NCBI GenBank assembly: GCA_018377855.1 | Contig: JAGZYM010000005.1 | Location: 15,567-79,566 of the forward strand | Source of the DNA: Collinsella sp. | Lineage (GTDB): Bacteria; Actinomycetota; Coriobacteriia; Coriobacteriales; Coriobacteriaceae | Length of the DNA: 64,000 nucleotides | Direction of reading: 5' to 3' | Shown: positions 1 through 64,000 of the stretch, one piece after another | How the letters are laid out: every line of letters starts with the position of its first letter | Numbering within the stretch: the stretch's first letter is position 1 | Translations under genes and position numbers: made by a program | The notes under the pieces: generated by a model | Told to the model about the DNA's origin: nothing | What the model saw: the letters and a program-made list of their open reading frames with translations, nothing else | Databases searched by the model: none

Positions 1-38
1 CAAACCCAATCGAGCACCAATCAAAACCGCGATCAATC

Positions 39-722
39 TTACCCCGCCACACACACCGGGCGCCCGGCCCCTTCTTGGGTGCCCCTCTCCTCCGCATATT
101 CCATAATGCGGCGCGCCGTTTTCCTGCTCACCTTTGAGTCATCGCCGGCCAAGTATGCGTATACGTTTCCTTTATTCAGGCGCAGAGCACGGCAGAGGCC
201 ATAGCGCGTTACACCCGATTCCTCCAATGCTTCCAGCGTTTTCTTTCTCATCAGGGCGTTCACCCTTCTATCGGCCGCCGGCTTTTCCTTCACCGCTCTA
301 TACGCACGCCAAACGTTGGCATAACGATTTGGGAGCTCACTTTTGGCGCATAGAGACGCCATGCTACCCGCTTGACCGTACAAGGATAAAACGTCTCGGT
401 AATCCCGTTCCATCCACGAGCCCTCGGATAAACCCAGAACGTATTCGGCTTTTCCTTGCGCCAAAGCGAGCAAAAACAGAGGCTCCGCCACGCGCGGCGC
501 ATCCGTCGTCGCCTGCTCAACCAATTTTCTAAAACTCAGCGACCGCTGTCCGGATAGCTCTCGGCAATAGCCTTTTAAGAATCCCTCAAAGGTCAGATTC
601 AACCGAGCACCTCCTTTTTGTATTGCCTGTATGCACAGACCATCTCTTGATAACTCCGCTCCGAAGGCGACGACGCCAGCGCCTCTCCCTCGTCGAATAT
701 AAGCCGTTCGAGCAACCCCCAA
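39..722 (-). CDS. hypothetical protein with C-terminal XRE-like HTH segment; annotated start at 722 overlaps the upstream gene by 124 nt so the true start is probably further downstream (non-ATG or internal)
   Basis: ORF track 227 aa; C-terminal ...GLCRALRLNKGNVYAYLAGDDSKVSRKTARRIMEY resembles a helix-turn-helix; local GC lower than the genome background. Confidence 0.35.
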   Translation of the reverse strand: MGVARTAYIRRGRGAGVVAFGAELSRDGLCIQAIQKGGARLNLTFEGFLKGYCRELSGQRSLSFRKLVEQATTDAPRVAEPLFLLALAQGKAEYVLGLSEGSWMERDYRDVLSLYGQAGSMASLCAKSELPNRYANVWRAYRAVKEKPAADRRVNALMRKKTLEALEESGVTRYGLCRALRLNKGNVYAYLAGDDSKVSRKTARRIMEYAEERGTQEGAGRPVCVAG

Positions 723-1129
723 TCAAGTCGGTCGACGAATGCCTGACTATGAAGATCGATGATGTCGTTCGGACGACAGGCATAGAGCTTCATTACCGCC
801 AGGTCCTCCAAGGATGGCGTAAAGTACCTGATAAAACGCGCCCCAATATCCAAGGGAATCAAACGATCTTCGTAATTGAACGGCATCTGATTACAATATG
901 CCACCGCCATACCATTCACCTCGGGGTATCGAGCTATGATCTCGCGGAGGCACCTATCTGCCTCAAACACATCAATGTCATGTGTAACCGAACGATTCGT
1001 CACATCGTTTAGCATGAAGGCGCTTCCTCCCACCAATACAACGTTCGGCCTGTCGTCTCTTGGACCTATTTCCAGCTCCGCCTCTTCGTCAATGCCCAAA
1101 AGAGTCTGTTCTAAATCCTGCTTATACAT
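599..1129 (-). CDS. putative minimal nucleotidyltransferase-fold protein
   Basis: 176 aa; VVLVGGSAFML...SVTHDIDVF fits the hG[GS]x(9-13)Dh[DE]h nucleotidyltransferase signature. Confidence 0.4.
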   Translation of the reverse strand: MYKQDLEQTLLGIDEEAELEIGPRDDRPNVVLVGGSAFMLNDVTNRSVTHDIDVFEADRCLREIIARYPEVNGMAVAYCNQMPFNYEDRLIPLDIGARFIRYFTPSLEDLAVMKLYACRPNDIIDLHSQAFVDRLDWGLLERLIFDEGEALASSPSERSYQEMVCAYRQYKKEVLG

Positions 1130-1252
1130 AACAAATCCTATTATTATTCATCTTCAATAATACTATTAAGTCGCATGACAGGACCCACAGGATGCGAGGA
1201 TTCTACTCATGGCGATAATCCCTACACCCTAGAAGTCCTAATGTGACAAACG

Positions 1253-1699
1253 CTAACTCTCCCAGCCGGCGCGGATTGTTGTTATGACATCGCCTAGGCG
1301 CTGGCCGAGGGCTGACAGATGTTGGAGCACCTCGTTGGGCGATGCGCCGTTGAGGATGCACGTGAGGGCATACGACGCCAGAAAGATGGCCGCAAGCCCT
1401 AACGGGATGAGCACGATCATCGCCAATATGCGCAAGCGCTGGCCCACACGGCGACGACGCGCACGACGCTTGTCGAACGCGAGCTCCCGCGCATATGAAT
1501 CTTGCTGTACGGAATAGGCCTCTGGCGCCGATTTACACCCGGGCACAGCTGCAGGTACAGCAGCGGGCACGACATTTTGCGCAAAGGGCTGGGCTGCCGC
1601 CCCTTGCATTTGCATCTCTATAAGCCGTTGCTGTTGGCGCAACATGCGCTCGGCTTGTTGCTGCGGAGTCTCAAGAAACAGATCCATGCTGGCCTCCAA
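1253..1699 (-). CDS. hypothetical membrane protein (Gln-rich N-terminus, RRARRRR juxtamembrane, one C-terminal TM helix)
   Basis: ORF track 148 aa; hydrophobic segment MIVLIPLGLAAIFLASYALTCIL. Confidence 0.4.
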   Translation of the reverse strand: MEASMDLFLETPQQQAERMLRQQQRLIEMQMQGAAAQPFAQNVVPAAVPAAVPGCKSAPEAYSVQQDSYARELAFDKRRARRRRVGQRLRILAMIVLIPLGLAAIFLASYALTCILNGASPNEVLQHLSALGQRLGDVITTIRAGWES

Positions 1700-1932
1700 A
1701 ATCGGAGCATTCGACGCTTACGACCAGCATCCCGCACCGCCATGACCGCGACAACGCAATCGCCGGCAATAGCCACAAAGTTTCTTCTGCTCAAAAGCTG
1801 TCGAAAAGCTCAACAACTCCCCTACCAGCACTTTCTCTGAGCTTTTTTCGCCAACAATCTTTTGGCCTTCCACCCTTACGCCAACTGACCAAAATCTAAC
1901 CAATAGCTTGACGAAAATTGTGGAGACCGGGA

Positions 1933-2104
1933 CCCCACACAAAAAGTGCCGCCCCAAAGGGGCGGCACACAAACTTATTATCAGCTTTTCTGTAACGAGC
2001 ATGCGACGACTCAACGCCGGGGCGCAGGGCGGGGAAACCTTTGCCTCGCGCGACCCTGCGAAGCCGTGAGCGAGAGGGGAAGGTTTCCCCGCCCTGCGCC
2101 CCGT
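1933..2104. repeat. structured repeat element copy 1: intrinsic-terminator-like hairpin (1946-1968, GTGCCGCCCC-AAAG-GGGCGGCAC, U-tract on minus strand) plus about 85-nt long hairpin with conserved loop
   Basis: Second copy at 2832-3005; outer 19-bp stems differ completely in sequence yet stay perfectly complementary; loop core GCGACCCTGCGAAGCCGTGAGCGAG is identical in both. Confidence 0.6.
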
Positions 2105-2120
2105 GGTCGGTGAGAACAGA

Positions 2121-2762
2121 CTACATGCCCGCGAGACCGCGGGCGGCGGTGGCGCACATAAATGCCAAGACGAGAATCACGAGCGACCCGGCGATGTCTG
2201 CCAGCACGCCCATTACGCGGCGCTCAAACAGCCAACTCTCAAAGTGCGGGGCGACGTTGCGCCAAACACGCCACAGCAAGATGCCCATACCGATGACGCC
2301 CGGGATATTGAGCAGTAGGATCTCGGAGCACAAAAGACCGATCAGGTTGCCGGCAACAAAACCAGCATCGCCCTCGCAGTATTTGCGGTAGACCATATAC
2401 AGCATGTACGCCACAAACGGCTGCAAGCACGCAGAAATAAACGTAACCACCATCGAGGGCTCCTGCGAAAAGACCTCGGTGAGCTTATCCACGCTCGTGG
2501 CATCCTTAGAGGCCAGGAACAGGCCAATGACCACCACAGGCACCACGCCCAAGATGACCTCGACCATCGTAAACAGCTTGGCGGTCAAGTCCTCACTAGC
2601 CGAATTCAAATGGGGCGCCCACTCAGGATGAGCATGCGCACCGACCTTCTTGCCCTTCTCAGCACGATTGGCCTTTTCACCCTCGGCAACCCGACGACCA
2701 GGATCCTTGCGAGTTCCCGCCGCAGCAACCCGAGCCCGAGACTTCTTACCCATAACCAACAC
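2121..2762 (-). CDS. hypothetical polytopic membrane protein (Lys/Arg-rich N-terminus, about 5 TM segments)
   Basis: ORF track 213 aa; multiple hydrophobic stretches; start uncertain. Confidence 0.45.
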   Translation of the reverse strand: MLVMGKKSRARVAAAGTRKDPGRRVAEGEKANRAEKGKKVGAHAHPEWAPHLNSASEDLTAKLFTMVEVILGVVPVVVIGLFLASKDATSVDKLTEVFSQEPSMVVTFISACLQPFVAYMLYMVYRKYCEGDAGFVAGNLIGLLCSEILLLNIPGVIGMGILLWRVWRNVAPHFESWLFERRVMGVLADIAGSLVILVLAFMCATAARGLAGM

Positions 2763-2831
2763 CTCACAAGAGGAAACGAATAGCCAACGCTACCCAGTGT
2801 ACCCTCTAAGCAACGTCACCGCCCCAACCGG

Positions 2832-3005
2832 CCCCCACAAAAACGTGCCGCCCCATAAGGGGCGGCACACAAACTTTTTTATCAGCTTTTCTGTAGCGAG
2901 CACGCGACGACCCAAAGCGGGCCGGGAGGGCCGGACTACCTTCCCTCAACGCGACCCTGCGAAGCCGTGAGCGAGGAGGGAAGGTAGTCCGGCCCTCCCG
3001 GCCCA
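2832..3005. repeat. structured repeat element copy 2 (terminator-like hairpin 2845-2868 plus long covarying hairpin 2918-3004)
   Basis: Same architecture as 1933-2104; lies immediately 3' of the rubrerythrin stop (3026) on the minus strand. Confidence 0.6.
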
Positions 3006-3025
3006 GCTCACGCTAGCGCCAAGCG

Positions 3026-3565
3026 CTAGTAGTTCACCACCTGCTCCTCAAAGTACGCCTTCGGGTGGTTACACACCGGGCACACCTCAGGCGCCTCGGC
3101 ACCAACGTGCAGGTGCCCGCAGTTCAGGCACTTCCACACCTTTACGCCCTCGCGCTCAAACACCTCGCCCGACTCGATGCGCTCGACGAGTTTGCTGTAG
3201 CGCTCCTCGTGGGCCTTCTCGACGGCGGCGACACCACGGAACTTTGCGGCAATCTCGGCAAAGCCCTCCTCCTCGGCGGTCTTGGCAAACTCGTCGTACA
3301 TCGTGGTCCACTCGTAGTTCTCGCCCGCAGCGGCGTCACGCAGGTTGTCCAGAGTGCCCGGAACGGCGCCGTCGTGCAGATACTTAAACCACAGCTTGGC
3401 GTGCTCGGACTCGTTGCCCGCCGTCTCGGCAAAAATATTCGAGATCTGAACGTAGCCGTCCTTTTTGGCCTTGGATGCATAGTAGCGATACTTGGTGTGT
3501 GCCTGGGACTCACCGGCAAAAGCGGTCTCGAGGTTCTTCTTGGTTTGGGAATTCTCAAAATCCAT
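3026..3565 (-). CDS. rbr: rubrerythrin (ferritin-like diiron domain plus C-terminal rubredoxin-like CxxC...CxxC)
   Basis: [26 protein letters not shown]... ; C-terminal KCLNCGH...CPVCNHPK; ATG at 3565 preceded by AAGGGAAG RBS (ORF track extends to TTG at 3583). Confidence 0.9.
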
Positions 3566-3679
3566 AGGTGTACTTCCCTTCAACGCATGCCGCCCGTAGG
3601 CTTCGAGCGGCCTCGTCTTTAGGATGCCCTCATGCCGAAAATCTAAACCTTACAATCCTGTTCTTCAGATTTGCACAGG

Positions 3680-4585
3680 CTAGATGCTCAGCCAGCGATC
3701 GCCCTCAGCTCGGCAAAAGCCCTCACGCTCCAGGTCGGCTAGAATGCCCGCGATCAAGTCGTGCTCGACCGGCCCACGCCCAGCCGCCGCTTCCATCTCG
3801 TTAACGCCCGCCACGGCATCAGCAAGCGTAATCCCCGCCGGCTGGCCATCGCGCGCTGCCAGCAACATACGCACGATATGCGCGCGCTTTTGGCGACGCG
3901 AGCCCTCAAACTTTGATTGACGGCTATAGCCCGCCGAGCGCCTGGACGGATTGGGCAACGTCTTTTTTAGATATGCGCCGTAATCTAGCAACGCGTAATA
4001 CCACGCGCGCGGCGTGTCAGCATCGTCTTGAGGCGCGGCAAAGGGCGCAATCTCATCCGCCGCCGCACCAGAGGCCGCCGGACAGGCGGCTTGGATCAGC
4101 GGCACCAGCTCGCGATCGGGAACGGCCGGCACATCGGGAAAGAAATGATGCAAAAAGACCGTGCGCACGTTGGTCTCCAGATACACGCCCGGAAGATCAA
4201 ACGCAAACGACCGGATACCCTGCGCCGTTGCCGGGCCAATACCAGGCAGAGCGACCAAGTCACGCGTCTCACGCGGAAACTCCCCGCCCCAGTCCTCTAC
4301 AACGCGCTGAGCGGCCCCGTGAAGCGCCAGAGCGCGTCGGTTGTAGCCCATCCCCTGCCAAGCGTCCAAAACATCCGAAGGCGCGGCCTGGGCAAGCGCC
4401 TGCACGGTCGGAAAACGATTGAGCCACACCGGCATGCGCGCCTCCACACGCGGCACCTGTGTTTGCTGCAACATGACCTCAGAAAGCCAAATGATGTACG
4501 GATCGCGTGTACGGCGCCACGGAAGGTCGCGATAACGCAGGACCCCTTCCGAACGAATCATCGAACGAAAGGGGTCCTGAATCAT
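3680..4585 (-). CDS. HhH-GPD superfamily base-excision DNA glycosylase, MutY/Nth-like N-terminus, lacking the [4Fe-4S] Cys cluster
   Basis: N-terminus ...DPYIIWLSEVMLQQTQVPRV... and HhH motif LVALPGIGPATAQGI typical of MutY; only one Cys in the region where C-x6-C-x2-C-x5-C is expected; short non-NUDIX C-terminal domain. Confidence 0.75.
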   Translation of the reverse strand: MIQDPFRSMIRSEGVLRYRDLPWRRTRDPYIIWLSEVMLQQTQVPRVEARMPVWLNRFPTVQALAQAAPSDVLDAWQGMGYNRRALALHGAAQRVVEDWGGEFPRETRDLVALPGIGPATAQGIRSFAFDLPGVYLETNVRTVFLHHFFPDVPAVPDRELVPLIQAACPAASGAAADEIAPFAAPQDDADTPRAWYYALLDYGAYLKKTLPNPSRRSAGYSRQSKFEGSRRQKRAHIVRMLLAARDGQPAGITLADAVAGVNEMEAAAGRGPVEHDLIAGILADLEREGFCRAEGDRWLSI

Positions 4586-4606
4586 GGCTATGCTCCTTAT
4601 GCGGCG

Positions 4607-5092
4607 CTATTCCTCCCGGTAAGCGCACGCGCAGGTGGCGTACTCGGGAAACGCTTCGCGGTCGGCGAACTTGGGATCGACGGCCGGGAACTGGCGGTGA
4701 GCGACGATGTCGCCGAGCGAAACGGAATCGAGGTAGTCGCGCATCAACGCCTGAGCTCCGGCCCACAGGGGATGATAGCAGCACGCGCCCATGCGCGCAC
4801 AGTCACCATCGGGCGCGGTGCAATCGTTCATAACCATAGGACCCTGAACGGCCTCGACGACCTGGCGGATAGTGACGTCGTCCGGACTAACCTTGAGACG
4901 CATGCCACCGTGGACGCCACGCAGGCTCTCCACAATACCGGCCTGGACCAAACCGTGCTGAATCGAGCGGGCAAACGAATACGGGACATTGACCTCTTCG
5001 GCAGCGGTGCGAACAGAAAGCAAACGCTCCGGATCCTCGGCAAGCATCGCCAGCATACGAAGGGCGTAATCAGTCTTCCTCGATATGTCCAT
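4607..5092 (-). CDS. Rrf2-family transcriptional regulator (IscR/NsrR-like, Cys-containing)
   Basis: MDISRKTDYALRMLAMLA... classic Rrf2 wHTH; C-terminal cysteines CTAPDGDCARMGACC; start taken at the internal Met 5092 (ORF track 5200). Confidence 0.85.
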   Translation of the reverse strand: MDISRKTDYALRMLAMLAEDPERLLSVRTAAEEVNVPYSFARSIQHGLVQAGIVESLRGVHGGMRLKVSPDDVTIRQVVEAVQGPMVMNDCTAPDGDCARMGACCYHPLWAGAQALMRDYLDSVSLGDIVAHRQFPAVDPKFADREAFPEYATCACAYREE

Positions 5093-5420
5093 TTTTCCCC
5101 TTTCAAGGAATACGAACAGCTCGAACGAGTTCCGGGGCCGAGCTTGTGTCGAGACGCTAAATGACCGCCAGGACATCCAAATGGTAAATCGGATATCCAC
5201 TGAGTGCCGCGCTTGGAGCGAAATGCATCAGATGCGGCGCACAGTGCAATTTAGTATAACCTAACCCCTTGTCTCGTAGAACAGGTGTTGCGCAACAAAG
5301 CTGTTGTTCAGACAGATATACTTATTGGATTTTACTTGCGTTCCCGAAGGCGCGGGGATTCTGGGCGAAGATCCACCAGGGCGATCGTTCTATCGAAACA
5401 AAGTGCATCAAACGCAAAAA

Positions 5421-5440
5421 GCCACGTCCGAAGACGTGGC
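5421..5440. terminator. bidirectional intrinsic terminator hairpin (GCCACGTC-CGAA-GACGTGGC flanked by A5/T3)
   Basis: On the minus strand the hairpin is followed by a UUUUUGCGUUUG tract, directly 3' of tRNA-Asp. Confidence 0.6.
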
Positions 5441-5451
5441 TTTAATTGCGT

Positions 5452-5529
<78 letters not shown>

Positions 5530-5648
5530 AGGCAGTCGTTCGCGTTTGTTTCCGCTCGCGTGCGCTGCGGGGATTAGTATACACAGAAGTCTGTCCGGCG
5601 CGCAACAACTTTTTTGAAAAAATTTTTCGGGGTCATCCGGGAGGGTCT

Positions 5649-5794
5649 CCGGGGCCGGCTGGCGCGGGTTAAGTTTGCTGCTCTACAGTCCTGCGCAAGA
5701 CGGAAAGCACATTAAGTGCTTTCCTTTGCGTGCGGAACTCGCGACAAACTTAACCCGCGCCAGCCGGCCCCGGAGACCCTCCCTGCCGTCACTT
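5649..5794. repeat. perfect 39-bp inverted repeat (arms 5649-5687 and 5756-5794) enclosing a 68-nt spacer with an inner hairpin (5712-5734)
   Basis: GGGAGGGTCTCCGGGGCCGGCTGGCGCGGGTTAAGTTTG ... exact reverse complement; located between tRNA-Asp and the metallophosphoesterase stop. Confidence 0.7.
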
Positions 5795-5941
5795 TGTTCG
5801 AGCCGTTGTTGTTGCTCGCCGCTTCGCGGCTCGGCGGCCCCGTTCTCCGCGGCGGGGTTGGTCTGATGGATCTTGTTGAAGCTCGGCCATTGGCTCAAAT
5901 GGAAACGGGGGACGCATCTGCATCCCCCGTTTTTGTTGTGA

Positions 5942-6409
5942 TTACTCTAGGTCAATAAACTTAGTGCTTAGGATCTTGCCGTCTTTTACTAGCATTCTGG
6001 CCATGGTGGGGCCTCGGGTGCCTCTGGGGTAGCTGGCGCTGCCCGGGTTGAGGACTAAGCAACGGCCCACTTGGACTTCTTTGGTTACGTGGGTGTGGCC
6101 GTTGATGGCTACGTCTACGGATCCCACCGGAAGGTCTTCGCGGTAGTGGGCTACGGCGAATTTAAGGCCTTCGTAGGTAAAGAGCGCAAGACGGTCTACA
6201 TCGGGGCCGTAGTCGCGGTAGTAATCGTTGTTACCCAGTACGGCCCGCACGGGGGCGATGGTGCATAGGTGCTCGTAGTCCATCTCTGACGTGAGGTCGC
6301 CGGCATGGATAATCAGATCCGCGCCCTCAAGCTCATCCAAGAGCGCAGGCGATAAATAGCCGTGGGTGTCCGAGATGATGTCGATACGCTTGGCGCTTGC
6401 ACTGTTCAT
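5942..6409 (-). CDS. metallophosphoesterase (YfcE/MJ0936-family phosphodiesterase)
   Basis: DIISDTHGY...IHAGDL...GNND...NGHTHV... calcineurin-like motifs. Confidence 0.85.
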   Translation of the reverse strand: MNSASAKRIDIISDTHGYLSPALLDELEGADLIIHAGDLTSEMDYEHLCTIAPVRAVLGNNDYYRDYGPDVDRLALFTYEGLKFAVAHYREDLPVGSVDVAINGHTHVTKEVQVGRCLVLNPGSASYPRGTRGPTMARMLVKDGKILSTKFIDLE

Positions 6410-6505
6410 GGGATCCCTTCCGCAAAAAACGATTCGGCAGATACATACAAAAAAGGCCCCACGGCTCCGCAGACGATGGGTCTACAGGGCTGCGGGGCCA
6501 GTGTG

Positions 6506-7222
6506 CTAGAGACTCAGAGCCTTCTTGAGCGGCACGACGCGGCGGCGCGAAACCGGCACGCGTTCGTCGACGCCCGTAATGCCCAGCTGGATGGCGCCCG
6601 AGGGCACCGTCTCCACATCCGTGACGCACGCCAAGTTGACGATATAGCGGCGGTGAACACGGAAGAAGCCAAAGTCGCAGAGCTTGGCCTCAAACTGCGC
6701 CAGCGAGGTCGTCGACAAAAAGCGATCATCGACGGTATAGATGCAGGAGTAATCGTCCTTGGCCATGATAAAGCGAATGTCGTCCACGGGAATGAGCACC
6801 TTGCGGCCGCCCTTTTCCACCGGGATACGCTCGATGGTCACCTTGCTGTCCGTAACCGGCTTGGTGCGTTGCATGACCTTCTCGATCGCGCGATCCAAGC
6901 GAGCTTCCTCGACCGGCTTCATCAGATAATCGACGGCATCCACGTCGAATGCCTCGACCGCATGGTCACTATACGCAGTCACAAACACGATCGCCGGCGG
7001 ATTTTTGAGCTTATGCAGCGCCTCGGCAAGTTGCAGGCCCGAGGCACCGGGCATCGAAATATCGAGAAACACGACATCCACGCGACTTTCCATAAGCATC
7101 TCGATGGCGGAGCGGACGCTCGACGCCTCCGTGATCGTGCCGATCTTGCCCGTTTGCTCGAGCAGGAAGCGAAGCTCCGAGCGAGCCGGCGCCTCATCAT
7201 CCACAATCATCGCACGCAGCAT
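6506..7222 (-). CDS. LytTR-family response regulator (REC + LytTR DNA-binding domain)
   Basis: MLRAMIVDDE...VVFLDISMPG...; C-terminal LytTR domain; start at internal Met (ORF track 7243). Confidence 0.9.
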   Translation of the reverse strand: MLRAMIVDDEAPARSELRFLLEQTGKIGTITEASSVRSAIEMLMESRVDVVFLDISMPGASGLQLAEALHKLKNPPAIVFVTAYSDHAVEAFDVDAVDYLMKPVEEARLDRAIEKVMQRTKPVTDSKVTIERIPVEKGGRKVLIPVDDIRFIMAKDDYSCIYTVDDRFLSTTSLAQFEAKLCDFGFFRVHRRYIVNLACVTDVETVPSGAIQLGITGVDERVPVSRRRVVPLKKALSL

Positions 7223-7294
7223 AGGGATAAAACCTTTCGTCAACTAACTACGCCGGGCATCCGTCGCATGACGTTGAGCCCGTAGCCTTTTATT

Positions 7295-8638
7295 TTACTC
7301 TTGAATGTCGAAGATGCTCTCTGACAAATCAAGATGAAGGAGCACTTTGGTGCCCTTGCCCGGCGCCGATTCGACACGCGTATAGGAGTGCGGCCCATAA
7401 AAGCGATGGATGCGCTCCGAAATATTGTGCATGGCCACACCGGCGCCGCCGCCCTGCGGGGAGCTGGCGTCGGGACGGGCGGAGCGTTCGTCAAACAGTC
7501 TGGCAGCGGTGCCTTCGTCCATGCCCACGCCGTTATCGGCGACCACAATCAAAATCGCATCTTCGCCATCCCTGTGGACCGACACGTCGATCCTCAGTGC
7601 ATCGTCGTCGCCCATACCATGGCGCACGGCATTCTCGACGATTGGCTGGATTACAAATGCCGGCACCAGCGTGTCCTCGACGTCCCCGGACACGTCGAAG
7701 GTCGCCAGCACGCGATCCTCGCCAAAGCGCGCCTTCTCAAACGTCAGGTAGCGCTTGGTCTGCGCGACCTCGCGCGACACGGGAATGAGCGAGCCCGAAT
7801 TGTCGAGCGTGGCGCGATAGAACGAGGAGAACTCGCGCAGCAGCTCGCGGGCGCGCAGCGGATCGGTACGCGTAAACGACGCGATGGTGTTGAGCGTGTT
7901 GAACAGAAAATGCGGGTTGATCTGTGCCTGCAGGGCACGCACCTCGGCACGCGCCGTGAGCTCCTTTTGCACCTCGAGCTCGTGGATGGCGAGCTGCGTG
8001 GACAGGATCTCGGCAAAACCCGAGGCAAGCGCGTACTGAGTGCGGTCGACGGCACGCGGGGTCTTGTAGTAGAACTTGAGCGTGCCGACGGTGCGGTCGC
8101 CCACCTTGATAGGAGCGATGATACCGGCAGGAACATGGTTGTGCGAGCCATCCGAGCCCACCACGTCCACCACACGGTTGAACGACTGGACGATACCGTG
8201 CTCGATGACGTAGCGCGTGGCAAGTGTGTGGATGGGCGAATCGGGCAGCAGCTTTTCCTCAAACTCGCCCGCGCAGGCCAGCACGTTGCTCTCGTCGGTG
8301 ATGGCAACCGTCATGGCACGCGTCTCGGGCAAAATGCGCTGGCACACCAGACGCGCCGACTCCTGCGTCAGACCGCCTTTGATGTCCTCGAGCATGGCAG
8401 AGGCCACCGAGAGCGTCTCTTCGGTGTACTGCGAACGCACCGAATCGGGATTGAGCGTCAAATAGATAAAAATGCACAGAAAGATGCACAGCAGTGCGCA
8501 GGCGACCACGGTCGCGATCGGCTCGATTCCAGTCGCCAGGGCAAAAATAAAGTACACCAGCACGCAAATGGCGCAGACAACGGCGATCACGCGAAAGATT
8601 GATATTGAATTATCGCGCTGGGCGCGGCGGTCGATCAT
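7295..8638 (-). CDS. LytS/YehU-type sensor histidine kinase (TM + GAF + His_kinase + HATPase_c)
   Basis: NPHFLFNTLNTIASF motif (PF06580-type); C-terminal ATPase G-boxes; 4-nt overlap with the upstream gene. Confidence 0.9.
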   Translation of the reverse strand: MIDRRAQRDNSISIFRVIAVVCAICVLVYFIFALATGIEPIATVVACALLCIFLCIFIYLTLNPDSVRSQYTEETLSVASAMLEDIKGGLTQESARLVCQRILPETRAMTVAITDESNVLACAGEFEEKLLPDSPIHTLATRYVIEHGIVQSFNRVVDVVGSDGSHNHVPAGIIAPIKVGDRTVGTLKFYYKTPRAVDRTQYALASGFAEILSTQLAIHELEVQKELTARAEVRALQAQINPHFLFNTLNTIASFTRTDPLRARELLREFSSFYRATLDNSGSLIPVSREVAQTKRYLTFEKARFGEDRVLATFDVSGDVEDTLVPAFVIQPIVENAVRHGMGDDDALRIDVSVHRDGEDAILIVVADNGVGMDEGTAARLFDERSARPDASSPQGGGAGVAMHNISERIHRFYGPHSYTRVESAPGKGTKVLLHLDLSESIFDIQE

Positions 8639-9822
8639 TCAGTCCCCTCCAGGATGCTGGTCAGTTGTGCGTCGTGCCAGAGCCCGTCCATGATCTTGGG
8701 CCAGAAGCTCTGGAAACGCAGGTAGCTTGCGGCGTTTTGGCGCGCGTAGGTCTTGGCCTCGTCAATACCGTGACGCCAAATGCGCAGGTATCCCTCGTGC
8801 TCGCGGGTAAACATGCTGCGGACCATGGCGGTTTTGCGCACGCGGTCGTCGAGCTCGCGCGAAATCCACGGGCCCGGATAGGGCATGAGCGATGCCGCCG
8901 TAACGGGAATGAGCTCCTTTTGATGCGCGGCGAATGTCAACTTGGCCCGTTCGTAGTACCAACGGTATACATCCTGCATAAAGCGCGGTGAGCGCTTTTC
9001 GGACTCCGGAGGCAGATGGCGCACGGTCCACTCGTTATCGAACCACACGTCGTAGCCAAACATGCGCATGTTAAAGAGGTAATCCAAGTCCTCGCCGCGG
9101 GTGATAAACGGGTCAAAGGCCACACGCGTAAAGGCGCGGGCGTGCAGGGCCATCAGGCCGCCGCACACGTAGTTGGAGCGCGAGATGCGGGTGCCCGAGA
9201 GCGCCTTTTTCATCCAGCGATTAAACTCGATGCGTTTGGTCCACCAACGATGGCAGATGCCCGCCTTGTCCGTGGGAGCCAGCGGCGAGCCGTCGCGATC
9301 GTAGAAATAGCCGCTCTTGACCAAGATCGGCAAGCCCTGACGCGTCTGCTGCCCCAACGCATAGGTCGCGCGCTTCATAAAGTCGGCGTCGATGACAGTC
9401 TCATCGTCATCCAAAAAGATAACCGCGTCATGCCCCAGCACAGCGGCACAGGCTAGCCCCATGTTGCGGATGGCACCGTAGCCTCGCAGGCTCACGCACT
9501 CGCCCGAACCCTTGGGCGCGATCTGAGCAACCCGGTCTGCAATGCGCGAGGCCTGGGTGTTGGTGACAACGGTGACCTTGAGCGTGGGATGCGCGTCGAC
9601 AATCTCGCGCACGCGCAGCGACACATCGGCTGTGGCAGAAACGGGACAGACCACCAAAAGGATGATGCGCGGGATGTCACGTACCTGCTCAAGCGAGGCC
9701 AGGCAGCGGTCGAGTTCGGGATTGTCGGCGTTGAGTCGCGTCGAATGGTCATAGGTGCCAGGGGCGTTTGCGCAAGCGTCATCGCCCGCCCAATACGTTG
9801 GAATCACGACTGTGGCGTTCAT
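8635..9822 (-). CDS. putative glycosyltransferase (GT2-like fold), cotranscribed with the two-component system
   Basis: VVIPTYW... N-terminus, VIFLDDDE DxD-like motif; ATGA overlap with the kinase gene. Confidence 0.5.
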   Translation of the reverse strand: MNATVVIPTYWAGDDACANAPGTYDHSTRLNADNPELDRCLASLEQVRDIPRIILLVVCPVSATADVSLRVREIVDAHPTLKVTVVTNTQASRIADRVAQIAPKGSGECVSLRGYGAIRNMGLACAAVLGHDAVIFLDDDETVIDADFMKRATYALGQQTRQGLPILVKSGYFYDRDGSPLAPTDKAGICHRWWTKRIEFNRWMKKALSGTRISRSNYVCGGLMALHARAFTRVAFDPFITRGEDLDYLFNMRMFGYDVWFDNEWTVRHLPPESEKRSPRFMQDVYRWYYERAKLTFAAHQKELIPVTAASLMPYPGPWISRELDDRVRKTAMVRSMFTREHEGYLRIWRHGIDEAKTYARQNAASYLRFQSFWPKIMDGLWHDAQLTSILEGTE

Positions 9823-9993
9823 GCCTTACCCTCCCTGCAACACAAAAACGGGACGCCGCCAAACACAGGCGACGCCCCGCGACCTAGCTGATTCCATCAT
9901 ACCCACTTGGGCAAATCATTGCTCGCAAGTCGCAATGTTTATTGCGGATAACCCCAAAAGAGTACCGTGGACAGGCACAATAGCCGCTCGCTC

Positions 9994-11253
9994 CTATGCG
10001 GCATGCTCTGCCGCCCGAGTCATGCGGGACAGGCGGACCAGCAGCATAAAGCCAACGATCAGCAGCACGCCAATGGAAAGGACGCCCAGCGACGGGTTGC
10101 CGGTCAGCGAGGTGACGACCGACACTAGGAAAGTGCCCATGACGCTTGCATAGCGACCGAAGATGTCAAAGAAGCCGTAGTACTCGTTGGACTTTTCCTT
10201 GGGGATAATGCGACCAAAGTAGCTACGGCTAAGCGCCTGCACGCCGCCCTGGAACAGGCCGACCATAATGGCAAGCACCCAGAATTCAAAGGCGGTCTTT
10301 AGGAAGAACGCGGCGAACAGCACAATGCCCATGTAGGCGGCGACTGCCACCAGGATCATGTTGAGCGTGCCCACGCGGCCGGCGAGCTTGCCGTAGATGA
10401 TGGCGGACGGAAAGGCCACGAACTGCGTGACGAGCAGCGCCAGGACCAACTGGGTCGAATCGATGCCCAAGGCCGATCCGTAGCTGGTTGCCATGGAAAT
10501 GACCGTGTGCACACCGTCGATATAGAAGAAGAACGCGATCATGTAGACCAGCACGGTCTTGTTGTGGGCGATCTCGCGCATGGTGTGTCCGACCTCGGAG
10601 AACACACCGCCCACGATGTGGCCGATAGTGTCCTCGGGACCGCGCTCGCGACCGTACTTTTGCTTATAGGTGCGAATGAGCGGCAGGGTAAAGATGAGCC
10701 ACCAGGCACCAGTGATGATAAACGACAGACGCGTTGCCAGCATGGTAGGGACGCCAAGAGCGGGGCCACCCATGATGAGCGCCAGGCAGATGACGAACGG
10801 CACGGTGGAACCGATGTAGCCCCAGGCATAGCCCGAGCTGGACACGGCGTCCATGCGCTCGTCGGTGGTAATGTCGGGCAGCATGGCGTCGTAGAACGTC
10901 ATAGAAGAGTTAAGGCCAATGGTGCACAGCACGTACACGGTCAAAAATGCCATGGCGGACATTGGGATAGCCTGCGCCAAGCAAAGCACCAGGCCCGTGA
11001 GGAAGAAGCCCAAGAAGAACTTGATCTTGTTGCCGGCATAGTCGGCAAGCGCGCCCAGAATGGGCATGAGCATGGCGATGACCAGCGAGGCGATCGTCTG
11101 CGCATTGCCCCAGGCGACCACCAGGTCGGCCGAGGAAGCACCGGTATTGATGGCGTTAAAGTAAATGGGCACCACCGAGGTATTGAGCAGCACGAGGGCC
11201 GAATTGCCCACATCATACATAACCCAGTTACGCTCGAGCTTGGTGTATTTCAT
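9994..11253 (-). CDS. MFS transporter (UMF1/Atg22-like subfamily)
   Basis: 419 aa, 12 predicted TM segments; N-terminal LERNWVMYDVGNSA typical of UMF1. Confidence 0.8.
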   Translation of the reverse strand: MKYTKLERNWVMYDVGNSALVLLNTSVVPIYFNAINTGASSADLVVAWGNAQTIASLVIAMLMPILGALADYAGNKIKFFLGFFLTGLVLCLAQAIPMSAMAFLTVYVLCTIGLNSSMTFYDAMLPDITTDERMDAVSSSGYAWGYIGSTVPFVICLALIMGGPALGVPTMLATRLSFIITGAWWLIFTLPLIRTYKQKYGRERGPEDTIGHIVGGVFSEVGHTMREIAHNKTVLVYMIAFFFYIDGVHTVISMATSYGSALGIDSTQLVLALLVTQFVAFPSAIIYGKLAGRVGTLNMILVAVAAYMGIVLFAAFFLKTAFEFWVLAIMVGLFQGGVQALSRSYFGRIIPKEKSNEYYGFFDIFGRYASVMGTFLVSVVTSLTGNPSLGVLSIGVLLIVGFMLLVRLSRMTRAAEHAA

Positions 11254-11354
11254 GGACAGGGACCCTTCGTATTCGCCCGATATGCAGTTAGTTCATCGTA
11301 CCCTAATTGTCCAGAACCGCCGGTAAGGATTCGGCAAAGGGGCACGCACGGGCC

Positions 11355-12299
11355 CTATTCCTCGCGGTCGAACTCCTCATCGGCTTCGAGCACGCGACCG
11401 CTGTAGTTGACGTGACTGGTCACGGCATCCATGTCACCGGTCTCGATAAAACGTGCGACCGTGCACTCGTAATCGACCAGCGCGCGATCAAAGACCTCGG
11501 GGAAACTCTCGTTCGAGACCTCGTCGGTAAAGGGATTCTTCCATGTCAGATGGCCCAGGTTACCGGTGCGCTCGGGCAGCTCCGTCGTCACGCGATGGGC
11601 AAGGCCGTCGAGCAGCGAGTAGTCGTGCACCAAGCCCTCAACCAGCGAGATCGCGCGCGTCTTTGCGGAGCCGGCCGGCTCAATCGCGCGGTAAAGTCGC
11701 TGCATATTGGCAACGGCAGCACCGTACTCCCCCGCCGGAATGTCAATGCCGTACACGCGTCCGGCAACATAGCTCATCAGCACGCCGGCCACGCGATTGA
11801 TGCGATCGGTGGTGACGATCTCGCCCGCCGGCGGGTAATCGTCGACCGTAGCGCCATCGCGTTTAAGCTGCAGCATCAGTACATCCAGGTCGCTCTCGAT
11901 CACGGCATGGACCTGACTGCTCGAATCCTCAAGCTCTGAATCGGACTCCACGATGCCAAACTGCTGCTCATAGACAAAGGGATGGGCGTTGCGGTCGAGC
12001 ACGTAATGAGACAGTAGGCCCAGCGCAAAGGCGCGACCCAAGCTGGCGTCGCGCGGCAGCAGATGCGACACGCCGTCGCGCAGGCACGCGAACTGGCGAG
12101 ACATGCGCGAGCGATGCATGACCTGCGCCAGCAGCGTGCAGTCGGAAACACGCGGTGTCAGAATGTGAAAGAAGAACGGGTCGGGGCCTTGGTTGCCCAA
12201 GATAAAGGCAATGCGCTCTTCATCGGACGTGATGACGCCCTGTGGAAGACGGTCGATGCTTTCCTCGCCAAACAGATGATGGGTGATAAGCGCGGGCAT
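11355..12299 (-). CDS. zinc-dependent phospholipase C-like family protein (hypothetical hydrolase)
   Basis: MPALITHHLFGE... His-rich N-terminus; start chosen at the Met preceded by GAAAGGA (ORF track 12329). Confidence 0.4.
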   Translation of the reverse strand: MPALITHHLFGEESIDRLPQGVITSDEERIAFILGNQGPDPFFFHILTPRVSDCTLLAQVMHRSRMSRQFACLRDGVSHLLPRDASLGRAFALGLLSHYVLDRNAHPFVYEQQFGIVESDSELEDSSSQVHAVIESDLDVLMLQLKRDGATVDDYPPAGEIVTTDRINRVAGVLMSYVAGRVYGIDIPAGEYGAAVANMQRLYRAIEPAGSAKTRAISLVEGLVHDYSLLDGLAHRVTTELPERTGNLGHLTWKNPFTDEVSNESFPEVFDRALVDYECTVARFIETGDMDAVTSHVNYSGRVLEADEEFDREE

Positions 12300-12391
12300 A
12301 ATGATCCTTTCGATTTCATTCGATGCCACCCATTATGCCCACCGCGCGCCCATGCCAAACCTGCGATGGTAAACGACGGCACGCAAGCCTC

Positions 12392-13126
12392 TTACGCAAG
12401 CCCCAGGTGCGACTTGACCTCGGCGGCACGACGACGGGACACCGGCACCGTCGAGTTCACGCGGTCGAGCCTGAGCTCCATCAACCCCGTGGAGCCAATC
12501 TCAACATTGTGCACGTCTTCCAAATTGACCAAGTAGCTGCGATGAACGCGAATAAAGCCCTCGGAGTCCAAGCGACGCTCGAGCGAAGAGATCGACTCAT
12601 TGATCAGGTACGTTCCCTCGGCGCAGATGGCGTTGCAAAAATCGGCGCGCGCCTCAAAGTAGCAGACGTCTGCGGCGGGAATGAACACCTTTTTGCCCCC
12701 GCGGTCCACCGTCAGACGCAAAGGTTGGCGCGGAGCATGGATAACACGACGGGCACCCAAGGCTGCCTCGATCTTGTCGAGTGCCTTTGACAGGCGTGCG
12801 TCCTCGACCGGCTTGACGACATAGTCGACCGCATCAAGGTTATACGCATCGGCGGCAAACTCGGCAAACGCCGTCACAAACACAACCACCGGCGGCGTCT
12901 TTAGGTTCTGCAGCGTCTCGGCAAGCTCAATTCCCGAGCGGCCGGGCATCGTGATGTCCAAAAACAACACGTCGGGCTTGTTCGACAGAATCGACTCCAC
13001 GGCTTCGGTGACATTGCCCGCCTCGGCAATCTGACCCACACGCGTATCCTTTTCCAACAGATAGCGTAGCTCGGCCCTAATGGGAGGCTCGTCATCAACC
13101 ACCAAGATGTTCCAGCCTTCGGACAT
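12392..13126 (-). CDS. LytTR-family response regulator (paralogue 2)
   Basis: ILVVDDEPPIRAELRYLL... REC + LytTR; about 45% identical to 6506-7222. Confidence 0.9.
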   Translation of the reverse strand: MSEGWNILVVDDEPPIRAELRYLLEKDTRVGQIAEAGNVTEAVESILSNKPDVLFLDITMPGRSGIELAETLQNLKTPPVVVFVTAFAEFAADAYNLDAVDYVVKPVEDARLSKALDKIEAALGARRVIHAPRQPLRLTVDRGGKKVFIPAADVCYFEARADFCNAICAEGTYLINESISSLERRLDSEGFIRVHRSYLVNLEDVHNVEIGSTGLMELRLDRVNSTVPVSRRRAAEVKSHLGLA

Positions 13127-13164
13127 ATGTGCTTCCCCTCTTTTTCTCTCAATCCAACCGCGTG

Positions 13165-14556
13165 CTACGCCGTCAACGGCGCGGGCTCATGCGGCTCGCC
13201 GTTCAGCTCGACGATGACCTGCGTTCCCACGCCCTCCTGGGACTTCACGCGCATGCCGGAATCTTCTCCGTAAAAGAAATGGATGCGCTGAAGCACGTTG
13301 AAGAGCGCCAGGCCGCAACCTCGCTTGACGGAGCCGTCGGCGGTAATGCTCTCGGGCTCCTCCAGGCGATGTTGCTCAAACAGATGCGCGCAGACTTCTT
13401 CGCTCATACCGATGCCGTCGTCCTCGACGATGATCTCCAAACCGTCATCGGTCTCGAAAGCCCTAACATGAATAGAAAGCGGCTCGGTCTCGCGCTGCGC
13501 GTGCTTGATGCAGTTTTCGAGCAACGGCTGCAAGATAAACGGCGGCACCAGGCTGTCGCGCACCTCAAAGTCGATGTCGACCGAGACGCGCAGACGGCCG
13601 TCGCCATACCGGGCCTGCATAAGATTGATATAACGAGTGCCCTGTTCCACCTCGTGCTCGAGCGTGGTGAGCGTATCGGAGTCAGAAAGCGTCTGACGAT
13701 AGTAGTTGGAAAAGTCGATCAGCAGCGATCGCGCCTTGTCGGGCTCGGTTCGAACGAGCGACACGATCGTGCTAATGGTATTGAATAGAAAATGCGGGTC
13801 GACCTGCGACTGCAGGGCGCGAAGCTCAACGCGGGCTGTGAGCTCGTCCTGGCGCTCGAGCTCAAAGCTGGCGAGCTGCGTGGAAATTAGATCGGCAAAA
13901 CCCGAGGCAAGGGCCGTCTGGCGCATATCAATGCTGCTCAGGCGGGGATAGTACAGCTCGAGCGTACCCACGCAATGCCCGCGCACGGTAAGCGGTGCGA
14001 CAATACCGGCGCGCAGGCGGGGAAAATAACCGCCCGTCTCATTGGAGGTGTCACGAGAAAACACGCTCTGCTCGCCCGTCTCAATCACACTGAGCGTGGT
14101 CTTGAGCACGACCGGGGTGCCGGCAGGGCACTTTGCCGAGTCCTCGCCCCAGCTTGCCAACACCTGTTTGCCATCGGTAAAGCAGATGGCAGAGGCGATG
14201 GTCTCGGACAGGATGATTTTAGAGGCGCCCAGGGCCGCTTCGGGCGTAAGGCCACGCGATGTATAGGCGAATATTTTTGATGCGATGGCGAGCGTACGGT
14301 CGGTTGCGCTCGATGTGAGGTCGTCGGGGACCACAAAGACATACGAGAAAAAGAAGCACAGCATGACCATGCCGGCAATAACGACAACGCCCGGAACGGG
14401 ATTGGGATTATCGGTTAAATCCCAGATAAGCAGCAAGATAAGCGCCGGAACGACAATACCGAGCAGGATGGCCTGGACCACATGCTGGGCCGTGCGAAAG
14501 ACCTTGGTAGAGTTGTAGCTCTTGCCCAGAATCAGCCTGTTTAAATCCACCGTCAT
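13165..14556 (-). CDS. LytS/YehU-type sensor histidine kinase (paralogue 2)
   Basis: DPHFLFNTISTIVSL motif; GAF-like region; start at MTVDL preceded by AAGGGG (ORF track 14625). Confidence 0.85.
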   Translation of the reverse strand: MTVDLNRLILGKSYNSTKVFRTAQHVVQAILLGIVVPALILLLIWDLTDNPNPVPGVVVIAGMVMLCFFFSYVFVVPDDLTSSATDRTLAIASKIFAYTSRGLTPEAALGASKIILSETIASAICFTDGKQVLASWGEDSAKCPAGTPVVLKTTLSVIETGEQSVFSRDTSNETGGYFPRLRAGIVAPLTVRGHCVGTLELYYPRLSSIDMRQTALASGFADLISTQLASFELERQDELTARVELRALQSQVDPHFLFNTISTIVSLVRTEPDKARSLLIDFSNYYRQTLSDSDTLTTLEHEVEQGTRYINLMQARYGDGRLRVSVDIDFEVRDSLVPPFILQPLLENCIKHAQRETEPLSIHVRAFETDDGLEIIVEDDGIGMSEEVCAHLFEQHRLEEPESITADGSVKRGCGLALFNVLQRIHFFYGEDSGMRVKSQEGVGTQVIVELNGEPHEPAPLTA

Positions 14557-14667
14557 CCCCTTTTTTCTATCGCACCCATAGCAATAAAGAGGGCCGCAAG
14601 CGACCCTCTCCATTGCATTATGCAATCAAATACTGTGTTTTACATCAAGCCATCGATGAACGGTAGC

Positions 14668-15945
14668 TTAGGCGCTGTACTTGTTTGCCTCGCCGAAGGT
14701 GCCGCCCTCGACAATCCAGCCGTCCTTCATGATGACGTCCATGTTGTCGGTGTTGAGCACGTGGATGTCGGCGGCGACGTCACCGTTGACGACCAGCAGG
14801 TCGGCGCACTTGCCGGCCTCGATGGACCCGGTCTCGTCCTCGATGTGGCACATCTTGGCACCGTTGAGGGTGGCGCAGGTGATGGTCTCGACCGGAGTGA
14901 AGCCGATCTTGTCGACGAACTCGTACATCTCCTCGATGGAGCAGGTGCCGTACGGGGTGACGAAGGAGAAGGAGTCGGAGCCGATCGTCATGACGACGCC
15001 GCGCTTCTTGGCCTCGCGCAGGCAGTCGTAGTTGCGCTGCAGCTCCTTCTCGACCAAGGTGCCCTCGTACTTGTCGTGCAGCTCGGGAACGTAGACGGGC
15101 GGATAGGTGGCGTACCAGGTGGGCAGGAAGGCGATCGTCGGGGTGAAGAAGGTGCCCTGCTCGGCCATGAGGTCCATGGTGCGCTCATCGATATCGAAGC
15201 CGTGAATCAGCTGCTCGCAGCCAAAGCGGACGGAGTCGTAGGCAGCGGCGTGGTTGTTGTAGCAGTGGCTCCACACGGGGATGCCGACCATCTTTGCCTC
15301 TTCGACCACGGCCTGGATCTCCTCGGAGCAATAGTGCTGGTCGCGGCCGGAGTCCCAGCGCCAGATGCCGCCACCGGTAGCCCAGATCTTGATGGCATCG
15401 GGGTTCTCGCGCAGGCGACGACGGACGGCCTTGCGCAGATCCCAAGGACCGTCGACCTGATCGCCCCAGGGGTGCGATTCCTTGTTGAGCTCCTGGCTGC
15501 AGTGGTGGGAGTCGCCGTGGCCGGCAACGCGGCAGAAGCCAAGGCCGGTGGCCAGAACGCGCGGACCCTTAAAGACGCCCTTGTCGATGCAGTCACGGAT
15601 CTGGATACCAAAGCGGCCGATCTCGCAGACGGTGGTGAGGCCGTGGGTGAGGCAGTCGTAGGCTTGCTTGACGGCGACGGCCTGCTTTTCGAGGAGCGGC
15701 TGCATGACCCAGTCGGTGTCATCGTCGGTCAAGTTGCCCGAGAAGTGCAGGTGGGTGTCGATCAGGCCGGGAAGGACGGTCTTGCCGGCGGCGTCGATGA
15801 CCTCAACGCCCTCGGGAAGGTCCTGCATGGCGCCGGCGTACTCGATCTTGCCGTTGTCGTCGACGAGAACGAGGGAGTTCTCGACCGGCTCGGCACCGGT
15901 ACCGTCGATGAGCTTGCCGCCAACGATTGCATACTTAGTGGACAT
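14668..15945 (-). CDS. metal-dependent amidohydrolase family protein
   Basis: VLPGLIDTHLHF metal-binding motif; 425 aa. Confidence 0.85.
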   Translation of the reverse strand: MSTKYAIVGGKLIDGTGAEPVENSLVLVDDNGKIEYAGAMQDLPEGVEVIDAAGKTVLPGLIDTHLHFSGNLTDDDTDWVMQPLLEKQAVAVKQAYDCLTHGLTTVCEIGRFGIQIRDCIDKGVFKGPRVLATGLGFCRVAGHGDSHHCSQELNKESHPWGDQVDGPWDLRKAVRRRLRENPDAIKIWATGGGIWRWDSGRDQHYCSEEIQAVVEEAKMVGIPVWSHCYNNHAAAYDSVRFGCEQLIHGFDIDERTMDLMAEQGTFFTPTIAFLPTWYATYPPVYVPELHDKYEGTLVEKELQRNYDCLREAKKRGVVMTIGSDSFSFVTPYGTCSIEEMYEFVDKIGFTPVETITCATLNGAKMCHIEDETGSIEAGKCADLLVVNGDVAADIHVLNTDNMDVIMKDGWIVEGGTFGEANKYSA

Positions 15946-16076
15946 GGTTCCTCCTTATGGATCCATATAGTGGGCGAGGCCGTGTTGGGTTAAGGCCTCA
16001 CAAAGCTACCCAAGTGGCGCCGGGTTCGGTGCGCGGAAGAGAGGGGCCCGCGCACCTGATCCGCCCCGGCTCGGCG

Positions 16077-17528
16077 TTACTTTTTGCGGGAATTGGTGAA
16101 AGCCATGAGGGCCAGGCCAATAGCCAACCAGCCGATCACGATGCTCCACTCCACCATGTTGAGGGAGGCGGGAGAGAACGGAATCACAAGCAGGCCGATG
16201 ATGATGGCGCAGGCAGCGATAGCGAGGGAGATGCCAAACTTGCCACCGGGCACCTCGTAGGGACGAGGCAGGTCGGGCTCGGTGAAGCGCATGCGCAGGC
16301 AAGCGAGGGCGACCATGCCGCAGGAGAAGATGAAGGCGAGAGCCGACACGTTGGTCAGAGGGATGAGCATGTTCTTGCCCAGGAACGGACCGACGACGGT
16401 GATGACGCCCAGAACGACGCAGGCGAGCTTGGGAGCGCCGGACTTGGGGTCGACCTCGGCGAACTGCTCGGGCAACTGGCCCTTGCGGCCCATGGCGAGC
16501 ATAATGCGGCTCGTGGCGCCGTAGAAGGAGTTCATCGGGCCCATGGGTCCAAGCGTGGCGATGACGAGCATGGCCAGGTACAGGAGCATGTTGATGCCCT
16601 TGAGGCAGGCGAGCGCGGGAACCGGGCTCTTAACAAACTCATGCCAGTCGAGGATGGTGCCGAACGAGTAGATACAGACCATGTAGAAGCCACCGGCGGC
16701 CAGCAGTGCCAAGGAGATGATCTTGCCGAACTTGTTCCAGTTGAGGCCCTCGGCAGCTTCCTCAGCCTGCTGAGGAATGGTGTCGAAACCGGCGTAGAAG
16801 AACGGGGTCAGAACCAGGACCGACACGATGCCGGCAAACAGGCTGGTGCTCTCGGTGGCGGCCTTGCCGCCGCCAGCGCCGGTGACCTGGGAGAACACGG
16901 GCATGGCGTTGTCCGGCGAGCCGGTAAACAGCGAGACGCCCATGGCGAGCAGCATGCCGCAAAGCAGAGCCTTGGTCAGGAAGGCCTGGAGCTTGGCGGC
17001 CGAGCTGGCGCCGCGGAAGTTGAGGAAGATGACGTAGACTGCAAAGCCGAGCGCGATCAGCGTCGGGAACAGGTAGACGTCGGCCCCCAGGATGGTGTAG
17101 AGCTTGACGGCGCGCAGCCACTCAAGGCCGGGCAGGCTGCCGAACATCTCGGACACGAGGGTCGAAATGGCGATGGCCTCCCACGGGCACAGGATGCCGT
17201 TGCCCAGGGCCAAAAGCCATCCGGTGATGTAGCTCAGCGTACGGCCAAAGCTACGATCGACATACTCGACGATGCCGCCCGAGATGGGGATAGCAGCCGT
17301 GAGCTCACCGAAAACAGCTCCGACGGGCACGAGGAAAATTGCACCCAAGAGGAATGCGATCATAGCGGGAACGGGACCGCCGCCCACGACCATCCAGTCA
17401 CCGACCTGCAGAACCCAACCGGTACCGATGATGGCACCGAAACCGATGGTGAAGAAGTTCCAGAGCGAAAGCGTTTTCTTCATGCCGCCATTATCCTCGA
17501 CTGCAACTTCTGCGTTCTTGTCCGCCAT
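16077..17528 (-). CDS. APC-superfamily amino acid permease
   Basis: 483 aa, 12 TM segments; FFTIGFGAIIGTGW signature. Confidence 0.9.
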   Translation of the reverse strand: MADKNAEVAVEDNGGMKKTLSLWNFFTIGFGAIIGTGWVLQVGDWMVVGGGPVPAMIAFLLGAIFLVPVGAVFGELTAAIPISGGIVEYVDRSFGRTLSYITGWLLALGNGILCPWEAIAISTLVSEMFGSLPGLEWLRAVKLYTILGADVYLFPTLIALGFAVYVIFLNFRGASSAAKLQAFLTKALLCGMLLAMGVSLFTGSPDNAMPVFSQVTGAGGGKAATESTSLFAGIVSVLVLTPFFYAGFDTIPQQAEEAAEGLNWNKFGKIISLALLAAGGFYMVCIYSFGTILDWHEFVKSPVPALACLKGINMLLYLAMLVIATLGPMGPMNSFYGATSRIMLAMGRKGQLPEQFAEVDPKSGAPKLACVVLGVITVVGPFLGKNMLIPLTNVSALAFIFSCGMVALACLRMRFTEPDLPRPYEVPGGKFGISLAIAACAIIIGLLVIPFSPASLNMVEWSIVIGWLAIGLALMAFTNSRKK

Positions 17529-17882
17529 TGTTCCCCTCCTTTCCTTTTTGACGCCCTTGGCGTCACCCCTTGCGCGGTCCGTTTTGCCGCGCGCTTTTAT
17601 TCCATGGCTTTAAGATACGGCCTTGGCGCAGCAGCGCCGCTCGCAGCTCGACCGAAGGCAGAACTGCAAAACGAGCGGCACCGTTTTTGGGACGAACGGC
17701 GGGAGACGTCATTCGTCTTGGACGCTTTCATCTTGTCTGCTTTTGAATACCTGCTGCCGTGACGCTTGGCGCGCGGCGCGGCAACGTTCATACCATTTGT
17801 CAGGCTTTTGGCGCACATGCCCATGTGTCGTGCATCTTTTTATGTAGGATAGACAAGTTACACATGAGGCAAGGTGATTCGA

Positions 17883-18884
17883 ATGGCATACGGATACAAT
17901 GACGGCGACCAACGGCCACAAAGCGTGCGCCTTGCCGGCCGCACCATGCCAACGCCCAGAAGCACCTCCGACAACGACAACCCGCAGCGCCCCCAAGAGC
18001 AGCTCGGGGCTTCTTCGCGGCAACAAAGCCGTACCGTGCAGCAGTCAGACCGCGTGAGTACGAGCACACGCCAACGTCAGACCGACACATCGCAGCCACG
18101 CCGCTACGATCGCCGTAAGACCGACTACTACGTCAAGCGTTCCTTTTCGCGACCTCAACGCGATCGCGGCAATTCCTCCCCTCACCCCGCGTCGCACACC
18201 ACAAGCCACGCGCTTCCGGCCCGCCGCCTACGCCTTGCGCTTTGCTCCATCGCCGCCTGCCTCGTCTTTGTGTTTTTGGGATCCTGTATCTCCCACGGAT
18301 CAGCCGGTCTTGAGCCCACTGCCGAGGACAAGCTGCTTAAAGCTCCCGTCGCGCCCGGTTACTCCTTTGCGTTCTCGACCCCACGCTCGCAATGGCAGGC
18401 CGGCACCATGCCCCACATCTACCAAATTGACCCCGCATGGTCGGAGCTGCCCTATGCCGGTGGCACTATTCGCGAAAACGCTTGCGGTCCTACCTGCCTC
18501 ACCATGGTCTATATCTTTAAGACCGGCCATACCGATAAGACGCCGGTCGATATATGCGCGCTGGCCGAAGCCGGCAACTACGCCCCCACTGGTGCCACCG
18601 AGTGGTCGTTTATGACAGGCGGTGCGTGGCAGCTGGGGCTCAACGGAACACAGCTCTATAACGATCGCGAATCGATTACTCAAGCACTTCGCTCGGGTGC
18701 GCCCGTCATCGCCGCAGTGCGCCCCGGTACGTTTACCAACGTAGGCCACTACATCGTGCTCTACGGCATCGACGATGCCGACCAGATTGGCGTCTACGAC
18801 CCCAACTCGGCCAGCCGCAGCGCCCGTCGCTGGGGCGTCGTAGAGGTCCTCAACGAAGTCGAAGCCATGTGGGCCTACTACTAG
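17883..18884 (+). CDS. membrane-anchored papain-like cysteine peptidase domain protein (peptidase C39-like fold)
   Basis: Pro/Gln/Arg-rich N-terminus, one TM helix, C-terminal domain with ENACGPTCLTMV catalytic-Cys context and HYIVLYG. Confidence 0.6.
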   Translation: MAYGYNDGDQRPQSVRLAGRTMPTPRSTSDNDNPQRPQEQLGASSRQQSRTVQQSDRVSTSTRQRQTDTSQPRRYDRRKTDYYVKRSFSRPQRDRGNSSPHPASHTTSHALPARRLRLALCSIAACLVFVFLGSCISHGSAGLEPTAEDKLLKAPVAPGYSFAFSTPRSQWQAGTMPHIYQIDPAWSELPYAGGTIRENACGPTCLTMVYIFKTGHTDKTPVDICALAEAGNYAPTGATEWSFMTGGAWQLGLNGTQLYNDRESITQALRSGAPVIAAVRPGTFTNVGHYIVLYGIDDADQIGVYDPNSASRSARRWGVVEVLNEVEAMWAYY

Positions 18885-18995
18885 TCATTGGGGACAGACT
18901 TAAATGAGTGGTCGTTGGGGACAGCCTTTAAGGACTGTCCCAAGCTGCCGGCAGGAAAGGAACGTCCCCAAGTGCCGGGTTCCCAATGACTAGGT
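18883..18995. repeat. 113-bp imperfect palindromic MITE-like element with 13-bp terminal inverted repeats (CTAGTCATTGGGG...CCCAATGACTAG) and multiple TTGGGGAC/GTCCCCAA motifs
   Basis: Starts at the peptidase stop codon; shares a roughly 45-nt core (CCGGCAG-GAAAGGAACGTCCC-AA-TGCCGG) with 27525-27580 and 34262-34318. Confidence 0.6.
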
Positions 18996-19003
18996 GAATA
19001 GCA

Positions 19004-19036
19004 AAAGCCCCGCAGTCGGAGCGGACCGCGGGGCTC
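19004..19036 (-). terminator. intrinsic terminator for arcC (hairpin GCCCCGC...GCGGGGC followed by UUUUGCUAUU on the minus strand)
   Basis: Hairpin and U-tract read from the minus strand, about 65 nt after the arcC stop. Confidence 0.55.
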
Positions 19037-19100
19037 ATGAAGAGAGGCTAGTTTGCGGGCGTCTTGCCTGGCGCCCACGAGAGAGGCAACAGAGTAGAGA

Positions 19101-20063
19101 CTACTCGTGGATGCGGGTGCCGGAGAGGCCGGCCATGGTCTCGGCGGCCTTGTCCAGAGCGCCGATGATGCAGGTACGGCCCTTGCGGGAACGGGCGAAC
19201 TTGATGGCGGCGCGGACCTTGGGCTCCATGGAACCCTTGCCGAACTGGCCCTCGTCGGCCAGGCGCTCGGCCTCGTCGGCGGTGATGTCCTCGAGCTCCT
19301 CCTGGTTGGGCTTACCAAAGTTGATGGCGACATGCTCAACGGCGGTCAGCAGGAACAGAACGTCAGCGTCGCAGTCCTCGGCCAGCAGCTCGCCGCCCAG
19401 GTCCTTGTCGATGACGGCGGGGACGCCCTTGTAGCAGCCCTTGTTCTCGTAGTCGCGGACGACGGGGATGCCGCCGCCACCGCAGGCGATGACGATGAAC
19501 TCGTTGTCGAGCAGGTTGAGGATGGAGTCAGCCTCGACGATCTTCTTGGGATCGGGGGAAGCGACGACGCGACGCCAGCCGCGGCCGGAATCCTCGACGA
19601 AAACCTTGGAAGGATCCTCGGCCATGAACTCCTTGGCCTGCTCCTCGGTGTAGAAGGGGCCGATCGGCTTGGTCGGGTTCTTGAACGCGGGATCGTCCGG
19701 GTCGCACTCGATCTGGGTGACGACGGTGGCGGCGTGCCAACGCTTATAGCGCTTGTGCATCTCGCGGCCAATGCCCTGCTGCAGGTGATAGCCGATGTAG
19801 CCCTGGGACATGGCGCCGCACTCGGGCAGCGGCATCTCGGGGGTGCCGATGGCGTCGTGGGCAGCGGCGAAAGCGTTCTGAATCATGCCAACCTGCGGGC
19901 CGTTGCCGTGGGTGATGATGATCTCGTTGCCCTGCTCGATCAGGCCGAGGAGAGCGTGAGCGGTGTTGCTCACGGCCTCGATCTGCTCAACGGGGTTGTT
20001 GCCGAGGGCGTTGCCGCCAAGGGCGACGACGATACGATCGGGCTTGCCAAGAGGCTTAGACAT
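19101..20063 (-). CDS. arcC: carbamate kinase
   Basis: MSKPLGKPDRIVVALGGNAL... ; ATG at 20063 with AGGA RBS 9 nt upstream (ORF track 20120). Confidence 0.9.
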   Translation of the reverse strand: MSKPLGKPDRIVVALGGNALGNNPVEQIEAVSNTAHALLGLIEQGNEIIITHGNGPQVGMIQNAFAAAHDAIGTPEMPLPECGAMSQGYIGYHLQQGIGREMHKRYKRWHAATVVTQIECDPDDPAFKNPTKPIGPFYTEEQAKEFMAEDPSKVFVEDSGRGWRRVVASPDPKKIVEADSILNLLDNEFIVIACGGGGIPVVRDYENKGCYKGVPAVIDKDLGGELLAEDCDADVLFLLTAVEHVAINFGKPNQEELEDITADEAERLADEGQFGKGSMEPKVRAAIKFARSRKGRTCIIGALDKAAETMAGLSGTRIHE

Positions 20064-20120
20064 TGCTGGAATCCTTTCTGTAAAAGGCCTACAACCCATT
20101 AATAACCCGCGCCCGTGCAA

Positions 20121-20665
20121 TACGCGAGTTTATTAAGGTTTATATTCTCTTTATCGCTCATTTTATTCATTTTGAAAATAGTTGAACGGTGAACGGTCGC
20201 TTTTGCCCGCTCAGCGTAAAGAAACCCAGCTCAAGCATATCTACGTCATTTACGTGCAACTTTATTTTAATAGAGCAGGGATTAGACCAGATTATGCAAA
20301 CTGTATCTTTGCTAAACATAAAACAGACAGCGCAAAATCTTACTCGCACTATACGAGATTCTATGCACTTATTGGACGAGTATGCAGCCCTGCAATAACA
20401 TGGCGTTTTTCATCCAACTTAAGGAATAGACGAGTGCCTTTGCAGCGCGTCGGCCGGCAGCCGGCGAGCCGTCTCGTCGGTTGCCGCTTCCAGAAAATCA
20501 AAAACTGATATTGCGCGCGCAATTGCTGCATGGTACTTTAGCGAAGAACAGCGCGGGCTGGGGCGACAGAGATCTGCCGTGAAGTTTGGGTTCGGCGACC
20601 CCGCTGCTGTCTTCTCCTTATCCGCCAGCGAACCCCTTGAGCGACGGATTGAGGAGGTCCTTACT
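20121..20665. promoter_or_regulatory. roughly 540-bp AT-rich divergent intergenic region between arcC and the 20666 gene
   Basis: GC drops to about 38%; contains tandem GAACGGT GAACGGT and long A/T runs. Confidence 0.4.
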
Positions 20666-21082
20666 ATGACAAAAATGCTCAAGATCACGCTGAATGGCGA
20701 GACGTTTCTCGCCGACATGCTCTGGGACAAGGCTCCCGAGGCATGCAAGCTATTCGAATCGTCCTGTCCGGTCGAGTCACGTATCTTTTCGGCCAAAATC
20801 TGCGATGCCGAGGTGACGTATCCTGTCTCGGGCCCCATCGCCAATTACGAGCACATCGAGAACCCCGTCTTTCACGAGCCAGCGGGCGCCGTGAGCTGGT
20901 ATGGCGGATGGTCATCAATCTGCATCTTCTTTGACGTCTGTGAGCCTTTTGGCACCTGCAACATGTTCGCCCGCATCTGCGAGACAGACCGTGAACGCTT
21001 TGCCGCTGCCTGCCGCAATGTCTGGGACAACCAGGGCATGTACATTAAAAACGAAATCGTCGAGATCGAGGCGGAGGCCTAA
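20666..21082 (+). CDS. hypothetical Cys-containing protein (possibly cyclophilin-like DUF3830-type fold)
   Basis: Start at MTKMLKITLNG preceded by GAGGAGG; ORF track lists a longer 20579 start. Confidence 0.45.
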   Translation: MTKMLKITLNGETFLADMLWDKAPEACKLFESSCPVESRIFSAKICDAEVTYPVSGPIANYEHIENPVFHEPAGAVSWYGGWSSICIFFDVCEPFGTCNMFARICETDRERFAAACRNVWDNQGMYIKNEIVEIEAEA

Positions 21083-21084
21083 AG

Positions 21085-21609
21085 ATGATGGATATCAACA
21101 CCCTGCTCACACTCGACCTTGCCGAGTACACCGCTGCACTTGAGGCCCTCGCCGACCAAATGATGCTCGAGGAGCCCCGCGACATCGACCTGATGCGCCG
21201 CCGCAAGCTCGACACCGGCCGCGAATTCGCCGTCTGGAACTTCACCGTCGGCTACTGCATGAACGCCACCGACGCCCTCTCCCTCCTGCGAGCCCAGGCC
21301 AACGAAAACGCCAACGATGGCACCGCCGACCTCGCAACGATCAACAACAGCGCCGCACGCCTGTGCGACTGGTTCTCGGGCGCCTTCGACGTCACCGGCA
21401 AAATGGATGACACCACGGCAATCCTCGCCCACAGCCGCGACCTCTACGCCCAGGTAGAGACTCACGAACAGTTTGCAGCCCTCACCCGCGCCACCGAGCG
21501 CTATCTGGTCCAGCTCCAATTTTGGGTTGACCGCCAGATTCCCTGGCCGGCTATTAGCGACTTCGTCCACGGCTACCGCCTACGCACAGAGAGCGGCGAG
21601 ACAAGGTAA
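21085..21609 (+). CDS. hypothetical protein
   Basis: 174-aa ORF 3 nt after the previous stop; codon usage consistent with the host. Confidence 0.5.
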   Translation: MMDINTLLTLDLAEYTAALEALADQMMLEEPRDIDLMRRRKLDTGREFAVWNFTVGYCMNATDALSLLRAQANENANDGTADLATINNSAARLCDWFSGAFDVTGKMDDTTAILAHSRDLYAQVETHEQFAALTRATERYLVQLQFWVDRQIPWPAISDFVHGYRLRTESGETR

Positions 21610-21760
21610 CCAAGCAAGCAGCACCGACAACACCCCACCATCGGGATCCAAAGTAAGAATCAGAGGGCTGGAGACGCACCCAACAGCGTCCCCAGCCCCT
21701 TCGCAAAGTAGAGCACTGTTTCAGTGGCTTTGAGGCCTATTCGAACCTTTGCTATCTCCC

Positions 21761-21840
21761 AATTTTTGTATTTTTACAACAATATTATCTGCAAATTTTT
21801 GTATGATTTTAGGCGATTCTATCTGTCAATTTTTGTCATT
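21761..21840 (+). promoter_or_regulatory. three phased AATTTTTGT(A/C) repeats (21761, 21794, 21828; about 33-bp spacing) upstream of the AAA ATPase gene
   Basis: Direct repeats visible in the sequence; helical phasing suggests a binding-site array or promoter UP elements. Confidence 0.35.
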
Positions 21841-21850
21841 TGGGGGTTTA

Positions 21851-23212
21851 ATGCTACGCCGTAAGGTCACTGATAGGCTTTTGAGCTGGAAGAATAACTC
21901 CAATAAGGCATTACTCGTTACTGGTGCGCGTCAGATTGGCAAGAGCTATGCGATTCGCGCGTTTGGACAAAGCAACTACGCTTCGTATTTTGAGGTCAAT
22001 TTACTACTCGATGTCGAAGCAAGGAATGCACTTGTTGGCGCAAAGAACTCCGTTGACTTTATCAACCGTGTAGCCCTTCTTGCGGATGCGCCGCTTGTTG
22101 AGGGCGATACGCTTGTCTTTGTCGATGAGATTCAGGAGTATCCGCAGATCGTTACACTCATGAAGGCGTTGGTCGAGGATGGGCGCTTTAGCTATGTCTT
22201 CTCGGGGTCTATGCTTGGGACTGAGTTTAAGGGGGTCTCTTCTTTTCCGGTGGGGTATGTAGAGCACATTGTTATGCGCCCGATGGATTTTGAAGAGTTT
22301 TGTTGGGCAAACAGCGTTAGCGAGAATGTGCTTGCAGGCATTCGCAGCTGCCTTGTCGAGAAACATCCTGTCGAAAACTATATTCATGAGGCGATGCTCA
22401 AGAACTATAGAGCTTATATCGTTTGCGGCGGCATGCCGGAGGTCGTTCAGAATTATATTGATTCGGGTTATTCGCTCGTGAGCACACGTGAGCTTCAAAC
22501 TCAGCTGGTCGATCAGTACAAAAGCGATATCTCAAAATATGCATCGACTCGAGCGTTTAACGTTCGGTCGATTTTTGAGCAAATTCCCGTTCAGCTTGAG
22601 GCGGAGTCTCATCGCTTTGTTGTTTCGTCTCTGGGTGAGGGAGCTCGCCTTAAAAAATATGAGCAGGATTTCCTGTGGCTTGTTAACGCAGGTGTTGGAT
22701 TGATGGTCGCCAGGGTGACGGAGCCACGGAGTCCTCTCAAGAGGACGGAGAAAACGACGGCCTTCAAACTATATGAGTCTGATACGGGCATGCTCGCATC
22801 GCGGTACCCCGGCAGCACCGCACGCGCTGTCTATCTTGATATGAAAACTCCCAACCTTGGTGGTCTCTATGAGAACGTGGTCGCGCAGGAACTTGTTGCC
22901 CTCGGGGCGGATGCATGGTACTACCAAACGCGTGAGGTCGGTGAAGTTGACTTTGTGATCGAAGGCGCCCACGGGCACGTTGTCCCAATCGAGGTCAAAT
23001 CGGGCAAGAAAGTTCGAGCGCACGCGGCCCTCGATCGTCTGATGAGTGTGGGCGAGTACAAAATTCCCGAGGCCGTTGTACTAAGCCACGAGAATCTCAG
23101 CAAAGAGGGCAAGGTTCTGTACGTTCCAATCTACATGACGTTTTGTCTCGATGAGTTTATGGAAAAGGATGACCCCAATAACGATTTCTCGTTCGCGCCC
23201 ATATCTCTCTAG
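21851..23212 (+). CDS. AAA-family ATPase with DUF4143 C-terminal domain
   Basis: KALLVTGARQIGKSY Walker A; VFVDEIQ Walker B; start at MLRRK with GGGGG RBS (ORF track 21749); GC lower than its neighbours. Confidence 0.8.
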   Translation: MLRRKVTDRLLSWKNNSNKALLVTGARQIGKSYAIRAFGQSNYASYFEVNLLLDVEARNALVGAKNSVDFINRVALLADAPLVEGDTLVFVDEIQEYPQIVTLMKALVEDGRFSYVFSGSMLGTEFKGVSSFPVGYVEHIVMRPMDFEEFCWANSVSENVLAGIRSCLVEKHPVENYIHEAMLKNYRAYIVCGGMPEVVQNYIDSGYSLVSTRELQTQLVDQYKSDISKYASTRAFNVRSIFEQIPVQLEAESHRFVVSSLGEGARLKKYEQDFLWLVNAGVGLMVARVTEPRSPLKRTEKTTAFKLYESDTGMLASRYPGSTARAVYLDMKTPNLGGLYENVVAQELVALGADAWYYQTREVGEVDFVIEGAHGHVVPIEVKSGKKVRAHAALDRLMSVGEYKIPEAVVLSHENLSKEGKVLYVPIYMTFCLDEFMEKDDPNNDFSFAPISL

Positions 23213-23270
23213 CCATTTGAATCTGCAATCCAGCCCCGTCCACGCATCAATGCATTTCCCAAGGTGCTGC

Positions 23271-23380
23271 GCGTTTCGCGGCAAAGCCGCGAAAAAGCAA
23301 AGGGATAAGAAGCCGCAACAACCCCGCCCCCCATCCATCCCCAAAGCAACGCGCCTTTCGCGGCAAAGCCGCGAAACAGC
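23271..23380. repeat. two copies of the palindromic hairpin TTTCGCGGC-AAA-GCCGCGAAA (23271-23298 and 23351-23380) in a convergent intergenic region
   Basis: Direct repeat of a 21-nt perfect palindrome about 80 bp apart. Confidence 0.5.
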
Positions 23381-23447
23381 GACCGGGACAAAAGGCCCCA
23401 CCAACCACGTCCTTCATTCAGCCACACAATCCAAGGACGTAGTCGTA

Positions 23448-23572
23448 GCAGGATCTGAGGGCTGACCTTCGCGGACACTCCGCAGGACGAAAGAACCCCC
23501 GCCGCACGTAGTGCGCAGCGGGGGTTCTTTCATGTCCGAGGACATCCGCGAAGGTCAGCCCTCAGATCCTGC
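23448..23572. repeat. nested palindrome: outer 25-bp inverted repeat (AGGATCTGAGGGCTGACCTTCGCGG...) around inner hairpin GAAAGAACCCCCGC...GCGGGGGTTCTTTC, immediately 3' of PFOR
   Basis: Read directly; probable transcription terminator or processing structure for nifJ. Confidence 0.5.
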
Positions 23573-23582
23573 GGTGGGAGAC

Positions 23583-27122
<3,540 letters not shown>

Positions 27123-27468
27123 ATACCCCTCTCCTCTCATATAGGTATACAGGCCCCGGCGATCGCCGGGATGTTGGCGTGATGGGATTTACGCTGTTGC
27201 TTCCAATCATCTGGCAGGCGGACTCAGCAGCAGGTACATGGCGTGGAGAGAAGGCATGCCGAGGCGAGGAGGGCTGCACGCGCTCCACAAGCCCAGCTAC
27301 CCGTCTTGCACATGACCGAGCGCCGCAAAGGCCGCATGCCGGATGCTCCCGGGCACGCCCCGGCGATGGGAAGCGCCCGCAACGGAAATCCGCATGCGGG
27401 TTTATTGTACCCCGCCGTTAAGTGTAATTTCGACAAATATAGGCGGGCGGTAAAGGTTTACCTCGGGT

Positions 27469-27995
27469 GACCGCCAAAGGCCAGAATGGTCCCTCCATCC
27501 CCGGACGACTGGCTCTGACGCGCCAAGGAGTGTCCCCAAGTACCGGCAGGAAAGGAACGTCCCTAACTGCCGGCTAGAGGGCGCCGAGCAGGATGGCGTA
27601 GGTGGTGGATTCGCCGAGTTTGAGCTCGTCGCCGGGGTTGAGCTGGGCGGAGCGGCCGGGCTCTACTTGAATACACACACTCGTGGCCCCGTTTACCACC
27701 ACGGTGCCGTTAGTGGACGACAGGTCCTCGACAAACCATGCGCCAGACTCGTCGCACCAGATATGGGCATGGCGGGCCGAGACGTCGTCGGTGATGCCGC
27801 CCTCCCCCGTTGCCAGCGCGCCGATCTCAACGCCTTCCTCACTCGGCTGAATCCAGCGCGGGACGCTCACCACGTAGCCGTTTTGCACGCACAGCAGTCC
27901 CAGCGGATGCGCCGGCGCGACCTCGTGCTCGCCCGCGACCGAAGATGTGCTCAGCGAGCGCGGCGTCGACGTGTCGCCGCCACGGGTCGCATGAG
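27469..27995. repeat. left copy of a roughly 530-bp direct repeat (about 85% identical to 34205-34748) covering the FHA-domain coding region and its 3' flank
   Basis: Nucleotide alignment by eye; includes the shared 45-nt motif. Confidence 0.75.
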
Positions 27996-28047
27996 CGCGG
28001 CGGCTCGCCCGACTTGGAACTAAGGCGGGCGTGAGAGCAAACGGCAT
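27574..28047 (-). CDS. FHA-domain protein, truncated paralogue (FHA domain only) of the 34310-35248 gene
   Basis: C-terminal 135 aa nearly identical to the paralogue (VSARHAHIWCD...VEDLSSTNGTVVNG); unique 18-aa N-terminus. Confidence 0.6.
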   Translation of the reverse strand: MPFALTPALVPSRASRRAHATRGGDTSTPRSLSTSSVAGEHEVAPAHPLGLLCVQNGYVVSVPRWIQPSEEGVEIGALATGEGGITDDVSARHAHIWCDESGAWFVEDLSSTNGTVVVNGATSVCIQVEPGRSAQLNPGDELKLGESTTYAILLGAL

Positions 28048-28533
28048 AGGGAACGAATCTTGCGGATGTACTCCTCGACGTCAGGCAGGTAAGCCCCACG
28101 AAGTCACCGGGGAGGCCCAAGCGGCCCGGCACCACTTCCAGATTCTGACCAGGGCGAGTCGTTCGCCGGTGGCTGAAGGCTCGCTCCCACCCAAAAGGGG
28201 AGATTCGCGTTGTTCCCCAATCGCTCTCGCATCTTTCATTTTGCTCGAGGTGGGCTATAAAAACTTTCCTGGTGAAAGGCGGCGATTGGTTTCCTTTCTT
28301 TCTAGAGGAGCGCGCCTGTAATCTGTTTTCATCCTAAATCAAGTTAAGATCGGACCTTCCAGAGGCAAGTCGACTCAAACTGCGAGGCTCCATGTTGGAA
28401 TAAAGAGCGCTGTCGAAGTGCCAACAACACAAAGCTTGCCAGTCTCAAATAGAACCTTTTGGGAGTCCGATTGGGCCGCACACCGAATCCCCGCTGGTGG
28501 TTTTTTATAGCTGCGCAACAATAAACAAGGTTA

Positions 28534-29922
28534 GTGCCAGTCCAGCATGAAATTGAGGAACGTATGCATTTTTTCTCAGTAAGTGATCGTCGTTACTGCT
28601 TCGATGAGGTCACTCGCAATTGCTTTCAGGTTGACCAAGCATCAGAAGATGCGCTTCGCATATTTGAAGCATCGGGAAGAACGGTCAACTCGAAGTTGCT
28701 AACAAAGTCACTTGCTGCGAAAGGCTACGACCAAACGACCATAGCAGAACTTGAAGACGACATTGATGAGTATCAACGATTGTCTGAGCGGACTTTCTTA
28801 ACAAAAGACACGCCTCGAAAACTTAGATCCATCGAACTCCACGTTTCACATGCATGCAACCTTGGTTGTAGTTACTGTTTTGCCGGTAAAGGAGATTATG
28901 GAACGTCTCCTCTGCTGATGACAGACGAGATAGCCTTCAAGGCGGTCGACTACCTCGTCGCAAGTTCATCGGAAAACGAAACGCTTGCGATCGTCTTTTT
29001 TGGTGGGGAACCCATGATTAACGAGCCGCTGATATGGAAAACGGTCGACTATTCAAAAAGAATATACCCCAATAGAAACTTTACCTATTCTATTACGACC
29101 AACGGAACGCTTTTGAATGACACTGCTGTGAATTCTTTCAAGGAGCACGGGTTTTCTGTTCTGATTAGTCTCGATGGTACAGGATGCAAGCACGATGCAT
29201 CGCGCCCGTACAAGACGGGAGGCGGCTCTTTCTCCGATATCGACAAAAACGTTCGTCGTTTTTCCGAGTCGTTCCCCTTCGGCGCAAGAGCGACCTTAAC
29301 AAATAATAACTGTAACCTTGTTGAAGACTATCTTCAGTTTAAAGAGATGGGCTTCAGAAGGATTTACTTCTCGCCCGTGAGCTCATTCGATGAGAATATC
29401 AAACTCGACGAACACTCATTAAACAAAATCAGGGCGGGCCTAATAGATTTGGCGGATCAATATCTCAAACAGATTGATCAAGGGGAAAAGCCCTTGTTTA
29501 GAACATTGAAAACTGCAGTTGATTTGATTATGAGTAACAGGATCGCCTTTGTCGGATGCGGGGCTGGCAGGCGTTTTATTTCCGTGACTCCCGAAGGGGA
29601 CGTATACCCCTGTCACAGGTTTGTCGGGATGATGCGATTCAAAATGGGCAACATCGTCACCGGAATTGACGAAACTAGGTATATTGAAAACTGGAGTCAG
29701 GGTGTCGAAAAAAGAATTGACTGTACGGACTGTTGGGCTCGGTCTTTCTGTGGTGGGGGCTGTAGCTGGGAGGCTGCAGACGAGCACGGCTACTTGCCCA
29801 AGAGTCTACACCCTGCATCATGTGAATATAGAAAAATGTGCTACGAGATGGCTTTTGACCTTATTTCCCGCCACTCATCTTCGCAGGAGAAAAATCAACG
29901 AGAAGCTACTGTATCGGAATAA
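28534..29922 (+). CDS. radical SAM/SPASM-domain peptide-modifying maturase with roughly 100-aa N-terminal RRE-like extension
   Basis: CNLGCSYC (CxxxCxxC) at residues 108-115; C-terminal SPASM cysteines CGAGRR...C...CTDCWARSFCGGGC...CEYRKMC; about 43% GC; alternative ATG at 28564. Confidence 0.85.
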   Translation: MPVQHEIEERMHFFSVSDRRYCFDEVTRNCFQVDQASEDALRIFEASGRTVNSKLLTKSLAAKGYDQTTIAELEDDIDEYQRLSERTFLTKDTPRKLRSIELHVSHACNLGCSYCFAGKGDYGTSPLLMTDEIAFKAVDYLVASSSENETLAIVFFGGEPMINEPLIWKTVDYSKRIYPNRNFTYSITTNGTLLNDTAVNSFKEHGFSVLISLDGTGCKHDASRPYKTGGGSFSDIDKNVRRFSESFPFGARATLTNNNCNLVEDYLQFKEMGFRRIYFSPVSSFDENIKLDEHSLNKIRAGLIDLADQYLKQIDQGEKPLFRTLKTAVDLIMSNRIAFVGCGAGRRFISVTPEGDVYPCHRFVGMMRFKMGNIVTGIDETRYIENWSQGVEKRIDCTDCWARSFCGGGCSWEAADEHGYLPKSLHPASCEYRKMCYEMAFDLISRHSSSQEKNQREATVSE

Positions 29923-30091
29923 GCGGTTCAGCGCATTGCTGTCACCATTGTGGAGGTGTTCGTTCTTCTGATTACCGTCTGCGAAGCTTATTGCTACATT
30001 CGCCGAAACCATTCTAGAAATATGGTGAACTAGACATCTTGGTTTGTTATACACAATATTGAGGTTTTTCTGCACTCAAAGGGAGGTAGTC

Positions 30092-30295
30092 GTGAAGCAT
30101 ATTCATCCGATTAATCCAGGAAGTGGCGACGAGGCAGGCGTGAAGCCGATGTCTTTTGACTGCCTCTTGGGCATTACTGACATCTGTACTGTTTATGATA
30201 AAGCAGATGGCTGTGGTGCATACGATTACTGCGACTATGACATGGATGGCGGCAGCATCTGCGTTGTAGATCACTGTGGCATTGATCAAACGTAG
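30092..30295 (+). CDS. RiPP precursor peptide 1 (67 aa; MKHIHP leader; core with 6 Cys and repeated C-x2-4-D spacing)
   Basis: GTG start 5 nt after AAGGGAGG; MKHIHPINPGSGDEAGVKPMSFDCLLGITDICTVYDKADGCGAYDYCDYDMDGGSICVVDHCGIDQT. Confidence 0.65.
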   Translation: MKHIHPINPGSGDEAGVKPMSFDCLLGITDICTVYDKADGCGAYDYCDYDMDGGSICVVDHCGIDQT

Positions 30296-30325
30296 TCTCT
30301 AATTGGATTAAGGTGAGGAGCTGTT

Positions 30326-30505
30326 ATGAAGCATATCCATCCTGTTGGTTCAAATGAACATCCTCCCGTTGAGCCTTGTTGTCTTGGAGTTGATATATGC
30401 AATTATTACGACATCGCCGAGTGCCCTGTTGCGGATTGGTGCTATGTCGATAAAGAATCAAGCTGTGTTTTGCCAGCAGATTGGTGCGATCCAGTTGACG
30501 AGTAG
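30326..30505 (+). CDS. RiPP precursor peptide 2 (59 aa; same leader family; 7 Cys), absent from the ORF track
   Basis: My own translation: ATG at 30326 after AGGTGAGGAG gives MKHIHPVGSNEHPPVEPCCLGVDICNYYDIAECPVADWCYVDKESSCVLPADWCDPVDE, stop TAG at 30503-30505. Confidence 0.65.
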   Translation: MKHIHPVGSNEHPPVEPCCLGVDICNYYDIAECPVADWCYVDKESSCVLPADWCDPVDE

Positions 30506-30583
30506 TTTTGTGGCTAGGAACTATTTGGTCCAATTCAGAATAAGATGGGAACAAATACCAAAATCTCGTGTCTGGGAGGAGTT

Positions 30584-30691
30584 ATGCCATTATTGCAAGG
30601 TCTCGTTGGATTAGCCTTTATACTTGCGTTATATCTGGCACCTTTTTTAATTCTATTCTTCATTATCCGACTCTTTCTTCGGAGAAAATAG
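30584..30691 (+). CDS. small hydrophobic peptide (35 aa, single TM, RRK C-terminus); candidate immunity or membrane partner
   Basis: ATG after GGGAGGAG; MPLLQGLVGLAFILALYLAPFLILFFIIRLFLRRK (my own translation, not in the ORF track). Confidence 0.3.
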   Translation: MPLLQGLVGLAFILALYLAPFLILFFIIRLFLRRK

Positions 30692-31391
30692 GAGTGTCAC
30701 GCAAACATTAGCGTAGCTTTCTTCCAATATGAGCCGAGCATTGGCAAGTGGAATAAGAAGCCCGACCGTTCGCCACATGAAAGTGATCGGACGGGCTTCT
30801 CTATTTAACCCGGGCCGCCACCCATAGCGGCTTTCCAAGCGTATTCTCAGTGCAAAGCAATCGTCAGTTTAATCCTATGCGCTGATACCGCATTTCATTT
30901 GTTCGGCTCGAATTCTACGGCCTGGCAACCCTCGCACTCTCCGGCAAATGGATTGAACGCGAAGGCAGAGATGATGTGTGCGTGGACATCGAGGCTGCTG
31001 TAGGCAACATACTGGGACATGGACCCCCGCTGCGCGTGGTATGCGGCCCGGCATATTCATTGCCGTCCAACCCCGTGTAGTTGCAGCAAAGGGTGGAACC
31101 TCAATGCTCAGCTCATGTTGTCCGTGGGACACGAGAATCGTAAGTACACTTTGGTGCGATTCTCACGCTGATACTGAGCCACCTGGAATAAGATACGTCG
31201 CGACAACACTTCGCTTCACCTCTGTCTCGACAAGATGACGTAGACTAAAGTTTCCTTTAGTAAGAGAACGAGAACTATATCTGAAAGCGTTGCGATGGCG
31301 TGAAGGCACCGAGTCCGAACCGCCTGAATGCTACGTGCATCTGCATCGCCTTTTTGTTATCTCTGCCAGTTGGGTAGCACTACACTTGTCA

Positions 31392-33044
31392 TCATTTACC
31401 CTGGTACATGCTGCCTAAATCCACTACCCCTTCTACCGCGCCGACCATCTCGTCATCGTGAGAGACAACGATGATCAGCTGGCTTTGCTTGTTGCGCTTA
31501 ACATAGGCCGCAAGCTCGGCGCGGCTTACAGCGTCTAACCCAGTCGTGGGCTCGTCGAGTACCAAAACTGACGACTTGCGTGAAATCGCCGACCATAAGT
31601 ACACTCGGCGCAGCTCACCGCCCGAAAGCGCGGAGCAACGTTTCCCGAGCAACTCCTTCACGCTGTTTTCCAACGAAAGTAGGCCATCTACACCCCGGTG
31701 ATAGGAAGAAAAGGGCGTGTCGAAATACTCTAACAGCTCTTTCACCGTTTCGTCCGGCGCGAAGCACGACTGTGGGCAGCACGATATCTCTCTCGCACGT
31801 ATGTAATCCAAGTCGCATTCTTCGATTGGCACGCCGTTGTATTTTACTTTGCCTTTCGATGAGTATAGCCCGAGCATCAAGTAAAGAAGTGACGTCTTGC
31901 CTCTTCCGTTTTCCCCAACTATGCAATATGTACCAGGACCGGAAAACTTGAAAGAAAACCCGCCGAGGACCTCTCGGACAGATCCGTCTGGAAGGGCAAC
32001 CGAGAATTCCAAATCAGATACCGAAATGTCATTTATTTCATCGAGTTTAGCTAAATCGGTCCGATTCCACCCCGATCTCTCCTTTTCTCTCGTCGCGATA
32101 GCCGTCCTATCCCATGATGCTTTGGCATCTTGATAGGATTTGAACAATGACATCATACTTTTCAAAGTCTTAAAGAGAACCGCGAAGTATGTACCGATGA
32201 TAGTGTACTCGCCTATTGACATAGTTCCGTTAATGATTCGTACTCCGGAAACAACAAGTATCACCGCTTGAAACAACGCTGCGAAAAGACCATCGAGCGA
32301 TGTCAGAGAATATGATAGCTTTCCGGAGCGCAAAACTTTGGGAAAATAGCTCTTAAACCCAGCGTCGAGCGCTTGTTCGCTCTTGCCGTACGAAGATGTC
32401 AGTTGAATGTTGAGAATCTGATTAAGCTGCGATGCAATTGCGGCGTAAAAGGCGCTGTCCGCCTCTTTCTTCTCATACGTGACCCTATACAAAAGATTCC
32501 TCAACCCAGTAATTACACAGAAATACACGATGAGGAGAATGATGGAAAACACCGCGAGAGTTGAATCAATTGACCATATGATAAGCAATACGATGGGAAT
32601 GGCTACAATGGACAGCGGCGCACTGATAAAATTCGCCAAAACGAAGGATGAGACCACGCTGGAGTCGGAAATAATCCGTTGCGTTGTATAGGCTGGATCG
32701 ATGGTCCGACTCACCAAGTAATCGTCTCTTTCAAAACGCAAGACGGCCTCCCTGAGAAGATCAAAGGAAAGTCTCGTGGTTATGCGAATGGAAAGTGTTC
32801 CTGCAAAATAAGTAAAGAGGGTGGAGAAAACTCCTATTGACGCAACCAGGAGCGCGAAGAGTACGGCGTCTCTTTCGCTGCGGTTACCGAGAAGAAAATC
32901 TAAGAATTTCCCGTTCACGTATGGCATGGCATAGGAGAGAGCGGTTCCAATCACCGTGATAGCAATGAAGACGAAAGCCCCTTTTGCTCTGATGAACCTC
33001 GAGAGAACGCATCGAATCAAGGAAGGCCCCAATCTACCCGCCAC
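31392..33044 (-). CDS. ABC exporter, fused TMD-NBD half-transporter without N-terminal peptidase domain
   Basis: Walker A GENGRGKTS, signature LSGGELRR, Walker B VLVLDEPTTGLD; about 6 TM helices; low GC. Confidence 0.8.
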   Translation of the reverse strand: MAGRLGPSLIRCVLSRFIRAKGAFVFIAITVIGTALSYAMPYVNGKFLDFLLGNRSERDAVLFALLVASIGVFSTLFTYFAGTLSIRITTRLSFDLLREAVLRFERDDYLVSRTIDPAYTTQRIISDSSVVSSFVLANFISAPLSIVAIPIVLLIIWSIDSTLAVFSIILLIVYFCVITGLRNLLYRVTYEKKEADSAFYAAIASQLNQILNIQLTSSYGKSEQALDAGFKSYFPKVLRSGKLSYSLTSLDGLFAALFQAVILVVSGVRIINGTMSIGEYTIIGTYFAVLFKTLKSMMSLFKSYQDAKASWDRTAIATREKERSGWNRTDLAKLDEINDISVSDLEFSVALPDGSVREVLGGFSFKFSGPGTYCIVGENGRGKTSLLYLMLGLYSSKGKVKYNGVPIEECDLDYIRAREISCCPQSCFAPDETVKELLEYFDTPFSSYHRGVDGLLSLENSVKELLGKRCSALSGGELRRVYLWSAISRKSSVLVLDEPTTGLDAVSRAELAAYVKRNKQSQLIIVVSHDDEMVGAVEGVVDLGSMYQGK

Positions 33045-33359
33045 AAAACATCAATCACTGATACCTTACACCTCAACACAACAGGAGCGAAGATTTGCCA
33101 ATGAGACTGCTTTAAGATTGCCTTGGGCCAATACGATCTCAAGCTCTTCCTACAAGAGAGTCGGAATCGGACATCTCCTCCGACGAACCTGGCAATCGGG
33201 CGGTTGAAATATCTTTTTCAACCGCCCGATTGCCACAATAGATTTGAGCATCCGCCCACAAACGTCCGCGTTTTATACCCATCAAATCCTTTGCCTTTTG
33301 TCGTCTAGACTAGAAAAATCGCTCGAAATAACGCAACCGGCCTGCTCGCTTGAAGAAAC

Positions 33360-33967
33360 CTAAGCCCGTAACGTAGATGTGCAAACTTCCGAAACGCCTT
33401 GCGCGGCATAGTGCGTATAAACTTCGTCAACCGCCTCAGAAATATCTGAGTATCGCGCCGGGTCAAAAGCATACGATGTCGCAGCTATACCCTGCACCCA
33501 TTCGGAACGCGGATTAATTGAATAGCCACACAGCATCATCATACATGCATCTAGACCTGATTTCCCAAGTATCCGACGTATTGATGAGAGCATCGCGGGT
33601 CGCCCCTGCACCATCGTCGTCACCCCTATTAGCAGTATTTACCGTTTTTCTCTAAATGCGTATCGCCACCCTTAAGAATACGAAGTGTTTTATCCAGACC
33701 CGATTGTCCTCCATCTCAAACGAAGGGATAAGGAATCTCATCCGGAATCGGCAGTAACGGAGGATTCACAACGACAAGCGAAAAACATGAGTCATCTCTC
33801 AGAGGGGAGTAAAGGCTCCCCTCAAGCACCCTAGTTTCGTCATCCAAAGAGTTGATGGCAGTGTTTTTCTTACAAAGGTCGACAACAAAAGGGTTGATTT
33901 CTACAGATGTTACATCCATGCCACAGTTGGTAAGTATCAGGCCCTGTATTCTGGGGCCAGAACACAA
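33360..33967 (-). pseudogene. remnants of a class I SAM-dependent methyltransferase split across two frames
   Basis: 33716-33967 fragment has motif I (LDLCSGPRIQG) and VVNPP; 33360-33623 fragment is in another frame; no intact ORF. Confidence 0.4.
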
Positions 33968-34204
33968 ATCGAGAGCCTTCCGTGCGCTCTGCGGTGTAAG
34001 GCGCCAATCTCAGCAAATCTGTCCCACAATACTGCGCTGAAGAACAAGACGGAACCCCTGAGCCAAACTCCCCTATACCTTATTAAGGCTAAGACAGGCA
34101 AGTTCACGCACCCGGCATATTCCAGAATAACATCCTATTGTTTTAGATGCTCTACAAGCATGAACAGCCGCGAATCGGAAAGATCTTCTAGTTTCGCCCC
34201 GACT

Positions 34205-34748
34205 GACCGCCAAGGGCCAAAATGGCCCCTCCATCCCCGGGCGACTGGCTCTGGCGCGCCGAGGAGTGTCCCCAAGTGCCGGCAGAAAAGGAACGTCCCT
34301 AACTGCCGGCTAGAGGGCACCGAAGAGAATGGCGTAGGTAGTGGATTCGCCGAGCTTGAGCTCGTCGCCGGGATTGAGTTGGGCGGAACGGCCGGGCTCG
34401 ACCTGAATGCAGACGCGCGTGGCCCCGTTTACCACCACGGTTCCGTTGGTGGACGACAAGTCCTCGACGTGCCAGATATTTTGAGCATCGCACCAGATAT
34501 GGGCATGGCGGGCCGAGACATCGTCGCCGACGTCGGTAATATCGCCCTCACCAGTGGCCAGCGCGCCAATCTCAACACCCTGCTCACTCGGCTGAATCCA
34601 GCGCGGGGCGCTCACGACAAAACTGTTTTGTACGCGCAGCAAGCCCAAGGGGTGCGCCGGGGCGGGTTCGCGTTCGCCCGCGGTCATCGACATGCCAAGC
34701 GAACGCGGCGTGGATGTGCCTCCGCCACAGGTCGCGTGCGCGTAGTCG
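34205..34748. repeat. right copy of the roughly 530-bp direct repeat (see 27469-27995)
   Basis: Nucleotide alignment by eye. Confidence 0.75.
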
Positions 34749-35248
34749 ATGGCATAGTTCACCGAGGACCGCACATCCGCCGAACAACCGACGGCGACAA
34801 ACAGCACCAGCACGGCCTCGGCGCGCTCGGCGGGCATGAGTTCCGCCGCCTGGGACAGGCGATCGAGCGCGTTGCGATAGAGATTCGTGTCCTGGTGGCA
34901 CTCTTCGAGCGCGCGTACCATCGGTTCACCTGCAGGACCGCACACCATATTGATCACAGCCGTGGAGTCCATGGGATTGCGCTGGCGCAGGGCCAGTTGC
35001 GACATAATACGCGCAGCCGAGGTACCGTATTCGGCAAAGTAGCGCTGCTGAAGCGTGCCGACCGGCGCGCGAACGATAAAGCGGGAAACCCAAGAGCGAT
35101 CGGCGGCTCGGCTCTGCGGGCTGCGGCCGTCGGCGAGCGGACGGGACGAAAGCACCAGGCCGCACAGCTCGATATGGCTCAGATGCGCCGCGCGCTTAAA
35201 GATGTCAAACATGGCCCCGCATGGGGTGAGCTCAACTTGAGATGCCAT
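34310..35248 (-). CDS. FHA-domain protein (full-length; N-terminal domain of unknown function plus C-terminal FHA)
   Basis: C-terminal FHA motifs; immediately downstream of a Ser/Thr kinase gene. Confidence 0.8.
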   Translation of the reverse strand: MASQVELTPCGAMFDIFKRAAHLSHIELCGLVLSSRPLADGRSPQSRAADRSWVSRFIVRAPVGTLQQRYFAEYGTSAARIMSQLALRQRNPMDSTAVINMVCGPAGEPMVRALEECHQDTNLYRNALDRLSQAAELMPAERAEAVLVLFVAVGCSADVRSSVNYAIDYAHATCGGGTSTPRSLGMSMTAGEREPAPAHPLGLLRVQNSFVVSAPRWIQPSEQGVEIGALATGEGDITDVGDDVSARHAHIWCDAQNIWHVEDLSSTNGTVVVNGATRVCIQVEPGRSAQLNPGDELKLGESTTYAILFGAL

Positions 35249-35251
35249 GAC

Positions 35252-37096
35252 CTAGGCCTCCTTGGTCGTAGAAATAGAATCGGACGATACTTCGACAGGT
35301 ACGCCAAAAGTACGGGCAGCTGCGGCTCCACCGGCAAGCGGAGTCGCCATCTGGGCTTTTGTGCGTCGCGGTGCCGAAGCGGGAAGTTCAAAGGCAAAGC
35401 CCATCGCAAGCAAAAACCACGTAAGCGTATAGGTTGCAACCAGAGCGGCAACAAGGCCGCCCATCACGGCGCGTTGGGAAAATACGCTACATGCAGCCAC
35501 AACCAGCACCGGAACCTCGCAGGCAGAAAGCGCAAGCACACCCTGCAGGAACCCCGAGCGCCGATCGCGCGCAAGCGCCCCCGCGGCAACGCCGGCTATG
35601 CCTGGCAGCGCCAACGCCAGTGCGGCAATAATACCCGGTAGCGACCCAGACCACACGAGCGATCCCAAAGTCGCCGTCACGCGAGTGCCCGACGCCAGCA
35701 GCGCGGCCGAAACCACGACCACAGCCCAAACCACGCCACAGACGACCGTCGCGCCGACCATCAGCGTGCGACGAACCGCGCGGCCGGACGCATCCATGGG
35801 GCACGGCGTGAGCGGCTCGCCGCGGAGCGAACGACCGACATTTTGCGCATAGTGGTCACAAAACGCCGAGAGCGCCGCCTCGACCGCCGCCGGCTCGGGA
35901 CGATCTTTTTGATGGCTGGACAGACAGGCCATCACCACGTCGAACAGCTGGGCATCGACAAACGCCAGCGCATCGCGTAGCTCTTCGGAATCCGGCTCAA
36001 GCCCCAGCTGCTGGGCCTGCTCGGCCGCGGCGAGCGCCACATCGGGCTCACGGCGAAGCAGCTGAGTCAAATCACAACCGGGCGCATGGACACCGATGGG
36101 ATAGTCGGGTCGCGTGTCCATCTTGAGACGATAGGGGCTCGCGATGTCGCGCGTCTTTTTGCGCGAACCCGAGGTGCCCGAAGTGCCCGGCGCGGCTTCG
36201 TATGGCGCGACGCCGGCAATGAGCTCGTAAACCGTGCTTGCCGCGGCATAGACGTCAATCGCCGGCGACATACGCAAAGCGCGCAGGTCGGGAATATCGT
36301 CGGTGAGCATCTCGGGCGGGGCATAGGCAACCGTCGCGCGACGCAGCGTGGCATAACGCTCCGTAAACGACGCCTTGCCGCCGGTACCGGCCACGGCCGA
36401 CGCAGGCTCGAGCGCCAGCGACGAGCCAAAGTCGATCAGGCACAGGTCAAAGGTGCCCTCGGCAAGCTGCCGGTCAAGCGGCAGGCGCGCCGTGCGCACC
36501 ATAATATTAGCGGACGAGATATCGCGATGGACAAAGCCCTCGCCCACCAGGCTCATACGGCAGAGCAGATCGAACAGGTCGCGACCCAGACGCGCCGCCA
36601 CAAGCGGCGACAGGCGTCCGGCATCGCCCACGGCAAGTCGCGAACGCAAGCGGGCAAGCGTCTCGCCCTCGACCCATTCCATGACAATTGCAGGCACACC
36701 GTCGACCTCGCCCCAGCCATAGAGGCGGGGAAAGCCCTTAAGGCCCGAAAGGGCGCGATGGCATTCGTATTCCTCGCGAAACGCCGCCTTGAACTTGGCG
36801 ACCAGCGCCTCGTGAGCGGCATCGTCGTCAAACTCATCGCGCGTCGGCAAGATGAGCTGCTTGAGTGCCACGGCCTCGCCTTGGGCGTTGACGGCACGCG
36901 TCACGCGGCCGATACCGCCACGGCGCATGGTGGCATCGTCGGCAAACAGCATCGTAAAACGACGCAGATAGGCAGGCAGTTCGTCCTGACCGAGCGCAAT
37001 GGCCGGCTCAAACCCGTCGACACGCGCCAGGCGCAGGCCGACCATGGGATCGCGACCGAGCGATTGTGGTGTGGTGGATGCAAGATCGGTCATCAT
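35252..37096 (-). CDS. Ser/Thr protein kinase with C-terminal polytopic membrane region (about 5 TM helices)
   Basis: Kinase subdomains ...AVALKQL..., HRDISSANIMV, DFG; C-terminal 180 aa hydrophobic. Confidence 0.85.
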   Translation of the reverse strand: MMTDLASTTPQSLGRDPMVGLRLARVDGFEPAIALGQDELPAYLRRFTMLFADDATMRRGGIGRVTRAVNAQGEAVALKQLILPTRDEFDDDAAHEALVAKFKAAFREEYECHRALSGLKGFPRLYGWGEVDGVPAIVMEWVEGETLARLRSRLAVGDAGRLSPLVAARLGRDLFDLLCRMSLVGEGFVHRDISSANIMVRTARLPLDRQLAEGTFDLCLIDFGSSLALEPASAVAGTGGKASFTERYATLRRATVAYAPPEMLTDDIPDLRALRMSPAIDVYAAASTVYELIAGVAPYEAAPGTSGTSGSRKKTRDIASPYRLKMDTRPDYPIGVHAPGCDLTQLLRREPDVALAAAEQAQQLGLEPDSEELRDALAFVDAQLFDVVMACLSSHQKDRPEPAAVEAALSAFCDHYAQNVGRSLRGEPLTPCPMDASGRAVRRTLMVGATVVCGVVWAVVVVSAALLASGTRVTATLGSLVWSGSLPGIIAALALALPGIAGVAAGALARDRRSGFLQGVLALSACEVPVLVVAACSVFSQRAVMGGLVAALVATYTLTWFLLAMGFAFELPASAPRRTKAQMATPLAGGAAAARTFGVPVEVSSDSISTTKEA

Positions 37097-37998
37097 AGGG
37101 CAAGCGCCGCCACGTTATTGTTGAAGTTACCGAGTGCGACGTCATCATCGCCGTAATGGCCGACCCATTGACATAGGTTGGTATAACAGCCCCACAGATT
37201 GGCATACTGCTGATACCACTTTGACCGGGGCGAGAATGTCTGACGACCGAACTCGGCTCGAATGACAAACATCTCCCCGACCAGGCTGTCGCACGGCCTG
37301 GGATCTCCCGTAGAGTTATAGGTCGAGACCACGTCATTGGCACGAGAAACATAACCGTCGAGCATGTTGTACTTGGTCACAAGCCAACTGTGAATGCTCT
37401 CTTCCTCAGCAGCGGAAAGGCCACCGGAGTTTGCATCGTTGTCAGTGTTGCCGCCCGTCGAGCCGCCGTTTCCAGACCCTCCGGTAGAGGAACCCGACCC
37501 AGAGCCGCCGCCCGAACTCGATGAATCCGAGCCGGAGCCAGAAGTATCCGAGCTACCGGGCTTTCCGGACTGCTGGGCGTCCTGCTCCTTCTGCTGCTCG
37601 ACCTTATTCACCGTTGCCGCCACGCTATTGTTGGACAACCGATCGATGATCTTGGTGTTGGTGAGCACGATGGTTTTGCCATTGGCAAGCGTGACTTCGT
37701 TGTCCGGGGCCTCGGCGCCGTCCGCATCGTCGGTGCCAAACACAATATGCCCGACCACACTTGCCCAAGCATATCCAGTCGTGGTGCCCAGATCACTTTT
37801 GACCTCATGCCCCACGCGCGGTTCGCGTGCGGCATGCGCCTGCATCATGGACGGCACGGTCATGCCATAGGCAGAAACGCCAGCTATGACCAGCACCAGC
37901 GAGCACGATAGCAGTGCGTACGCCCGCGGCGCCAAGCCCAGTCGGCGTCGTATGCGCACCGCGGCGCCGCGCTTTGTCTGAGTGCCACCGGGCCGCAT
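37093..37998 (-). CDS. membrane-anchored/secreted hypothetical protein with long Ser/Gly-rich linker
   Basis: Start at MRPGGTQ with GGAGGAG RBS (ORF track 38091); signal-anchor LLSCSLVLVIAGVSA; SGSGSDSSSSGGGSGSGSS linker; ATGA overlap with the kinase. Confidence 0.5.
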   Translation of the reverse strand: MRPGGTQTKRGAAVRIRRRLGLAPRAYALLSCSLVLVIAGVSAYGMTVPSMMQAHAAREPRVGHEVKSDLGTTTGYAWASVVGHIVFGTDDADGAEAPDNEVTLANGKTIVLTNTKIIDRLSNNSVAATVNKVEQQKEQDAQQSGKPGSSDTSGSGSDSSSSGGGSGSGSSTGGSGNGGSTGGNTDNDANSGGLSAAEEESIHSWLVTKYNMLDGYVSRANDVVSTYNSTGDPRPCDSLVGEMFVIRAEFGRQTFSPRSKWYQQYANLWGCYTNLCQWVGHYGDDDVALGNFNNNVAALAL

Positions 37999-38243
37999 GC
38001 GTTCTCCTCCAACAAAAACACGCCGCTCAGAAGCGGCGCATTCATTCGAATCCATATTTGAGTGTATCAGCGAACCAAAAAGGTTGCGCAACGAATGGAC
38101 AAATTAAGGATGCGAGCGGAAGCATCCATGCGATAAGCGGACACGAAGCATCTTTGTTGCACAACAAACTCACAGTCGCACGGGGAAATTATGACTACCC
38201 CGTGCGTCGCGAGGAAAACATACGGCAGGAGCAGGCTCGCCAC

Positions 38244-38840
38244 CTAAATCGCGCGGCGGGCCTCGATGGCGCGGCCAAGCGTAAGCTCGTCGGCATACTC
38301 CAAGTCGCCGCCCACGGGAAGGCCGCTTGCCAGACGCGACACCTCGACGCCCAACGGCTTGATGGTACGGGCCAGATAGCTCGCCGTGGTCTCGCCCTCG
38401 ATGTTGGGGTTGGTGGCGATGATGACCTCGTGGATGTCCTCGTGGCCCAAGCGTGCCAGCAGCTCTCGAATGTGCAGCTGCTCGGGGCCAATCTTGTCCA
38501 TGGGACTGATCACGCCGCCCAATACGTGGTAGAGGCCGTGGTAGCTGCCCGTGCGCTCAATCGCCTGGACATCGCGCGGCTCGCCCACCACGCAAATGCG
38601 AGTGGTATCGCGCATCGGGTCCTGGCAGATGGAGCACTCGTCGGCCGTGGCGTAGTTAAAGCAGCGGCTGCAAAAGTGGACCTCCTGCTTGACCTCCAGG
38701 ATGGCCTCGGCCAGGCGGCGCGCCTCCTCGGCGTCGGCCTCCAACAGGTAATAGGCGATGCGCTGGGCCGACTTGGGACCAATGCCCGGCAGACGGCCCA
38801 GCTCATCGAGCAGTTTTTGCAGACTGTGATTTGCACTCAT
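38244..38840 (-). CDS. recR: recombination protein RecR
   Basis: HhH motif [13 protein letters not shown]; zinc finger [16 protein letters not shown]; Toprim domain. Confidence 0.95.
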
Positions 38841-38853
38841 ATATATGCGTGTC

Positions 38854-39174
38854 TTAGAACGGCATGCCCGGGATGTTGAGGCCGCCGGTGATGGCGCCCA
38901 TCTGCTTGTTGGCGAGCTCGTTAACGCCGCGGACGGCCTCGTTGACGGCAGCCATGATCATATCCTGCAGCATATCGACGTCCTCGGGATCGAGGGCATC
39001 GGGATCGATGGTGAGGTTGACGAGCTCCATCTCGCCGTTAACGGTCACCTTGACCATGCCGCCGCCGGCAGAGGCGTCGACGGTCTGGGACTTGAGGTTC
39101 TCCTGCGCGGCGGCAAGCTGCTCCTGCATCTTGCGAGCCTGCTTCATCATCTGCTGCATGTTCATACCGGCCAT
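38854..39174 (-). CDS. ybaB: YbaB/EbfC nucleoid-associated protein
   Basis: [15 protein letters not shown]...[10 protein letters not shown]...; 106 aa. Confidence 0.95.
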
Positions 39175-39514
39175 GATGGCTCCTTTACGTGCGGCCGCAC
39201 GCCGAGCTGCAAGGGCAGCCGGAGCACGGCGGGACTTTCAAACTCAAAAATCGTACCACGGCGCGAGGCCAGCGAGCGGGGCGGACGTGTTACCTCAGTC
39301 GATATACATGTCCTGGAGCGCAAGCCGCACCCATAGATTATGCAAAGTTGAATAATTCGCATCTGCATAATATTTAAAGCTAAATCTTGTAGAGCCGGAA
39401 TCCGACATTTAATGCGTACCACTAAATGGCTAAATGCCGAGCCACTACTCGAGGCGGCGCTCATGACGGCGAGGTATAATTTGATTGCCATAGATAGCAA
39501 TTTGGAGGTACCCC

Positions 39515-39988
39515 ATGAATGCCCCCGACGTGCTCCAAAACATCCGCTCAAAACACCCCGTTGCATATGTGGTTCTCTATCTCTTTGTCGGCTGGGCATT
39601 GCTGGTTGTCATCACCCATGCCATAGCCTTTGGAGCAGAACTGCTGATAGTCAGCTCGGACCAGCCCATCGTCAAATGGGAAGCGACCGATGAGTGCACC
39701 GACGGAACTCGAACCATTTACTACAACAGCCCGTCCCTCTACCAAGAGTTCAAGGTCAAGATAAAGGACTCCAAGATTGTCGATGCCGAACCAGGCGCTT
39801 TCTTGACAATCGGAGCAACCCTCAACGCCGAGCAAGTCGAGTACACGGACAGCCATGCGACGTATCGTATCGACCTCAGCATCCTAGGGCGACCGTCACG
39901 CACCTGTCTGCTCGAATGCGAGATACGCGGCACCACACTACACATGTCCGAAATACAGATGCGCCCGGACAAGGGGTCCTCTTCTTGA
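39515..39988 (+). CDS. hypothetical membrane protein inserted between ybaB and dnaX (lower GC)
   Basis: 157 aa; N-terminal TM VAYVVLYLFVGWALLVVI; local GC about 50%. Confidence 0.4.
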   Translation: MNAPDVLQNIRSKHPVAYVVLYLFVGWALLVVITHAIAFGAELLIVSSDQPIVKWEATDECTDGTRTIYYNSPSLYQEFKVKIKDSKIVDAEPGAFLTIGATLNAEQVEYTDSHATYRIDLSILGRPSRTCLLECEIRGTTLHMSEIQMRPDKGSSS

Positions 39989-40009
39989 GCAGTATACCCG
40001 CCTGCGCAG

Positions 40010-42484
40010 CTACTCCACCGGCTTGAAGATGGTGGCCTGGCCAAAGACGCTGCGGATGAGGGCCTTGGCCTCGTCCTCGGTCTGCGGGATGCTCGGGGCT
40101 GCGCCCTGATGGCCGAAGGGGCTGCCAGCACCGGGATTGGATTCCCAGGGAGCGGCGGGGACGTCGTCGTTTGCAGAGGCTGCGGGTGCCACAGCAGCGG
40201 CCTTGGTCGCGGACGCCGCACCCGGCACGTCGAACGGGGGCAGATCGTCCCCGCCGGCATCGGCAGCAAAACCACCGACCATAGCATCGTCGTAGGGCAC
40301 CTGCTCGGATTCCCATGGCGCAGCCTGCGCAGGCGGCTGAGCCATGGGGACGGACGCGCGCTCGGGCGCTCGGGGCGCGGGCTCGGTCGGGAGCTTGCCC
40401 GTGGCAGGAGCACCGGCAGGGTTGTCGGAGCGCAGCCAAGGGGCCTTGGCCAGGTCGGATGACTTGGGCGCAGGCGCGGCAGCGGACTTGGGCGCGGGGA
40501 TCGGAGCAGCCGGTTTGGGCGCAGCGGGTTCAGGCGCCGACGGGGTCGGTGCCGCTACCGGCGCCGCTTTTGGCTGCGTCGCGCTGGCGCTCGAGGATGC
40601 AGGGGGCACCGAGGACACGGGTTGCGGGTCCGCAGATACCGCAGCCCGTGCAGATGGAGAATGCTCCTCATGTTGAGGAGCCGGCGTGCCACCCCCATCC
40701 AGGACATAGTCGACGGTACGACGACCGAAGACCGCGCAGACCGTCGGCAGGACCACCGACTGCGTATCGGCGCGACCGAGCATCTTGATGGCAAAAGTCG
40801 AACCCGCGGGGAACGAGACCGTGAGCTTGGAGCCGTCGTCGGCCGTGGCGCGGGCGTTGAGCAAAAGCCCTGCGTAGGAGGCCTGACGAGCCTTGACGCG
40901 CTCGACGACCTCGGCCCATTTGCGCTGGAGCTCGCCGGCGTCCTCAACCGCGGGGGTCTCGGCAGCACCGGCGGCGGCAACCTGGGCGGCGTTGTTGGGC
41001 TTGGACACCGACACGGTCGATGCAGCAGGCGCGGAAGCCGGAGCCGCAACGGGCTGAGGTGCAGGCGTTACAGGTCTGGGCGCCGGCGCAGGAGCCGCGG
41101 ACTTGGTCGCAGGCTGGGCAGCCGGAACAGCAGCGCCGCGGTCCCAAGGCATGCCGCCCTGATGCGCGGACGTAGCAGCGGGAGCGGCAGATGCCACAGG
41201 GGCAGCAGCCCGGGCACCCGAGATCAGCGTCGGCTGCTGGACAGCGGGTGCGGATGCAGCAGGCGCACTCGCTTGAGCAGCAGCCACGCTCGCCGGCACG
41301 GCGCCGTTGGCAACCATGGCCTCCAGGCGTGCCACGCGCTCGGCCAATGCCTCAATCGTTAAATCAGCCTCGGGACGTGCCAGACGCGTGCAGGCGATCT
41401 CGAGCACCAGGCGCACGTCGCTCGCACCCCTCATCTCCAGTGCGGCATCGTCGAGCACTGTCAGCACACGGGCCAGGCGGTCGGCAGGATGCTCGCCAAA
41501 GGCAGCGGCCTCGGCAGCAAGCGCCTCGGCCTGCTCGGAGCCGCCCTCAAACAGCTCGGCACGGGCACCGGCAACGCAGGCAACATACACGTCGCGCACA
41601 TGCGCCACCAAGTCACGCGTCAGCTCAAGCAGGTCATTGCCCTCCTCGACCTGTGCGCGAATGAGCCCATACAGCTCGGCGACATCGCGATCAGCAATGG
41701 CGCGCGCAAACTCGCCTAGAATCTGGTCCGAAACTTCGCCCAAAAGCGAACGGGCATCGTCCGCATGCACGGCGCCGTTGCCAAAAACGCTCAGCTGCTC
41801 CAGCGTGGAGAGCGCGTCGCGCATGCCGCCCTTGGCATGGCGCGCCACGATAGCCAGCGCCTCGTCGTCGTAATCGAAGCCCTCCTGCTCGCACACGTAT
41901 GCCAGGCGGCGCTCGATATCCTCGTTGCCGATGCGATGGAAATCGAAGCGCTGGCAGCGTGAGAGGATGGTCTCCAGAATCTTTTGCGGGTCGGTGGTGC
42001 ACAGCACAAAGATCACGTGCGCCGGCGGCTCCTCGAGCGTCTTGAGCAGCGCGTTAAACGCCGCCGTCGTGAGCATGTGGACCTCGTCGATGATATAGAT
42101 CTTGTACTTGCCACGCACCGGGGCAAAGTTGACGGAGTTGATGATTTCCTCGCGCACGTTGTCTACGCCGGTACGGCTTGCGGCATCGAGCTCGTAGACA
42201 TCGGGGTGGTTGCCCTCGGCGATGAGCTCGCATTCCTCACAGGTGCCGTCGGGCATGCAGCCGCTCGCACCCTCGGCGCGCGCCGCCTCGGCATTGCGAC
42301 AGAGCAGCGCCTTGGCAAGAATACGCGCCATGGTGGTCTTGCCCGTGCCGCGCGGTCCGCAGAACAGGTACGCATGGGACAGGCGCCCCTCGGTGATGGC
42401 GTGCTCGAGCGTCGAGACGATATGCTGCTGGCCCACCACGGAGTCGAAGGTGAGCGGGCGATACTTTCGGTACAACGATTCCAT
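40010..42484 (-). CDS. dnaX: DNA polymerase III subunits tau/gamma with long Pro/Ala-rich low-complexity C-terminal half
   Basis: MESLYRKYRPLTFDSVVGQQH...LFCGPRGTGKTT...; start at 42484 (ORF track 42958 is an antisense-overlapping extension). Confidence 0.9.
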   Translation of the reverse strand: MESLYRKYRPLTFDSVVGQQHIVSTLEHAITEGRLSHAYLFCGPRGTGKTTMARILAKALLCRNAEAARAEGASGCMPDGTCEECELIAEGNHPDVYELDAASRTGVDNVREEIINSVNFAPVRGKYKIYIIDEVHMLTTAAFNALLKTLEEPPAHVIFVLCTTDPQKILETILSRCQRFDFHRIGNEDIERRLAYVCEQEGFDYDDEALAIVARHAKGGMRDALSTLEQLSVFGNGAVHADDARSLLGEVSDQILGEFARAIADRDVAELYGLIRAQVEEGNDLLELTRDLVAHVRDVYVACVAGARAELFEGGSEQAEALAAEAAAFGEHPADRLARVLTVLDDAALEMRGASDVRLVLEIACTRLARPEADLTIEALAERVARLEAMVANGAVPASVAAAQASAPAASAPAVQQPTLISGARAAAPVASAAPAATSAHQGGMPWDRGAAVPAAQPATKSAAPAPAPRPVTPAPQPVAAPASAPAASTVSVSKPNNAAQVAAAGAAETPAVEDAGELQRKWAEVVERVKARQASYAGLLLNARATADDGSKLTVSFPAGSTFAIKMLGRADTQSVVLPTVCAVFGRRTVDYVLDGGGTPAPQHEEHSPSARAAVSADPQPVSSVPPASSSASATQPKAAPVAAPTPSAPEPAAPKPAAPIPAPKSAAAPAPKSSDLAKAPWLRSDNPAGAPATGKLPTEPAPRAPERASVPMAQPPAQAAPWESEQVPYDDAMVGGFAADAGGDDLPPFDVPGAASATKAAAVAPAASANDDVPAAPWESNPGAGSPFGHQGAAPSIPQTEDEAKALIRSVFGQATIFKPVE

Positions 42485-42599
42485 GGGTGCTCCCCCGGGT
42501 ATACTGAGTCTTGTTGCCGCGGCGGCCATGCGGTCGCACGGCATACTGCATCCATAATAACCCGTACGGCGAGCCCGCCGCGATAGGAGTCCAAAGAGC

Positions 42600-43316
42600 A
42601 TGGCAGACGCAGAGAGCAACCTCGTTCCCTCCGAAGCAGCCGACCAGGTCGAGGTCGCGCTCGAGGAGCAGGCCGCAGCCGACGACGGCATTCTGTACCT
42701 CAACGAGTACCAGTACGAAAACGACCTCGTCACCGACTTTGCGCGCCTGGTCGCCTCGCCCAGGCGTCGCGGCTCGCTGTATGTCGCCGCGGCAATTGCC
42801 GCGCTCATCGGCATCGGCATGCTGGTGGCCGGCGGCAACTGGATCAAGTTCGGCGTCGTCCTAATCGTATTCGGCGCCTTTTTGGCCTGGTGGAGCAAAA
42901 ATCTGCACCATACGCTCGCGCGCGACTTTATCGAAGCCGTCGAGGCAGACGAGTCCATGGGCGGCCGCTACCGCCGCGTCGCCGCCAACGAGGACGGCCT
43001 GATGGTCTGGGGCAAGAGCGGCAAGTCGCAGTTCTTCCCGTTTGAGAAGCTCGACCATGTACTCGACGGCGAGCGCATCTTTGTGGCCATGTTCGCCGAC
43101 CAGGGCGTGACGATCCCTAAGGACACCTTTGTGCGTGGTGATGCCGAGCAGTTTGGCTCCTTCCTCAAGACGCGCATCAACAAAAAGCTGCGCATCGAGA
43201 CCAAACGCAAAAAGATGAAGGCCGAAAAGGCCGCTGCCAAGGCCAAGCAGGAAAGCGAGCCTAAGAATGCAAAGGCCAAACAGCGCAAGCAGAAGAAGAA
43301 CAAGAAGAAGCGCTAA
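42600..43316 (+). CDS. YcxB-like membrane protein with Lys-rich C-terminal tail
   Basis: Two TM helices (AAAIAALIGIGMLVAGG / GVVLIVFGAFLAWW); C-terminal KKMKAEKAAAKAKQ...KKNKKKR. Confidence 0.55.
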   Translation: MADAESNLVPSEAADQVEVALEEQAAADDGILYLNEYQYENDLVTDFARLVASPRRRGSLYVAAAIAALIGIGMLVAGGNWIKFGVVLIVFGAFLAWWSKNLHHTLARDFIEAVEADESMGGRYRRVAANEDGLMVWGKSGKSQFFPFEKLDHVLDGERIFVAMFADQGVTIPKDTFVRGDAEQFGSFLKTRINKKLRIETKRKKMKAEKAAAKAKQESEPKNAKAKQRKQKKNKKKR

Positions 43317-43458
43317 GGCCAAGTCAGATAGGCCACCTCGCCCCGCTACCTTCACCATGCACCCGAGCGTGCTACACTAGCAGCATCTATGCCACCGCGA
43401 ACGGCTCGGCTCCGCGCCCGCCGCTCGCAAACGAACTTTAAACGCACGAGGGTTGGCC

Positions 43459-45312
43459 ATGCCGCTTTTCTCGCAACATACCGCCCGGTTCTCGCCGGAC
43501 GTTCCCTTGGAGGGCACCAGCTCTCGCGAGCTGCTCAAGCGGTTTCAGCCGCTCGAGACGCTCGCGACCGGCGGTTTTGGCTCCATCGAGATTTGCCGCG
43601 ACACGCACCTGCGCCGTCGCGTCGCCATTAAGCGCATCCCCCTCACAGGCGGTGCCGGCATGCCCGCCAGCGACATCATGGATGTCCTGCGCGAGGCACA
43701 CACCGCTGCCATGCTTCAACATCCCAATATCGTGCAGGTTATCGACTTTACGCACGATACCGCCTATGCCTACCTCGTCATGGAATATGTCGACGGCATG
43801 TCGCTCGCCGACTTTTTGCATCGCGTGGACGGCCATTCGCTCACCTTTGACGAGGCCGCGGCAATTGCCGACGCGCTGGGCCAGGCGCTCACCTTCGCCC
43901 ATAGCAACGGCGTGCTCCACCTGGATATCAAGCCCGCCAACGTGCTCATCGACCACTCGGGCAATGTAAAGCTCACCGACTTTGGCATGGCGCGGCTGTC
44001 GTCTGCCGGCGGCTTTGGCGGCTCGCGCGGCGGCACCATCGGCTACATGCCACCCGAGCAGCTCGACATCGAGACTGGCACGGTTGACGAGCGCGCCGAT
44101 GTCTTTGCCCTCGCCTGCGTGATCTACGAGGGACTGTGCGGCAGCGCCCCCTTTATGGCCGCCACGCCCGCCGACTCGCTCGGCCGCATCATCGGCGGTG
44201 CCACCTACCCCAGCGAGCTCATCCCGCACTTTCCCCCGGGAGCCGAGGCTGCGCTCATGAGCGCCCTCTCCCCCATGCCGCAAGACCGCCCCAGCAGCAT
44301 CGAGGCATTTTGCGACCAGCTGCTCGCCGGCTTGGGCAGCGTGCGCGAGGGCCGTCGCAGCCTAGAGCAGATGGTGGGCGAGCTGTCGGATGACGAGCGC
44401 ACGGCAGACGATATCGAATCGCTGCCCTATGAGGACGACACCATCGAGGTCGACCCCGCACTCGGCTGGGCCGGCACGCGCTGGGGCCACGCGCGCGATT
44501 ACACCATGCGCGCCATCTCGGCGCTAACGTGCGGCGCCTTTAGCTTTTTGATCATGCAGACGGCTGGCGTCGCGGCGCTTCCCGGACTTATTGCCGCGGC
44601 CATCGCGATTGGGGCGGCCGCCGGCCTGGCCCCGCAGATTGGCTCGGCTATCTCGGCCGTGGGCTTTTTGGTACTTATGGCCAACGCCACCATGCAGGCG
44701 CAGGGCATCCTGTCGATGCTGCCCGTCGCGGTGCTCTTTGCCGCCACCATGTCCGGTTGGTGGATCGCCTGGGGCCGCACCGAGGCCGCCGCGAGCGCTG
44801 CGCTCACCTGCGCGGTGGCACTTGGCTGTCTAACGGGCGACGTCCTCCTTGCCGCCGGGGTCGCCACCGGCATCGCGGCCTTTTGGCTCGGCCCGGCAAG
44901 CGCCGCGGCCGCCACGGGGATGGGCGCGCTTTTTGGCCGCCTGGCTACGGTTGCGCTTTCCGCCGGAGGCGTGCTGGGGCTCGGCGATGTTGCCGCAGCG
45001 CTGGGAGACATGCTCTTCTGGGCTGCCGTCGTGCTTGTCGCGGCGACAGCTGCACTGACATCTCTGCTGCTCAACGTCCATGCCAAGCGTGCCGAGCAGG
45101 GCTCGAACCTGACTGCAATCGCTGCCATCGCCGGCTGCGGAATAGGCTCCGCGGCGTCGCTCTGTCTTGCACACCATATGGAAATTGCCAGCCTTGCGGC
45201 CGCGGTCGTCGTCAAGGCGGCGGTTGCGGGAACCCTATCCTCTATAATTGTTGGGATATGCCTATATTTGCTCGGATACCAAAGAACCTATACGGAGAGT
45301 GATCTTTCGTGA
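43459..45312 (+). CDS. Ser/Thr protein kinase with C-terminal polytopic membrane domain (about 8 TM helices)
   Basis: GGFGSIEICRD..., HLDIKPANVLID, DFGMA; C-terminal 280 aa Ala/Gly-rich hydrophobic; ATG 43459 after GAGGG. Confidence 0.85.
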   Translation: MPLFSQHTARFSPDVPLEGTSSRELLKRFQPLETLATGGFGSIEICRDTHLRRRVAIKRIPLTGGAGMPASDIMDVLREAHTAAMLQHPNIVQVIDFTHDTAYAYLVMEYVDGMSLADFLHRVDGHSLTFDEAAAIADALGQALTFAHSNGVLHLDIKPANVLIDHSGNVKLTDFGMARLSSAGGFGGSRGGTIGYMPPEQLDIETGTVDERADVFALACVIYEGLCGSAPFMAATPADSLGRIIGGATYPSELIPHFPPGAEAALMSALSPMPQDRPSSIEAFCDQLLAGLGSVREGRRSLEQMVGELSDDERTADDIESLPYEDDTIEVDPALGWAGTRWGHARDYTMRAISALTCGAFSFLIMQTAGVAALPGLIAAAIAIGAAAGLAPQIGSAISAVGFLVLMANATMQAQGILSMLPVAVLFAATMSGWWIAWGRTEAAASAALTCAVALGCLTGDVLLAAGVATGIAAFWLGPASAAAATGMGALFGRLATVALSAGGVLGLGDVAAALGDMLFWAAVVLVAATAALTSLLLNVHAKRAEQGSNLTAIAAIAGCGIGSAASLCLAHHMEIASLAAAVVVKAAVAGTLSSIIVGICLYLLGYQRTYTESDLS

Positions 45313-46319
45313 ACTTCCTGAACATCTTCGAGGACCACGTGGCCGGCATCTTCGGTGCCACCCGTGCCCCGTTCTCCTTTAAGAAGCTTGCCAAGCAGGC
45401 CGCTCGCGACATGGAGGATCAGACTCTGGTGATCAACGGCGTCAACACCGCGCCGGCACTCTATACCATCCTGATCGCCGCCGACGACGATCCCATGCTC
45501 GCCCCGTTCTACCCCGAGCTTTCGCGCGAAGTCCGCGAGTTTGTGAAAGCACAGGCCGAAAAGCGCCGCTATGTGTTTGTCGGCGAACCCCTCGTTCGCT
45601 TTATGATCGACCCGCAGCTGCGTGCCGGTAAGTTCTCGGTCTTTGCCGAGAACGTCGATGCCCCCACGCTCGGTCGTCTGTACGAGGAAGAGCGCGCCTA
45701 CCAGAATGGCCTGGGCCAGAACAACTCGGCCGCAAGCCGCGCCGCCAGCGCTCCCCGCGCCGGCAAGCAGCAATTCGCCGCTCCGCAGCAACAGCACCCC
45801 GCCGCCATGCCCCAGCAGCCGACGCCCCGCGCCGTCGCTCCCGACCCGCTCGCCGTGGCCGATCCCTTTGCGCCCAACGTCCCCGACCCCGCCGCCGCGC
45901 CCATCCCCGTGCCGCAGACCGTCTCTCGTGACGCCCTCGCCGGTATGGGCGGAGCCGCCGCAACCGGCGCCGCCGTGGGCCTTGGCGCCGCGGCCGGTAT
46001 TGCCTCCAACATGGCGAGCACCCGCGCCCCGCAGCGCCCGCTCGCCCAGCTCGTCGACGTAGTGAGCGGCGAGAGCCACAGCATCACTTCCGCGCAGGTG
46101 ACCATCGGTCGCGAGCGTTCGGTTTCGGACATCGCCCTGCGCGACCCCAACGTGTCGCGCCGTCACGCCCAGCTCACCTTTACCGGTTCGGACTGGTCGA
46201 TCGAGGACCTCAATTCCACCAACGGCACGCTCGTCAACAACCGCCGCATCACGCGCTGCCCGCTGCGCAACGGCGATCTGCTGACGTTTGGCCTGAGCAC
46301 CTTTGAATTTAGGGGATAG
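45309..46319 (+). CDS. fhaA: FhaA-like protein (DUF3662 N-domain + C-terminal FHA)
   Basis: N-terminus MNFLNIFEDHVAGIFG...; C-terminal ...VSRRHAQLTFTGSDWSIEDLNSTNGTLVNN; GTGA overlap with the kinase. Confidence 0.8.
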   Translation: MNFLNIFEDHVAGIFGATRAPFSFKKLAKQAARDMEDQTLVINGVNTAPALYTILIAADDDPMLAPFYPELSREVREFVKAQAEKRRYVFVGEPLVRFMIDPQLRAGKFSVFAENVDAPTLGRLYEEERAYQNGLGQNNSAASRAASAPRAGKQQFAAPQQQHPAAMPQQPTPRAVAPDPLAVADPFAPNVPDPAAAPIPVPQTVSRDALAGMGGAAATGAAVGLGAAAGIASNMASTRAPQRPLAQLVDVVSGESHSITSAQVTIGRERSVSDIALRDPNVSRRHAQLTFTGSDWSIEDLNSTNGTLVNNRRITRCPLRNGDLLTFGLSTFEFRG

Positions 46320-46325
46320 TCGCTT

Positions 46326-46742
46326 ATGAACATCGATATCGTCCTTTTTGCAGGCCGCATCGTCCTGGTTGCCCTGCTCTACATCTTCCTGTTCGCCGTC
46401 ATGAAAACCGGCGTGGGACTCGTACGCGGCCAGCGCCGCGACTCCGCTATCTGGACGATCGATGTGGACAAGGGTCCGCGCGGCATCCGTGGCATCCATG
46501 TAGACATGCTCGGCCCCGTCATCGTGGGCCGCTCGCCGTCCTCGGACATCTGCATCAACGAACCGTTTGTCTCGGCCTCGCACGCACGCTTTTCGCTGCA
46601 GGGCCCGGCACTCATCATCGAAGACCTCAACTCGCTGAACGGCACGCTCGTTAACGGCCGTCAGCTGGTGGAGCCCGCAACGCTGCGCGAGGGCGATGAA
46701 GTCCAGATTGGCGACGTGGTCATGAAGGTGAACCGTCGATGA
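46326..46742 (+). CDS. fhaB: FhaB/FipA-like small FHA protein with N-terminal TM helix
   Basis: IVLVALLYIFLFAVM TM; ...VSASHARFSLQGPALIIEDLNSLNGTLVNG. Confidence 0.75.
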   Translation: MNIDIVLFAGRIVLVALLYIFLFAVMKTGVGLVRGQRRDSAIWTIDVDKGPRGIRGIHVDMLGPVIVGRSPSSDICINEPFVSASHARFSLQGPALIIEDLNSLNGTLVNGRQLVEPATLREGDEVQIGDVVMKVNRR

Positions 46743-48637
46743 TCGACGAGGAGAACAAGTCCGCAACCATGCCCGAGACGCCAACTGCCCCCGCAGCTGC
46801 GCCGGCTCATGCCGCTCCGGCGCGCCCTGCGACCGTGGAGCCCGAGGACACCGTGTTCTCCCTGCCTCTTTCGCATGTAACTCAAGAATATCCGGCACTC
46901 GTCGATGACGAGGACGCCGACACCGAGCAGCTCGACGCCCCCATCGGCGCGCACGCTGCCGAGCAGTCCGCGGAACCGGAGGCAACGCCCGCACCGGCTC
47001 ACTTTGCCGAGCCCGTCGCCGAGGCGATTAACGAGAGCGCTGCCGTGTTTGCCGCCCCCGAGCCTGCCGCGCCGGTATTCCCCGTCGCCCCGGCAAGCGA
47101 GGCGGCACCCGCATCCGCAACGCCTGCCGAAGTCGATCAGCCCGTTGCCGCGCCCGCCGCAGCTCCCGAGTCCTCCGCTCAATCCCAGAGCACGCCCGCG
47201 CCGTCGCACTTTGCGACGCCCGAGCCGACGGCCGTCGAGCCGCAGCAGGACGGCGATCCCGCCGACCGCGTAACCGAAGATCTCAACCTTCCGGACGTCT
47301 CCGACGCCGAGTCGGGCAACGATGCCGACACCGTCTCCCCCGGCGACACCGCCGAAATCGATGTCGCCGCCGTGGAGGCAAAGCTCAAAGATCCCGGCTC
47401 GACCATGAGCTTCGAGCCGCTGACCGACGAGCGCATCGAGACCGACTCGACCTACGACGCCGGCACCACCACACAGCTTATGTGGGGCGCCCGCTCCGAC
47501 GTCGGATGTGTGCGCCCGCACAATGAGGACTCCTATCTGGTGCAGTCGCCGCTCTTTTGCGTGTGCGACGGCATGGGAGGACACGCCGCCGGCGAGGTGG
47601 CATCCTCCATCGCCGTCGAAACCATCGCCAAGACGGCGCCGCAGTCCGCCGACGCCGCGCGCCTGGCCGCAGCCGTCGAGGCCGCCAACGCCGCCGTGAT
47701 CGAGGCCGCCCTCAACGGCCTGGGCAAACCCGGCATGGGATGTACGGCCACCTGCGCCTACATCGAAAACGACACGCTCGCCATCGCCCACGTGGGCGAC
47801 TCGCGCGCCTACCTGCTCCACGAGGGTACGCTCATCCGCGTGACCCGCGACCATTCCTACGTGGAGGAGCTCGTGGATGCCGGCGAGATTACGGCCGACG
47901 AGGCCCGCGTCCACCCCAACCGCTCGGTCATCACCCGCGCGCTGGGCTCGGATCCCGCTATGTATGCCGACCACTTTACCCTGCACATCGAGGAAGGCGA
48001 CCGCCTGATTCTGTGCTCCGACGGTCTTTCGAGCATGATTCCCGATAGCGATATCGAGAACATCGCTACGCAGTCCTCGAGCGCACAGATCTGTGTCGAC
48101 AACTTGGTGGACGCGGCGCTCGCCGCCGGCGGCCACGACAATGTGACCGTGGTGGTCGTCGACCTGGTCGACGACGGCGTCATGCGCGAGGCAAAACGCG
48201 TCCGACGCCGCAATGTCACCATCGCCACCGTCTTGGCCCTTGTCTTTGTGCTGATAGCAGGCATCTGGGCATACACGGGCGTCACCGGCTCCTATTACTT
48301 GGGAACCTACCACGGCAATGTCGCCGTCTGGCGCGGCCTGCCCGGCAAGACGCTCGGGGTCGAGCTCCACTGGCTCGAAAGCGAAACCAGCATCAAGCTG
48401 TCCGACCTGCCCGAAGACACGCAAAACCGCCTGAAGGCAGGCATTCCGCAAACGAGTGTCGACGATGCGCAGGACACCATTTCCAAGTACCGCCATCAGA
48501 TTGACGAAGAGCAGACCCGTCAGGTGATTGACGCGCAAACGATTCGCGACAACACCAATCAGGAATCCACCTCCGAGTCAGATTCCGAGAAAACCGCCGA
48601 ACAGTCAGCCGAGGCCGAAGCCTCCGATAAGAATTAG
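46739..48637 (+). CDS. pstP: PP2C-family Ser/Thr phosphatase (PstP-like) with about 240-aa Pro/Ala/Glu-rich N-terminal extension and C-terminal TM anchor
   Basis: VGCVRPHNEDSY...CDGMGGHAAGEVAS...; ATGA overlap with fhaB; true start may be internal (for example 47408). Confidence 0.8.
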   Translation: MIDEENKSATMPETPTAPAAAPAHAAPARPATVEPEDTVFSLPLSHVTQEYPALVDDEDADTEQLDAPIGAHAAEQSAEPEATPAPAHFAEPVAEAINESAAVFAAPEPAAPVFPVAPASEAAPASATPAEVDQPVAAPAAAPESSAQSQSTPAPSHFATPEPTAVEPQQDGDPADRVTEDLNLPDVSDAESGNDADTVSPGDTAEIDVAAVEAKLKDPGSTMSFEPLTDERIETDSTYDAGTTTQLMWGARSDVGCVRPHNEDSYLVQSPLFCVCDGMGGHAAGEVASSIAVETIAKTAPQSADAARLAAAVEAANAAVIEAALNGLGKPGMGCTATCAYIENDTLAIAHVGDSRAYLLHEGTLIRVTRDHSYVEELVDAGEITADEARVHPNRSVITRALGSDPAMYADHFTLHIEEGDRLILCSDGLSSMIPDSDIENIATQSSSAQICVDNLVDAALAAGGHDNVTVVVVDLVDDGVMREAKRVRRRNVTIATVLALVFVLIAGIWAYTGVTGSYYLGTYHGNVAVWRGLPGKTLGVELHWLESETSIKLSDLPEDTQNRLKAGIPQTSVDDAQDTISKYRHQIDEEQTRQVIDAQTIRDNTNQESTSESDSEKTAEQSAEAEASDKN

Positions 48638-48653
48638 AAAGGGAGTGCCGCTT

Positions 48654-51524
48654 ATGAGTCGCCGCAACACCGAACTGCTCTTGCTCATCGCCTCGGCGTT
48701 CCCCGTCATCCTGCTCTATGCGATGTACGTGCTCGCCGCGGGTGCCACGATTTCCTTTGAGACGCTCGCCGTGCCGATCGGCCTGTTCGCCGCCTTCGCC
48801 GCGGCGCATATCGCCGTGCGCATCCTGGCGTCCGGCGCCGACCCCGCCATCCTGCCCATCGTCTTTGTGCTCTCGGGCATCGGCATCACATTCGTGACGC
48901 GCCTGGCCCCCGACCTCGCCATCTCGCAGCTCATCATCTTGTTTGTCTCGGTAGCGCTCATGGTGGGAACGCTCGCACTGGTCAAGAACCTCGACGTTGT
49001 CATGCGCTACAAGTACACCTTTGGCATTATCGGCATCATCCTGCTGATGCTGCCGATCTTTATCGGCACCACGATCTCGGGCTCCAAGCTGTGGATTCGC
49101 ATCGCGGGCTTCACCATCCAGCCCGGCGAGTTCGCCAAGGTCTTCATCGTCTTGTTCCTGGCAGGCTATCTGGCCGAGAACCGCGAGCTGCTCTCCATCT
49201 CCAACCGCAAGATCCTGGGCCTCAAGATTCCGCGCTTCCGCCTGCTGCTGCCGCTGTTTGCCGTGTGGGGCGTGTGCCTGCTCATCGTCGTCTTCGAACG
49301 CGACCTGGGCTCGGCCGTCCTGTTCTACACCATCTTTTTGCTGATGCTCTATGTTGCCACGGGACGCTTTTCGTACGTCATCATCGGCCTTGCGCTGCTG
49401 GCCGTTGGAGCCGTGGGTGCCTACAAGTTCCTGTCGCACGTGCAGGTGCGCTTTCAGGTCTGGGTCGATCCGTTTAAGGACGCCCAGGGTCAGGGCTACC
49501 AGATCGTACAGTCACTTTACTCGCTGGCTGACGGCGGCCTGGTTGGCGTCGGCATCGGCAATGGCATGGCAAACAACATCCCCGTCGTCGAGTCCGACTT
49601 TATCTTCTCGGCCATCGGCGAGGAAATGGGCCTTTTGGGCGGCGGCGCCGTGCTCATCCTGTTTATGCTTTTTGCCGTGCGTGGCCTCACCACGGCAGCC
49701 CGCGCTAAATCCGACCTCGCTGCCTTTAGCGCCACGGGCCTTACGGCCGCCATCAGCTTCCAGGCCTTCTTGATCGTTGGCGGCGTAACCCGCCTGATTC
49801 CGCTGACCGGCGTCACCCTGCCCTTTATGAGCCAGGGCGGCTCCTCGCTGCTGGCGAGCTTCATCATCGTCGCGCTCCTGCTGCGCGCCGGTGACGAGGC
49901 GACCGGACGCGAGGCCGAGCTTACCGGCACCGGCACCATGGCCGCCATCACCGATGATCAGGTCGCATCTGCCGCCGCCCCGACGGGCACGCGCTTTGCC
50001 ACCTCGTCTTCCTACGGCAGCGGCAGCCATTCCGTCGGCTCGCGCATGCGCCGTCGCCTGCTCGACACGCCTGAATCCGGTGTGCTCGGCCGCGTTGCGC
50101 TCGCCAACCGTCTAACCCGCGCGGTGCTCGCCTTTACGGCGCTGTTCGCCATCCTTATCGGCAACCTCACCTATGTCCAGGTCATTAAGGCCAAGGACTA
50201 TCAGGACATGCCGACCAACAACCACACCATCGCCCGCTCCAAGTACATCCAGCGCGGCTCCATCATCACGTCCGACGGCGTGACGCTGGCCGAGTCGCTG
50301 CAGCAGGAGGACGGCACCTACGTACGCTCCTACCCCAACGGTAACCTGGCAGCGCACGTGGTTGGCTACGTGAGCCAGCAGTATGGCACCACCGCCATCG
50401 AGAGCGTCATGAACGACACGCTCACCGGTTCTAAGGACTACTCCAGCTGGAACAACGCCATCGCGTCGCTCGCGGGCCAGACCCAGCCGGGCAACACCGC
50501 CAAGCTCACCATCGACTCGCGCATCCAGACGGCGGCCGAGCAGGCACTCAAGGGCTTTAAGGGCGCTGTAGTGGTCATCGACCCGCGTACCGGCGCGGTT
50601 CTCGCATGTGCCAGCTCGCCCACATACGACAACACCAACATCGATGCTCTGCTGCAGACGGGCGGCGGCGAGGACGGCTCCATGTACAATCGCGCCATGG
50701 ACGCGCTGTACACGCCGGGCTCAACGTTTAAGGTCGTTACGCTTTCCGCGGCACTCGAGACCGGTACCGCCAGCCTTACCAGCACCTACCAGGCGCCCGG
50801 CTCCATGGACATCGGCAACGCACCGGTCACCAACGATGCCAACGAGAGCTACGGCACCATCAGCCTGCAGCAGGCCTTTGCCGTGTCCTCCAACGTCGTC
50901 TTTGGCCAGGTGGCAAACGAAGTTGGCGCAAACACGCTCGTGCAGTTTGCCAACGCCTTTGGCTACGGCCAAAAGCTCGGCCAGGACCTGACCTCCGCGG
51001 CCTCCATCATGGCCGACCCGTCGCTCATGACCGAGTGGGAGACCGCCTGGGCCGGCGCCGGCCAGCCTGTCGGCATGGACCACACGCCCGGCCCGCAGAC
51101 CACCGTCATGCAGAACGCCGTGATTGCCGCCGCCATCGCTAACAGCGGCGTGGTCATGGACCCGTACTTTGTAGCCCAGGTACTCGCCCCGGACGGAACC
51201 GTGGTCAAGACCACGCAGTCCCGCTCGCTTGGTCAGGCCGTCAGCTCCGCCACGGCCGACCAGGTCAAGCAGGCCATGCTTGCCGTCGTCCAGTCCGGCA
51301 CCGGCACCGATGCCCAGATCCCCGGCGTCAAGGTCGCCGGCAAGACCGGCTCGGCCGAGACCGGCGGCACCAACGTCAACTCGATGTTCGTTGGCTTTGC
51401 ACCCTACGATTCACCCACGGTCGCCATCTCGGTGGCCTTGGAGGATTACGACCAACACGACGTCGAGGCGGCCAAGATCGCCGGCATCGTCCTGACTGCG
51501 GCACTCGCCGCCCAGGGAGCGTGA
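48654..51524 (+). CDS. fused SEDS glycosyltransferase (RodA/FtsW) and class B penicillin-binding protein transpeptidase in one 956-aa ORF
   Basis: N-terminal 10-TM FtsW/RodA domain then PBP dimerisation and transpeptidase motifs STFK, SSN, KTGS; no stop between domains; ATG 48654 after AAGGGAG. Confidence 0.8.
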   Translation: MSRRNTELLLLIASAFPVILLYAMYVLAAGATISFETLAVPIGLFAAFAAAHIAVRILASGADPAILPIVFVLSGIGITFVTRLAPDLAISQLIILFVSVALMVGTLALVKNLDVVMRYKYTFGIIGIILLMLPIFIGTTISGSKLWIRIAGFTIQPGEFAKVFIVLFLAGYLAENRELLSISNRKILGLKIPRFRLLLPLFAVWGVCLLIVVFERDLGSAVLFYTIFLLMLYVATGRFSYVIIGLALLAVGAVGAYKFLSHVQVRFQVWVDPFKDAQGQGYQIVQSLYSLADGGLVGVGIGNGMANNIPVVESDFIFSAIGEEMGLLGGGAVLILFMLFAVRGLTTAARAKSDLAAFSATGLTAAISFQAFLIVGGVTRLIPLTGVTLPFMSQGGSSLLASFIIVALLLRAGDEATGREAELTGTGTMAAITDDQVASAAAPTGTRFATSSSYGSGSHSVGSRMRRRLLDTPESGVLGRVALANRLTRAVLAFTALFAILIGNLTYVQVIKAKDYQDMPTNNHTIARSKYIQRGSIITSDGVTLAESLQQEDGTYVRSYPNGNLAAHVVGYVSQQYGTTAIESVMNDTLTGSKDYSSWNNAIASLAGQTQPGNTAKLTIDSRIQTAAEQALKGFKGAVVVIDPRTGAVLACASSPTYDNTNIDALLQTGGGEDGSMYNRAMDALYTPGSTFKVVTLSAALETGTASLTSTYQAPGSMDIGNAPVTNDANESYGTISLQQAFAVSSNVVFGQVANEVGANTLVQFANAFGYGQKLGQDLTSAASIMADPSLMTEWETAWAGAGQPVGMDHTPGPQTTVMQNAVIAAAIANSGVVMDPYFVAQVLAPDGTVVKTTQSRSLGQAVSSATADQVKQAMLAVVQSGTGTDAQIPGVKVAGKTGSAETGGTNVNSMFVGFAPYDSPTVAISVALEDYDQHDVEAAKIAGIVLTAALAAQGA

Positions 51525-51656
51525 TGCCCGTGATCGAATCGGACACCCGGGGCGCGCCGCGGCCTAAGGGCTAGCGGCAACGCGCCACACGGCCCCAGCG
51601 GCCACATCGTAGGTACTACACACATCGTTGAGCGAATAGTTATGTTAGGAGCAGGA

Positions 51657-53594
51657 ATGGAACAGAGGGTCCTCGGGGGAAGATACCTCCTCAAGGATAA
51701 GGTGGGAACAGGCGGCATGGCGACCGTCTACCGTGCACAGGACCAGGTCCTCGACCGCACGGTAGCCGTCAAGATTATGCTGCCGCAGTATGCCGGCGAC
51801 GCAACCTTCGCCGCGCGCTTTAAGCAGGAGGCCCAGGCAGCAGCCGGTCTCTCCTCCCCCTATATCGTGGGCGTCTACGATTGGGGCAAGGACGGCGACA
51901 CCTATTACATCGTCATGGAGTACCTGCGCGGCACCGACCTTAAGAGCGGCATCAAGAGCCACGGCGCCCTCGACCCCAAGAAGGTCGCCCAGATCGGCTC
52001 GCAGATCAGCTCCGCGCTTTCGGTCGCCCACAAGCACGAGATCATCCACCGCGACATTAAGCCGCAGAACATCATGGTGCTGCCCGACGGCAACATCAAG
52101 GTGATGGACTTTGGCATCGCGCGCGCCAAGAACAGCCACCTCACGCAAGACAACAACGTGCTGGGAACCGCCCACTACGTCAGCCCCGAGCAGACCCGCG
52201 GTCAGGACCTCGGCCCCACCTCGGATATCTACTCGCTGGGCGTCGTCATGTACGAGTGCGCCACCGGTCGCGTCCCCTTTGACGGCGACGACGCCATCTC
52301 AGTTGCGCTCAAGCAGGTAAACGAACTGCCGGTTCCGCCGAGCCAAGTCAACTCCGGCGTCGATGCCGATCTGGAGCGCATCATCCTCAAGTGCATGGAA
52401 AAGGACCCGGCGAACCGCTTCCAGACGGCAGACGAGCTGCGCCAGGTGCTCAACAACTACCTGTCCGGCCGCGCCGTCAACGTCTCCGAGCCCACGCGCA
52501 TCATTGGCGCCGCGGGCGACCTGGGCGCTACCAAGACCCGTGAGCTGTCTGACTCCACGCGCGCTATGGTTCGCCCCGTATCGGGCGTAAGCGGACAGAC
52601 CAACCCCCGCAGCGCCGTCTCGGGTTCCACCGGTTCCTACGAGGTCGATCAGCCCAAGTCCAACAAGAACAAGATTATCGCCGCCGTAGTCGCCGCAATC
52701 GCCGTGGTTGGCGTTGTGGTGGCCTTCGCCACCGGGCTCTTTGGGGGCGAGCAGGTTACGGTGCCCGATGTGCTTAACAAGGACCAGCAGACCGCTATCG
52801 AGCTGATCAAGGAGGCCGGCCTTGAGGTCGGAACTGTCGACCAGAGCTATAACGACGATGTCGACGAGGGCAAGGTTGCCGAGCAGACCCCCAACGGCAA
52901 CACTAAGAAGCCCAAGGGCTCCAAGGTGAACCTGGTGATCTCCAAGGGCCCCAAGCCCTCCGAGAAAGTTGAGGTTCCGCAACTCGTCGGCCTAACCAAG
53001 GACCAGGCCGAGGCCGCGCTGGCAAGCGTGGGCCTGAAGGGCAACGCAACCGAGGAGGCCAACGAGGCCGACGAAGGCCAGGTCTTTGAGCAGGGCACTG
53101 ATGCCGGCAAGGAAGTCGAGAAGGGCACGACCATCTCGTATAAGGTCTCCAGCGGTCCTGACACCACCTCCGTCCCCGATCTGACCGACATGACCGAGGC
53201 CCAGGCACGCAACGCTCTCGACATGGCTGGCTTTGGCGTCGACGTGAGCTACCAGGAAAACGACTCGGTTACCGAGGGCACCGTAATTAGCTGGAACCCT
53301 AGCGGCAAGCAGAAGCCCGGTGCCACGATCACCGTCGTCATCGCCAAGAAGTCCGGCAAGGCCAGCGTCCCGGGTAACCTGTACGGCAAGAGCATCTCCG
53401 CCGCCGTCACCGCGCTCAACAACGCCGGTTTCTACAACATCGCATTCTGCGACCAGAACGGCAACCCCGTAAGCGGTAACGAGAACGCCACCGTTACGGG
53501 CGTCTCCCCCACCGGCAAGCAGTCCACCGACAGCACGATCACGCTGACGGTTTCCATCTCCGGCTCCGGCGACGACTCCGAGTCCAGCAACTAA
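51657..53594 (+). CDS. pknB: Ser/Thr protein kinase PknB-type with 4 extracellular PASTA domains
   Basis: GGMATVYRA...HRDIKPQNIMV...DFGIA; TM; four PASTA repeats. Confidence 0.9.
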   Translation: MEQRVLGGRYLLKDKVGTGGMATVYRAQDQVLDRTVAVKIMLPQYAGDATFAARFKQEAQAAAGLSSPYIVGVYDWGKDGDTYYIVMEYLRGTDLKSGIKSHGALDPKKVAQIGSQISSALSVAHKHEIIHRDIKPQNIMVLPDGNIKVMDFGIARAKNSHLTQDNNVLGTAHYVSPEQTRGQDLGPTSDIYSLGVVMYECATGRVPFDGDDAISVALKQVNELPVPPSQVNSGVDADLERIILKCMEKDPANRFQTADELRQVLNNYLSGRAVNVSEPTRIIGAAGDLGATKTRELSDSTRAMVRPVSGVSGQTNPRSAVSGSTGSYEVDQPKSNKNKIIAAVVAAIAVVGVVVAFATGLFGGEQVTVPDVLNKDQQTAIELIKEAGLEVGTVDQSYNDDVDEGKVAEQTPNGNTKKPKGSKVNLVISKGPKPSEKVEVPQLVGLTKDQAEAALASVGLKGNATEEANEADEGQVFEQGTDAGKEVEKGTTISYKVSSGPDTTSVPDLTDMTEAQARNALDMAGFGVDVSYQENDSVTEGTVISWNPSGKQKPGATITVVIAKKSGKASVPGNLYGKSISAAVTALNNAGFYNIAFCDQNGNPVSGNENATVTGVSPTGKQSTDSTITLTVSISGSGDDSESSN

Positions 53595-53647
53595 CGCAAA
53601 ACGCTTGTTGCTCCGAGCGGTTTAGACCGCAACCATATTCGCTCAAA

Positions 53648-53688
53648 AGCGCCCGCTTGCTCCCCCGGCAAGCGGGCGCTTTATTTAT
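53648..53688 (+). terminator. intrinsic terminator after pknB (AGCGCCCGCTTGC-loop-GCAAGCGGGCGCT + TTTATTT)
   Basis: 13-bp GC-rich stem followed by a T-tract. Confidence 0.7.
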
Positions 53689-54091
53689 CGACAGACCATG
53701 GCCCCTTAGCAACGCAAAGAGGCCCGCAAAAGCGAGCCTCCCAGGTGACAACAGAATATGTAATGCAGTAATTACTGGCCGCAGAACTTCACCATGATCT
53801 CGACCATGGACTCTTGCCTATGGACAAAATGTCCATAGGCAAGGAGATGAAAGAGTAAGGACAACGCCCTCTAAAAGAAGGCCGTATATGAAGATTGCAT
53901 ATCCCTTTTGCCTTCATATACTCAAGAAGCACCCCTCGAAGCGCTCCTGAGAGGCCCCCTTGGATGCAACCCAGGGGATCCAGATTCTGGTAGACATCGG
54001 CGCAGCAAAATCCTGCCGCGCAGGCACGAACGGACATCTTGACTCCTAACGCAATGCGGGGCGCCCCAAGACACCCCGCCACGACAAAAAA

Positions 54092-54964
54092 CTAGTTCTC
54101 GTAGACCAGCGGGTGGCCCCAACTGCCCTCGATCTTGCAGGTCTCCGCCGCAAAACCGGCAGCGAAGTCCAAGCTCTCGCGAATCGCGGCCTCGCCGCAC
54201 TCGCCGGCCTTCTTCTTGGAAAGATAGGTGACCAAAAACGCCGTCAGCAGTGAATCGCCGGCCGCCATAGCGTCTTTGAGCTCCTCGGGCGCCACGGGCT
54301 TGATGCCCTGCTCGTAGAAGTTTTCGCCGTCATAGGCGACGGAGCCCTTGCTCCCGCGCGATGCGCATACGATTTGAGGGCCAAGGGCCTTCACCCACTC
54401 GAGCTTCGCCTTGATATCCTCCAGGGAAGCGTCGCCCATGGACATAAAGGCGTACGTCACAAATGGCGCAATCTGCCCGAAGTACTCGTCGGTGGAGTCA
54501 TCGGAGAAGTCGAAGCTGATAGGCACGCCGGCAGCCTTGATCTTGGGGAGCTCGCGCTCGGTGAAGCAGTAGTTGCCGCTGTGCACCAAATCGAAGCCGC
54601 TGACGTACTCGGCGGCGAAGCGGTCTATCACGTAGCGCATGTCGCCACGTATGCCGCCTTCATTGGAGCCCAGGAAGATACGGTCCCCGGTCTCGTCAAC
54701 GGTCACGCGAGCGGCGCCGTTGACGCCCAGGACCTGCTGGCAGCGAAGAAGCTCGACGCCCTCGTCCTCGAGCGATGCTATAACGTGCTCGGCCTCCTCA
54801 TCTGATCCGAAGATTCCCATGTAGGCGCTGCGATCGACGCCGAGCTTCTTGGCGAAGACGGCGAAGTTAACTGCATTGCCGCCGGGATACATGGTCTTGA
54901 TGTGCTCGTACTTATCGACAACGTTGTCTCCAAAGCCAAGCACGCTTATAGGATAGGCTGCCAT
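54092..54964 (-). CDS. PfkB-family carbohydrate kinase (FrlD/ketoamine kinase-like)
   Basis: N-terminal GG...N motif and C-terminal GAGD-type region; ATG 54964 after GGAG. Confidence 0.85.
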   Translation of the reverse strand: MAAYPISVLGFGDNVVDKYEHIKTMYPGGNAVNFAVFAKKLGVDRSAYMGIFGSDEEAEHVIASLEDEGVELLRCQQVLGVNGAARVTVDETGDRIFLGSNEGGIRGDMRYVIDRFAAEYVSGFDLVHSGNYCFTERELPKIKAAGVPISFDFSDDSTDEYFGQIAPFVTYAFMSMGDASLEDIKAKLEWVKALGPQIVCASRGSKGSVAYDGENFYEQGIKPVAPEELKDAMAAGDSLLTAFLVTYLSKKKAGECGEAAIRESLDFAAGFAAETCKIEGSWGHPLVYEN

Positions 54965-55063
54965 GGTTATCTCCATTCAGGTAAACCGCCGTGGTTACGG
55001 CGAGCAGACGGGGCGCGAGGGATTCGCACGTCTCAACGCGCCTCGCGCCCCGTTTTAAAATCG

Positions 55064-56032
55064 CTAGTACTTCTCGATGCCCATGTAACGACGCACGTCC
55101 GGGTGATGGTCGAACACCTTGCCGCGAGCGGAGCGCAGCTCACAGTTCATCGCGTAGAACAGGATTGGATCAAGGAACGCGCGAACGCTCGCCGGTACTT
55201 GGTCCATGCCGTACTCCATGGCGTCGAGCACCATAAGAGTGTCGGTATGGGTCTCGAGGAATGCGAGGGCGCGCTCATCCATGGCTCGGCACTCACTAGA
55301 AGACATCTGCAGGAAGTAGAAGACTCCGGGCTCGGTCACCTCGAAGGGGCCGTGGAAGTACTCGCCGGAGTGGATATAGGCGCAGCTCTGCCACTGCATC
55401 TCCATAAGCGAGCAGATAGCGAAGCCATAGGCCTGGCTAAACACGGGACCGGACCCCAAGATATACAGGAACTTGTGGTCCTGGCACAGGGCGGCAAAAC
55501 GGTCGCAGAGTTCGGCGTTGACCTTCTCGCGAGCTGCAGGCAGGATCTGGTCCATCTTGGCGATGCCTTCGTACATGTCGGCAAGGTCGGCATAACCTTC
55601 CTGCTGATCCAGGAGCTCGGAAGCGAGAGCCAAAGAGATGCCGGCGGGCACCTCCGCCTGCGGAACTCCCTCGCCCCACGGATATACCCAGCACGTCCAC
55701 TCACCGTTATCGATGCCGGAACCCGCGTTGTCCGTCTGCACGATAACGGTCGCGCCCGCCGCCTTGGCGATCGAGCACGCATCGATTACCTCGGGGGTGT
55801 TGCCGGAGTGGCTGCAAGCGATGACAAGGGACTTTTCGCCCAGGCGCTTGGGACGCATGATATCGAACTCGCGGGCGGTATACGCCTCGCTGGCAAACGT
55901 AGTCGCCTCGCGCTTGAGCAGCTCGTGGGCGGGCAGCAGGTCGATGAGGGAGCCGCCGCAGGCAACCCAGAAGACGCTATCGAAACCGCCCTTTTCAGCG
56001 ATTGCGTCGGCGATAAGATCATGTGCGTTCAT
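55064..56032 (-). CDS. tandem SIS-domain sugar-phosphate isomerase/deglycase (FrlB/AgaS-like)
   Basis: Two SIS motifs (VFWVACGGS..., IVQTDNAGS...); start 56032 after AAAGGAAG. Confidence 0.8.
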   Translation of the reverse strand: MNAHDLIADAIAEKGGFDSVFWVACGGSLIDLLPAHELLKREATTFASEAYTAREFDIMRPKRLGEKSLVIACSHSGNTPEVIDACSIAKAAGATVIVQTDNAGSGIDNGEWTCWVYPWGEGVPQAEVPAGISLALASELLDQQEGYADLADMYEGIAKMDQILPAAREKVNAELCDRFAALCQDHKFLYILGSGPVFSQAYGFAICSLMEMQWQSCAYIHSGEYFHGPFEVTEPGVFYFLQMSSSECRAMDERALAFLETHTDTLMVLDAMEYGMDQVPASVRAFLDPILFYAMNCELRSARGKVFDHHPDVRRYMGIEKY

Positions 56033-56132
56033 TGTTATTCTTCCTTTCGATACGGCGGACGAATCCGCCAACGTTTACTGCGAGTCTTCTCGTCAAGCGT
56101 GTTGACTTCCCCACGCGAATGGGAGCTACGCG

Positions 56133-56990
56133 CTAGTCGACAAAATACCTCTCGAAGGCGTCCATGTTGTGCCGGTCCGCTGCTGCGGGATCATCGAAAT
56201 ACCTTCCATCGGTGATCTCCTGACCAAGATAGCCCTCGAACCCATGCGCGTTGAGGACGCGTACGAAATCGTCCATACTGTGCTTTCCATCGCCCCAAAC
56301 CAGATGGCCATATGGGTCGCCATCAATGAAGCGCATGTTCCTTATGGCACCATCGCCAAACTCGGCAAACCACTCTTCAAGGCTCTCGCCGGCGACTCCC
56401 ATAGCGGTAGTGTCCACCATTGGAGTAAGGTGCGGGCTGGCTACTTGGTCAAGCATGCGCCTGGCGTCCGCGAGTGTAACCACCAAGTTGCTCTCTTCCG
56501 GCCTCAGGCTCTCCATGCAGAGGGTCACGCCGTGCTCGCCGGCATAGTCCGCAAGAATCGCCAAGTGCTCGGCAGAGCGCTTCCAAGCCTCCTCGCGGTC
56601 CTCGTCCCAATCGCCCCAACCGGAGTTGATGGACATATACGGGGCGCCGAGCACCTCGGCGAGCTCGATGCCGTGCTTAAAGTAAGCGAGGCTCCGCTGC
56701 GCGTGGAGGGGCTTTCTGGCAGCGTACTGCCACGGATACACCACGTTCTCCGGACACAGGGAGCTCACGGAGAGTCCGCGGGACTCGATCTTGCGGCGAA
56801 GCTCGTCGGCCTCGAAATACCCCGTGTGGTCCAGCGTCACGTGCGGCTCGGCCGCCCAAAGCTCGATGGTTTTGAAGCCAAGGCGCTGCTGAGCATCAAG
56901 GAAGTAATCGAGCGACCACATGATGTAGTGAATGTTCATGCCGGCGACCTGCTCGCGACGCAGACGGGGTGTGGAAGCGCTTAAATCCAT
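56133..56990 (-). CDS. xylose-isomerase-like TIM-barrel sugar phosphate epimerase/isomerase (FrlC-like)
   Basis: AP_endonuc_2-type motifs; ATG 56990 after AGGAGG (ORF track GTG 56999). Confidence 0.8.
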   Translation of the reverse strand: MDLSASTPRLRREQVAGMNIHYIMWSLDYFLDAQQRLGFKTIELWAAEPHVTLDHTGYFEADELRRKIESRGLSVSSLCPENVVYPWQYAARKPLHAQRSLAYFKHGIELAEVLGAPYMSINSGWGDWDEDREEAWKRSAEHLAILADYAGEHGVTLCMESLRPEESNLVVTLADARRMLDQVASPHLTPMVDTTAMGVAGESLEEWFAEFGDGAIRNMRFIDGDPYGHLVWGDGKHSMDDFVRVLNAHGFEGYLGQEITDGRYFDDPAAADRHNMDAFERYFVD

Positions 56991-57002
56991 GCTGGGCACC
57001 TC

Positions 57003-58466
57003 CTACATCGGCAGTAGGCCGGAGATCACAGTCGCGACCAATCCGAACAGAACCATGAAGATAAAGAACTTCCAGATGGTCTTCCACCATTGCCCGAAGG
57101 AGATCTTCGCCACGGCAAGACCCGCGACGGTCATGCCCGCAACGGGGCTGATGGTGTTGACGGTCTGGTTCGCGAACTGCAGAGCGGTGACGGCAGCCCC
57201 GGGATTGAGGCCCATAAGCTCGGTCAGCGGGCCCATGACGGGCATGGTGAGTGCAGCGAGGCCGGAGCTGGAAGGAACCAGCAGCGAAAGCAGGCCGAGG
57301 ACGATGTACATGAAGGTGGTATAGATGAAGGACGGAGCGCCCGCAAGGAGTCCGACGAGCCAGTTAAGAATAGAGTCGATGATCATTCCGCCCTCTGCGA
57401 CGACCAGGATGCCGCGGGCGATGCCGATGATGCAGGCTGCGTAGGCGAAGTCGGCGATTCCGCGGACGAACTCCTCCGCAATGGTCTTCTCGTCCAGGCC
57501 GCCGAGTATGCCGGCAAGAAGGCCCATGGCCAGGAACACCATGGAGATCTCGTCCATATACCAGCCCTGGGTAACGAGGCCCCACACGATAACGCCCATG
57601 CCGACCGCGAAATCAATGAGGACGAGCTTGTGGCGAAGCGTGAACTCCTCTTCGATAGAGGCATCGGTGACAGAGAACTCGATGCGCTTCTGCTTATCGT
57701 CCTCATAGGTGATGGAGGACTTGGGATCGAGCTTGACGCGGCGCGCGTAGCGCATGGCCCAGAAAATGCCCGCGGCGGTGAAGATGACCCACAGGATGGC
57801 GCGGAGCCAAAGCTGGGGATTTCCCTCGATGCCGATAACGCCCTGGGCGATCAGCACGTTGAAAGGATCAATAGTGGATGCGCAGTAACCAAGGTTGGGG
57901 CCGAGGAAGCAGATGATGAACGCGGTCATGGAGTCATACCCGATGCTCAGCATGATGGGGATGAAGATCGCGTAGAACGGCAGCGCCTCCTCGGACATGC
58001 CGAACGTGGTGCCGCAGATCGAGAGCAGGATCATGGAGATGGGGATGATCAAGATGTCCTTGTTCTTCAGCTTCTTGATCACGCGGCTCATGCCGGCGTT
58101 TAGGGCGTTGGTCTTGGTGACGATGGCGAACGATCCGCCGATCAGCAGGACGAACGCGACGACATCGGCCGCAGCCTGAATGCCCTTGGCGGGAGCCTGC
58201 AGGACGGCATCGATGCCCTGTCGCAGATCGACGGTCTCCCCCGTCTCCGAATCGGTGTAGACCTTGTCGACCTCTTGGTACGTTCCGGCTACGGCGACTT
58301 CTCGCTCGCCCGCGGCCGTCTGAATGGTCTGGCGGTCGAACTGACCCGATGGGACGATCCATGTGAGCACCGCGAAGAACACGATCAGCATGAACGCGAT
58401 GGTGTACACATGGGGAAGCTGGAGATGGAATCTGCGCTTGGGCTTCTCCTGTTTGGCATCCGGCAT
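57003..58466 (-). CDS. YfcC-family (AbgT/DcuC-type ion transporter superfamily) membrane transporter
   Basis: 487 aa polytopic; MPDAKQEKPKRRFHLQLPHVYTIAFML... typical YfcC N-terminus. Confidence 0.8.
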   Translation of the reverse strand: MPDAKQEKPKRRFHLQLPHVYTIAFMLIVFFAVLTWIVPSGQFDRQTIQTAAGEREVAVAGTYQEVDKVYTDSETGETVDLRQGIDAVLQAPAKGIQAAADVVAFVLLIGGSFAIVTKTNALNAGMSRVIKKLKNKDILIIPISMILLSICGTTFGMSEEALPFYAIFIPIMLSIGYDSMTAFIICFLGPNLGYCASTIDPFNVLIAQGVIGIEGNPQLWLRAILWVIFTAAGIFWAMRYARRVKLDPKSSITYEDDKQKRIEFSVTDASIEEEFTLRHKLVLIDFAVGMGVIVWGLVTQGWYMDEISMVFLAMGLLAGILGGLDEKTIAEEFVRGIADFAYAACIIGIARGILVVAEGGMIIDSILNWLVGLLAGAPSFIYTTFMYIVLGLLSLLVPSSSGLAALTMPVMGPLTELMGLNPGAAVTALQFANQTVNTISPVAGMTVAGLAVAKISFGQWWKTIWKFFIFMVLFGLVATVISGLLPM

Positions 58467-58520
58467 TCTTAACCTCCTGCCAGAGCAACGATGCTTGCCA
58501 AAAATCCTTCACGTATAGGC

Positions 58521-58594
58521 AAACATCTTAGGTTGTTCTATGTATAACCTGCATGAAGGCGTCGGTCAAGAAACATATTAGGTTGTTCTATAAG
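58521..58594. promoter_or_regulatory. two direct repeats AAACAT(C/A)TTAGGTTGTTCTAT 50 bp apart in the GntR-yfcC intergenic region; candidate operator
   Basis: Exact 14-nt core TTAGGTTGTTCTAT twice (58527-58540 and 58577-58590). Confidence 0.45.
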
Positions 58595-58663
58595 TGGTAA
58601 CTTTTACGCGCTAAACGGACCTGCCGCGGCAATACGAGAACAGCGCTGTGTGAGACAGAGCCG

Positions 58664-59398
58664 CTAGATATCGAAGCTGTAGCGCGAACCCACGTAGTAC
58701 TGTCTGCCATAGCAGAAGCGCTCTCCGTTGGAATCGAGAAAGCCCGCGTTCATGAAGAACAGCGGCTCCCCTACTGGGACCTTGAGCTCGCGGGCGGCAT
58801 CAATTCCCGCACGGGCGATCTCCAGCCTGCAGGGATCGGACGAGCAGGGATACCTACCCGTACGCTCCCCCACGGCCTCGAATATCGAACAATTGGAGAG
58901 ACCGATATCTTTGAGAAATTCGAATCCATCGACAGGATAGTAGTTGTTCTCGAACAGGACCGGCACGCCGTCTGCGGTACGCACGCGTGAGACCAAGATG
59001 AGGTCAGAGCCTTCATCCAAGCCAAAGAAAGAAGCGAGGTCGCGATCGGCGGCAACGGTCTTGCGGGCAACGACGCGAGCGCCCGCCTTCATGCCGTTTT
59101 CAGCGCATGCTTGGGTAAAACTCTGAACATCGTCCTTCTGATGCACCTTGCGAATTATCTTTGTCGCGGTCACAAACGTACCACGCCCCTGCCGCTTGGT
59201 GAGATACCCCTCGCCCACAAGCTCCTCTATTGCGCGGCGAACCGTGACCCTTCCCACGCCGTACATCTTAGAAAGCTCAAGTTCCGTTGGAATCTGCGAG
59301 TCAACGGGATATGTCCCCTGTTCGATATCGCTCTTAAGCAAATCGAGCACCTGTTGATACAGCGGGGCGGAAGAGCCCCCATCCAGATGCGCATCCAC
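58664..59398 (-). CDS. GntR/HutC-family transcriptional regulator (wHTH + UTRA effector domain)
   Basis: ...ELELSKMYGVGRVTVRRAIEELVGEGYLTKRQGRGTFV... Confidence 0.85.
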   Translation of the reverse strand: MDAHLDGGSSAPLYQQVLDLLKSDIEQGTYPVDSQIPTELELSKMYGVGRVTVRRAIEELVGEGYLTKRQGRGTFVTATKIIRKVHQKDDVQSFTQACAENGMKAGARVVARKTVAADRDLASFFGLDEGSDLILVSRVRTADGVPVLFENNYYPVDGFEFLKDIGLSNCSIFEAVGERTGRYPCSSDPCRLEIARAGIDAARELKVPVGEPLFFMNAGFLDSNGERFCYGRQYYVGSRYSFDI

Positions 59399-59652
59399 AA
59401 AAACTCTCCCTTTAAGGCGTTCGCGATCTCAACGACTCCATTCTACCGCACACGGAAAAATGAGGTTAAACACATAGGGGCCCTGCATGTTTGAGCGTAT
59501 CGGGAATCTGGTCGCTGATTTCGTCCGCATTTGCTTGCGAAAAACCAAAACGCTCCTCGCGCTTGGCGAACACGGTGAGGCCCGCCGCCTTGCACGCAGC
59601 GATCGATGATGCTCGTGTGATGTTGGCTTCCTTCCTTTGCTTGCGAGGCGCG

Positions 59653-61848
59653 TCACTCGTCCTGCTGAGCCGCGGGCCCATCGTTCGGCGTGGCCTGCCT
59701 GCGCGGGGCATGCCGGGAATTGATGTAGTCGTATGCGTAGGCGATCTCCGTGACGGGGACCTCCACGTGGTAATGGGCGGAAATGTCAGAGAAGCTCGTG
59801 CGGAATGCCTCGACGAAATCGTTGTGTTCATTGGCGAAGCGCTGCTCGTCTGCGTAGTTCTCGATGGGGCTTCTGGTCACGAGGCGCTCCACGAGACAAC
59901 ACAGGTGCACGTAGAGCCCCATGCTCACACGAGCGCCAATCACGTCTCCGGTGAGCTGCTGGAGCCGCTCTGCGGCACTCTCGATTTCGCCGAAGAGCTT
60001 GTTGGGGTTAAGGATTGTGATGGACTCGACCACGTTCCTGAGGGTCATGTTCTTGACGAGATTCTGGTGGAACGTGCGCAAGCTGTCAGCGTCGAGCAAG
60101 CGTGCGAAGGCGCGGTCTATCTGGGCCGTTCCTTCGCCGGCGATGAGTTCCTCGAGCGAAATGAACGGGACTCCGTCGGCGTGCGGATTGTCCGTACCGA
60201 TGACCGAGCGCACGTTGTACTGGGAGAAGGCGGCATCCTCAGATCCGTTATTGGCGAGCTGCCGCCAGTCAACGGCGACAAGCCGCGCGGGGGACTCGCC
60301 AGGCAGGCTCTGCGCCACGAGATCGCGGATCCGCGCAGCTGCGTCAAGTCCGCCTTCGGAGCAGAAGACAATCGCGTCCGGTCGGGCGTTGCGCGCCACG
60401 ATGTGATAATTACAGGTGCAAGCTGCCGCAGCATCGTCGAGAACCTCTCGCACGGAGCGACCCGCGATAAGTCCGGCGCCAACCTCCACCGCAAGGCCGG
60501 TAGAGGCGTTGTTTATGATGCCGAGCGTCATGCCGGAGGTGGATTCCAGACTCTTATAAATATCCTGGAGCGATCCCATGTCCACGAGGATGACGACCTC
60601 GTCTGCGTAGGAGAAGCGGTCGATGATTTGCTGAAGAGGAACAGCGACGTCCGTAACCTTCTGGTCGTAGGGCATGTCGATGGCCTCGAAGACCCTCGTG
60701 TCAAGAATCCGATTGGCGGCGTCGGCGATGCTCGTGGCGGTCGAGTAGCCATGACTGAGGACGATACCGACGCTCCGACGACGCTTAGACGGGTCGAGTG
60801 CGAGTGCCGCATGCGCAAGGACGAGCAGACACGTGAGATCGTCGAGTGCGATGCCGAGCGTGGCCTTGAGTTCATCAGCGATGCAGGCGCAGACAGTAAC
60901 GGCAAAGCGGTTGCGCTGGGCCACGACGCCGCGCATGCCGGAAAGCTCGCTTGCATGGGAGCTCTTCCAACGCGAGAGGCTTGCGGGCGGCCACAGCTGG
61001 AGGCAGATGCCCTGGGCGATTAGATGCGAGCTCTTTCGGGACAAATCGATCGAGTAGAGTTCGTTCACGGAAGTGACGACGCTGTCGGCGATCTGCTCGT
61101 ATGCGTCGGACTTCGAGCGGCCCGGGTTTTGCCCGAACGCCAGGTAGTCCTCGAGGTCGCGGGCTCGCTCCACCAGCTGAGCGCTGCACGCGCCCCCATC
61201 AAGCGTGCCTTCGCGATAGCTCTCGTATGGCTCCAGCATGGCGTCGAGTACATGCCGTGCGCGGTCGTCCGCCTGGCTTTGGATGCTCCGGGTGGTGTCG
61301 ATGAGCTGCATGTCGTTCTCGCTGCGCTCGAGTGCGGAGCCGGCAAGGATTGCGGAGGGAAGCTGGTAGGTGCGAATCTCCAGGCTGTCACCCTTCGTGT
61401 CTAGATAGGCCTCGGCGCAACAGTTGGTGATGCAGTCGCGCAGGCCGCGTACGTTCTCCTCGAAGTTGGTGCCGGCGAGGGCTCGGAAGGCTCCGCGACT
61501 TATGAGGATGTCGCGTCCTATGCGTCGGCCCTCCTCCTTGAGGAAGTGGAGAGTCAGTTCCTCACGCTCCTCCTGGGTGCGCTCGCGCAGAGACGGCACC
61601 TGGGCGGACATGGGGATGCGACGCGTGAGGCTGCGGCACTCGGTACTGTCTGCCTCGTTTGAGGTGGCAAAGATAAGGCGCACAGCAGGGGGCTGGCATG
61701 GCGCCCGCCTGTGCGGAGGCCCACTCCAAGAGCGCGTCCTGGGCAGCGGGTGAGAGGGCGTCGACGTCCTTGAGATAAACGATGCCGCCGCTCGCCCGAT
61801 CTGCAGGCCCGCCATCTGCGCACAGGTCGTGAGTGAGCGCGCGGGCAT
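59653..61848 (-). CDS. C-terminal portion of a LevR-like sigma-54-dependent activator (end of AAA+ domain, PRD, EIIA-Man-like, PRD); frame-shifted relative to 61562-62404
   Basis: VRLIFATSNE..., GNVRGL-type segment, EIIA-Man-like SVGIVLSHGYSTATSIADAANRIL. Confidence 0.6.
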   Translation of the reverse strand: MPARSLTTCAQMAGLQIGRAAASFISRTSTPSHPLPRTRSWSGPPHRRAPCQPPAVRLIFATSNEADSTECRSLTRRIPMSAQVPSLRERTQEEREELTLHFLKEEGRRIGRDILISRGAFRALAGTNFEENVRGLRDCITNCCAEAYLDTKGDSLEIRTYQLPSAILAGSALERSENDMQLIDTTRSIQSQADDRARHVLDAMLEPYESYREGTLDGGACSAQLVERARDLEDYLAFGQNPGRSKSDAYEQIADSVVTSVNELYSIDLSRKSSHLIAQGICLQLWPPASLSRWKSSHASELSGMRGVVAQRNRFAVTVCACIADELKATLGIALDDLTCLLVLAHAALALDPSKRRRSVGIVLSHGYSTATSIADAANRILDTRVFEAIDMPYDQKVTDVAVPLQQIIDRFSYADEVVILVDMGSLQDIYKSLESTSGMTLGIINNASTGLAVEVGAGLIAGRSVREVLDDAAAACTCNYHIVARNARPDAIVFCSEGGLDAAARIRDLVAQSLPGESPARLVAVDWRQLANNGSEDAAFSQYNVRSVIGTDNPHADGVPFISLEELIAGEGTAQIDRAFARLLDADSLRTFHQNLVKNMTLRNVVESITILNPNKLFGEIESAAERLQQLTGDVIGARVSMGLYVHLCCLVERLVTRSPIENYADEQRFANEHNDFVEAFRTSFSDISAHYHVEVPVTEIAYAYDYINSRHAPRRQATPNDGPAAQQDE

Positions 61849-62404
61849 CGTCTGCGTAATGCGAGCAGTCGATGCTCACAAGCTTGGCTTCCTGCTGCAG
61901 GACGCCGACGTTCTTGCCGTATTCGAGGGCAAGTTCGGCGAGTAGACCCTTGCCGGTTCCCGAGGCGCCACAGAGCAGGATGGGCAGGCCAGCTGGCGGG
62001 TACTTGAGCGCGGCGCAGAGCTGGCTGATGCAGGGCGCAAGGCTCAGCTCGTGACCGATTGCGCGGTCGAAGTCGAGTCGCTCGCCGTTTCCGAGCGTGG
62101 CGAAGAGCTGCTCGACCGAAGGGTAGGTGCTACGCTCAATGCGAGACTGGAAGAAGCGTTCGAGGGAGCGGCGGTGGAAGTAGCACACCGGTCGTGCCCC
62201 TGCTTTCACCACGAGGCCAGCGCGCACGAGCTCGTTGAGATACTGACTTGCCAGGCTGCGCGAGATGGCGAGCGAGTCGGTTATAGATGCCGTGGTGAAG
62301 TGGTCGAGACGGTTCTGGATGCGCCCGCCCCGCGTGCTGCCAAGCTCGCGCGTGATGCGATCGAGGTAGGCAAGCAGGTCTTTCTGTGTCTCGGGGATGT
62401 TCAT
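61562..62404 (-). CDS. N-terminal portion of the LevR-like activator (wHTH + sigma-54 AAA+ Walker A GASGTGKG); the reading frame ends because of an apparent 1-nt frameshift at a G5 run (61687-61691)
   Basis: MNIPETQKDLLAYL...; ATG 62404 after AGGAGG; LLEWAS should continue into ...VRLIFATSN, which lies in the +1 frame. Confidence 0.6.
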   Translation of the reverse strand: MNIPETQKDLLAYLDRITRELGSTRGGRIQNRLDHFTTASITDSLAISRSLASQYLNELVRAGLVVKAGARPVCYFHRRSLERFFQSRIERSTYPSVEQLFATLGNGERLDFDRAIGHELSLAPCISQLCAALKYPPAGLPILLCGASGTGKGLLAELALEYGKNVGVLQQEAKLVSIDCSHYADDARALTHDLCADGGPADRASGGIVYLKDVDALSPAAQDALLEWASAQAGAMPAPCCAPYLCHLKRGRQYRVPQPHASHPHVRPGAVSARAHPGGA

Positions 62405-62518
62405 GCGGCTGGTCCTCCTTTCGTCCCACACCTTACGGGCGGGGTGGTGCTCGGGACGGGTTGGCACCCGCGTTTTGTCACGGGCACGTGAACTTCGGCA
62501 CTCCATAATACATCTGTA

Positions 62519-62806
62519 GTGGCATATGGCGACTTCTCGACACCTGCGCTCGACACAGCGAGCGGCAACAGCGCTGTCCGCCGAGCGCCTCACGGGCGTA
62601 TCCCAACCGTAGGAGTGCGCTTTGCCACCTTTGACTGCCTCCCTGTCGGCAAGCGGCTCGCCGTTCGCTCCGTCTCTGACCACATCGCTCGAATCGACTC
62701 TGCCGCCGGCGCTGTGGTGGCCGTCGTGCCCGCAAAGGTCATCAAGCAGGCCGACGAGGTCACCGCGGGCAAGGTCTCCCTCGTCGACGCACTCAGGAAT
62801 CTGTAG
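62519..62806 (+). CDS. hypothetical small protein (95 aa)
   Basis: High GC3 ORF followed by hairpin GCGAGGCC...GGCCGCCTCGC right after the TAG stop. Confidence 0.25.
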   Translation: MAYGDFSTPALDTASGNSAVRRAPHGRIPTVGVRFATFDCLPVGKRLAVRSVSDHIARIDSAAGAVVAVVPAKVIKQADEVTAGKVSLVDALRNL

Positions 62807-62952
62807 GCGAGGCCCCTAAGGCCGCCTCGCTGTCGGCAGCCCGGGGCCATGTGCCATCAGGGCACAGGACGAGTCCGGTCGCCGGAATGCGGCCGGACCC
62901 GTTGTTCGCGTGTTTTGCTGGGGGAGTCGCTGTGGCGACGAGGTTCACTGGC

Positions 62953-64000
62953 TTACTTTTCCTGTTCGCGCAGCCCCTTCGCCAAGGCTATGGTGGACAG
63001 TTTGAGTTCGCCATTCGTTACCGTAACAGCAAGCGAGTGGCCGAACTTCTCGCAGACGCGTGTCGTGAGTGCGGTACCGTCGAGGTAGAGGACGAGGATG
63101 TTGTCGTCAACGATGAGCTGCAGGTGGTAAGAACGCCCGGACTCGAGCCAGACTGGCCTCCAAAGCCCCTTATCCATTACGCGGAACCACTTGTAACAGG
63201 GGCTCTTGTCGAACGAGAGCCGATTCGCGTCGAGGTCGAAGCGGTATTCGTACGACTCGTCGGTCTCGAGATTCTTGTAGGCTCGAATTGAGAAGTCGCA
63301 AGCGTCCCTGAACGTCACGTCTGCCTCGAAGCAGAAGATCTCGCCTGCGTTTTCGGTGATTACGCACTCCGTTCGTTCGTGGTCTCCGCGAAGCTCGATA
63401 TCCGGGACGGCATCAGGGCACTCGAACGCATCCTTTATGCTTTGGGGAGGGCGAACGCCGAGGGTGCCATTGGGGCGCTGGTACACCTCATGGGGCATAA
63501 ACGAGCCACCCCAAAGCCAGTTGGCCCGGTCATCGTCGTTCTCGCGCGTGGGGACCCAGCCGGACAGAATCCTGCGCGATCCGTCGAAGGCGGTCCGTCC
63601 GGCGTAATACGCCCTCCCGTCGAAGGCGTCATCTCTCGGCTTCTCCCACGGACCGTAGAGATCGCGGCTCATGCGGTAGACGATCTTGTTCTCGTCGCTG
63701 TACTCAGAGTAGACCAGGTACCACCAATCGCCAATTTTAAAAATGTCTGGCATTTCGAACATGGTGTAGAGGCCGGGGGCCCAGAAGTCGCCCTTGAACT
63801 GCCAGTGCTCGAGGTCCTTCGACGTAAAGTGAACGAGCCTGCCAGTTTGGAGGGTTTTGGAGGGGTCGTCTCCCTTACGCGTGCCCAGTACGAGGAGGTA
63901 TTCCTTCCGGTCGTCATCCCATATTACGAAAGGGTCGCGCCAGTTGCGCCCATCGTATCCTGGCTGAGGCGTGAGCTCTACTGCAACGCCCGTCTTTTTC
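62953..64000 (-). CDS. glycoside hydrolase family 32 (beta-fructofuranosidase/levanase/sucrose-6-phosphate hydrolase), 5'-partial; continues beyond the window end
   Basis: My translation upstream of the annotated Met gives ...RLVHFTSKDLEHWQFKGDFWAPGLYTMFEMPDIFKIGDWWYLVYSEYS...; GH32 C-terminal beta-sandwich. Confidence 0.8.
   Translation of the reverse strand, partial: KKTGVAVELTPQPGYDGRNWRDPFVIWDDDRKEYLLVLGTRKGDDPSKTLQTGRLVHFTSKDLEHWQFKGDFWAPGLYTMFEMPDIFKIGDWWYLVYSEYSDENKIVYRMSRDLYGPWEKPRDDAFDGRAYYAGRTAFDGSRRILSGWVPTRENDDDRANWLWGGSFMPHEVYQRPNGTLGVRPPQSIKDAFECPDAVPDIELRGDHERTECVITENAGEIFCFEADVTFRDACDFSIRAYKNLETDESYEYRFDLDANRLSFDKSPCYKWFRVMDKGLWRPVWLESGRSYHLQLIVDDNILVLYLDGTALTTRVCEKFGHSLAVTVTNGELKLSTIALAKGLREQEK

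Follow-up and report, generated by a model that had tools for sequence, protein, structure and literature searches.

The rubrerythrin gene of this Collinsella sp. and the membrane-protein gene beside it are each followed by a module of about 175 nt, in which a hairpin with 34-nt arms precedes a spacer of about 48 nt and a predicted intrinsic terminator. Judged from its sequence, the module is real, specific to Collinsella and not described before, if modest; it belongs to the broad kind of palindromic gene-end or terminator-associated elements, and is probably an ordinary mRNA 3'-end element. The reading that we prefer, tentatively and at somewhat less than an even chance, is that of a Collinsella-specific 3'-end module whose transcribed 3'-UTR hairpin serves the processing or stability of the mRNA 3' end ahead of the terminator. 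The two copies, A and B, are direct repeats on the minus strand that align with 82% identity. Their features in the window, that is, the whole stretch of 64,000 nucleotides analysed, are the following.

1933-2112, minus strand: copy A, whole module, downstream of the 213-aa membrane-protein gene, from the alignment with copy B
2009-2112: copy A, match to the covariance model R1 (114.6 bits)
2018-2051 and 2070-2103, minus strand: arms of the long hairpin of copy A, 91% complementary, from the fold
2019-2037 and 2084-2102, minus strand: outer variable stem of copy A
2049-2074, minus strand: conserved asymmetric centre of copy A, minus-strand CTCGCTCACGGCTTCGCAGGGTCGCG, with the exact 25-mer at 2050-2074
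1969-2017, minus strand: spacer of copy A from hairpin to terminator, including GTCGTCGCATGCTCGTTACAGAAAAGCTGAT; diversity near neutral
1936-1968, minus strand: predicted intrinsic terminator of copy A, GTGCCGCCCC-TTT-GGGGCGGCAC and then a T-run
1968 down to 1946, minus strand: stem of the copy A terminator, 10 pairs, 9 of them G-C, with the tail TTTTTGTGTG
2833-3013, minus strand: copy B, whole module, downstream of rubrerythrin, from the alignment with copy A
2910-3013: copy B, match to the covariance model R1 (113.2 bits)
2919-2952 and 2971-3004, minus strand: arms of the long hairpin of copy B, 94% complementary, from the fold
2950-2975, minus strand: conserved centre of copy B, a 26-mer identical to copy A, with the exact 25-mer at 2951-2975
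2871-2918, minus strand: spacer of copy B, from the alignment with copy A
2833-2870, minus strand: predicted intrinsic terminator of copy B, stem of 12 pairs from 2870 down to 2843, tail TTTTGTGGGG, T-run
2121-2762, minus strand: gene of a 213-aa predicted membrane protein with no family match, with copies A and B on either side
3026-3583, minus strand: rubrerythrin gene (PF02915, PF21349), its stop codon about 20 nt upstream of copy B

The initial annotation had described two long-hairpin copies 3' of minus-strand genes, and both were found at its positions together with minus-strand terminator-like sites. The observation is confirmed by the place of the copies, the repeated core and spacer k-mers, the strong folds and the strand-limited terminators. 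In fact, the core that the copies were said to share is an exact 25-mer with exactly two occurrences in the 64 kb, as is a 31-mer of the spacer motif, where shuffles gave an expectation of none. The minus strand folds with -112.2 kcal/mol (z = -7.9) in copy A and -131.5 kcal/mol (z = -10.3) in copy B, and the hairpin arms are separated by 18 nt in both. The modules begin 16-22 nt past the stop codon on the gene strand and each is closed by a terminator on that same strand; the terminator-like sites are present on the minus strand only, with the T-run directly after the stem, so that both copies have the G+C-rich stem-loop and U-run downstream of a gene by which an intrinsic terminator is predicted. 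The next same-strand gene lies about 80-250 nt downstream of each terminator. A covariance model, whose construction the annotation had proposed, was built as R1; it matches both copies and has no further site in the window or in any locus examined.

The distribution of the module is narrow. The overall sample consisted of about 200 Collinsella assemblies and gut-metagenome contigs, and at least 119 stretches matched when a 20-mer of the centre was run against one genome of each species. Among the matches listed, 118 are Collinsella/Coriobacteriaceae DNA, all from separate assemblies and each with a single locus of one or two copies, and the flank is always the end of the rubrerythrin gene or of the membrane-protein gene; the genome-wide search for the core proposed at the outset thus led, among these matches, to the rubrerythrin locus only. 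A stretch filed under another family (L086) is Collinsella DNA binned there, and one from Alphaproteobacteria (L087) was rejected as a chance 20-mer match within unrelated sequence. When metagenomes were scanned with the membrane protein, all relatives obtained were from Collinsella, at 90% identity or more, and the more distant homologues of this protein (33-51% identity) are found in different contexts without an R1 match; on these grounds, the element was not traced beyond the genus. No viral contig matched the core. Rfam 15, searched with the region and with the whole window at the gathering threshold and at a permissive E-value, gave only a tRNA at the threshold and hence no family for the element; sub-threshold matches to the hairpin were generic miRNA-precursor models (39.5 bits vs 168). 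In the literature on Collinsella hairpins, inverted repeats and invertons, we found nothing relevant to the module. The only published structured-RNA candidate named for the genus is the Collinsella-1 RNA motif (RF01700), which is known in few copies from gut metagenomes (Weinberg et al., 2010, PMC2864571). Our module is like it in being a Collinsella RNA candidate of few copies in gut metagenomes; the identity of the two was rejected, their sequences being unrelated and RF01700 having no match anywhere in the window at a permissive E-value.

The hairpin itself is retained by nearly all of these genomes. In a first sample, 55 distinct hairpins gave folds of -62 to -99 kcal/mol and fell into at least six stem classes, with predicted stems of 29-36 bp and up to 36 uninterrupted pairs. 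In the MAFFT alignment of this sample, 96.5% of the cells were paired and 20 of the 34 pairs had changed on both sides; a second sample, unbiased as to the element because it was gathered through the membrane protein, gave 96.3% and 21 of 34. As the pairing control, partners were slid by 1-3 columns. About 96% paired against at most 54% in every slid control is the compensatory pairing by which structured RNAs are recognized. At least 25 bp across the tip were kept in 155 of 159 gene-anchored site instances. The four exceptions are two chimeric hairpins with arms of different classes and two hairpin-less alleles (L028 and L047), the latter at site A in 2 of 78 genomes and with the terminator kept. 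In both, the hairpin was lost by an imprecise deletion between AAGCTG repeats that took flank and spacer sequence too, and the existence of such alleles indicates that, in MAG assemblies at least, a genome can do without the hairpin.

We compared nucleotide diversity among the parts of the module using only copies whose partner copy had triggered the match, which removes the ascertainment bias. Against a pi at 4-fold synonymous sites of 0.12 in rubrerythrin and 0.17 in the membrane gene, the 26-nt tip had 0.05-0.06, the terminator 0.06-0.07, the spacer 0.15-0.28 and the outer arms 0.29-0.36. Purifying constraint therefore acts on the tip and the terminator, amounting for the tip to only 2-3 fold relative to synonymous sites, and the divergence of the arms equals or exceeds the neutral proxy, yet they stay complementary. 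In 112 copies sampled regardless of the tip, its variation was concentrated at two positions, the others being nearly invariant. At these two positions U.G is replaced by C-G or U-A within a small apical helix, GGCUU/GGGUC, that pairs on the gene-sense strand only.

The perfect covariation of the arms deserves caution. The 19-nt outer stems of copies A and B had been called entirely different yet perfectly self-complementary; the complementarity holds, all eight differences being compensated on the other arm, whereas the stems are identical at 11 of 19 positions without gaps, and other genomes carry intermediate stem classes that link them. Two-sided changes are indeed abundant, as had been noticed; the argument from them to selection on structure is not supported, for the arms behave as exact DNA reverse complements and outpace synonymous sites in divergence. 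Single mismatches in the main stem, read on the sense strand, comprise about 20 G.U vs 28 A.C/C.A, most of them singletons. Swaps of GC for CG and of AT for TA are frequent, even among near-identical relatives (L005; L052/L109), and a symmetric 2-nt indel, TA inserted in both arms, separates one stem class from another. Template switching between the arms of inverted repeats during replication (quasipalindrome correction) is documented to yield arm homogenisation, multi-base 'compensation' and spacer inversion (PMC8794818; PMC8604942). With repeats kept up in this way, the module shares the homogenised arms, the multi-base and transversion-type 'compensatory' changes, the symmetric indels and a possible inversion of the spacer; it differs in that PMC8794818 and PMC8604942 describe a mutational mechanism, to which the module adds a centre and a terminator that are both constrained. 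Since template switching could give all arm features without selection at the RNA level, covariation alone is no proof of RNA selection. The covariation is real and may stem from DNA copying between the hairpin arms; we infer that template switching or conversion between the two arms at the DNA level is the main reason why they remain exact reverse complements, and that hairpins that break are weeded out by selection.

Palindromes of similar behavior were seen at other places. A second long palindrome in the window, at 5639-5783, has 39-bp arms and lies between a terminator-like hairpin and a tRNA promoter, a position at which a 3'-UTR role is less obvious. Judged by eye, its orthologues have a constant centre and arms that vary by genome yet match each other. 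Behind the stop codon of the PFOR gene, 23448-23572 has the same layout as the module in unrelated sequence: its outer stem is perfect over 28 bp and encloses a terminator-like hairpin, and two small terminators follow. In a relative (L202, 763-975), an extended palindrome surrounds the terminator after a distant homologue of the membrane gene.

It could be, then, that the module is purely an extended palindrome of the DNA, in which perfect inverted repeats arise through fold-back or template-switch events at gene-end hairpins and are homogenised again and again, the stem being a self-maintaining mutational by-product devoid of RNA function and the tip and terminator conserved only as parts of the original terminator region. 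We consider this unlikely on balance, while granting it a substantial chance. In its favour, the arms pair as exact Watson-Crick complements, their divergence equals or exceeds the neutral rate, and G.U is not in excess; the transversion swaps and symmetric indels, the hairpin-less alleles and the like behavior of 5639-5783, 23448-23572 and L202 763-975 are on its side too. It also gains from the centre being flipped in 3 of the 112 copies (L141, L128 and L180), as expected from template switching between inverted-repeat arms (PMC8604942); these three copies come from metagenome contigs, in which a mixed-strain assembly artefact may be the cause, and they are internal to the contig in L141 and L128 and at the contig end in L180. 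However, the tip is not palindromic, its conservation exceeds that of synonymous sites 2-3 times, and the changes at its variable positions leave a helix of the sense strand intact. Long palindromes are normally prone to deletion. Here, the hairpin was kept in 155 of 159 instances despite a genus pi_syn of 0.12-0.17, and one orientation of the centre was retained by 109 of the 112 unbiased copies and by each of the 157 gene-anchored copies of the genome collection that have a tip, among which no flipped centre was found.

The rearranged variants call for a comparison with repeats that move. REP/BIME, ERIC and the Correia elements of Neisseria are palindromic repeats of intergenic regions that end up in 3' UTRs on transcription and influence the stability of the mRNA; they occur in tens to hundreds of dispersed copies, some of them with terminal inverted repeats and target duplications. 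The module has in common with them its gene-end palindromes, imperfect to perfect, predicted folding in the mRNA and plausible sites for RNase III or for an exonuclease barrier. Unlike them, it is present in 1-2 copies at a single locus and is devoid of terminal inverted repeats and target duplications. We rejected a dispersed element of the REP/BIME or MITE type, one of the identities initially suggested, on account of the single locus with constant flanks, always in the rubrerythrin context, in each of at least 118 Collinsella assemblies and of the lack of matches in viral contigs or Rfam; furthermore, the conserved part is the centre instead of the termini, as would be needed for a MITE, and there is no precise empty site. 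Integron attC sites, which carry conserved R''/L'' and L'/R' boxes at the foot of an imperfect hairpin with extrahelical bases and a variable centre, and have an integron integrase close by, show the opposite pattern, the module having a variable base, a perfect stem free of extrahelical bases and a conserved centre, and no integrase or recombinase was found among the seven neighbouring proteins scanned. An inverton with an internal promoter or coding segment was discarded as well, the centre being only 18-28 nt long with no promoter-like site in it.

Taken together as a mobile or recombination element, be it a MITE/REP/PATE-type repeat, an attC-like cassette boundary or a small invertible switch, the module would account for copies that flank a gene as direct repeats, for contigs that are without the membrane-protein gene (L089, L117, L118 and L101), for chimeric hairpins (L036, L090, L101 and L001), for the three flipped centres and for the IS200-like transposase gene inserted adjoining copy B in L098. 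Even so, we regard an element of this sort as very unlikely. Besides the one locus per genome, the unmatched viral contigs and the reversed attC pattern, target-site duplications are missing, and the allele devoid of the hairpin arose by imprecise deletion. The gene-loss junctions differ, lying in the core in L101 but in the spacer or the terminator in the other three contigs (L089, L117 and L118); this fits homologous recombination between the direct copies, or assembly collapse, better than site-specific recombination at a fixed crossover site. The ends of the IS200 copy in L098 are unrelated to the core. Moreover, MAG or metagenome assemblies are the only source of the flipped, chimeric and gene-loss variants, and in these the repeat is a frequent cause of broken contigs: 28 of 80 contigs begin within copy B, and L080, L032 and L064 were discarded as fold-back assembly artefacts at contig ends. 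Nearby sequence was also searched for a reverse-complement source of the E-class linker and spacer, and none was found.

The 3'-UTR element is favoured by its orientation, its position past the stop codon, its strand-specific terminator, its constrained asymmetric tip and the apical helix of the sense strand. According to this proposal, the module would be transcribed together with the upstream gene, as its 3' UTR, and would fold in the RNA into a perfect stem of 30-36 bp capped by the conserved asymmetric tip of 26 nt, with the canonical intrinsic terminator about 48 nt beyond the long stem. The long stem would most likely act in mRNA 3'-end formation or stability, either as an RNase III-type processing site or 3'-exonuclease barrier or as a first, U-tract-less ('I-shaped') terminator in tandem with the canonical one, and the tip would be the part recognized in a sequence-specific manner. 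RNase III substrates need an unbroken RNA duplex of at least about 20 bp, a length that the predicted stems of 29-36 bp would provide. Intrinsic terminators include tandem arrangements and, in Actinobacteria, U-tract-less 'I-shaped' hairpins. The module agrees with intrinsic terminators in its post-stop position on the gene strand and in its G+C-rich hairpin with a 3' T-run, and with the tandem and I-shaped kinds in the long G+C-rich hairpin without a U-tract ahead of the module's own terminator; however, its upstream hairpin, with 30-36 perfect base pairs, is far longer than termination needs and carries the conserved asymmetric 26-nt tip, and the module is duplicated, with a copy at each of two neighbouring gene ends. 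The genes of PFOR and rubrerythrin are typically among those that anaerobes express most, so that processing or protection of the 3' end, or a hairpin-only first terminator, is the most economical reading. Against the 3'-UTR element stand a main stem that, on mismatches that are mostly singletons, seems to lack the wobble tolerance expected of an RNA-selected helix, the hairpin-less alleles, the concerted arms of the palindrome at 5639-5783 and a tip constraint of only 2-3 fold.

Other roles in RNA were weighed. The module might be the source of a 3'-UTR-derived small RNA, cut from the mRNA, for example by RNase III, and acting in trans through the tip or the spacer. Its length of about 175 nt, its order of stem-loop, A/U-rich single strand and terminator, which is typical of bacterial sRNAs in size and layout, and its conserved tip would suit such a molecule; the copies share no upstream promoter, in agreement with release by processing. 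We nevertheless find it rather improbable, for the spacer, the likeliest seed region, evolves near the neutral rate (pi 0.15-0.28), and no target complementary to the core with up to three mismatches was found on either strand of the window. A cis-regulatory leader or attenuator was considered too, each copy ending in a terminator about 80-250 nt upstream of the next same-strand gene; copy B would act on the membrane-protein gene and copy A on the gene after it, through pairing that competes with the terminator. An anti-terminator is not conserved, though: the variable left arm offers at best 5-7 nt complementary to the 5' half of the terminator, and 50 of 157 instances lack this match. In addition, the arms vary and the terminator is constant, no riboswitch family matched, and copy A is followed by different sequence in L060 and L043; an attenuator is thus extremely unlikely. 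No promoter was found in the spacer or the hairpin, and a GATAAT-like spacer motif was rejected as one because, by eye, its key last position varies between copies. The missing anti-terminator and promoter-like site and the near-neutral spacer tell against an attenuator and weaken the case for a trans-acting sRNA. Short ORFs through the element on either strand were discarded for being inconsistent between copies and running through the terminator. On inspection only, the loop was not accepted as iron-responsive-element-like (it reads CAGGGU in place of CAGUGN, has a weak upper stem and is predicted to fold differently), and none of the K-turn, GNRA and UNCG motifs fits the tip.

A more speculative reading, which we think improbable and put forward with little confidence, is that Collinsella has an undescribed class of gene-end hairpins whose arms are rematched by template switching and whose constant tip is a recognition site for a protein or RNA. 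Such a class may take in the palindromes behind PFOR and next to the tRNA gene, and an occasional flip of the tip could then produce DNA-level on/off variation of a 3'-UTR element.

Whatever its function, the module is a clean natural case in which 'perfect covariation' is better explained by concerted evolution of the arms at the DNA level than by stepwise compensatory selection, and it counsels caution in covariation-based RNA discovery in high-GC genomes. It joins an unusually clear signature of concerted arm evolution to a conserved tip with a putative partner. The repeat also accounts for frequent contig breaks, and possible mis-joins, at the rubrerythrin locus in Collinsella MAGs. If the RNA reading is true, the module would be a new genus-specific 3'-UTR element controlling the mRNA of rubrerythrin, an abundant oxidative-stress protein, in a common actinobacterium of the human gut, with a tip that is compact and testable.

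Among the groups into which the module hairpins of Collinsella fall by arm sequence, the class E stem is a composite, as seen at positions 5240-5460 of locus L103 and also in L043, L022, L019 and L091. It opens with a left arm that belongs to a different class and that in some cases continues through half of the conserved centre, as far as CGCAGGG. Next come a 25-nt linker (CAACTGCYGG...) and a full hairpin with new arms, 3' of which a distinct spacer leads to the usual terminator. A search for the source of the linker as a reverse-complement copy of nearby sequence found none.

Two further palindromes and several other repeats and genes lie in the window.

5455-5529, tRNA gene
5639-5783, perfect inverted repeat (39-bp arms, 67-nt centre)
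23258-23406, two small terminator hairpins in tandem, after the 28-bp inverted repeat
23448-23572, 28-bp perfect inverted repeat around an inner terminator-like hairpin
23583-27140, minus strand, pyruvate:ferredoxin oxidoreductase gene
27454-27997 and 34190-34742, duplicated segment of about 550 nt (78-90% identity, 6.7 kb apart)
599-1129, minus strand, DUF6036 nucleotidyltransferase gene
39-722, 227-aa ORF with no family match

The 39-bp palindrome has a YfcE-like phosphodiesterase gene on one side and the tRNA gene's promoter on the other. At orthologous loci its centre is invariant, and the arms vary by genome yet pair with each other; the arms are chimeric in some contigs, and in one orthologue (L101), located at a contig end, the centre is in the opposite orientation. 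The 28-bp inverted repeat starts 11 nt after the oxidoreductase stop codon, and together with the two small terminators after it shares the layout of the module in copies A and B but is unrelated to it in sequence. In another organism (L202), a homologue of the membrane protein, 51% identical, is followed by an inverted repeat at 763-975, whose 69-nt arms are 80% complementary, contain an internal duplication and enclose a perfect 14-bp terminator hairpin at a site between convergent genes.

A 49-nt motif, AAGGAxTGTCCC...GCCGG, is found at three places, one of them 18930-18978. The DUF6036 gene and the 227-aa ORF overlap, and in this arrangement they resemble a pair of accessory genes or a toxin-antitoxin-like pair.

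The region downstream of copy A varies between genomes (e.g., L060 and L043). One Collinsella MAG carries an insertion right behind the copy B terminator (L098 5600-6370). It consists of a gene for an IS200-like transposase (166 aa, 5720-6220) and its flanks, and the ends of this insertion showed no similarity to the hairpin core. We also considered 80 metagenome contigs bearing the membrane-protein gene (L120-L199), 28 of which start inside copy B, at most about 270 nt upstream of that gene, and several others have their end point in the interior of copy A. The repeated module with its hairpin is a frequent assembly breakpoint.

Follow-up and report, generated by a model that had tools for sequence, protein, structure and literature searches.

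How a block of low-GC DNA came to lie between two diverged copies of the end of one gene is the question raised by this Collinsella locus. Within the window (the whole stretch of 64,000 nt that was analysed), a repeat search and a MAFFT alignment confirmed the direct repeats that the initial annotation had placed around an island: the left copy (c2) lies at about 27466–28000 and the right copy (c1) at about 34202–34745, with a start-to-start spacing of 6736–6745 nt and a single 9-nt indel. We counted 89 substitutions in about 531 aligned nt, which corresponds to an identity of about 83% (about 82% with the indel; 81.7% by BLAST) and is slightly below the 85% claimed; proper alignment, set beforehand as a test of whether the copies are unrelated, thus showed them to be related. 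Each copy holds the FHA-domain coding part and 108 nt beyond the stop codon. The 3' flank reaches 92.9% identity over 113 nt (about 93% in the 108-nt flank), and the longest exact runs common to both copies are 32 nt. The motif noted earlier in this flank is real, but it is not specific to the locus, as a third copy occurs at 18948–18979 with 0 expected by chance. Across about 28200–34200, inside the repeats, the GC content drops from about 63% to 43–50%, and the repeats themselves have a host-like GC content. The features of the locus are as follows.

23583..27140, minus strand: pyruvate:ferredoxin oxidoreductase (PFOR) gene, the conserved right-hand anchor (Pfam POR_N/POR/PFOR_II/TPP).
27141..27465, unstranded: intergenic segment gapL, from PFOR to the FHA flank, starting at the invariant point where ...GTCA meets CCCGAGGTAAACC.
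27466..28000, minus strand: left repeat copy c2, the 3' part of an 'A-type' FHA allele (108 nt of flank plus codon ~168 to stop).
27574..28047, minus strand: FHA-only ORF of 157 aa, linker plus complete FHA domain (Pfam FHA, E = 2.4e-10).
27997..28250, unstranded: GC-rich junction segment junL, with an illegitimate join to FHA codon ~168 where ...GAGCCGCCG meets CGCTCATGCGACC...
28534..29922, plus strand: radical-SAM/SPASM peptide maturase, PapB/SCIFF-like (Pfam Radical_SAM, Fer4_12, SPASM).
30092..30295, plus strand: Cys-rich precursor peptide A, GTG start behind AAAGGGAGG (based on translation, Shine-Dalgarno context and a homologue beside the rSAM gene in locus L085).
30326..30505, plus strand: Cys-rich precursor peptide B, 59 aa, with the same MKHIHP leader (based on translation and homologues in L085 and L088).
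31392..33044, minus strand: ABC exporter, fused permease/ATPase with no peptidase domain (Pfam ABC_membrane and ABC_tran).
33045..34201, unstranded: cassette-linked extra segment isR, meeting the c1 flank where ...GGCGGTCA joins GTCGGGGCGAAAC.
33360–33967, unstranded: HemK-like methyltransferase pseudogene fragments in isR (Pfam MTS and NCBIfam HemK-type matches on an 83-aa fragment).
34202..34745, minus strand: right repeat copy c1, the 3' part and flank of the resident 'V-type' full-length FHA gene.
34310..35248, minus strand: full-length FHA protein gene, 312 aa, last in an operon with the 332-aa upstream gene and the kinase.
35252–37096, minus strand: Ser/Thr protein kinase (Pfam Pkinase), part of the left-hand homology arm (35252..38091).
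37093–38091, minus strand: 332-aa upstream gene, part of the same arm.

The described content of the two copies was also borne out. The left copy encodes only the FHA domain (Pfam match) behind a new N-terminus, whose first ~17 residues come from unrelated sequence, and the right copy belongs to the full FHA gene directly downstream of the kinase and the 332-aa gene, for which we obtained no Pfam match and which had been taken for a secreted-protein gene.

To place the island in the genus we considered 80 Collinsella species-representative genomes. Their loci were picked by identity to c1, so that the empty sites are biased to the V-type; with this bias, 41 of the 80 carry the cassette (39 standard and 2 variant) and 31 others show a single FHA gene at a clean empty site. 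The genomes include isolate assemblies (L002 and L008 occupied; L007, L022 and L070 empty) in addition to MAGs. The island is real, foreign and polymorphic between strains, with a low-GC interior and clean empty sites in related genomes. In empty sites PFOR, which is 97–98% identical across all related loci, directly follows the FHA gene. The gapL segment, which contains a promoter-like site for PFOR, is found in empty and occupied loci alike, and every flank allele converges on its first base. Copy c1 is 98–99% identical to the single FHA copy of the empty sites; its flank is V-type, like that of the empty site L017, and the flank of c2 is A-type. Linkage of the cassette with the c1 3' portion and flank is constant, and all 39 standard occupied genome loci have the same junction of isR with the c1 flank (in L015 and L050 a variant cassette joins at isR position 896). 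Two independent full-length FHA genes at the locus, with or without the island, were sought in the related genomes examined and none were found.

The origin of c2 became clear from a divergent lineage, L081. L081 has a single full-length FHA gene, whose 3' end shares 99.8% identity with c2 over 531 nt, but the other parts of its locus are less similar to the window: 80% for the secreted-protein gene, 84% for the kinase and 88% for the 5' part of the FHA gene. Identity between L081 and the window changes at position 27997, being 84.8% across 4.9 kb to one side of it and 98.2% across 949 nt to the opposite side. In L081 the c2-like 3' end is followed by gapL and PFOR, i.e. the site is empty. This key A-type empty site is one 5.3-kb metagenome contig, but the cluster of its protein comprises 53 sequences and two more contigs agree; L083 and L084 have the same c2-type continuity. 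Full-length proteins with a c2-type C-terminus (P0084, P0078 and P0080) were found as well, and c2 and c1 differ about as much as the neighbouring genes do between lineages. Because c2 matches L081 at 99.8% and the adjacent L081 genes match the window at only 80–88%, c2 is, judged by its sequence, a displaced allele fragment from another Collinsella lineage (about 15% diverged) and not a paralogue. Hence the reading of c2 as a truncated FHA paralogue does not hold, nor does the proposal that the repeats were made by duplicative recombination at insertion, as c2 derives from an allele of another lineage and not from this genome.

The other end of c2 shows how it was joined to the island. Its 5' boundary falls inside codon ~168, where the abrupt, illegitimate join shows no more than 1 nt of microhomology. 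The adjoining junL is 99–100% identical in all occupied loci, and we detected no homologue of it elsewhere in the window. Among metagenome stretches, 88 contain the end of junL and the continuation is always c2, with 0 alternatives. As the join of junL and c2 is identical in every copy found, it points to a single origin. Precursor states (the cassette with a V-type FHA gene without c2, or a cassette-interrupted A-type FHA gene) were searched for in the metagenome stretches and none were found.

The content of the island suggests a foreign low-GC RiPP-type cassette of about 6 kb, whose product chemistry is predicted from the genes. The maturase carries the Radical_SAM, Fer4_12 and SPASM domains expected for a ranthipeptide/SCIFF-type cluster and scores 272 bits against NCBIfam rSAM_PapB, 266 against the SCIFF maturase and 189 against CcpM, thereby missing all three equivalog cut-offs (340, 425 and 500 bits, respectively). 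Its family is small, with relatives at 73%, 67%, 56%, 52% and 48% identity and then at about 33%. Two short Cys-rich precursors lie next to it and are conserved in L085 and L088. The bacteriocin-type ABC families score under their cut-offs on the exporter, which is kept together with the rSAM gene in other hosts. The cluster therefore shares with those of the PapB and ScfB maturases an rSAM-SPASM enzyme beside short Cys-rich, acidic precursors and an exporter; it differs in that its maturase stays under the equivalog cut-offs and that it has two distinct precursors with the common leader MKHIHP. The same cassette core occurs at unrelated sites in other high-GC hosts without flanking repeats, and neither junL nor isR is conserved in those copies.

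Sequence comparison of the occupied loci suggests how the cassette may have moved within the genus. The median pairwise identity is 99.6–99.9% in the cassette versus 97.8% in the kinase, 98.2% in PFOR and 93.8% in gapL. Both repeat copies and the kinase are mosaic, with breakpoints that differ between genomes. In L159 the kinase is chimeric (90.9%) and adjoins an A-like secreted-protein gene, and in L113 the switch lies between the secreted-protein gene and the kinase; in both, the left-hand breakpoint of the cassette block falls in the region of the kinase and the 332-aa gene. These kinase-side breakpoints are homologous crossovers. First FHA copies are chimeric in L084 and L111, and on A-type backbones (L084) the first copy is an A/V chimera with the V-type 3' part next to the cassette. 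The c2 3' parts and the flank alleles match the alleles of empty-site genomes.

We consider it probable that the locus arose by 3'-end displacement, with a homologous anchor and an illegitimate join, and then spread by homologous recombination. The two repeats are the 3' ends of two alleles of one gene, the V-type c1 going with the kinase-side backbone. In one rare event of homology-facilitated illegitimate recombination, a foreign low-GC RiPP cassette would have become linked to the FHA locus through homology at one end and an illegitimate join at the other, and the old FHA 3' end of the recipient would have been left stranded downstream. The resulting unit, composed of the V-type FHA 3' end and flank, the cassette, and the junction segment with the A-type FHA 5' part, may have spread among Collinsella lineages by ordinary homologous recombination through arms provided by PFOR, the kinase and the FHA sequence, without the help of an integrase. 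Counting against the proposal, a homologous anchor at about 85% identity would be inefficient.

A similar process is known from polymorphic loci. Kirchberger 2017 (PMC5361080, citing Jackson 2009, Poole 2011 and de Vries & Wackernagel 2002) described C-terminal displacement and orphan gene ends in rhs, cdiA and T6SS effector-immunity loci, for which homology-facilitated illegitimate recombination was proposed. As in those loci, an orphan 3' fragment lies downstream of the full gene, belongs to another allele and retains some homology to that gene, one end being homologous and the other illegitimate; there, too, the array moves by homologous recombination and no integrase is involved. The corresponding architecture was found here, i.e. 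a 5'-truncated copy downstream, a different allele that is full-length elsewhere, and an illegitimate 5' boundary with homology on the other side. In contrast, the gene concerned encodes an FHA signalling protein instead of a polymorphic toxin, and the exchange involves neither a toxin domain nor an immunity gene (Pfam and NCBIfam searches detected no toxin or immunity family in the cassette). Furthermore, the alleles appear functionally equivalent, the gain being the unrelated RiPP cassette between them, and there is a single orphan instead of an array.

An alternative without any recombinase is Campbell-type cycling, in which recombination between c1 and c2 excises a circle (cassette plus hybrid repeat) and, after transfer, a single crossover into any Collinsella FHA gene regenerates the repeats, which would be functional ends. 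Single crossover of a circle with a gene 3' fragment indeed places an insert between a full gene and a truncated copy, as for suicide plasmids with an internal or 3' gene fragment, and is reversible via the repeats. Moreover, 7 contigs from 7 samples read rSAM, junL, a hybrid running from c2 5' to c1 3', c1 flank, isR and ABC, which is the predicted circle or tandem junction, and their switches lie at shared runs of 32 nt and 25 nt. However, all 7 have low coverage (about 1–3x), and L084-type first copies share about 290 nt exactly with c2 and switch at the same 32-nt run; because of this shared stretch we read the hybrid contigs as mis-paired assembly paths. In the window c2 is wholly A-type and c1 wholly V-type, which the observed hybrid circle, the only candidate, cannot yield in one step. 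No reciprocal deletion products were identified, V-type empty sites keep the V-type flank, the cassette is without replication or transfer functions, and no circular replicon or sign of one was found. We regard this cycling as unlikely. Excision between c1 and c2 as such is plausible, and the suggestion of a natural excision substrate is mechanistically reasonable, but the empty sites look ancestral and not like products of excision, and the 7 circle-junction contigs fit assembly ambiguity better.

A broader version, which we find rather doubtful, takes the repeats as the ends of an integrase-free mobile unit, with circle release and single-crossover re-insertion, and separately supposes that the FHA-only protein might be expressed and function as a decoy towards the neighbouring Ser/Thr kinase, which would link the RiPP cassette to that signalling pathway. 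If the mobile-unit reading were true, the 7 contigs would give a first view of the circular or tandem form.

An AlphaFold model of the full FHA protein shows a helical domain (9–173), a disordered linker (175–196) and an FHA sandwich (201–309), and its gene has a strong Shine-Dalgarno sequence (AAGGAGG) ahead of the ATG. For the 157-aa FHA-only ORF we found no Shine-Dalgarno sequence before the ATG and no promoter-like site; the ATG and first ~17 residues are supplied by the junction segment, and in the L001 group the ATG is deleted. The ORF is most likely a by-product whose complete domain is too young to have decayed.

An integrase-mediated island that targeted the FHA 3' end, carried a replacement gene end and has since lost its integrase appears very improbable. 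The layout resembles integrase islands and prophages, where a partial duplicate of the gene end adjoins the island and related strains have empty sites, and the site has been hit repeatedly, e.g. by an IS110 element 22 nt past the FHA stop codon in other genomes. Against this, a Pfam and NCBIfam search of ORFs of at least 80 aa in 28000–34200 gave no integrase, excisionase or transposase, and the 6.2 kb hold no integrase or excisionase remnant; the only tRNA lies 22 kb from the island. There is no short identical att core: the identity of about 83% is spread over 531 nt, no exact run exceeds 32 nt and the repeat ends are not conserved cores. Within the gene the boundary is illegitimate. It is the displaced copy that comes from a foreign lineage, and the copy attached to the gene's 5' half agrees with the allele of the empty sites. 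The same cassette is found elsewhere without such repeats. An integrase-mediated island is largely contradicted. A transposon or IS composite is not supported, with no transposase, no target-site duplication at the junctions and, in an inverted-repeat search, only chance-level pairs of 26–28 nt at 70–73%. The idea of an element that captured part of its target stands in so far as the truncated copy travels with the island, but recombination machinery, an att core and a target-site duplication are all lacking.

In-situ tandem duplication of the FHA 3' half, with divergence of the paralogues and later insertion of the cassette between them, is highly improbable. It would account for direct repeats of host-like GC around the island and for a short FHA protein that is widespread in Collinsella and annotated as a gene. 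The closest relative of c2 is, however, the orthologue of another lineage, at the inter-lineage distance from c1; its 5' boundary joins cassette-linked sequence with no duplication junction, and both FHA copies without the cassette were seen in 0 of 160 loci examined. The identity with L081 and the lack of cassette-free two-copy loci contradict an in-genome paralogue. An assembly artefact combining copies from two co-assembled strains is hardly credible: metagenome contigs often break right after the FHA gene (L082–L084) and hybrid contigs exist, but the same arrangement stands on long scaffolds of cultured isolates and in dozens of independent assemblies with identical junctions.

With 3'-end displacement as the preferred reading, several consequences follow for Collinsella. 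The repeat breaks or scrambles metagenome assemblies at the locus, yielding chimeric FHA alleles and pseudo-circular contigs, and many genomes carry an annotated 157-aa 'FHA domain-containing protein', which is probably a relic. The gap between FHA and PFOR is a hotspot of recombination and insertion that could serve for strain typing or neutral knock-in. The stranded gene end would be a datable scar naming the lineages involved, and 3'-end displacement, best known from polymorphic toxin loci, would be extended to an ordinary signalling gene. Taken together, the locus would be a natural example of a biosynthetic cassette without mobility genes entering a prevalent human-gut genus and sweeping by recombination alone.

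Searching the window for long direct repeats, we obtained two blocks whose copies start 6736 and 6745 nt apart, and pairwise alignment placed the homology at about 27466-28000 against about 34202-34745 with a single 9-nt indel, which confirms the repeat pair that the initial annotation had seen bracketing an island. The identity, put there at about 85%, was somewhat lower: 89 substitutions in about 531 nt correspond to about 83% (about 82% with the indel; BLAST 81.7%). The 108 nt past the stop codons are 93% identical, and the longest exact common runs measure 32 nt. Both copies have a host-like GC content of about 63%, which drops to 43-50% between about 28200 and 34200, where a RiPP cassette is located. 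The right copy (c1) comprises the 3' part and flank of the resident full-length FHA gene, an allele that we call V-type and that belongs to the kinase-side backbone of the window. The left copy (c2) is the 3' part of an A-type allele, that of a divergent Collinsella lineage. As had been described, the full gene closes an FHA-kinase operon, and the left ORF combines an FHA domain with a novel N-terminus, whose ATG and first ~17 codons are supplied by the junction segment between c2 and the cassette (junL, 27997-28250). The features are as follows:

27574-28047, minus strand: FHA-only ORF, 157 aa, Pfam FHA match
28534-29922: radical-SAM/SPASM enzyme (maturase)
30092-30295 and 30326-30505: precursor genes, Cys-rich and acidic, with the leader MKHIHP common to both
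31392-33044: ABC exporter
33360-33967: HemK/PrmC-like methyltransferase pseudogene, two adjoining short ORF fragments with the NPPY-type motif region kept
34310-35248: full FHA gene, 312 aa, Pfam FHA match; last in an operon with a Ser/Thr kinase gene and a 332-aa gene without Pfam match

The origin of c2 became apparent from database FHA proteins. Full-length proteins with c2-type C-terminal ~140 residues exist (P0084, P0078 and P0080), and in P0074-P0076 this part is a c1/c2 mosaic. P0084 is encoded by L081, an empty site (without the cassette) from a divergent lineage, in which the secreted-protein gene, the kinase gene and the FHA 5' part are 80, 84 and 88% identical to the window. Exactly where c2 has its 5' end, the identity rises to 99.8% over all 531 nt, and the contig then runs on into the intergenic segment and the pyruvate:ferredoxin oxidoreductase (PFOR) gene; position 27997 separates a 4.9-kb stretch with an overall identity of 84.8% from one of 949 nt with 98.2%. 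Thus, the divergence between c1 and c2 matches the inter-lineage divergence of neighbouring genes, and the comparison rules out that c2, which had been called a truncated paralogue, was duplicated and diverged in place. L081 is unlikely to be an assembly chimera: identical runs between c1 and c2 do not exceed 32 bases, the contig is a k141 one, its join coincides exactly with the boundary of the repeat, and two contigs from other samples, L083 and L084, continue in the same way. Over window positions 27050-39083, L081 diverges by about 15% on the kinase side and by only about 2% from c2 through the gap into PFOR. Across all loci the PFOR identity stays at 97-98%, reflecting either unusually strong constraint or recent exchange of PFOR itself.

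For a population survey we searched a single genome of each GTDB species for the full-length FHA protein and mapped window segments onto the resulting 80 Collinsella loci. We observed that 39 loci were occupied like the window and 2 carried a variant cassette, while 31 were clean empty sites consisting of the kinase gene, one FHA gene, a flank of ~57-139 nt and PFOR. IS110 or other DNA followed the FHA gene in 6 loci, and 2 reached a contig end. Cultured isolates were present among both occupied and empty loci. No surveyed locus contained two FHA copies without a cassette, so that the arrangement named in the initial annotation as contradicting its reading, two full-length FHA genes without the island, was not encountered in these relatives. 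Among the 21 complete occupied loci the median pairwise identity was 99.6-99.9% for the cassette and 100% for junL, compared to 97.8% for the kinase gene, 98.2% for PFOR and 93.8% for the intergenic gap. The cassette is more uniform than kinase, PFOR and gap and is therefore younger than its carrier backbones. A candidate second island in L009, with more than 10 kb of other DNA past IS110, was discarded: the sequence (LuxR-family regulator, MatE, amidohydrolase) suggests that the locus was rearranged to a different part of the chromosome.

At the 5' boundary of c2, A-type identity starts abruptly within codon ~168 (...GAGCCGCCG/CGCTCATGCGACC...) with a microhomology of at most 1 nt. Upstream lies junL, a GC-rich segment of ~250 nt that is not within the conserved cassette and has no match to any other window sequence. 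On the c1 side the cassette meets the last base of the flank (...GGCGGTCA/GTCGGGG...), the same point at which all empty-site flank alleles reach the PFOR-proximal segment (...GTCA/CCCGAGG...). The flank is V-type beside c1 and A-type beside c2. The invariant unit consists of the V-type FHA 3' end with its flank, the cassette, and junL with the A-type FHA 5' part. In a metagenome scan the end of junL was present in 88 stretches, and junL continuing into non-c2 sequence, the precursor state, gave 0 matches against these 88 positive-control matches. As the scan gave no alternative continuation, the junction of junL and c2 is invariant, and a single origin is indicated.

For the comparison of backbones we used metagenome loci picked for junL only, and among these the block of V-type FHA and cassette was found in differing backbones. 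L159 combines an A-like secreted-protein gene (79.7%) with a chimeric kinase gene (90.9%), and L113 switches between the secreted-protein gene (82%) and the kinase gene (97.5%). In L084, with an A-type backbone, the first copy changes from A-type to V-type at the 32-nt run and is followed by V-type flank and cassette; L111 and L101 are likewise chimeric. The start of c2 is always A-type, and its 3' part and flank are variable. Double crossovers within the arms provided by FHA, kinase and PFOR would be expected to leave such mosaic patterns.

Targeted insertion by an integrase at an att site or tRNA was rejected, as no att site was found, Pfam/NCBIfam scans of the ORFs of 80 aa or more between 28000 and 34200 tied no integrase, transposase or other recombinase to the island, and the sole tRNA of the window (5452-5529) is not tied to it. 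That the repeats form a natural excision substrate is plausible, but we obtained no proof that excision takes place. The V-type empty sites look ancestral because their flank is still V-type. Seven low-coverage metagenome contigs (L096, L102, L120, L122, L151, L153 and L160) show the order rSAM, junL, c2-to-c1 hybrid, c1 flank, isR (the cassette-linked segment 33045-34201 adjoining the c1 flank) and ABC exporter, the topology of a circle or tandem, with switches at common runs of 32 and 25 nt. In L084-type genomes, ~290 nt of the first copy are exactly those of c2, and the switch point is the same as in the contigs. After this observation we downgraded the seven contigs as excision evidence: mis-paired assembly paths explain them at least as well, and assembly ambiguity is the probable cause.

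For the segment from the FHA stop to GTCA/CCCGAGG (~57-139 nt) we distinguish at least three alleles unrelated to one another, A, B and C (L010:10940-11080, L005:10940-11000, window 27466-27573 and 34202-34309); these recur after the lone copy of empty sites and after c2 where the site is occupied. The sequence of allele B forms an almost perfect palindrome, its stem being ~23 bp long. The common flank opens with a stable nested hairpin, has no Rfam match and is a member of a dispersed structured intergenic repeat. Its third copy (18880-18990), in the gap between convergent genes for a C39-like peptidase and an amino-acid kinase, is ~105 nt long with a fold z-score of -4.6 and terminal inverted repeats (GTCATTGGG...CCCAATGAC), and looks like a REP/MITE-like dispersed repeat. 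An IS110-family element resides 22 nt past the FHA stop, inside the flank hairpin, in L048:10964-12608, L009, L034 and L061, and probably in L083 and L133/L149; these are several independent genomes, cassette-bearing loci included, and the 375-aa transposase matches Pfam DEDD_Tnp_IS110 and Transposase_20. Given the flank repeat and the IS110 insertions, the gap between FHA and PFOR is a hypervariable hotspot. The variant cassettes (L015:5119-5435, L050:10940-11260) lack two parts, the A-type flank on the c1 side and the initial 895 nt of the segment with the methyltransferase remnant, and half of a B-type flank palindrome is joined instead at isR position 896, a junction with no landmark in the window; the c2 of L050 is V-type in its 3' half. 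The mosaic-FHA contigs L082, L083 and L084 end 25-200 nt past the FHA stop, as metagenome contigs with mosaic FHA alleles often do. Repeat and hotspot break assemblies here, and MAG-derived FHA alleles at this locus need caution.

AlphaFold models the full FHA protein (mean pLDDT 79) with a helical domain (9-173), a disordered linker (175-196) and an FHA sandwich (201-309), and by this layout c2 encodes the linker and the complete FHA domain. The N-terminal 170 residues (9-173) encoded by 34310-35248 are modelled as all-helical with pLDDT 82-94; this domain has no Pfam or NCBIfam match, and its conservation extends to C. tanakaei and C. bouchesdurhonensis, at identities down to ~50%. The intact c2 ORF was dropped as a sign of function: as c2 matches a functional allele at ~100% identity, the open frame is silent on selection, and because it is too young to have decayed and what variation it shows came in from full-length alleles, dN/dS would be uninformative. 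No Shine-Dalgarno sequence precedes the FHA-only ORF (the full gene has AAGGAGG), and no promoter-like site was found for it. In L001, L016, L019 and L037 (~17237-17245) an 85-nt deletion over the junction of junL and c2, where the BLAST matches overlap by 9 nt, removes the ATG, suggesting that the ORF is dispensable. It is most likely a relic, and is listed as an FHA protein in many annotations.

The maturase is PapB/SCIFF-like, yet scores under every curated NCBIfam equivalog cut-off, and its family is small, with relatives at 73, 67, 56, 52 and 48% identity and then ~33%. For these reasons the maturase and the two precursors may represent an undescribed ranthipeptide-like class. Both precursor types, differing from each other, are kept beside the maturase in distant hosts (L085:11864-12396; L088:11720-11908). 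The core of maturase, precursors and exporter recurs as a ~4-kb low-GC block at unrelated sites in other high-GC hosts, between an ECF transporter gene and murB in L086-L088. The methyltransferase pseudogene is absent from these copies, and no long repeats flank them (L085-L088), so the FHA repeat is a property of the Collinsella locus and not of the cassette. In L085:4214-7358 the cassette directly adjoins IS110 and IS21 (IstA/IstB) copies, which hints at a route by which a cassette without mobility genes changes sites. A second low-GC stretch of the window (20001-23000, 51-55% compared to ~60% around it), which holds genes for an AAA_14/DUF4143 ATPase (21749-23212) and a DUF3830 protein, may likewise have been acquired.

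Taken together, the initial observation holds and its interpretation is partly supported. The simplest history would be one rare event combining a homologous anchor with an illegitimate join (homology-facilitated illegitimate recombination), which would have stranded the recipient's old FHA 3' end and would have been followed by frequent homologous exchange of the unit. The event may also have been the mirror image, with the anchor on the PFOR side and the illegitimate join at the c1 flank. Homology-facilitated illegitimate recombination was put forward to account for C-terminal displacement and for orphan 3' modules at rhs, cdi and T6SS effector loci (PMC5361080). The locus represents a recombination scar of this 3'-end displacement type, a known general type, and its setting is unusual, namely a signalling gene with RiPP cargo.

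Follow-up and report, generated by a model that had tools for sequence, protein, structure and literature searches.

Within a 64,000-nt stretch of a Collinsella sp. genome (contig JAGZYM010000005.1; hereafter the window), a 6.7-kb low-GC insertion adjoins an FHA gene and carries a radical SAM enzyme gene followed by two small Cys/Asp-rich ORFs. The insertion is present in some human gut Collinsella strains and absent from others, and the locus raises the question of what these genes make and how they came to be there. The best explanation, in which we have good but not full confidence, is that the island, horizontally acquired and strain-variable, would encode the biosynthesis of two freyrasin-like Cys-Asp ranthipeptides in a reduced gene cluster. 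Judged by its genes, it is an uncharacterised relative of the freyrasin (PapA/PapB) system and not a new kind of system. The features of the locus are as follows.

27454..27997, minus strand: left direct-repeat copy, a diverged FHA 3' end with about 120 nt of downstream sequence
27574-28047, minus strand: truncated 157-aa FHA-domain ORF in the left repeat (PF00498 match)
27998..34189, no strand: low-GC cargo between the repeats (composition; alignment with empty sites)
28564..29922, plus strand: predicted radical SAM/SPASM peptide maturase, 452 aa (PF04055, PF13353, PF13186; best NCBIfam match PapB)
30092..30295, plus strand: putative precursor A1, 67 aa, GTG start, RBS AGGGAGG (ORF; orthologues in L021, L022 and L028)
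30326..30505, plus strand: putative precursor A2, 59 aa (ORF; orthologues)
30545..30691, plus strand: hydrophobic micro-ORF, 48 aa, with a basic C-terminus (MGTNTKISCLGGVMPLLQGLVGLAFILALYLAPFLILFFIIRLFLRRK; open frame conserved)
31392..33044, minus strand: predicted ABC exporter, 550 aa, transmembrane domain fused to ATPase domain (PF00664, PF00005)
33190..33235, no strand: inverted repeat of two perfect 20-nt arms around a 6-nt loop, some 150-190 nt upstream of the exporter start
33360..34107, minus strand: methyltransferase pseudogene of HemK/MTS type with an NPPL motif (stops and frameshifts)
34190..34742, minus strand: right direct-repeat copy, the native FHA 3' end and downstream region (repeats; empty-site alignment)
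34310-35248, minus strand: intact full-length FHA gene, 312 aa (ORF list)

The preliminary description of this DNA had placed a low-GC island of about 6.2 kb between duplicated FHA segments, and both the composition and the repeats bear this out. The cargo has a GC content of 0.43-0.53 against 0.60-0.67 in the flanks; in 500-nt windows the value is 0.63-0.67 over 27250-28249, drops to 0.43-0.53 over 28250-34249 and returns to 0.64-0.65 from 34250 onward, while the remainder of the window lies mostly at 0.57-0.70 (1-kb resolution). Direct repeats of 545 nt, derived from the 3' end of the FHA gene and 78-90% identical, flank the cargo. The pair (27454-27997 and 34190-34742) falls into three adjacent blocks (279 nt at 89%, 48 nt at 90% and 215 nt at 78% identity), and the two copies are spaced 6736-6745 nt apart. 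Compared with the single FHA copy of strains with an empty site, the right copy shows 97-100% identity and the left copy about 80%, and the latter varies among island carriers (85-100% identity). This comparison indicates that the left copy is part of the inserted DNA and that the right copy is native. Alignment with three empty sites (L011, L020 and L013) put the right junction to native sequence at 34196|34197. The native neighbours of the locus are PFOR, FHA, a Ser/Thr kinase, RecR and DnaX.

No integrase or recombinase was detected within 27454-34196 by the ORF list or the Pfam and NCBIfam scans, and no tRNA target site for the island was found, the sole tRNA of the window lying at 5455-5529. 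IS elements do occur in some strains, as secondary insertions. Public contigs of about 6.76 kb were considered as circular forms of the island and rejected: their ends fall in a 32-nt stretch identical in both repeats, which indicates a break in the assembly graph and not a circle. A search around the related islands L021 and L022 detected no flanking repeats; the FHA duplication is therefore peculiar to the present site. When the island was scanned for promoters and terminators, hits stayed at chance level (6 against 6.2 expected and 10 against 7.0 expected, respectively). One promoter-like site lies at 30031-60, just upstream of A1, and carries no weight. Ten small ORFs in 28031-28321, 30875-31309 and 32956-34107 had no Pfam match at E up to 1, those within the GC-richer stretch at 30.7-31.4 kb among them.

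The strain comparison spoke against fixation of the island at native GC. An identical FHA protein occurs in 10 contexts, six of them empty sites in which FHA directly adjoins PFOR (L011-L013 and L018-L020) and four with the insertion. Deviant composition is thus accompanied by presence/absence polymorphism in close relatives, the two marks of a genomic island. The island is carried by 79 GTDB Collinsella representatives, in all of them at one site, and nucleotide diversity (pi) is 0.002-0.003 in the cargo against 0.015-0.021 in the flanking genes. Moreover, in related genomes diverged enzyme-precursor-exporter modules occupy two further loci, again as low-GC islands. The island is horizontally acquired, horizontally spread and strain-variable in Collinsella; the earlier proposal of a horizontally acquired modified-peptide cluster is supported.

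The maximal ORF of the radical SAM enzyme spans 28534-29922, and the preliminary description accordingly gave a 462-aa protein with a Cys cluster near residue 108. The start is most likely the ATG at 28564, since it is preceded by GAGGA, since length and start then equal those of a database cluster (P0001) and since the homologues all begin with MH(F/E)F. With this start the protein has 452 aa, and the CX3CX2C cluster lies at C98, C102 and C105. An alignment of 68 relatives shows this cluster and seven SPASM cysteines (C332, C350, C387, C390, C396, C400 and C420) to be invariant. The N-terminal RRE that had been proposed was recovered at about residues 1-75: in the AlphaFold2 model (pLDDT 93.7) the N-terminal domain is composed of three strands (2-6, 9-14 and 19-23) and three helices (25-36, 43-52 and 57-71). 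Among PDB entries CteB matches best both in sequence (E 3e-64) and in fold, aligning over the full length including the RRE (TM 0.83-0.89 over 443-459 columns), whereas anSME aligns over the core only.

Among NCBIfam models, PapB (NF047865) scored best at 271.8 bits, under its cutoff of 340, followed by the SCIFF maturase model TIGR03974 (266.5 bits; cutoff 425), the nif11 maturase model (259 bits) and QhpD (241 bits; cutoff 453); the top four thus lie within about 30 bits of one another. CcpM gave 189 bits, the sactipeptide maturase models RumMC and StsB 119.6 (cutoff 720) and 63.9 (cutoff 625), and anSME (TIGR03942) 115 bits (cutoff 349.45). The enzyme is under the curated cutoff of every named family, and its function is therefore extrapolated. 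NF047865 was the top model for 11/11 family members, with the SCIFF, nif11 and QhpD maturases next. The latter three are all thioether-forming or related. Identity to PapB is 31% over the catalytic core, as measured on a machine-read copy of the PapB sequence. Every member of the enzyme's family has Arg at two positions, R352 (in the motif PCHRFVG) and R384, and so does PapB, while 57 SCIFF-type relatives have mostly Gln (47) and Lys (43) at these positions. Arg372 of PapB was reported to be needed for cross-linking (PMC9413430). The PCHRFVG Arg of PapB aligns with R352 and is probably this Arg372; it stands at position 365 in the PapB copy used, an OCR-damaged text with lost letters.

The two ORFs that follow are paralogous, with a shared leader that begins MKHIHP and an Asp 2-5 residues past each Cys:

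A1: MKHIHPINPGSGDEAGVKPMSFD-C-LLGIT-D-I-C-TVY-D-KADG-C-GAY-D-Y-C-DY-D-MDGGSI-C-VV-D-H-C-GI-D-QT
A2: MKHIHPVGSNEHPPVEPC-C-LGV-D-I-C-NYY-D-IAE-C-PVA-D-W-C-YV-D-KESS-C-VLPA-D-W-C-DPV-D-E

A1 has six Cys, each followed by an Asp, and in its orthologues of L021, L022 and L028 every Cys and its following Asp are kept. For A2, the copy in the window has one additional Cys just ahead of the first core Cys. Six Cys-Xn-Asp/Glu motifs (n = 2-5) therefore stand behind a leader in A1 and again in A2. The first precursor had been expected as an 83-aa maximal ORF; a precursor is indeed encoded there, with a length of 67 aa from the GTG at 30092. In all 12 full-length precursors that were read (including P0136, the full-length form of the L028 copy truncated by a transposase gene), there are six core Cys with an Asp/Glu after each before the next Cys. 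This pattern holds across enzyme identities of 39-100% and is the only one conserved besides the Cys themselves.

The small ORFs are not without homologues. In other islands the same A1/A2 pair lies behind radical SAM homologues that are 73% and 67% identical to the enzyme, and homologues at 39-49% identity come with related precursors. Neither A1 nor A2 matched an NCBIfam family at E up to 0.01, and the SCIFF precursor model TIGR03973 gave no match. For A2, a word-indexed search returned just 8 near-identical proteins and an exhaustive profile search only 15 representatives, in part because small ORFs are under-called; its exact sequence was found on 39 blocks of public assemblies. A1 is intact in 84/87 loci, with population variants almost all in the leader, and A2 in 85/87. 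Between three Collinsella-type islands, pN was 0.17-0.29 and pS 0.81-0.97 for the enzyme, A1 and A2, which are under purifying selection.

The micro-ORF and the divergent ABC exporter named in the preliminary description, like the two small ORFs with a shared leader, are all present. The micro-ORF is a probable single-pass membrane protein; a role in immunity or as an accessory is only a guess. It had no Pfam or NCBIfam match, is open in 84 of 86 loci with conservative substitutions only, and has a 40%-identical counterpart in the diverged island L021, where it occupies the corresponding place behind A2. The exporter, 72% and 47% identical to those of L021 and L022, has no N-terminal C39 peptidase domain and aligns from about profile position 150 onward with peptidase-containing bacteriocin exporters. 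The inverted repeat upstream of it could be an operator or a terminator. The supposed methyltransferase debris (PF05175 matched the piece at 33716-33967 with 22.7 bits, just under the cutoff of 23, and NF011529 matched it at E 2e-9) is a true pseudogene, since an in-frame TGA after ...VVVNPPLLPIPDEIPYPFV is followed in the same frame by DGGQSGLDKTLRIL and by further stops later.

The closest known system is that of freyrasin. PapB is likewise a radical SAM/SPASM maturase with an N-terminal RRE of about 85 residues, mapped to residues 1-86 (PMC12715619), and the PCHRFVG Arg and the Arg before the CX2CX5CX3C motif occur in both enzymes. PapA, MLKQINVIAGVKEPIRAYG then six CX3D motifs, resembles A1 and A2 in its short leader of similar pattern, K-H/Q-I-x-V/L-I-(A)-G (for instance MKHVVLIAGQ and MKHIMLVGK in island-type precursors), and in a core with six Cys that are each paired with a downstream Asp. 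However, the island enzyme is only about 31% identical to PapB and under the family cutoff (272 against 340); the motifs of A1 and A2 range from X2 to X5 and are separated in line, whereas the six CX3D of PapA overlap; and the Asn that was noted in the PapA leader is not kept. In addition, there are two paralogous precursors per cluster, the host is a Coriobacteriia gut commensal, and the genes lie, together with a dedicated exporter and a micro-ORF, on a low-GC island that varies between strains. No description of a Collinsella ranthipeptide was found in the literature. The class of the peptides can be named as PapB/freyrasin-like Cys-Asp ranthipeptides.

The SCIFF systems (CteB/CteA thermocellin, Tte1186; TIGR03974/TIGR03973) share the domain order of RRE, radical SAM and SPASM with two auxiliary clusters, CteB being the closest solved structure at about 30% identity, and their precursors likewise have six Cys. 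They differ in that the SCIFF maturases have Gln, Lys or Glu at the invariant Arg positions, in the scores (266 against the cutoff of 425; no precursor match) and in that SCIFF loci are conserved core genes of Clostridia and not islands (PMC8326336). QhpD, a homologous radical SAM/SPASM enzyme, links Cys to an Asp/Glu side-chain carbon in the quinohemoprotein amine dehydrogenase gamma subunit (PMC8326336); its model scores 241 bits (cutoff 453), the locus has no qhp genes, and the island substrates are small leader-bearing peptides. With anSME the enzyme shares the common radical SAM/SPASM core fold (Foldseek E about 1e-19), but anSME has no N-terminal RRE.

That the enzyme might mature a protein, in the manner of anSME or QhpD, with the small ORFs incidental, is a reading to which the detectable homology of both (115 and 241 bits) and the rank of anSME as second-best structural match lend something. 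It is effectively refuted already by scores far under the cutoffs of 349 and 453, by the alignment of anSME, which lacks the N-terminal domain, over only about 375 of 452 columns, and by the small ORFs that accompany the enzyme in every homologous locus. An anSME identity with a cognate sulfatase had been set beforehand as one of three refuting outcomes, none of which was borne out; the enzyme gave 115 bits against 272 for PapB, and neither sulfatase nor qhp genes were found in the neighbourhood of the island. A cross-linked RiPP of other chemistry, such as a sactionine (Cys to alpha-carbon), a SCIFF-like Cys-Thr gamma linkage or non-Asp acceptors, is unlikely. Sequence does not reveal linkage chemistry, the SCIFF, nif11 and CcpM models (266, 259 and 189 bits) come near PapB (272), and sactipeptide maturases are detectable relatives (RumMC, 120 bits). 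Nonetheless the sactisynthase models score far lower, the SCIFF precursor model matches neither A1 nor A2, the two Arg shared with PapB are absent from SCIFF maturases, and Asp/Glu after every Cys is the sole conserved pattern beyond the Cys at enzyme identities of 39-100%.

Two further readings concern the state and the origin of the island. In more distant relatives the cluster is larger, with additional genes for an ABC ATPase, a membrane protein of about 500 aa, a CPBP protease and an HTH regulator. The island is a reduced version of such fuller clusters: it has no protease or recognisable immunity genes, which sets it apart from L025, L027 and L110, and tblastn with the four extra proteins found no remnants in it. 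It might be a decaying relic, a larger-cluster fragment which has lost protease, immunity transporter and regulator and yields no mature product. The adjoining methyltransferase pseudogene fits this, as do population defects that affect roughly a fifth to a third of loci by frameshift or IS interruption (enzyme frameshifted or interrupted in 20/93, exporter not intact in 23/78, some of which may be assembly errors). We regard decay as rather improbable, because the four genes and the micro-ORF are all intact in the present window, the reduced module (enzyme, A1, A2 and exporter) is kept in three islands with synonymous sites saturated and pN/pS of about 0.2-0.3, and the precursor cores are nearly invariant across 84-85 loci while leaders vary. 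It is very improbable that the region is ancestral to Collinsella, with the empty sites produced by recombination between the FHA repeats. The 545-nt direct repeats would permit such deletions, all 79 carriers share one site and there is no integrase; against this, island GC is 12-18 points under the flanks, the left repeat matches the native gene at only about 80% identity, related modules occur at other loci in related genomes, and the cargo is 7-10 times less diverse than the flanking genes, in keeping with recent spread but not with long residence. Secondary losses of the acquired island by repeat recombination probably also occur.

In the favored explanation, that of a freyrasin-like pair, A1 and A2 would be made with leaders of about 17-23 residues that are bound by the N-terminal RRE of the maturase. 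The radical SAM core would abstract a hydrogen from an Asp beta-carbon, and the upstream Cys sulfur would form an S-C thioether. In vitro, PapB tolerates Cys-Xn-Asp spacings of n = 0-6 (PMC9413430). Most likely the enzyme puts six thioether bridges into each peptide, so that six cycles would give small in-line Cys-X2-5-Asp rings and a compact, strongly anionic product. The ABC half-transporter would export the peptide, with the 48-aa membrane protein as a conserved accessory. Because the exporter has no peptidase domain, the leader may be cut by a separate protease or be retained. The observations cover the gene content with its homologies, the conserved Cys/Asp pattern, purifying selection, presence/absence polymorphism and the very low cargo diversity. 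From these we infer the thioether chemistry, the Asp C-beta position, export and biological activity, if any; as for the role, competition among gut bacteria is the leading guess.

More tentatively, and with somewhat less than even confidence, A1 and A2 may represent a distinct, rare ranthipeptide subclass: two co-conserved anionic six-ring peptides from one PapB-like enzyme, which recently swept through many Collinsella lineages at one site without a mobility gene of their own and which may be an active strain-level fitness determinant, for example a two-peptide bacteriocin or a signal. To our knowledge, freyrasin/PapB is so far essentially the single characterised example of its kind, and PapB is used mainly as a peptide-stapling tool. 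The locus adds a second, natural family of Cys-Asp substrates, one in which ring sizes vary and precursors come in pairs. Its near-identical cargo within more diverged flanks is a clean case of recent gene flow inside Collinsella. In this abundant human gut genus, carrier and non-carrier strains differ at the locus by one 6.7-kb insertion, so that the ecological role is directly testable in natural strain pairs.

In 500-nt windows the GC content falls from 0.63-0.67 to 0.43-0.53 across about 28.25-34.25 kb and returns to 0.64 beyond; the 64-kb window lies mostly at 0.57-0.70 GC (1-kb resolution). This sliding plot bore out the low-GC island of the preliminary description, and the duplicated FHA segment reported on both sides of it was recovered as a pair of direct repeats. 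All genes listed in that description are present, although the start sites of the enzyme and of A1 needed correcting. The island and its borders are organized as follows.

27454-27997, left direct repeat with a truncated 157-aa FHA ORF, adjoining the pyruvate:ferredoxin oxidoreductase (PFOR) gene
28564..29922 (+), radical SAM/SPASM maturase (rSAM), 452 aa
30092..30295 (+), precursor peptide A1, 67 aa
30326..30505 (+), precursor peptide A2
30506-31391, micro-ORF (48 aa, 30545..30691, +) plus a segment of higher GC (0.53) that is non-coding or unassigned
31392..33044 (-), ABC exporter, 550 aa
33190-33235, inverted repeat of two perfect 20-nt arms (TGGCAATCGGGCGGTTGAAA / TTTCAACCGCCCGATTGCCA) around a 6-nt loop
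33360..34107 (-), methyltransferase pseudogene
34190-34742, right direct repeat, 3' end of a 312-aa FHA-domain gene that is intact and adjoins a Ser/Thr kinase gene

The two repeats lie about 6.74 kb apart and were detected as three adjoining blocks (89, 90 and 78% identity). In public short-read assemblies (L004-L010), many contigs, each about 6.76 kb long, span exactly 27754-34517 in window coordinates. A circular form was considered for these contigs and rejected, as their ends are a 32-nt stretch identical in both FHA repeats, where the assembly graph breaks. Very long ORFs at 23511-27182 (+), antisense to PFOR, and at 34160-35641 (+), antisense to FHA and the kinase, were rejected as genes and are typical high-GC artefacts.

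Alignment with empty sites placed the right junction at 34196|34197. The right repeat copy is 97-100% identical to empty-site strains and the left copy only about 80%, which shows that the right repeat is the native copy; the inserted DNA thus consists of the cargo plus a foreign, diverged FHA 3' fragment. No integrase or recombinase gene was found within the insertion by ORF, NCBIfam and Pfam scans. The insertion could have arisen when a circular molecule bearing a homologous FHA fragment recombined with the chromosome through one crossover.

Empty and occupied sites were compared through the contexts of the exact 312-aa FHA protein in Collinsella complete chromosomes and long contigs. In L011-L013 (L013 is Collinsella aerofaciens CP024160.1) and L018-L020, FHA is followed by PFOR without the insertion cargo, so that the island, proposed earlier to be horizontally acquired, is absent from these sister genomes despite an identical FHA protein. 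L019 carries an IS110-family transposase gene between FHA and PFOR. The insertion is present in L015-L017, and in an IS-ridden version in L014. Isolates with the island include Collinsella sp. 4_8_47FAA, AM17-1 and TF11-5AC.

A genome scan found near-identical loci in Collinsella aerofaciens and Collinsella sp. In a one-genome-per-species collection, the enzyme occurs at 95-100% protein identity in 79 Collinsella representatives, every time between PFOR and FHA. Values of nucleotide diversity (pi) are 0.002-0.003 for the rSAM, precursors, exporter and debris, and 0.015-0.021 for the flanking PFOR, FHA and kinase genes. The segment 30506-31391 has a pi of 0.018, with two haplotypes that differ by about 4-5% across Collinsella genomes. 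The cargo is therefore much younger than its flanks, which indicates that it spread recently among Collinsella lineages at one fixed site, likely through homologous recombination within flanking DNA. Among carriers, the left FHA copy itself is polymorphic (85-100% identity).

Diverged copies of the four-gene module form low-GC islands (0.46-0.50) in 0.66-GC genomes in L021 and L022-L024, where they occupy two other chromosomal sites; neither flanking repeats nor a mobility gene of their own were found at these islands. The closest relatives of the low-GC DNA are all themselves islands in high-GC genomes. IS21-, IS256/MULE- and IS110-type elements lie in or beside the island in L002, L014, L015 and L021, splitting the cluster in two of these (L014 and L015). 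The island also occurs, next to a PFOR flank with 98% identity to Collinsella, on a 5.4-kb contig assigned to Oscillospiraceae (L070, CAVEDI010000271.1); misbinning is the most likely cause of this assignment, rather than transfer to Firmicutes. A second lower-GC patch (0.45-0.55) at 20000-23250 contains a DUF3830 ORF (20579-21082) and, at 21749-23212, an AAA_14/DUF4143 ATPase gene. The latter lies beyond PFOR in some strains (L011) and is absent in others (L013, L018, L020), so this region is strain-variable as well.

Comparisons between the three Collinsella-type islands gave saturated synonymous sites (pS 0.81-0.97) and, for the enzyme, A1 and A2, non-synonymous differences of 0.17-0.29; these values are evidence of selection on the three genes. 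Across 93 related loci, A1 is intact in 84 of 87 copies, A2 in 85 of 87 and the micro-ORF in 84 of 86, while the enzyme is intact in 71/93 (12 frameshifted, 8 interrupted) and the exporter in 55/78. In public data, frameshifted enzyme variants of 468 aa fall into protein clusters of their own. The pathway is thus being lost in part of the population, and some of the enzyme and exporter defects may stem from errors of assembly. In A1 and A2, nearly all amino-acid variants are mid-leader, and the 15 protein variants of the micro-ORF show conservative changes only. In the window, every gene is intact save the methyltransferase.

ATG 28564 is the most likely start of the enzyme; it is preceded by GAGGA and is the start used in protein cluster P0001 and all homologues. 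As a result the CX3CX2C motif occupies residues 98-105, and not a position from about residue 108 as first described. Pfam matches are Radical_SAM, Fer4_12 and SPASM. The top NCBIfam model is the PapB ranthipeptide maturase (271.8 bits; 330 positions, without the RiPP recognition element), followed by the SCIFF maturase (266.5), nif11 maturase (259) and QhpD (241 bits). Every one of these scores is under its model's cutoff, so the enzyme is not a formal member of the PapB family. The same order, with PapB giving the best E-value, was obtained for 11 family members (39-100% identity). A sulfatase maturase was not the best match (115 bits against a cutoff of 349).

The closest solved relative is the SCIFF-type maturase CteB (E 3e-64). 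An AlphaFold2 model built from 68 sequences (pLDDT 93.7) superposes on CteB over 443-459 columns (TM 0.83-0.89), while only about 375 columns align with a sulfatase maturase. The N-terminal domain of the model has three strands and three helices, the arrangement of a RiPP recognition element. Together with the CteB superposition, this supports the predicted N-terminal recognition domain that had been proposed earlier.

A1 starts at GTG 30092, with AGGGAGG ahead, and shares the leader start MKHIHP with A2. Each core has six Cys, with an Asp 2-5 residues after each Cys and ahead of the next; A2 has one extra Cys directly ahead of the first core Cys. Both peptides are strongly anionic (10-13 Asp+Glu vs 2-5 Lys+Arg). 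Homologues of these small ORFs were found on checking: the A1/A2 pair also lies 3' of the enzyme in islands L021 (rSAM 73% identical) and L022-L024 (67%), and related precursors accompany homologues of 39-49% identity in L025, L027, L028 and L110. A further one, P0133, came from a profile search without genomic context. Their leaders (e.g. MKHIMLVGK, MKHLSLIGK, MKHVVLIAGQ, MQHIGLIGQ) precede cores of six Cys-Xn-Asp units, in which Cys and its acidic partners are the conserved positions. No precursor family exists in Pfam or NCBIfam, and a profile search run exhaustively over 1.84 billion representatives gave only 15 matches, so the family is rare, allowing for poor small-ORF calling.

The freyrasin precursor PapA, with MLKQINVIAGVKEPIRAYG followed by six CX3D motifs, matches A1/A2 in leader pattern and core design. 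However, the PapA motifs overlap, whereas those of A1/A2 are separate and vary in Cys-Asp spacing. In vitro, PapB accepts n = 0-6 in Cys-Xn-Asp, and its Arg372 was reported necessary for cross-linking (PMC9413430). PapB, in a copy machine-read from a paper's supplement, is 31% identical to the enzyme in the catalytic core. Among the 11 family members, R336/R337, R352 (motif PCHRFVG) and R384 are either invariant or K/R, and Arg likewise occupies the positions of R352 and R384 in the machine-read PapB. Arg372 of PapB is probably the PCHRFVG arginine, the numbering being damaged in that copy. Among 57 SCIFF-type relatives, Gln occurs at 352 in 47, Lys at 384 in 43 and Glu at 337 in 41. The additional active-site arginines would fit acidic acceptor residues. 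The locus is not a SCIFF system, and would be best described as freyrasin-like by mechanism. We infer its thioether chemistry and the acceptor atom, as well as export and processing of the leader, expression, and any biological activity.

The exporter lacks a C39 peptidase domain (NCBIfam, Pfam), and leader removal is therefore not accounted for by it. A native Peptidase_C39_2 gene (17874-18884), about 9 kb from the island, encodes the sole C39-like protein nearby and also occurs in the island-free strains L013, L018 and L020. The micro-ORF has a 40% identical counterpart at the same position in L021; 41-aa and 67-aa ORFs placed in 30506-31391 by other gene callers match no Pfam family. The inverted repeat, which separates the exporter start from the methyltransferase pseudogene, may act as an operator or as a terminator.

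Fuller clusters surround homologues of 39-56% identity and run in the order one or two precursors, rSAM, ABC ATPase, a membrane protein of about 500 aa, an Rce1/CPBP-type protease, ABC exporter and HTH regulator. Two of them have a second rSAM/SPASM gene (L025/L026, 13976-15244; L028/L029, 4357-5691), whose product (416-444 aa) is 28% identical to the window enzyme; products of these clusters may carry further modifications. The Collinsella islands retain only the enzyme, precursors and exporter, plus the micro-ORF in the window island and L021, and no remnants of the other fuller-cluster genes were found in the island. Since the gene content of the fuller clusters resembles bacteriocin loci with self-protection functions, a role in competition may be guessed by analogy.

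According to the literature, antiSMASH calls in gut metagenomes include ranthipeptide clusters, as a class, among the most frequent types; a literature search yielded no account of this Collinsella locus or its precursor family. Its chemical interest is moderate and lies in natural variable-ring Cys-Asp substrates and paired precursors. Its ecological interest is that of a trait which varies between strains, has spread recently and belongs to a common gut commensal.

Follow-up and report, generated by a model that had tools for sequence, protein, structure and literature searches.

What do two small Cys-rich ORFs encode beside a radical-SAM (rSAM) gene in the genome of a Collinsella sp.? Are they precursor peptides of the neighbouring enzyme, and if they are, what would the enzyme make of them? 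We consider it probable that both peptides, called A and B below, are substrates of the adjacent rSAM/SPASM enzyme, and that, with a membrane protein and an exporter, they make up a compact RiPP cassette of ranthipeptide type. Ranthipeptides are still a young class of RiPPs; few members have been characterised, and hardly any biological function is established for them. The DNA analysed is a stretch of 64,000 nucleotides, referred to as the window.

The cassette and its conservation

The cassette lies in a low-GC island that is bounded by an imperfect direct repeat. The features are as follows, in coordinates of the window.

27454..27997, no strand: left copy of the imperfect direct repeat (~550 bp) that bounds the island; families D1-D3, 78-90% identity
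27574-28047, minus strand: partial FHA-domain gene in the left repeat
28050..34190, no strand: low-GC island with the cassette, GC 43-53% inside against 60-67% outside
28534..29922, plus strand: RRE/radical-SAM/SPASM peptide maturase, 462 aa (Pfam Radical_SAM, Fer4_12, SPASM)
30079..30086, plus strand: ribosome-binding site of peptide A, AAGGGAGG, 5 nt 5' of GTG 30092, read from the sequence
30092..30295, plus strand: precursor peptide A (peptide 1), 67 aa, GTG 30092 to TAG 30293-30295; MKHIHPINPGSGDEAGVKPMSFDCLLGITDICTVYDKADGCGAYDYCDYDMDGGSICVVDHCGIDQT
30311..30320, plus strand: ribosome-binding site of peptide B, AGGTGAGGAG, 5 nt 5' of ATG 30326, read from the sequence
30326..30505, plus strand: precursor peptide B (peptide 2), 59 aa, ATG 30326 to TAG 30503-30505; MKHIHPVGSNEHPPVEPCCLGVDICNYYDIAECPVADWCYVDKESSCVLPADWCDPVDE
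30584..30691, plus strand: small single-helix membrane protein, 35 aa from ATG 30584, MPLLQGLVGLAFILALYLAPFLILFFIIRLFLRRK; in-frame ATG 30545 also possible
31392..33044, minus strand: ABC exporter, 550 aa, transmembrane domain and ATPase (Pfam ABC_membrane, ABC_tran)
34190..34742, no strand: right copy of the direct repeat, being the 3' part of a full FHA-domain gene (34310-35248, minus strand)

A preliminary description of this DNA had given the coordinates, start codons, ribosome-binding sites, Cys counts and motifs of the two ORFs, and all of these proved right when the sequence was read again. Peptide A begins after a gap of 169 nt from the end of the rSAM gene. A mechanical ORF list runs it 5' to TTG 30044, yet homologues begin with ATG-AAG-CAT (MKH) at the position of the GTG, and GTG 30092 is therefore the correct start. 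The two peptides have the N-terminus MKHIHP(I/V) in common and are extremely acidic and Cys-rich, with a net charge of about -9 to -10. Six Cys fall within 39 residues of peptide A (24, 32, 41, 47, 57 and 62). Peptide B has seven (18, 19, 25, 33, 39, 47 and 54), of which C18 is not conserved, relatives having Tyr there; most Collinsella copies also read NFYD where peptide B of the window reads NYYD. Is there a third copy? A family profile searched against the six-frame translation of the window matched only peptides A and B, a result that is circular for these two but informative on the absent third copy. No tRNA or Rfam family was found in or near the peptide region. Promoter and terminator scans across the island gave background level only; a weak promoter-like site at 30031-30060 and a weak terminator-like hairpin at 30877-30893 are recorded without being counted as evidence.

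Small ORFs may arise by chance, and the island has a degenerate look: it holds apparent gene remnants at 33360-34107 and no regulator. One could thus suppose that the ORFs are chance or decayed frames that are not expressed, in line with those remnants, the missing regulator and the background-level scans. To weigh this, the neighbourhoods of single rSAM homologues were looked up at falling identity. The peptide pair adjoins rSAM homologues of 73% (locus L081), 67% (L083, probably Collinsella intestinalis), 43% (L090) and 40% (L088) identity, and at L087 (44%) two B-side paralogues stand in place of A and B. The gene order at L081 and L083 is that of the window, namely rSAM gene, peptide A, peptide B and small membrane ORF, with an ABC exporter nearby; at L087, L090 and L088 two family peptides flank the enzyme, upstream or divergent. 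Among 402 rSAM matches in GTDB species representatives, 80 loci were retained, whose names are with few exceptions Collinsella or Coriobacteriaceae. In 80/80 of these loci both peptides are intact and the rSAM protein is 100% identical. On human-gut metagenome contigs, found with an alignment of B-type peptides, both peptides occur in 78/80 cases, the exceptions being mostly cut by contig ends; these are near-identical human-gut contigs only and so speak for prevalence, not diversity.

Selection can be estimated from the window, L081 and L083. Silent sites are saturated between them (pS 0.83-0.98), while replacement differences amount to 0.11-0.23 in the core of peptide A (pN/pS 0.12-0.23) and 0.17-0.24 in peptide B (pN/pS 0.18-0.30). 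The pair is more than a chance occurrence, as it is met again next to rSAM homologues in unrelated contexts and replacement changes are suppressed. Strong ribosome-binding sites on both ORFs, purifying selection, and conservation in five independent genomic contexts and 160 loci make decayed frames extremely improbable. By this comparison of sequences the two small ORFs are confirmed as genuine conserved coding genes, and the conservation beside the rSAM gene in related islands, whose absence the preliminary description had named among the findings that would refute it, does exist.

The other genes of the cassette were compared in the same loci. Counterparts of the small membrane ORF, of the same position and topology 3' of peptide B, occur at L081 (7459-7581) and L083 (6988-7107); its pN/pS is 0.32-0.57, it is present on 75/80 metagenome contigs, and it matched no Pfam or NCBIfam family. 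It is a candidate immunity or export accessory. The exporter lacks a peptidase domain, as alignments to the NCBIfam peptidase-containing bacteriocin exporters start at about profile position 150, past the peptidase domain, and a homologous exporter accompanies the cassette at L081 and L083. These two cassettes are also of low GC (46-50%) in flanks of 62-68% GC and sit at different chromosomal sites. With three close cassettes in three neighbourhoods, all low-GC in high-GC genomes, the cassette seems to move as a unit. The island gave no megablast match to plasmid and phage collections.

Distant relatives carry more genes before the exporter: an ABC-2-type ATPase, a permease of ~500 aa (or split), and an Rce1/CPBP-like protease. 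Genes of these kinds typically provide self-protection (immunity) in bacteriocin loci, so their presence indicates an exported bioactive product. In the island itself, tblastn with the ABC-2 ATPase, the permease and the CPBP protein of distant clusters matched only the ATPase domain of the exporter. The island thus has no immunity gene of the ABC or CPBP type, a point against the preferred reading.

The maturase, the peptide core and a possible mechanism

What kind of enzyme would act on such peptides? Profile, sequence and model comparisons assign the maturase to the PapB/CteB/QhpD group of rSAM/SPASM enzymes with an RRE domain. Among NCBIfam models it scores 272 bits on PapB (cut-off 340), 266 on the SCIFF maturase (425), 260 on the nif11 maturase (519) and 241 on QhpD (453), all below the cut-offs, and the sactisynthase models are far lower (RumMC 120 bits, StsB 64 bits). 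The CX3CX2C motif (C108/C112/C115) and the seven Cys of the SPASM domain (C342, C360, C397, C400, C406, C410 and C430) are invariant among 42 homologues. The enzyme is 32% identical to PapB of P. polymyxa over the full length (E 1e-66) and equally distant, at ~32%, from SCIFF maturases. Among solved chains the SCIFF maturase CteB is the nearest in sequence (E 2.7e-64); it is also the top Foldseek match (5why/5wgg, TM 0.81-0.89 over 444-460 columns) of an AlphaFold model with pLDDT 92.8. The superposition takes in an N-terminal domain of three strands and three helices, which in the model is the leader-binding fold of an RRE. In a rough NJ tree the enzymes associated with the peptide family (the window clade and P0024-P0026, of which P0026 adjoins the family peptide P0151 at L091) group apart from both SCIFF maturases and PapB, and P0022, a relative of 40% identity, reaches 270 bits on NF047865 (cut-off 340). 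Since the enzyme is equidistant from PapB and SCIFF maturases and falls in a clade of its own, its acceptor specificity cannot be read from homology.

The peptides themselves belong to a family without a name. A word-indexed search found 24 relatives, and when 1.84 billion representative proteins were searched exhaustively by HMM, 40 passed E<=1e-3, which makes ~40 sequence clusters; none of them is named. Against all NCBIfam and Pfam models, including SCIFF, freyrasin and CefA, peptides A and B gave nothing at threshold; a match to SapA (E 0.006, below cut-off) was dismissed as an artefact of the Cys pattern. An alignment of 34 sequences gives the consensus MKHIxLxN, about 12 variable residues, and AC-x2-3-D-x-C-x3-D-x2-3-C-x3-D-x-C-x2-D-x3-4-C-x2-3-D-x-C-x1-2-D. 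In the numbering of peptide A, the columns C24, C32, D45, C47, D50 and D60 are invariant among the 34 members, D30, C41, C62 and D65 are conserved in >=90% and D36 in >=70%. Thus six Cys and six Asp are the only conserved positions of the core, every Cys is followed by an Asp, and no Thr or Ser column is conserved. When only the conserved Asp columns are counted, the distances from Cys to Asp are x5, x3, x3, x2, x2, x2 in peptide A and x3, x3, x3, x2, x4, x3 in peptide B. Where the acceptor changes, the first Asp becomes Glu in the B-type peptides of L088 and L090 and Asp becomes Asn at the D36 column, replacements that would be chemically like-for-like for a side-chain acceptor. Note that the D-x-C spacing is equally conserved, which allows Cys-Asp pairings other than C(n)-D(n).

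Such a core recalls the reaction of PapB, which joins Cys sulfur to the beta-carbon of Asp, accepts Glu, and tolerates Cys-Xn-Asp with n = 0-6 (PMC9413430; PMC12373016). The preliminary description had read the Cys…Asp repeats as freyrasin-like, and this reading gains strength from the core of six Cys and six Asp across 34 members and from an enzyme whose best NCBIfam match is PapB. Most likely, judging from these patterns, the peptides become Cys–Asp cross-linked, freyrasin-like products.

Why are there two peptides? A tree of 14 peptides splits into clades A and B, and the window, L081, L083, L088 and L090 contribute one peptide to each. The A-type C-terminus is CG(I/T)Dxx and the B-type C-terminus is D(W/Y)CDPxD(E/D). 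Within a locus A and B are ~36% identical, while orthologues are 65-72% identical; as orthologues are closer than paralogues, the duplication is older than the divergence of enzymes that are now 40% identical. Both old paralogues have been kept, which makes joint action of A and B probable, for instance in the form of a two-peptide bacteriocin or signal. Not every member of the wider family comes in a pair: at L091 a distant one occurs as a single peptide.

These findings can be put together in the following scenario. The shared leader (MKHIHP…, ~20 residues, ending near a conserved Pro) would be bound by the N-terminal RRE domain of the enzyme. A 5'-deoxyadenosyl radical would then take a hydrogen from the beta-carbon of Asp, and the Cys thiolate held on an auxiliary [4Fe-4S] cluster would capture the Asp radical. 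Over the repeats this may give up to six thioether rings from Cys-S to Asp-C-beta per peptide, paired C1-D1 … C6-D6, as in-line rings of 2-5 residues in three C-x-D-x-C-x-D modules. The strongly acidic products would be exported by the ABC transporter. No protease gene is encoded in the island, so leader removal, if there is any, would fall to a host enzyme. Outside the cell the products of A and B may act together, with the 35-aa membrane protein as a candidate immunity or export factor. We infer in this way the linkage chemistry, the ring topology, the export, the joint action and a biological role as bacteriocin, signal or metal binder. One point argues for caution on a classical pore-forming role, namely that membrane-active bacteriocins do not usually carry a charge of -9 to -10.

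A more far-reaching scenario may be stated tentatively, although we regard it as doubtful in its full form. The locus might encode the first two-component ranthipeptide, in which two six-ring peptides made by one maturase act only jointly. Among human-gut Coriobacteriia their role would be that of a narrow-spectrum bacteriocin or of a signal, with the 35-aa protein as a minimal immunity factor, and the low-GC island would be spreading between Collinsella lineages. A literature search found no report of a two-component ranthipeptide, the searchable literature being incomplete.

Alternative readings of the pair

There is a further question of concern, whether the peptides could be SCIFF peptides in the narrow sense. 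They would then carry one or a few links from Cys to Thr (C-gamma) or the like, Asp would not be an acceptor, and the role would be in housekeeping or quorum sensing, as proposed for clostridial SCIFFs. The leader does start with MKHI(K/H) as in genuine SCIFF peptides, the enzyme has 266 bits on the SCIFF maturase model, and CteB is its closest solved structure. The preliminary description had called the Cys content of peptide A the SCIFF hallmark, and the count stands, with six Cys in <45 residues; the class does not, for neither peptide matched TIGR03973 or PF13165 at E<=1 (a real SCIFF control scored 85 bits), and the likeness is numerical only. What is more, hhalign of the family against SCIFF aligns the leader only, with a probability of 26%. 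The enzyme stays below the cut-off of 425 and outside the SCIFF maturase clade, the core conserves Cys and Asp but no Thr or Ser column, and a low-GC island with an exporter differs from the clostridial housekeeping context seen at L175. We therefore hold a SCIFF in the narrow sense to be quite unlikely. A two-component sactipeptide with alpha-carbon thioethers, in which Asp would be a structural or charge determinant or would accept at its alpha-carbon, seems about equally improbable. Two different Cys-rich precursors do lie beside an rSAM/SPASM enzyme and an ABC exporter, and thuricin CD (Trn-alpha/Trn-beta), a two-component sactibiotic, is a precedent for two-peptide rSAM thioether formation (PMC8326336). 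Sactisynthase models, however, give the enzyme 64-120 bits against 241-272 bits for the PapB, SCIFF and QhpD models. For thuricin CD there are two dedicated rSAM enzymes, while the island has one rSAM gene only. In known sactipeptides the donor Cys stand in the N-terminal half and the acceptors in the C-terminal half, giving a hairpin; the regular alternation of Cys and Asp is unlike this layout.

Another possibility is that the enzyme performs some other rSAM reaction, such as C-C cross-linking or epimerisation, or that the peptides act mainly in unmodified or disulfide-bonded form and bind metals through the Cys-Asp pattern. SPASM enzymes catalyse many chemistries, this one falls in no curated equivalog, and an acidic and Cys-rich composition could chelate cations. 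Against this, the nearest characterised relatives (PapB, CteB/SCIFF and QhpD) all make Cys thioethers to side-chain carbons (PMC8326336), and in the peptides six Cys are conserved one-to-one with six downstream carboxylates, mirroring the six CX3D of freyrasin. We regard both options as unlikely and retain Cys–Asp cross-linking as the preferred reading.

Relation to known systems

The ranthipeptide class and Cys-Asp chemistry are known already. What is new is an unannotated precursor family, its signature of six Cys and six Asp, a predicted ring layout unlike that of freyrasin, the conserved two-peptide arrangement and a very prevalent host. The literature search found no description of the Collinsella locus or of its peptide strings, and in the available text of surveys the clusters named 'ranthipeptide' come from automated mining, none being assigned to Collinsella. 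Collinsella is a very common genus of the human gut, and at least 80 species-level genomes and 80 gut metagenome contigs have the cassette in nearly identical form. Given this prevalence, gut ecology could be affected by any activity it has in competition or signalling. With five genes in ~4.5 kb the cassette is small and thus directly testable by heterologous expression, and an enzyme that naturally serves two substrates could join the PapB-type toolbox for enzymatic peptide macrocyclisation.

By its genes the locus appears to be a ranthipeptide locus, as it combines a maturase of the PapB/CteB/QhpD group with a co-conserved, leader-bearing Cys precursor. How does it relate to the systems already described? 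With SCIFF (CteA/CteB, Tte1186a; TIGR03973/TIGR03974) it shares the fold and domain order of the maturase and the start of the leader, which reads MKHIKTL… in SCIFF. The cores are unrelated: the SCIFF motif GGCGECQTSCQSACKTSC is absent from the core here, a conserved Asp takes the place of the Thr acceptor, and an island with an exporter replaces the conserved clostridial neighbourhood. The common MKHI start suggests a shared ancestry of leader and RRE recognition with cores that have since diverged. With thuricin CD the locus shares two different precursors side by side, rSAM maturation and ABC export, whereas thuricin CD has alpha-carbon thioethers in a hairpin topology and the Collinsella peptides have alternating Cys and Asp beside one enzyme of PapB/SCIFF/QhpD type. 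QhpD, the rSAM/SPASM enzyme of quinohemoprotein amine dehydrogenase (QhpC/QhpD), makes thioethers from Cys to side chains of Asp or Glu (PMC8326336). The substrate differs in the Collinsella locus, where small leader-bearing peptides stand beside an exporter, and no dehydrogenase subunit (qhp) gene was found among the ORFs of the island and its flanks.

The comparison with freyrasin (Paenibacillus polymyxa PapA/PapB; NF037957/NF047865) covers most parts of the cassette. Both systems have a leader of ~19-20 residues, a core of six Cys with an Asp after each, one RRE-rSAM-SPASM maturase and an adjacent ABC exporter without peptidase. The freyrasin locus runs from ABC-2-type transporter genes through PapA and PapB to the peptidase-less exporter, which has the same position as here; of these genes the Collinsella cassette retains those for the precursor(s), the maturase and the exporter, and the 35-aa membrane protein is an addition. 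In PapA six links from Cys-S to Asp-C-beta are established (PMC9413430). Real freyrasin precursors were retrieved with a synthetic bait, made of the published PapA leader and repeated CSANDA; their six Cys and six Asp form CX3D motifs, of which some are nested (e.g. MLKQINVIAGVKEPIRAYGCSANDACYFCDTKDNCKACDASDFCIKSDT). In contrast to the uniform and partly nested CX3D of PapA (CYFCDTKD), the motifs of the Collinsella peptides are in line (C-x2-5-D-x-C-x2-3-D). Their cores are also longer (~40-45 residues against ~30) and far more acidic, two divergent precursors form a pair where freyrasin has one PapA, and the host is a gut actinobacterium with the genes in a low-GC island, unlike the freyrasin system. 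The profiles tell the same difference. On NF037957 (cut-off 30 bits) neither peptide of the window matched at E<=1, the PapA control scoring 65 bits, and a single match, at E 0.15, came from the 34 family members. The hhalign comparison of the family with freyrasin precursors is weak (probability 54.6%, E 1.2e-4) and spans 31 columns, that is, the leader and the first two Cys. On these models the locus is neither a SCIFF nor a member of the NCBIfam freyrasin family, and the best reading of the sequences is that it represents a new branch among Cys-Asp ranthipeptides, one maturase serving two precursors.

Borders and content of the island

The low-GC island at 28050-34190 is flanked by an imperfect direct repeat of about 550 bp, whose copies share 78-90% identity. 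Each copy of the repeat contains the 3' portion of a gene with an FHA domain, plus about 120 bp past the gene end. The gene itself is present in one full and one partial copy:

Direct repeats bounding the island, and FHA-domain genes
27454-27997, direct repeat, left copy
34190-34742, direct repeat, right copy
27574-28047, minus strand, FHA-domain gene, partial copy, 157 aa
34310-35248, minus strand, FHA-domain gene, full copy, 312 aa

Is there any trace of insertion here? The repeat has the appearance of an insertion scar, left by an element that entered the FHA-domain gene at its 3' end and carried its own replacement end, although no integrase is found in the island.

Beside the cassette, the island holds three short ORFs of 87, 83 and 56 aa (33360-34107, minus strand). 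The central ORF of the three, at 33716-33967, has matches to methyltransferases of the MTS/HemK type (Pfam E 8e-5; NCBIfam E 2e-9). The stretch is apparently a broken methyltransferase gene, with no counterpart in the close cassettes L081 and L083. About 690 bp (30701-31391), slightly higher in GC (about 52%), separate the small membrane ORF from the ABC exporter; no ORF there has any family match, and the stretch includes a weak terminator-like hairpin (30877-30893, plus strand).

Conservation among Collinsella

When 26000-35248 was compared with L001-L080, the loci of 80 Collinsella species-level genomes that are the best 80 of 402 matches and hence a biased sample, the median identity of island DNA to the window was 99.5-99.9%, while the highly conserved PFOR gene adjoining the island was only 98.1% identical. 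This difference hints at recent spread of the island, or recombination, between Collinsella lineages. The most variable part of the island is the peptide-gene stretch (29923-30700, median 99.49%).

The PFOR gene (23583-27140, minus strand) encodes 1185 aa resembling pyruvate:ferredoxin oxidoreductase by sequence. An open frame of 1223 aa lies antisense to it (23511-27182, plus strand) and was rejected as a gene, being a typical high-GC shadow ORF. Elsewhere in the window there are many more such pairs, in which two long ORFs overlap.

Peptides and relatives of the cassette

The start codon of peptide A (at 30092 in the window) is GTG in all copies of the Collinsella aerofaciens group and ATG in L081 and L083. 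With a strong ribosome-binding site beside it, the GTG start might determine the ratio in which A and B are expressed. The extra seventh Cys of peptide B is lineage-specific, since residues C18-C19 (30377-30382) are Cys-Cys in the window lineage, whereas the B-type peptides from L081 and L083, and from some variants within Collinsella (P0123), have Tyr-Cys. Under a six-ring model this Cys would be unpaired; alternatively, it could be a competitor for the first Asp.

Distant relatives of the cassette occupy four loci:

Distant cassette relatives
L087, 2484-6491
L088, 5355-9362
L090, 3160-7158
L091, 2209-5347

The end of a response-regulator-like gene lies upstream of the L091 relative. At another locus, L086, an additional rSAM/SPASM gene is located downstream (4357-5527). 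All four distant loci encode an ABC ATPase, a membrane protein of about 500 aa (or split) without any Pfam match, and an Rce1/CPBP-like protease. A second ABC exporter comes next in L087, L088 and L090, and the L091 contig stops short of the place where one would lie.
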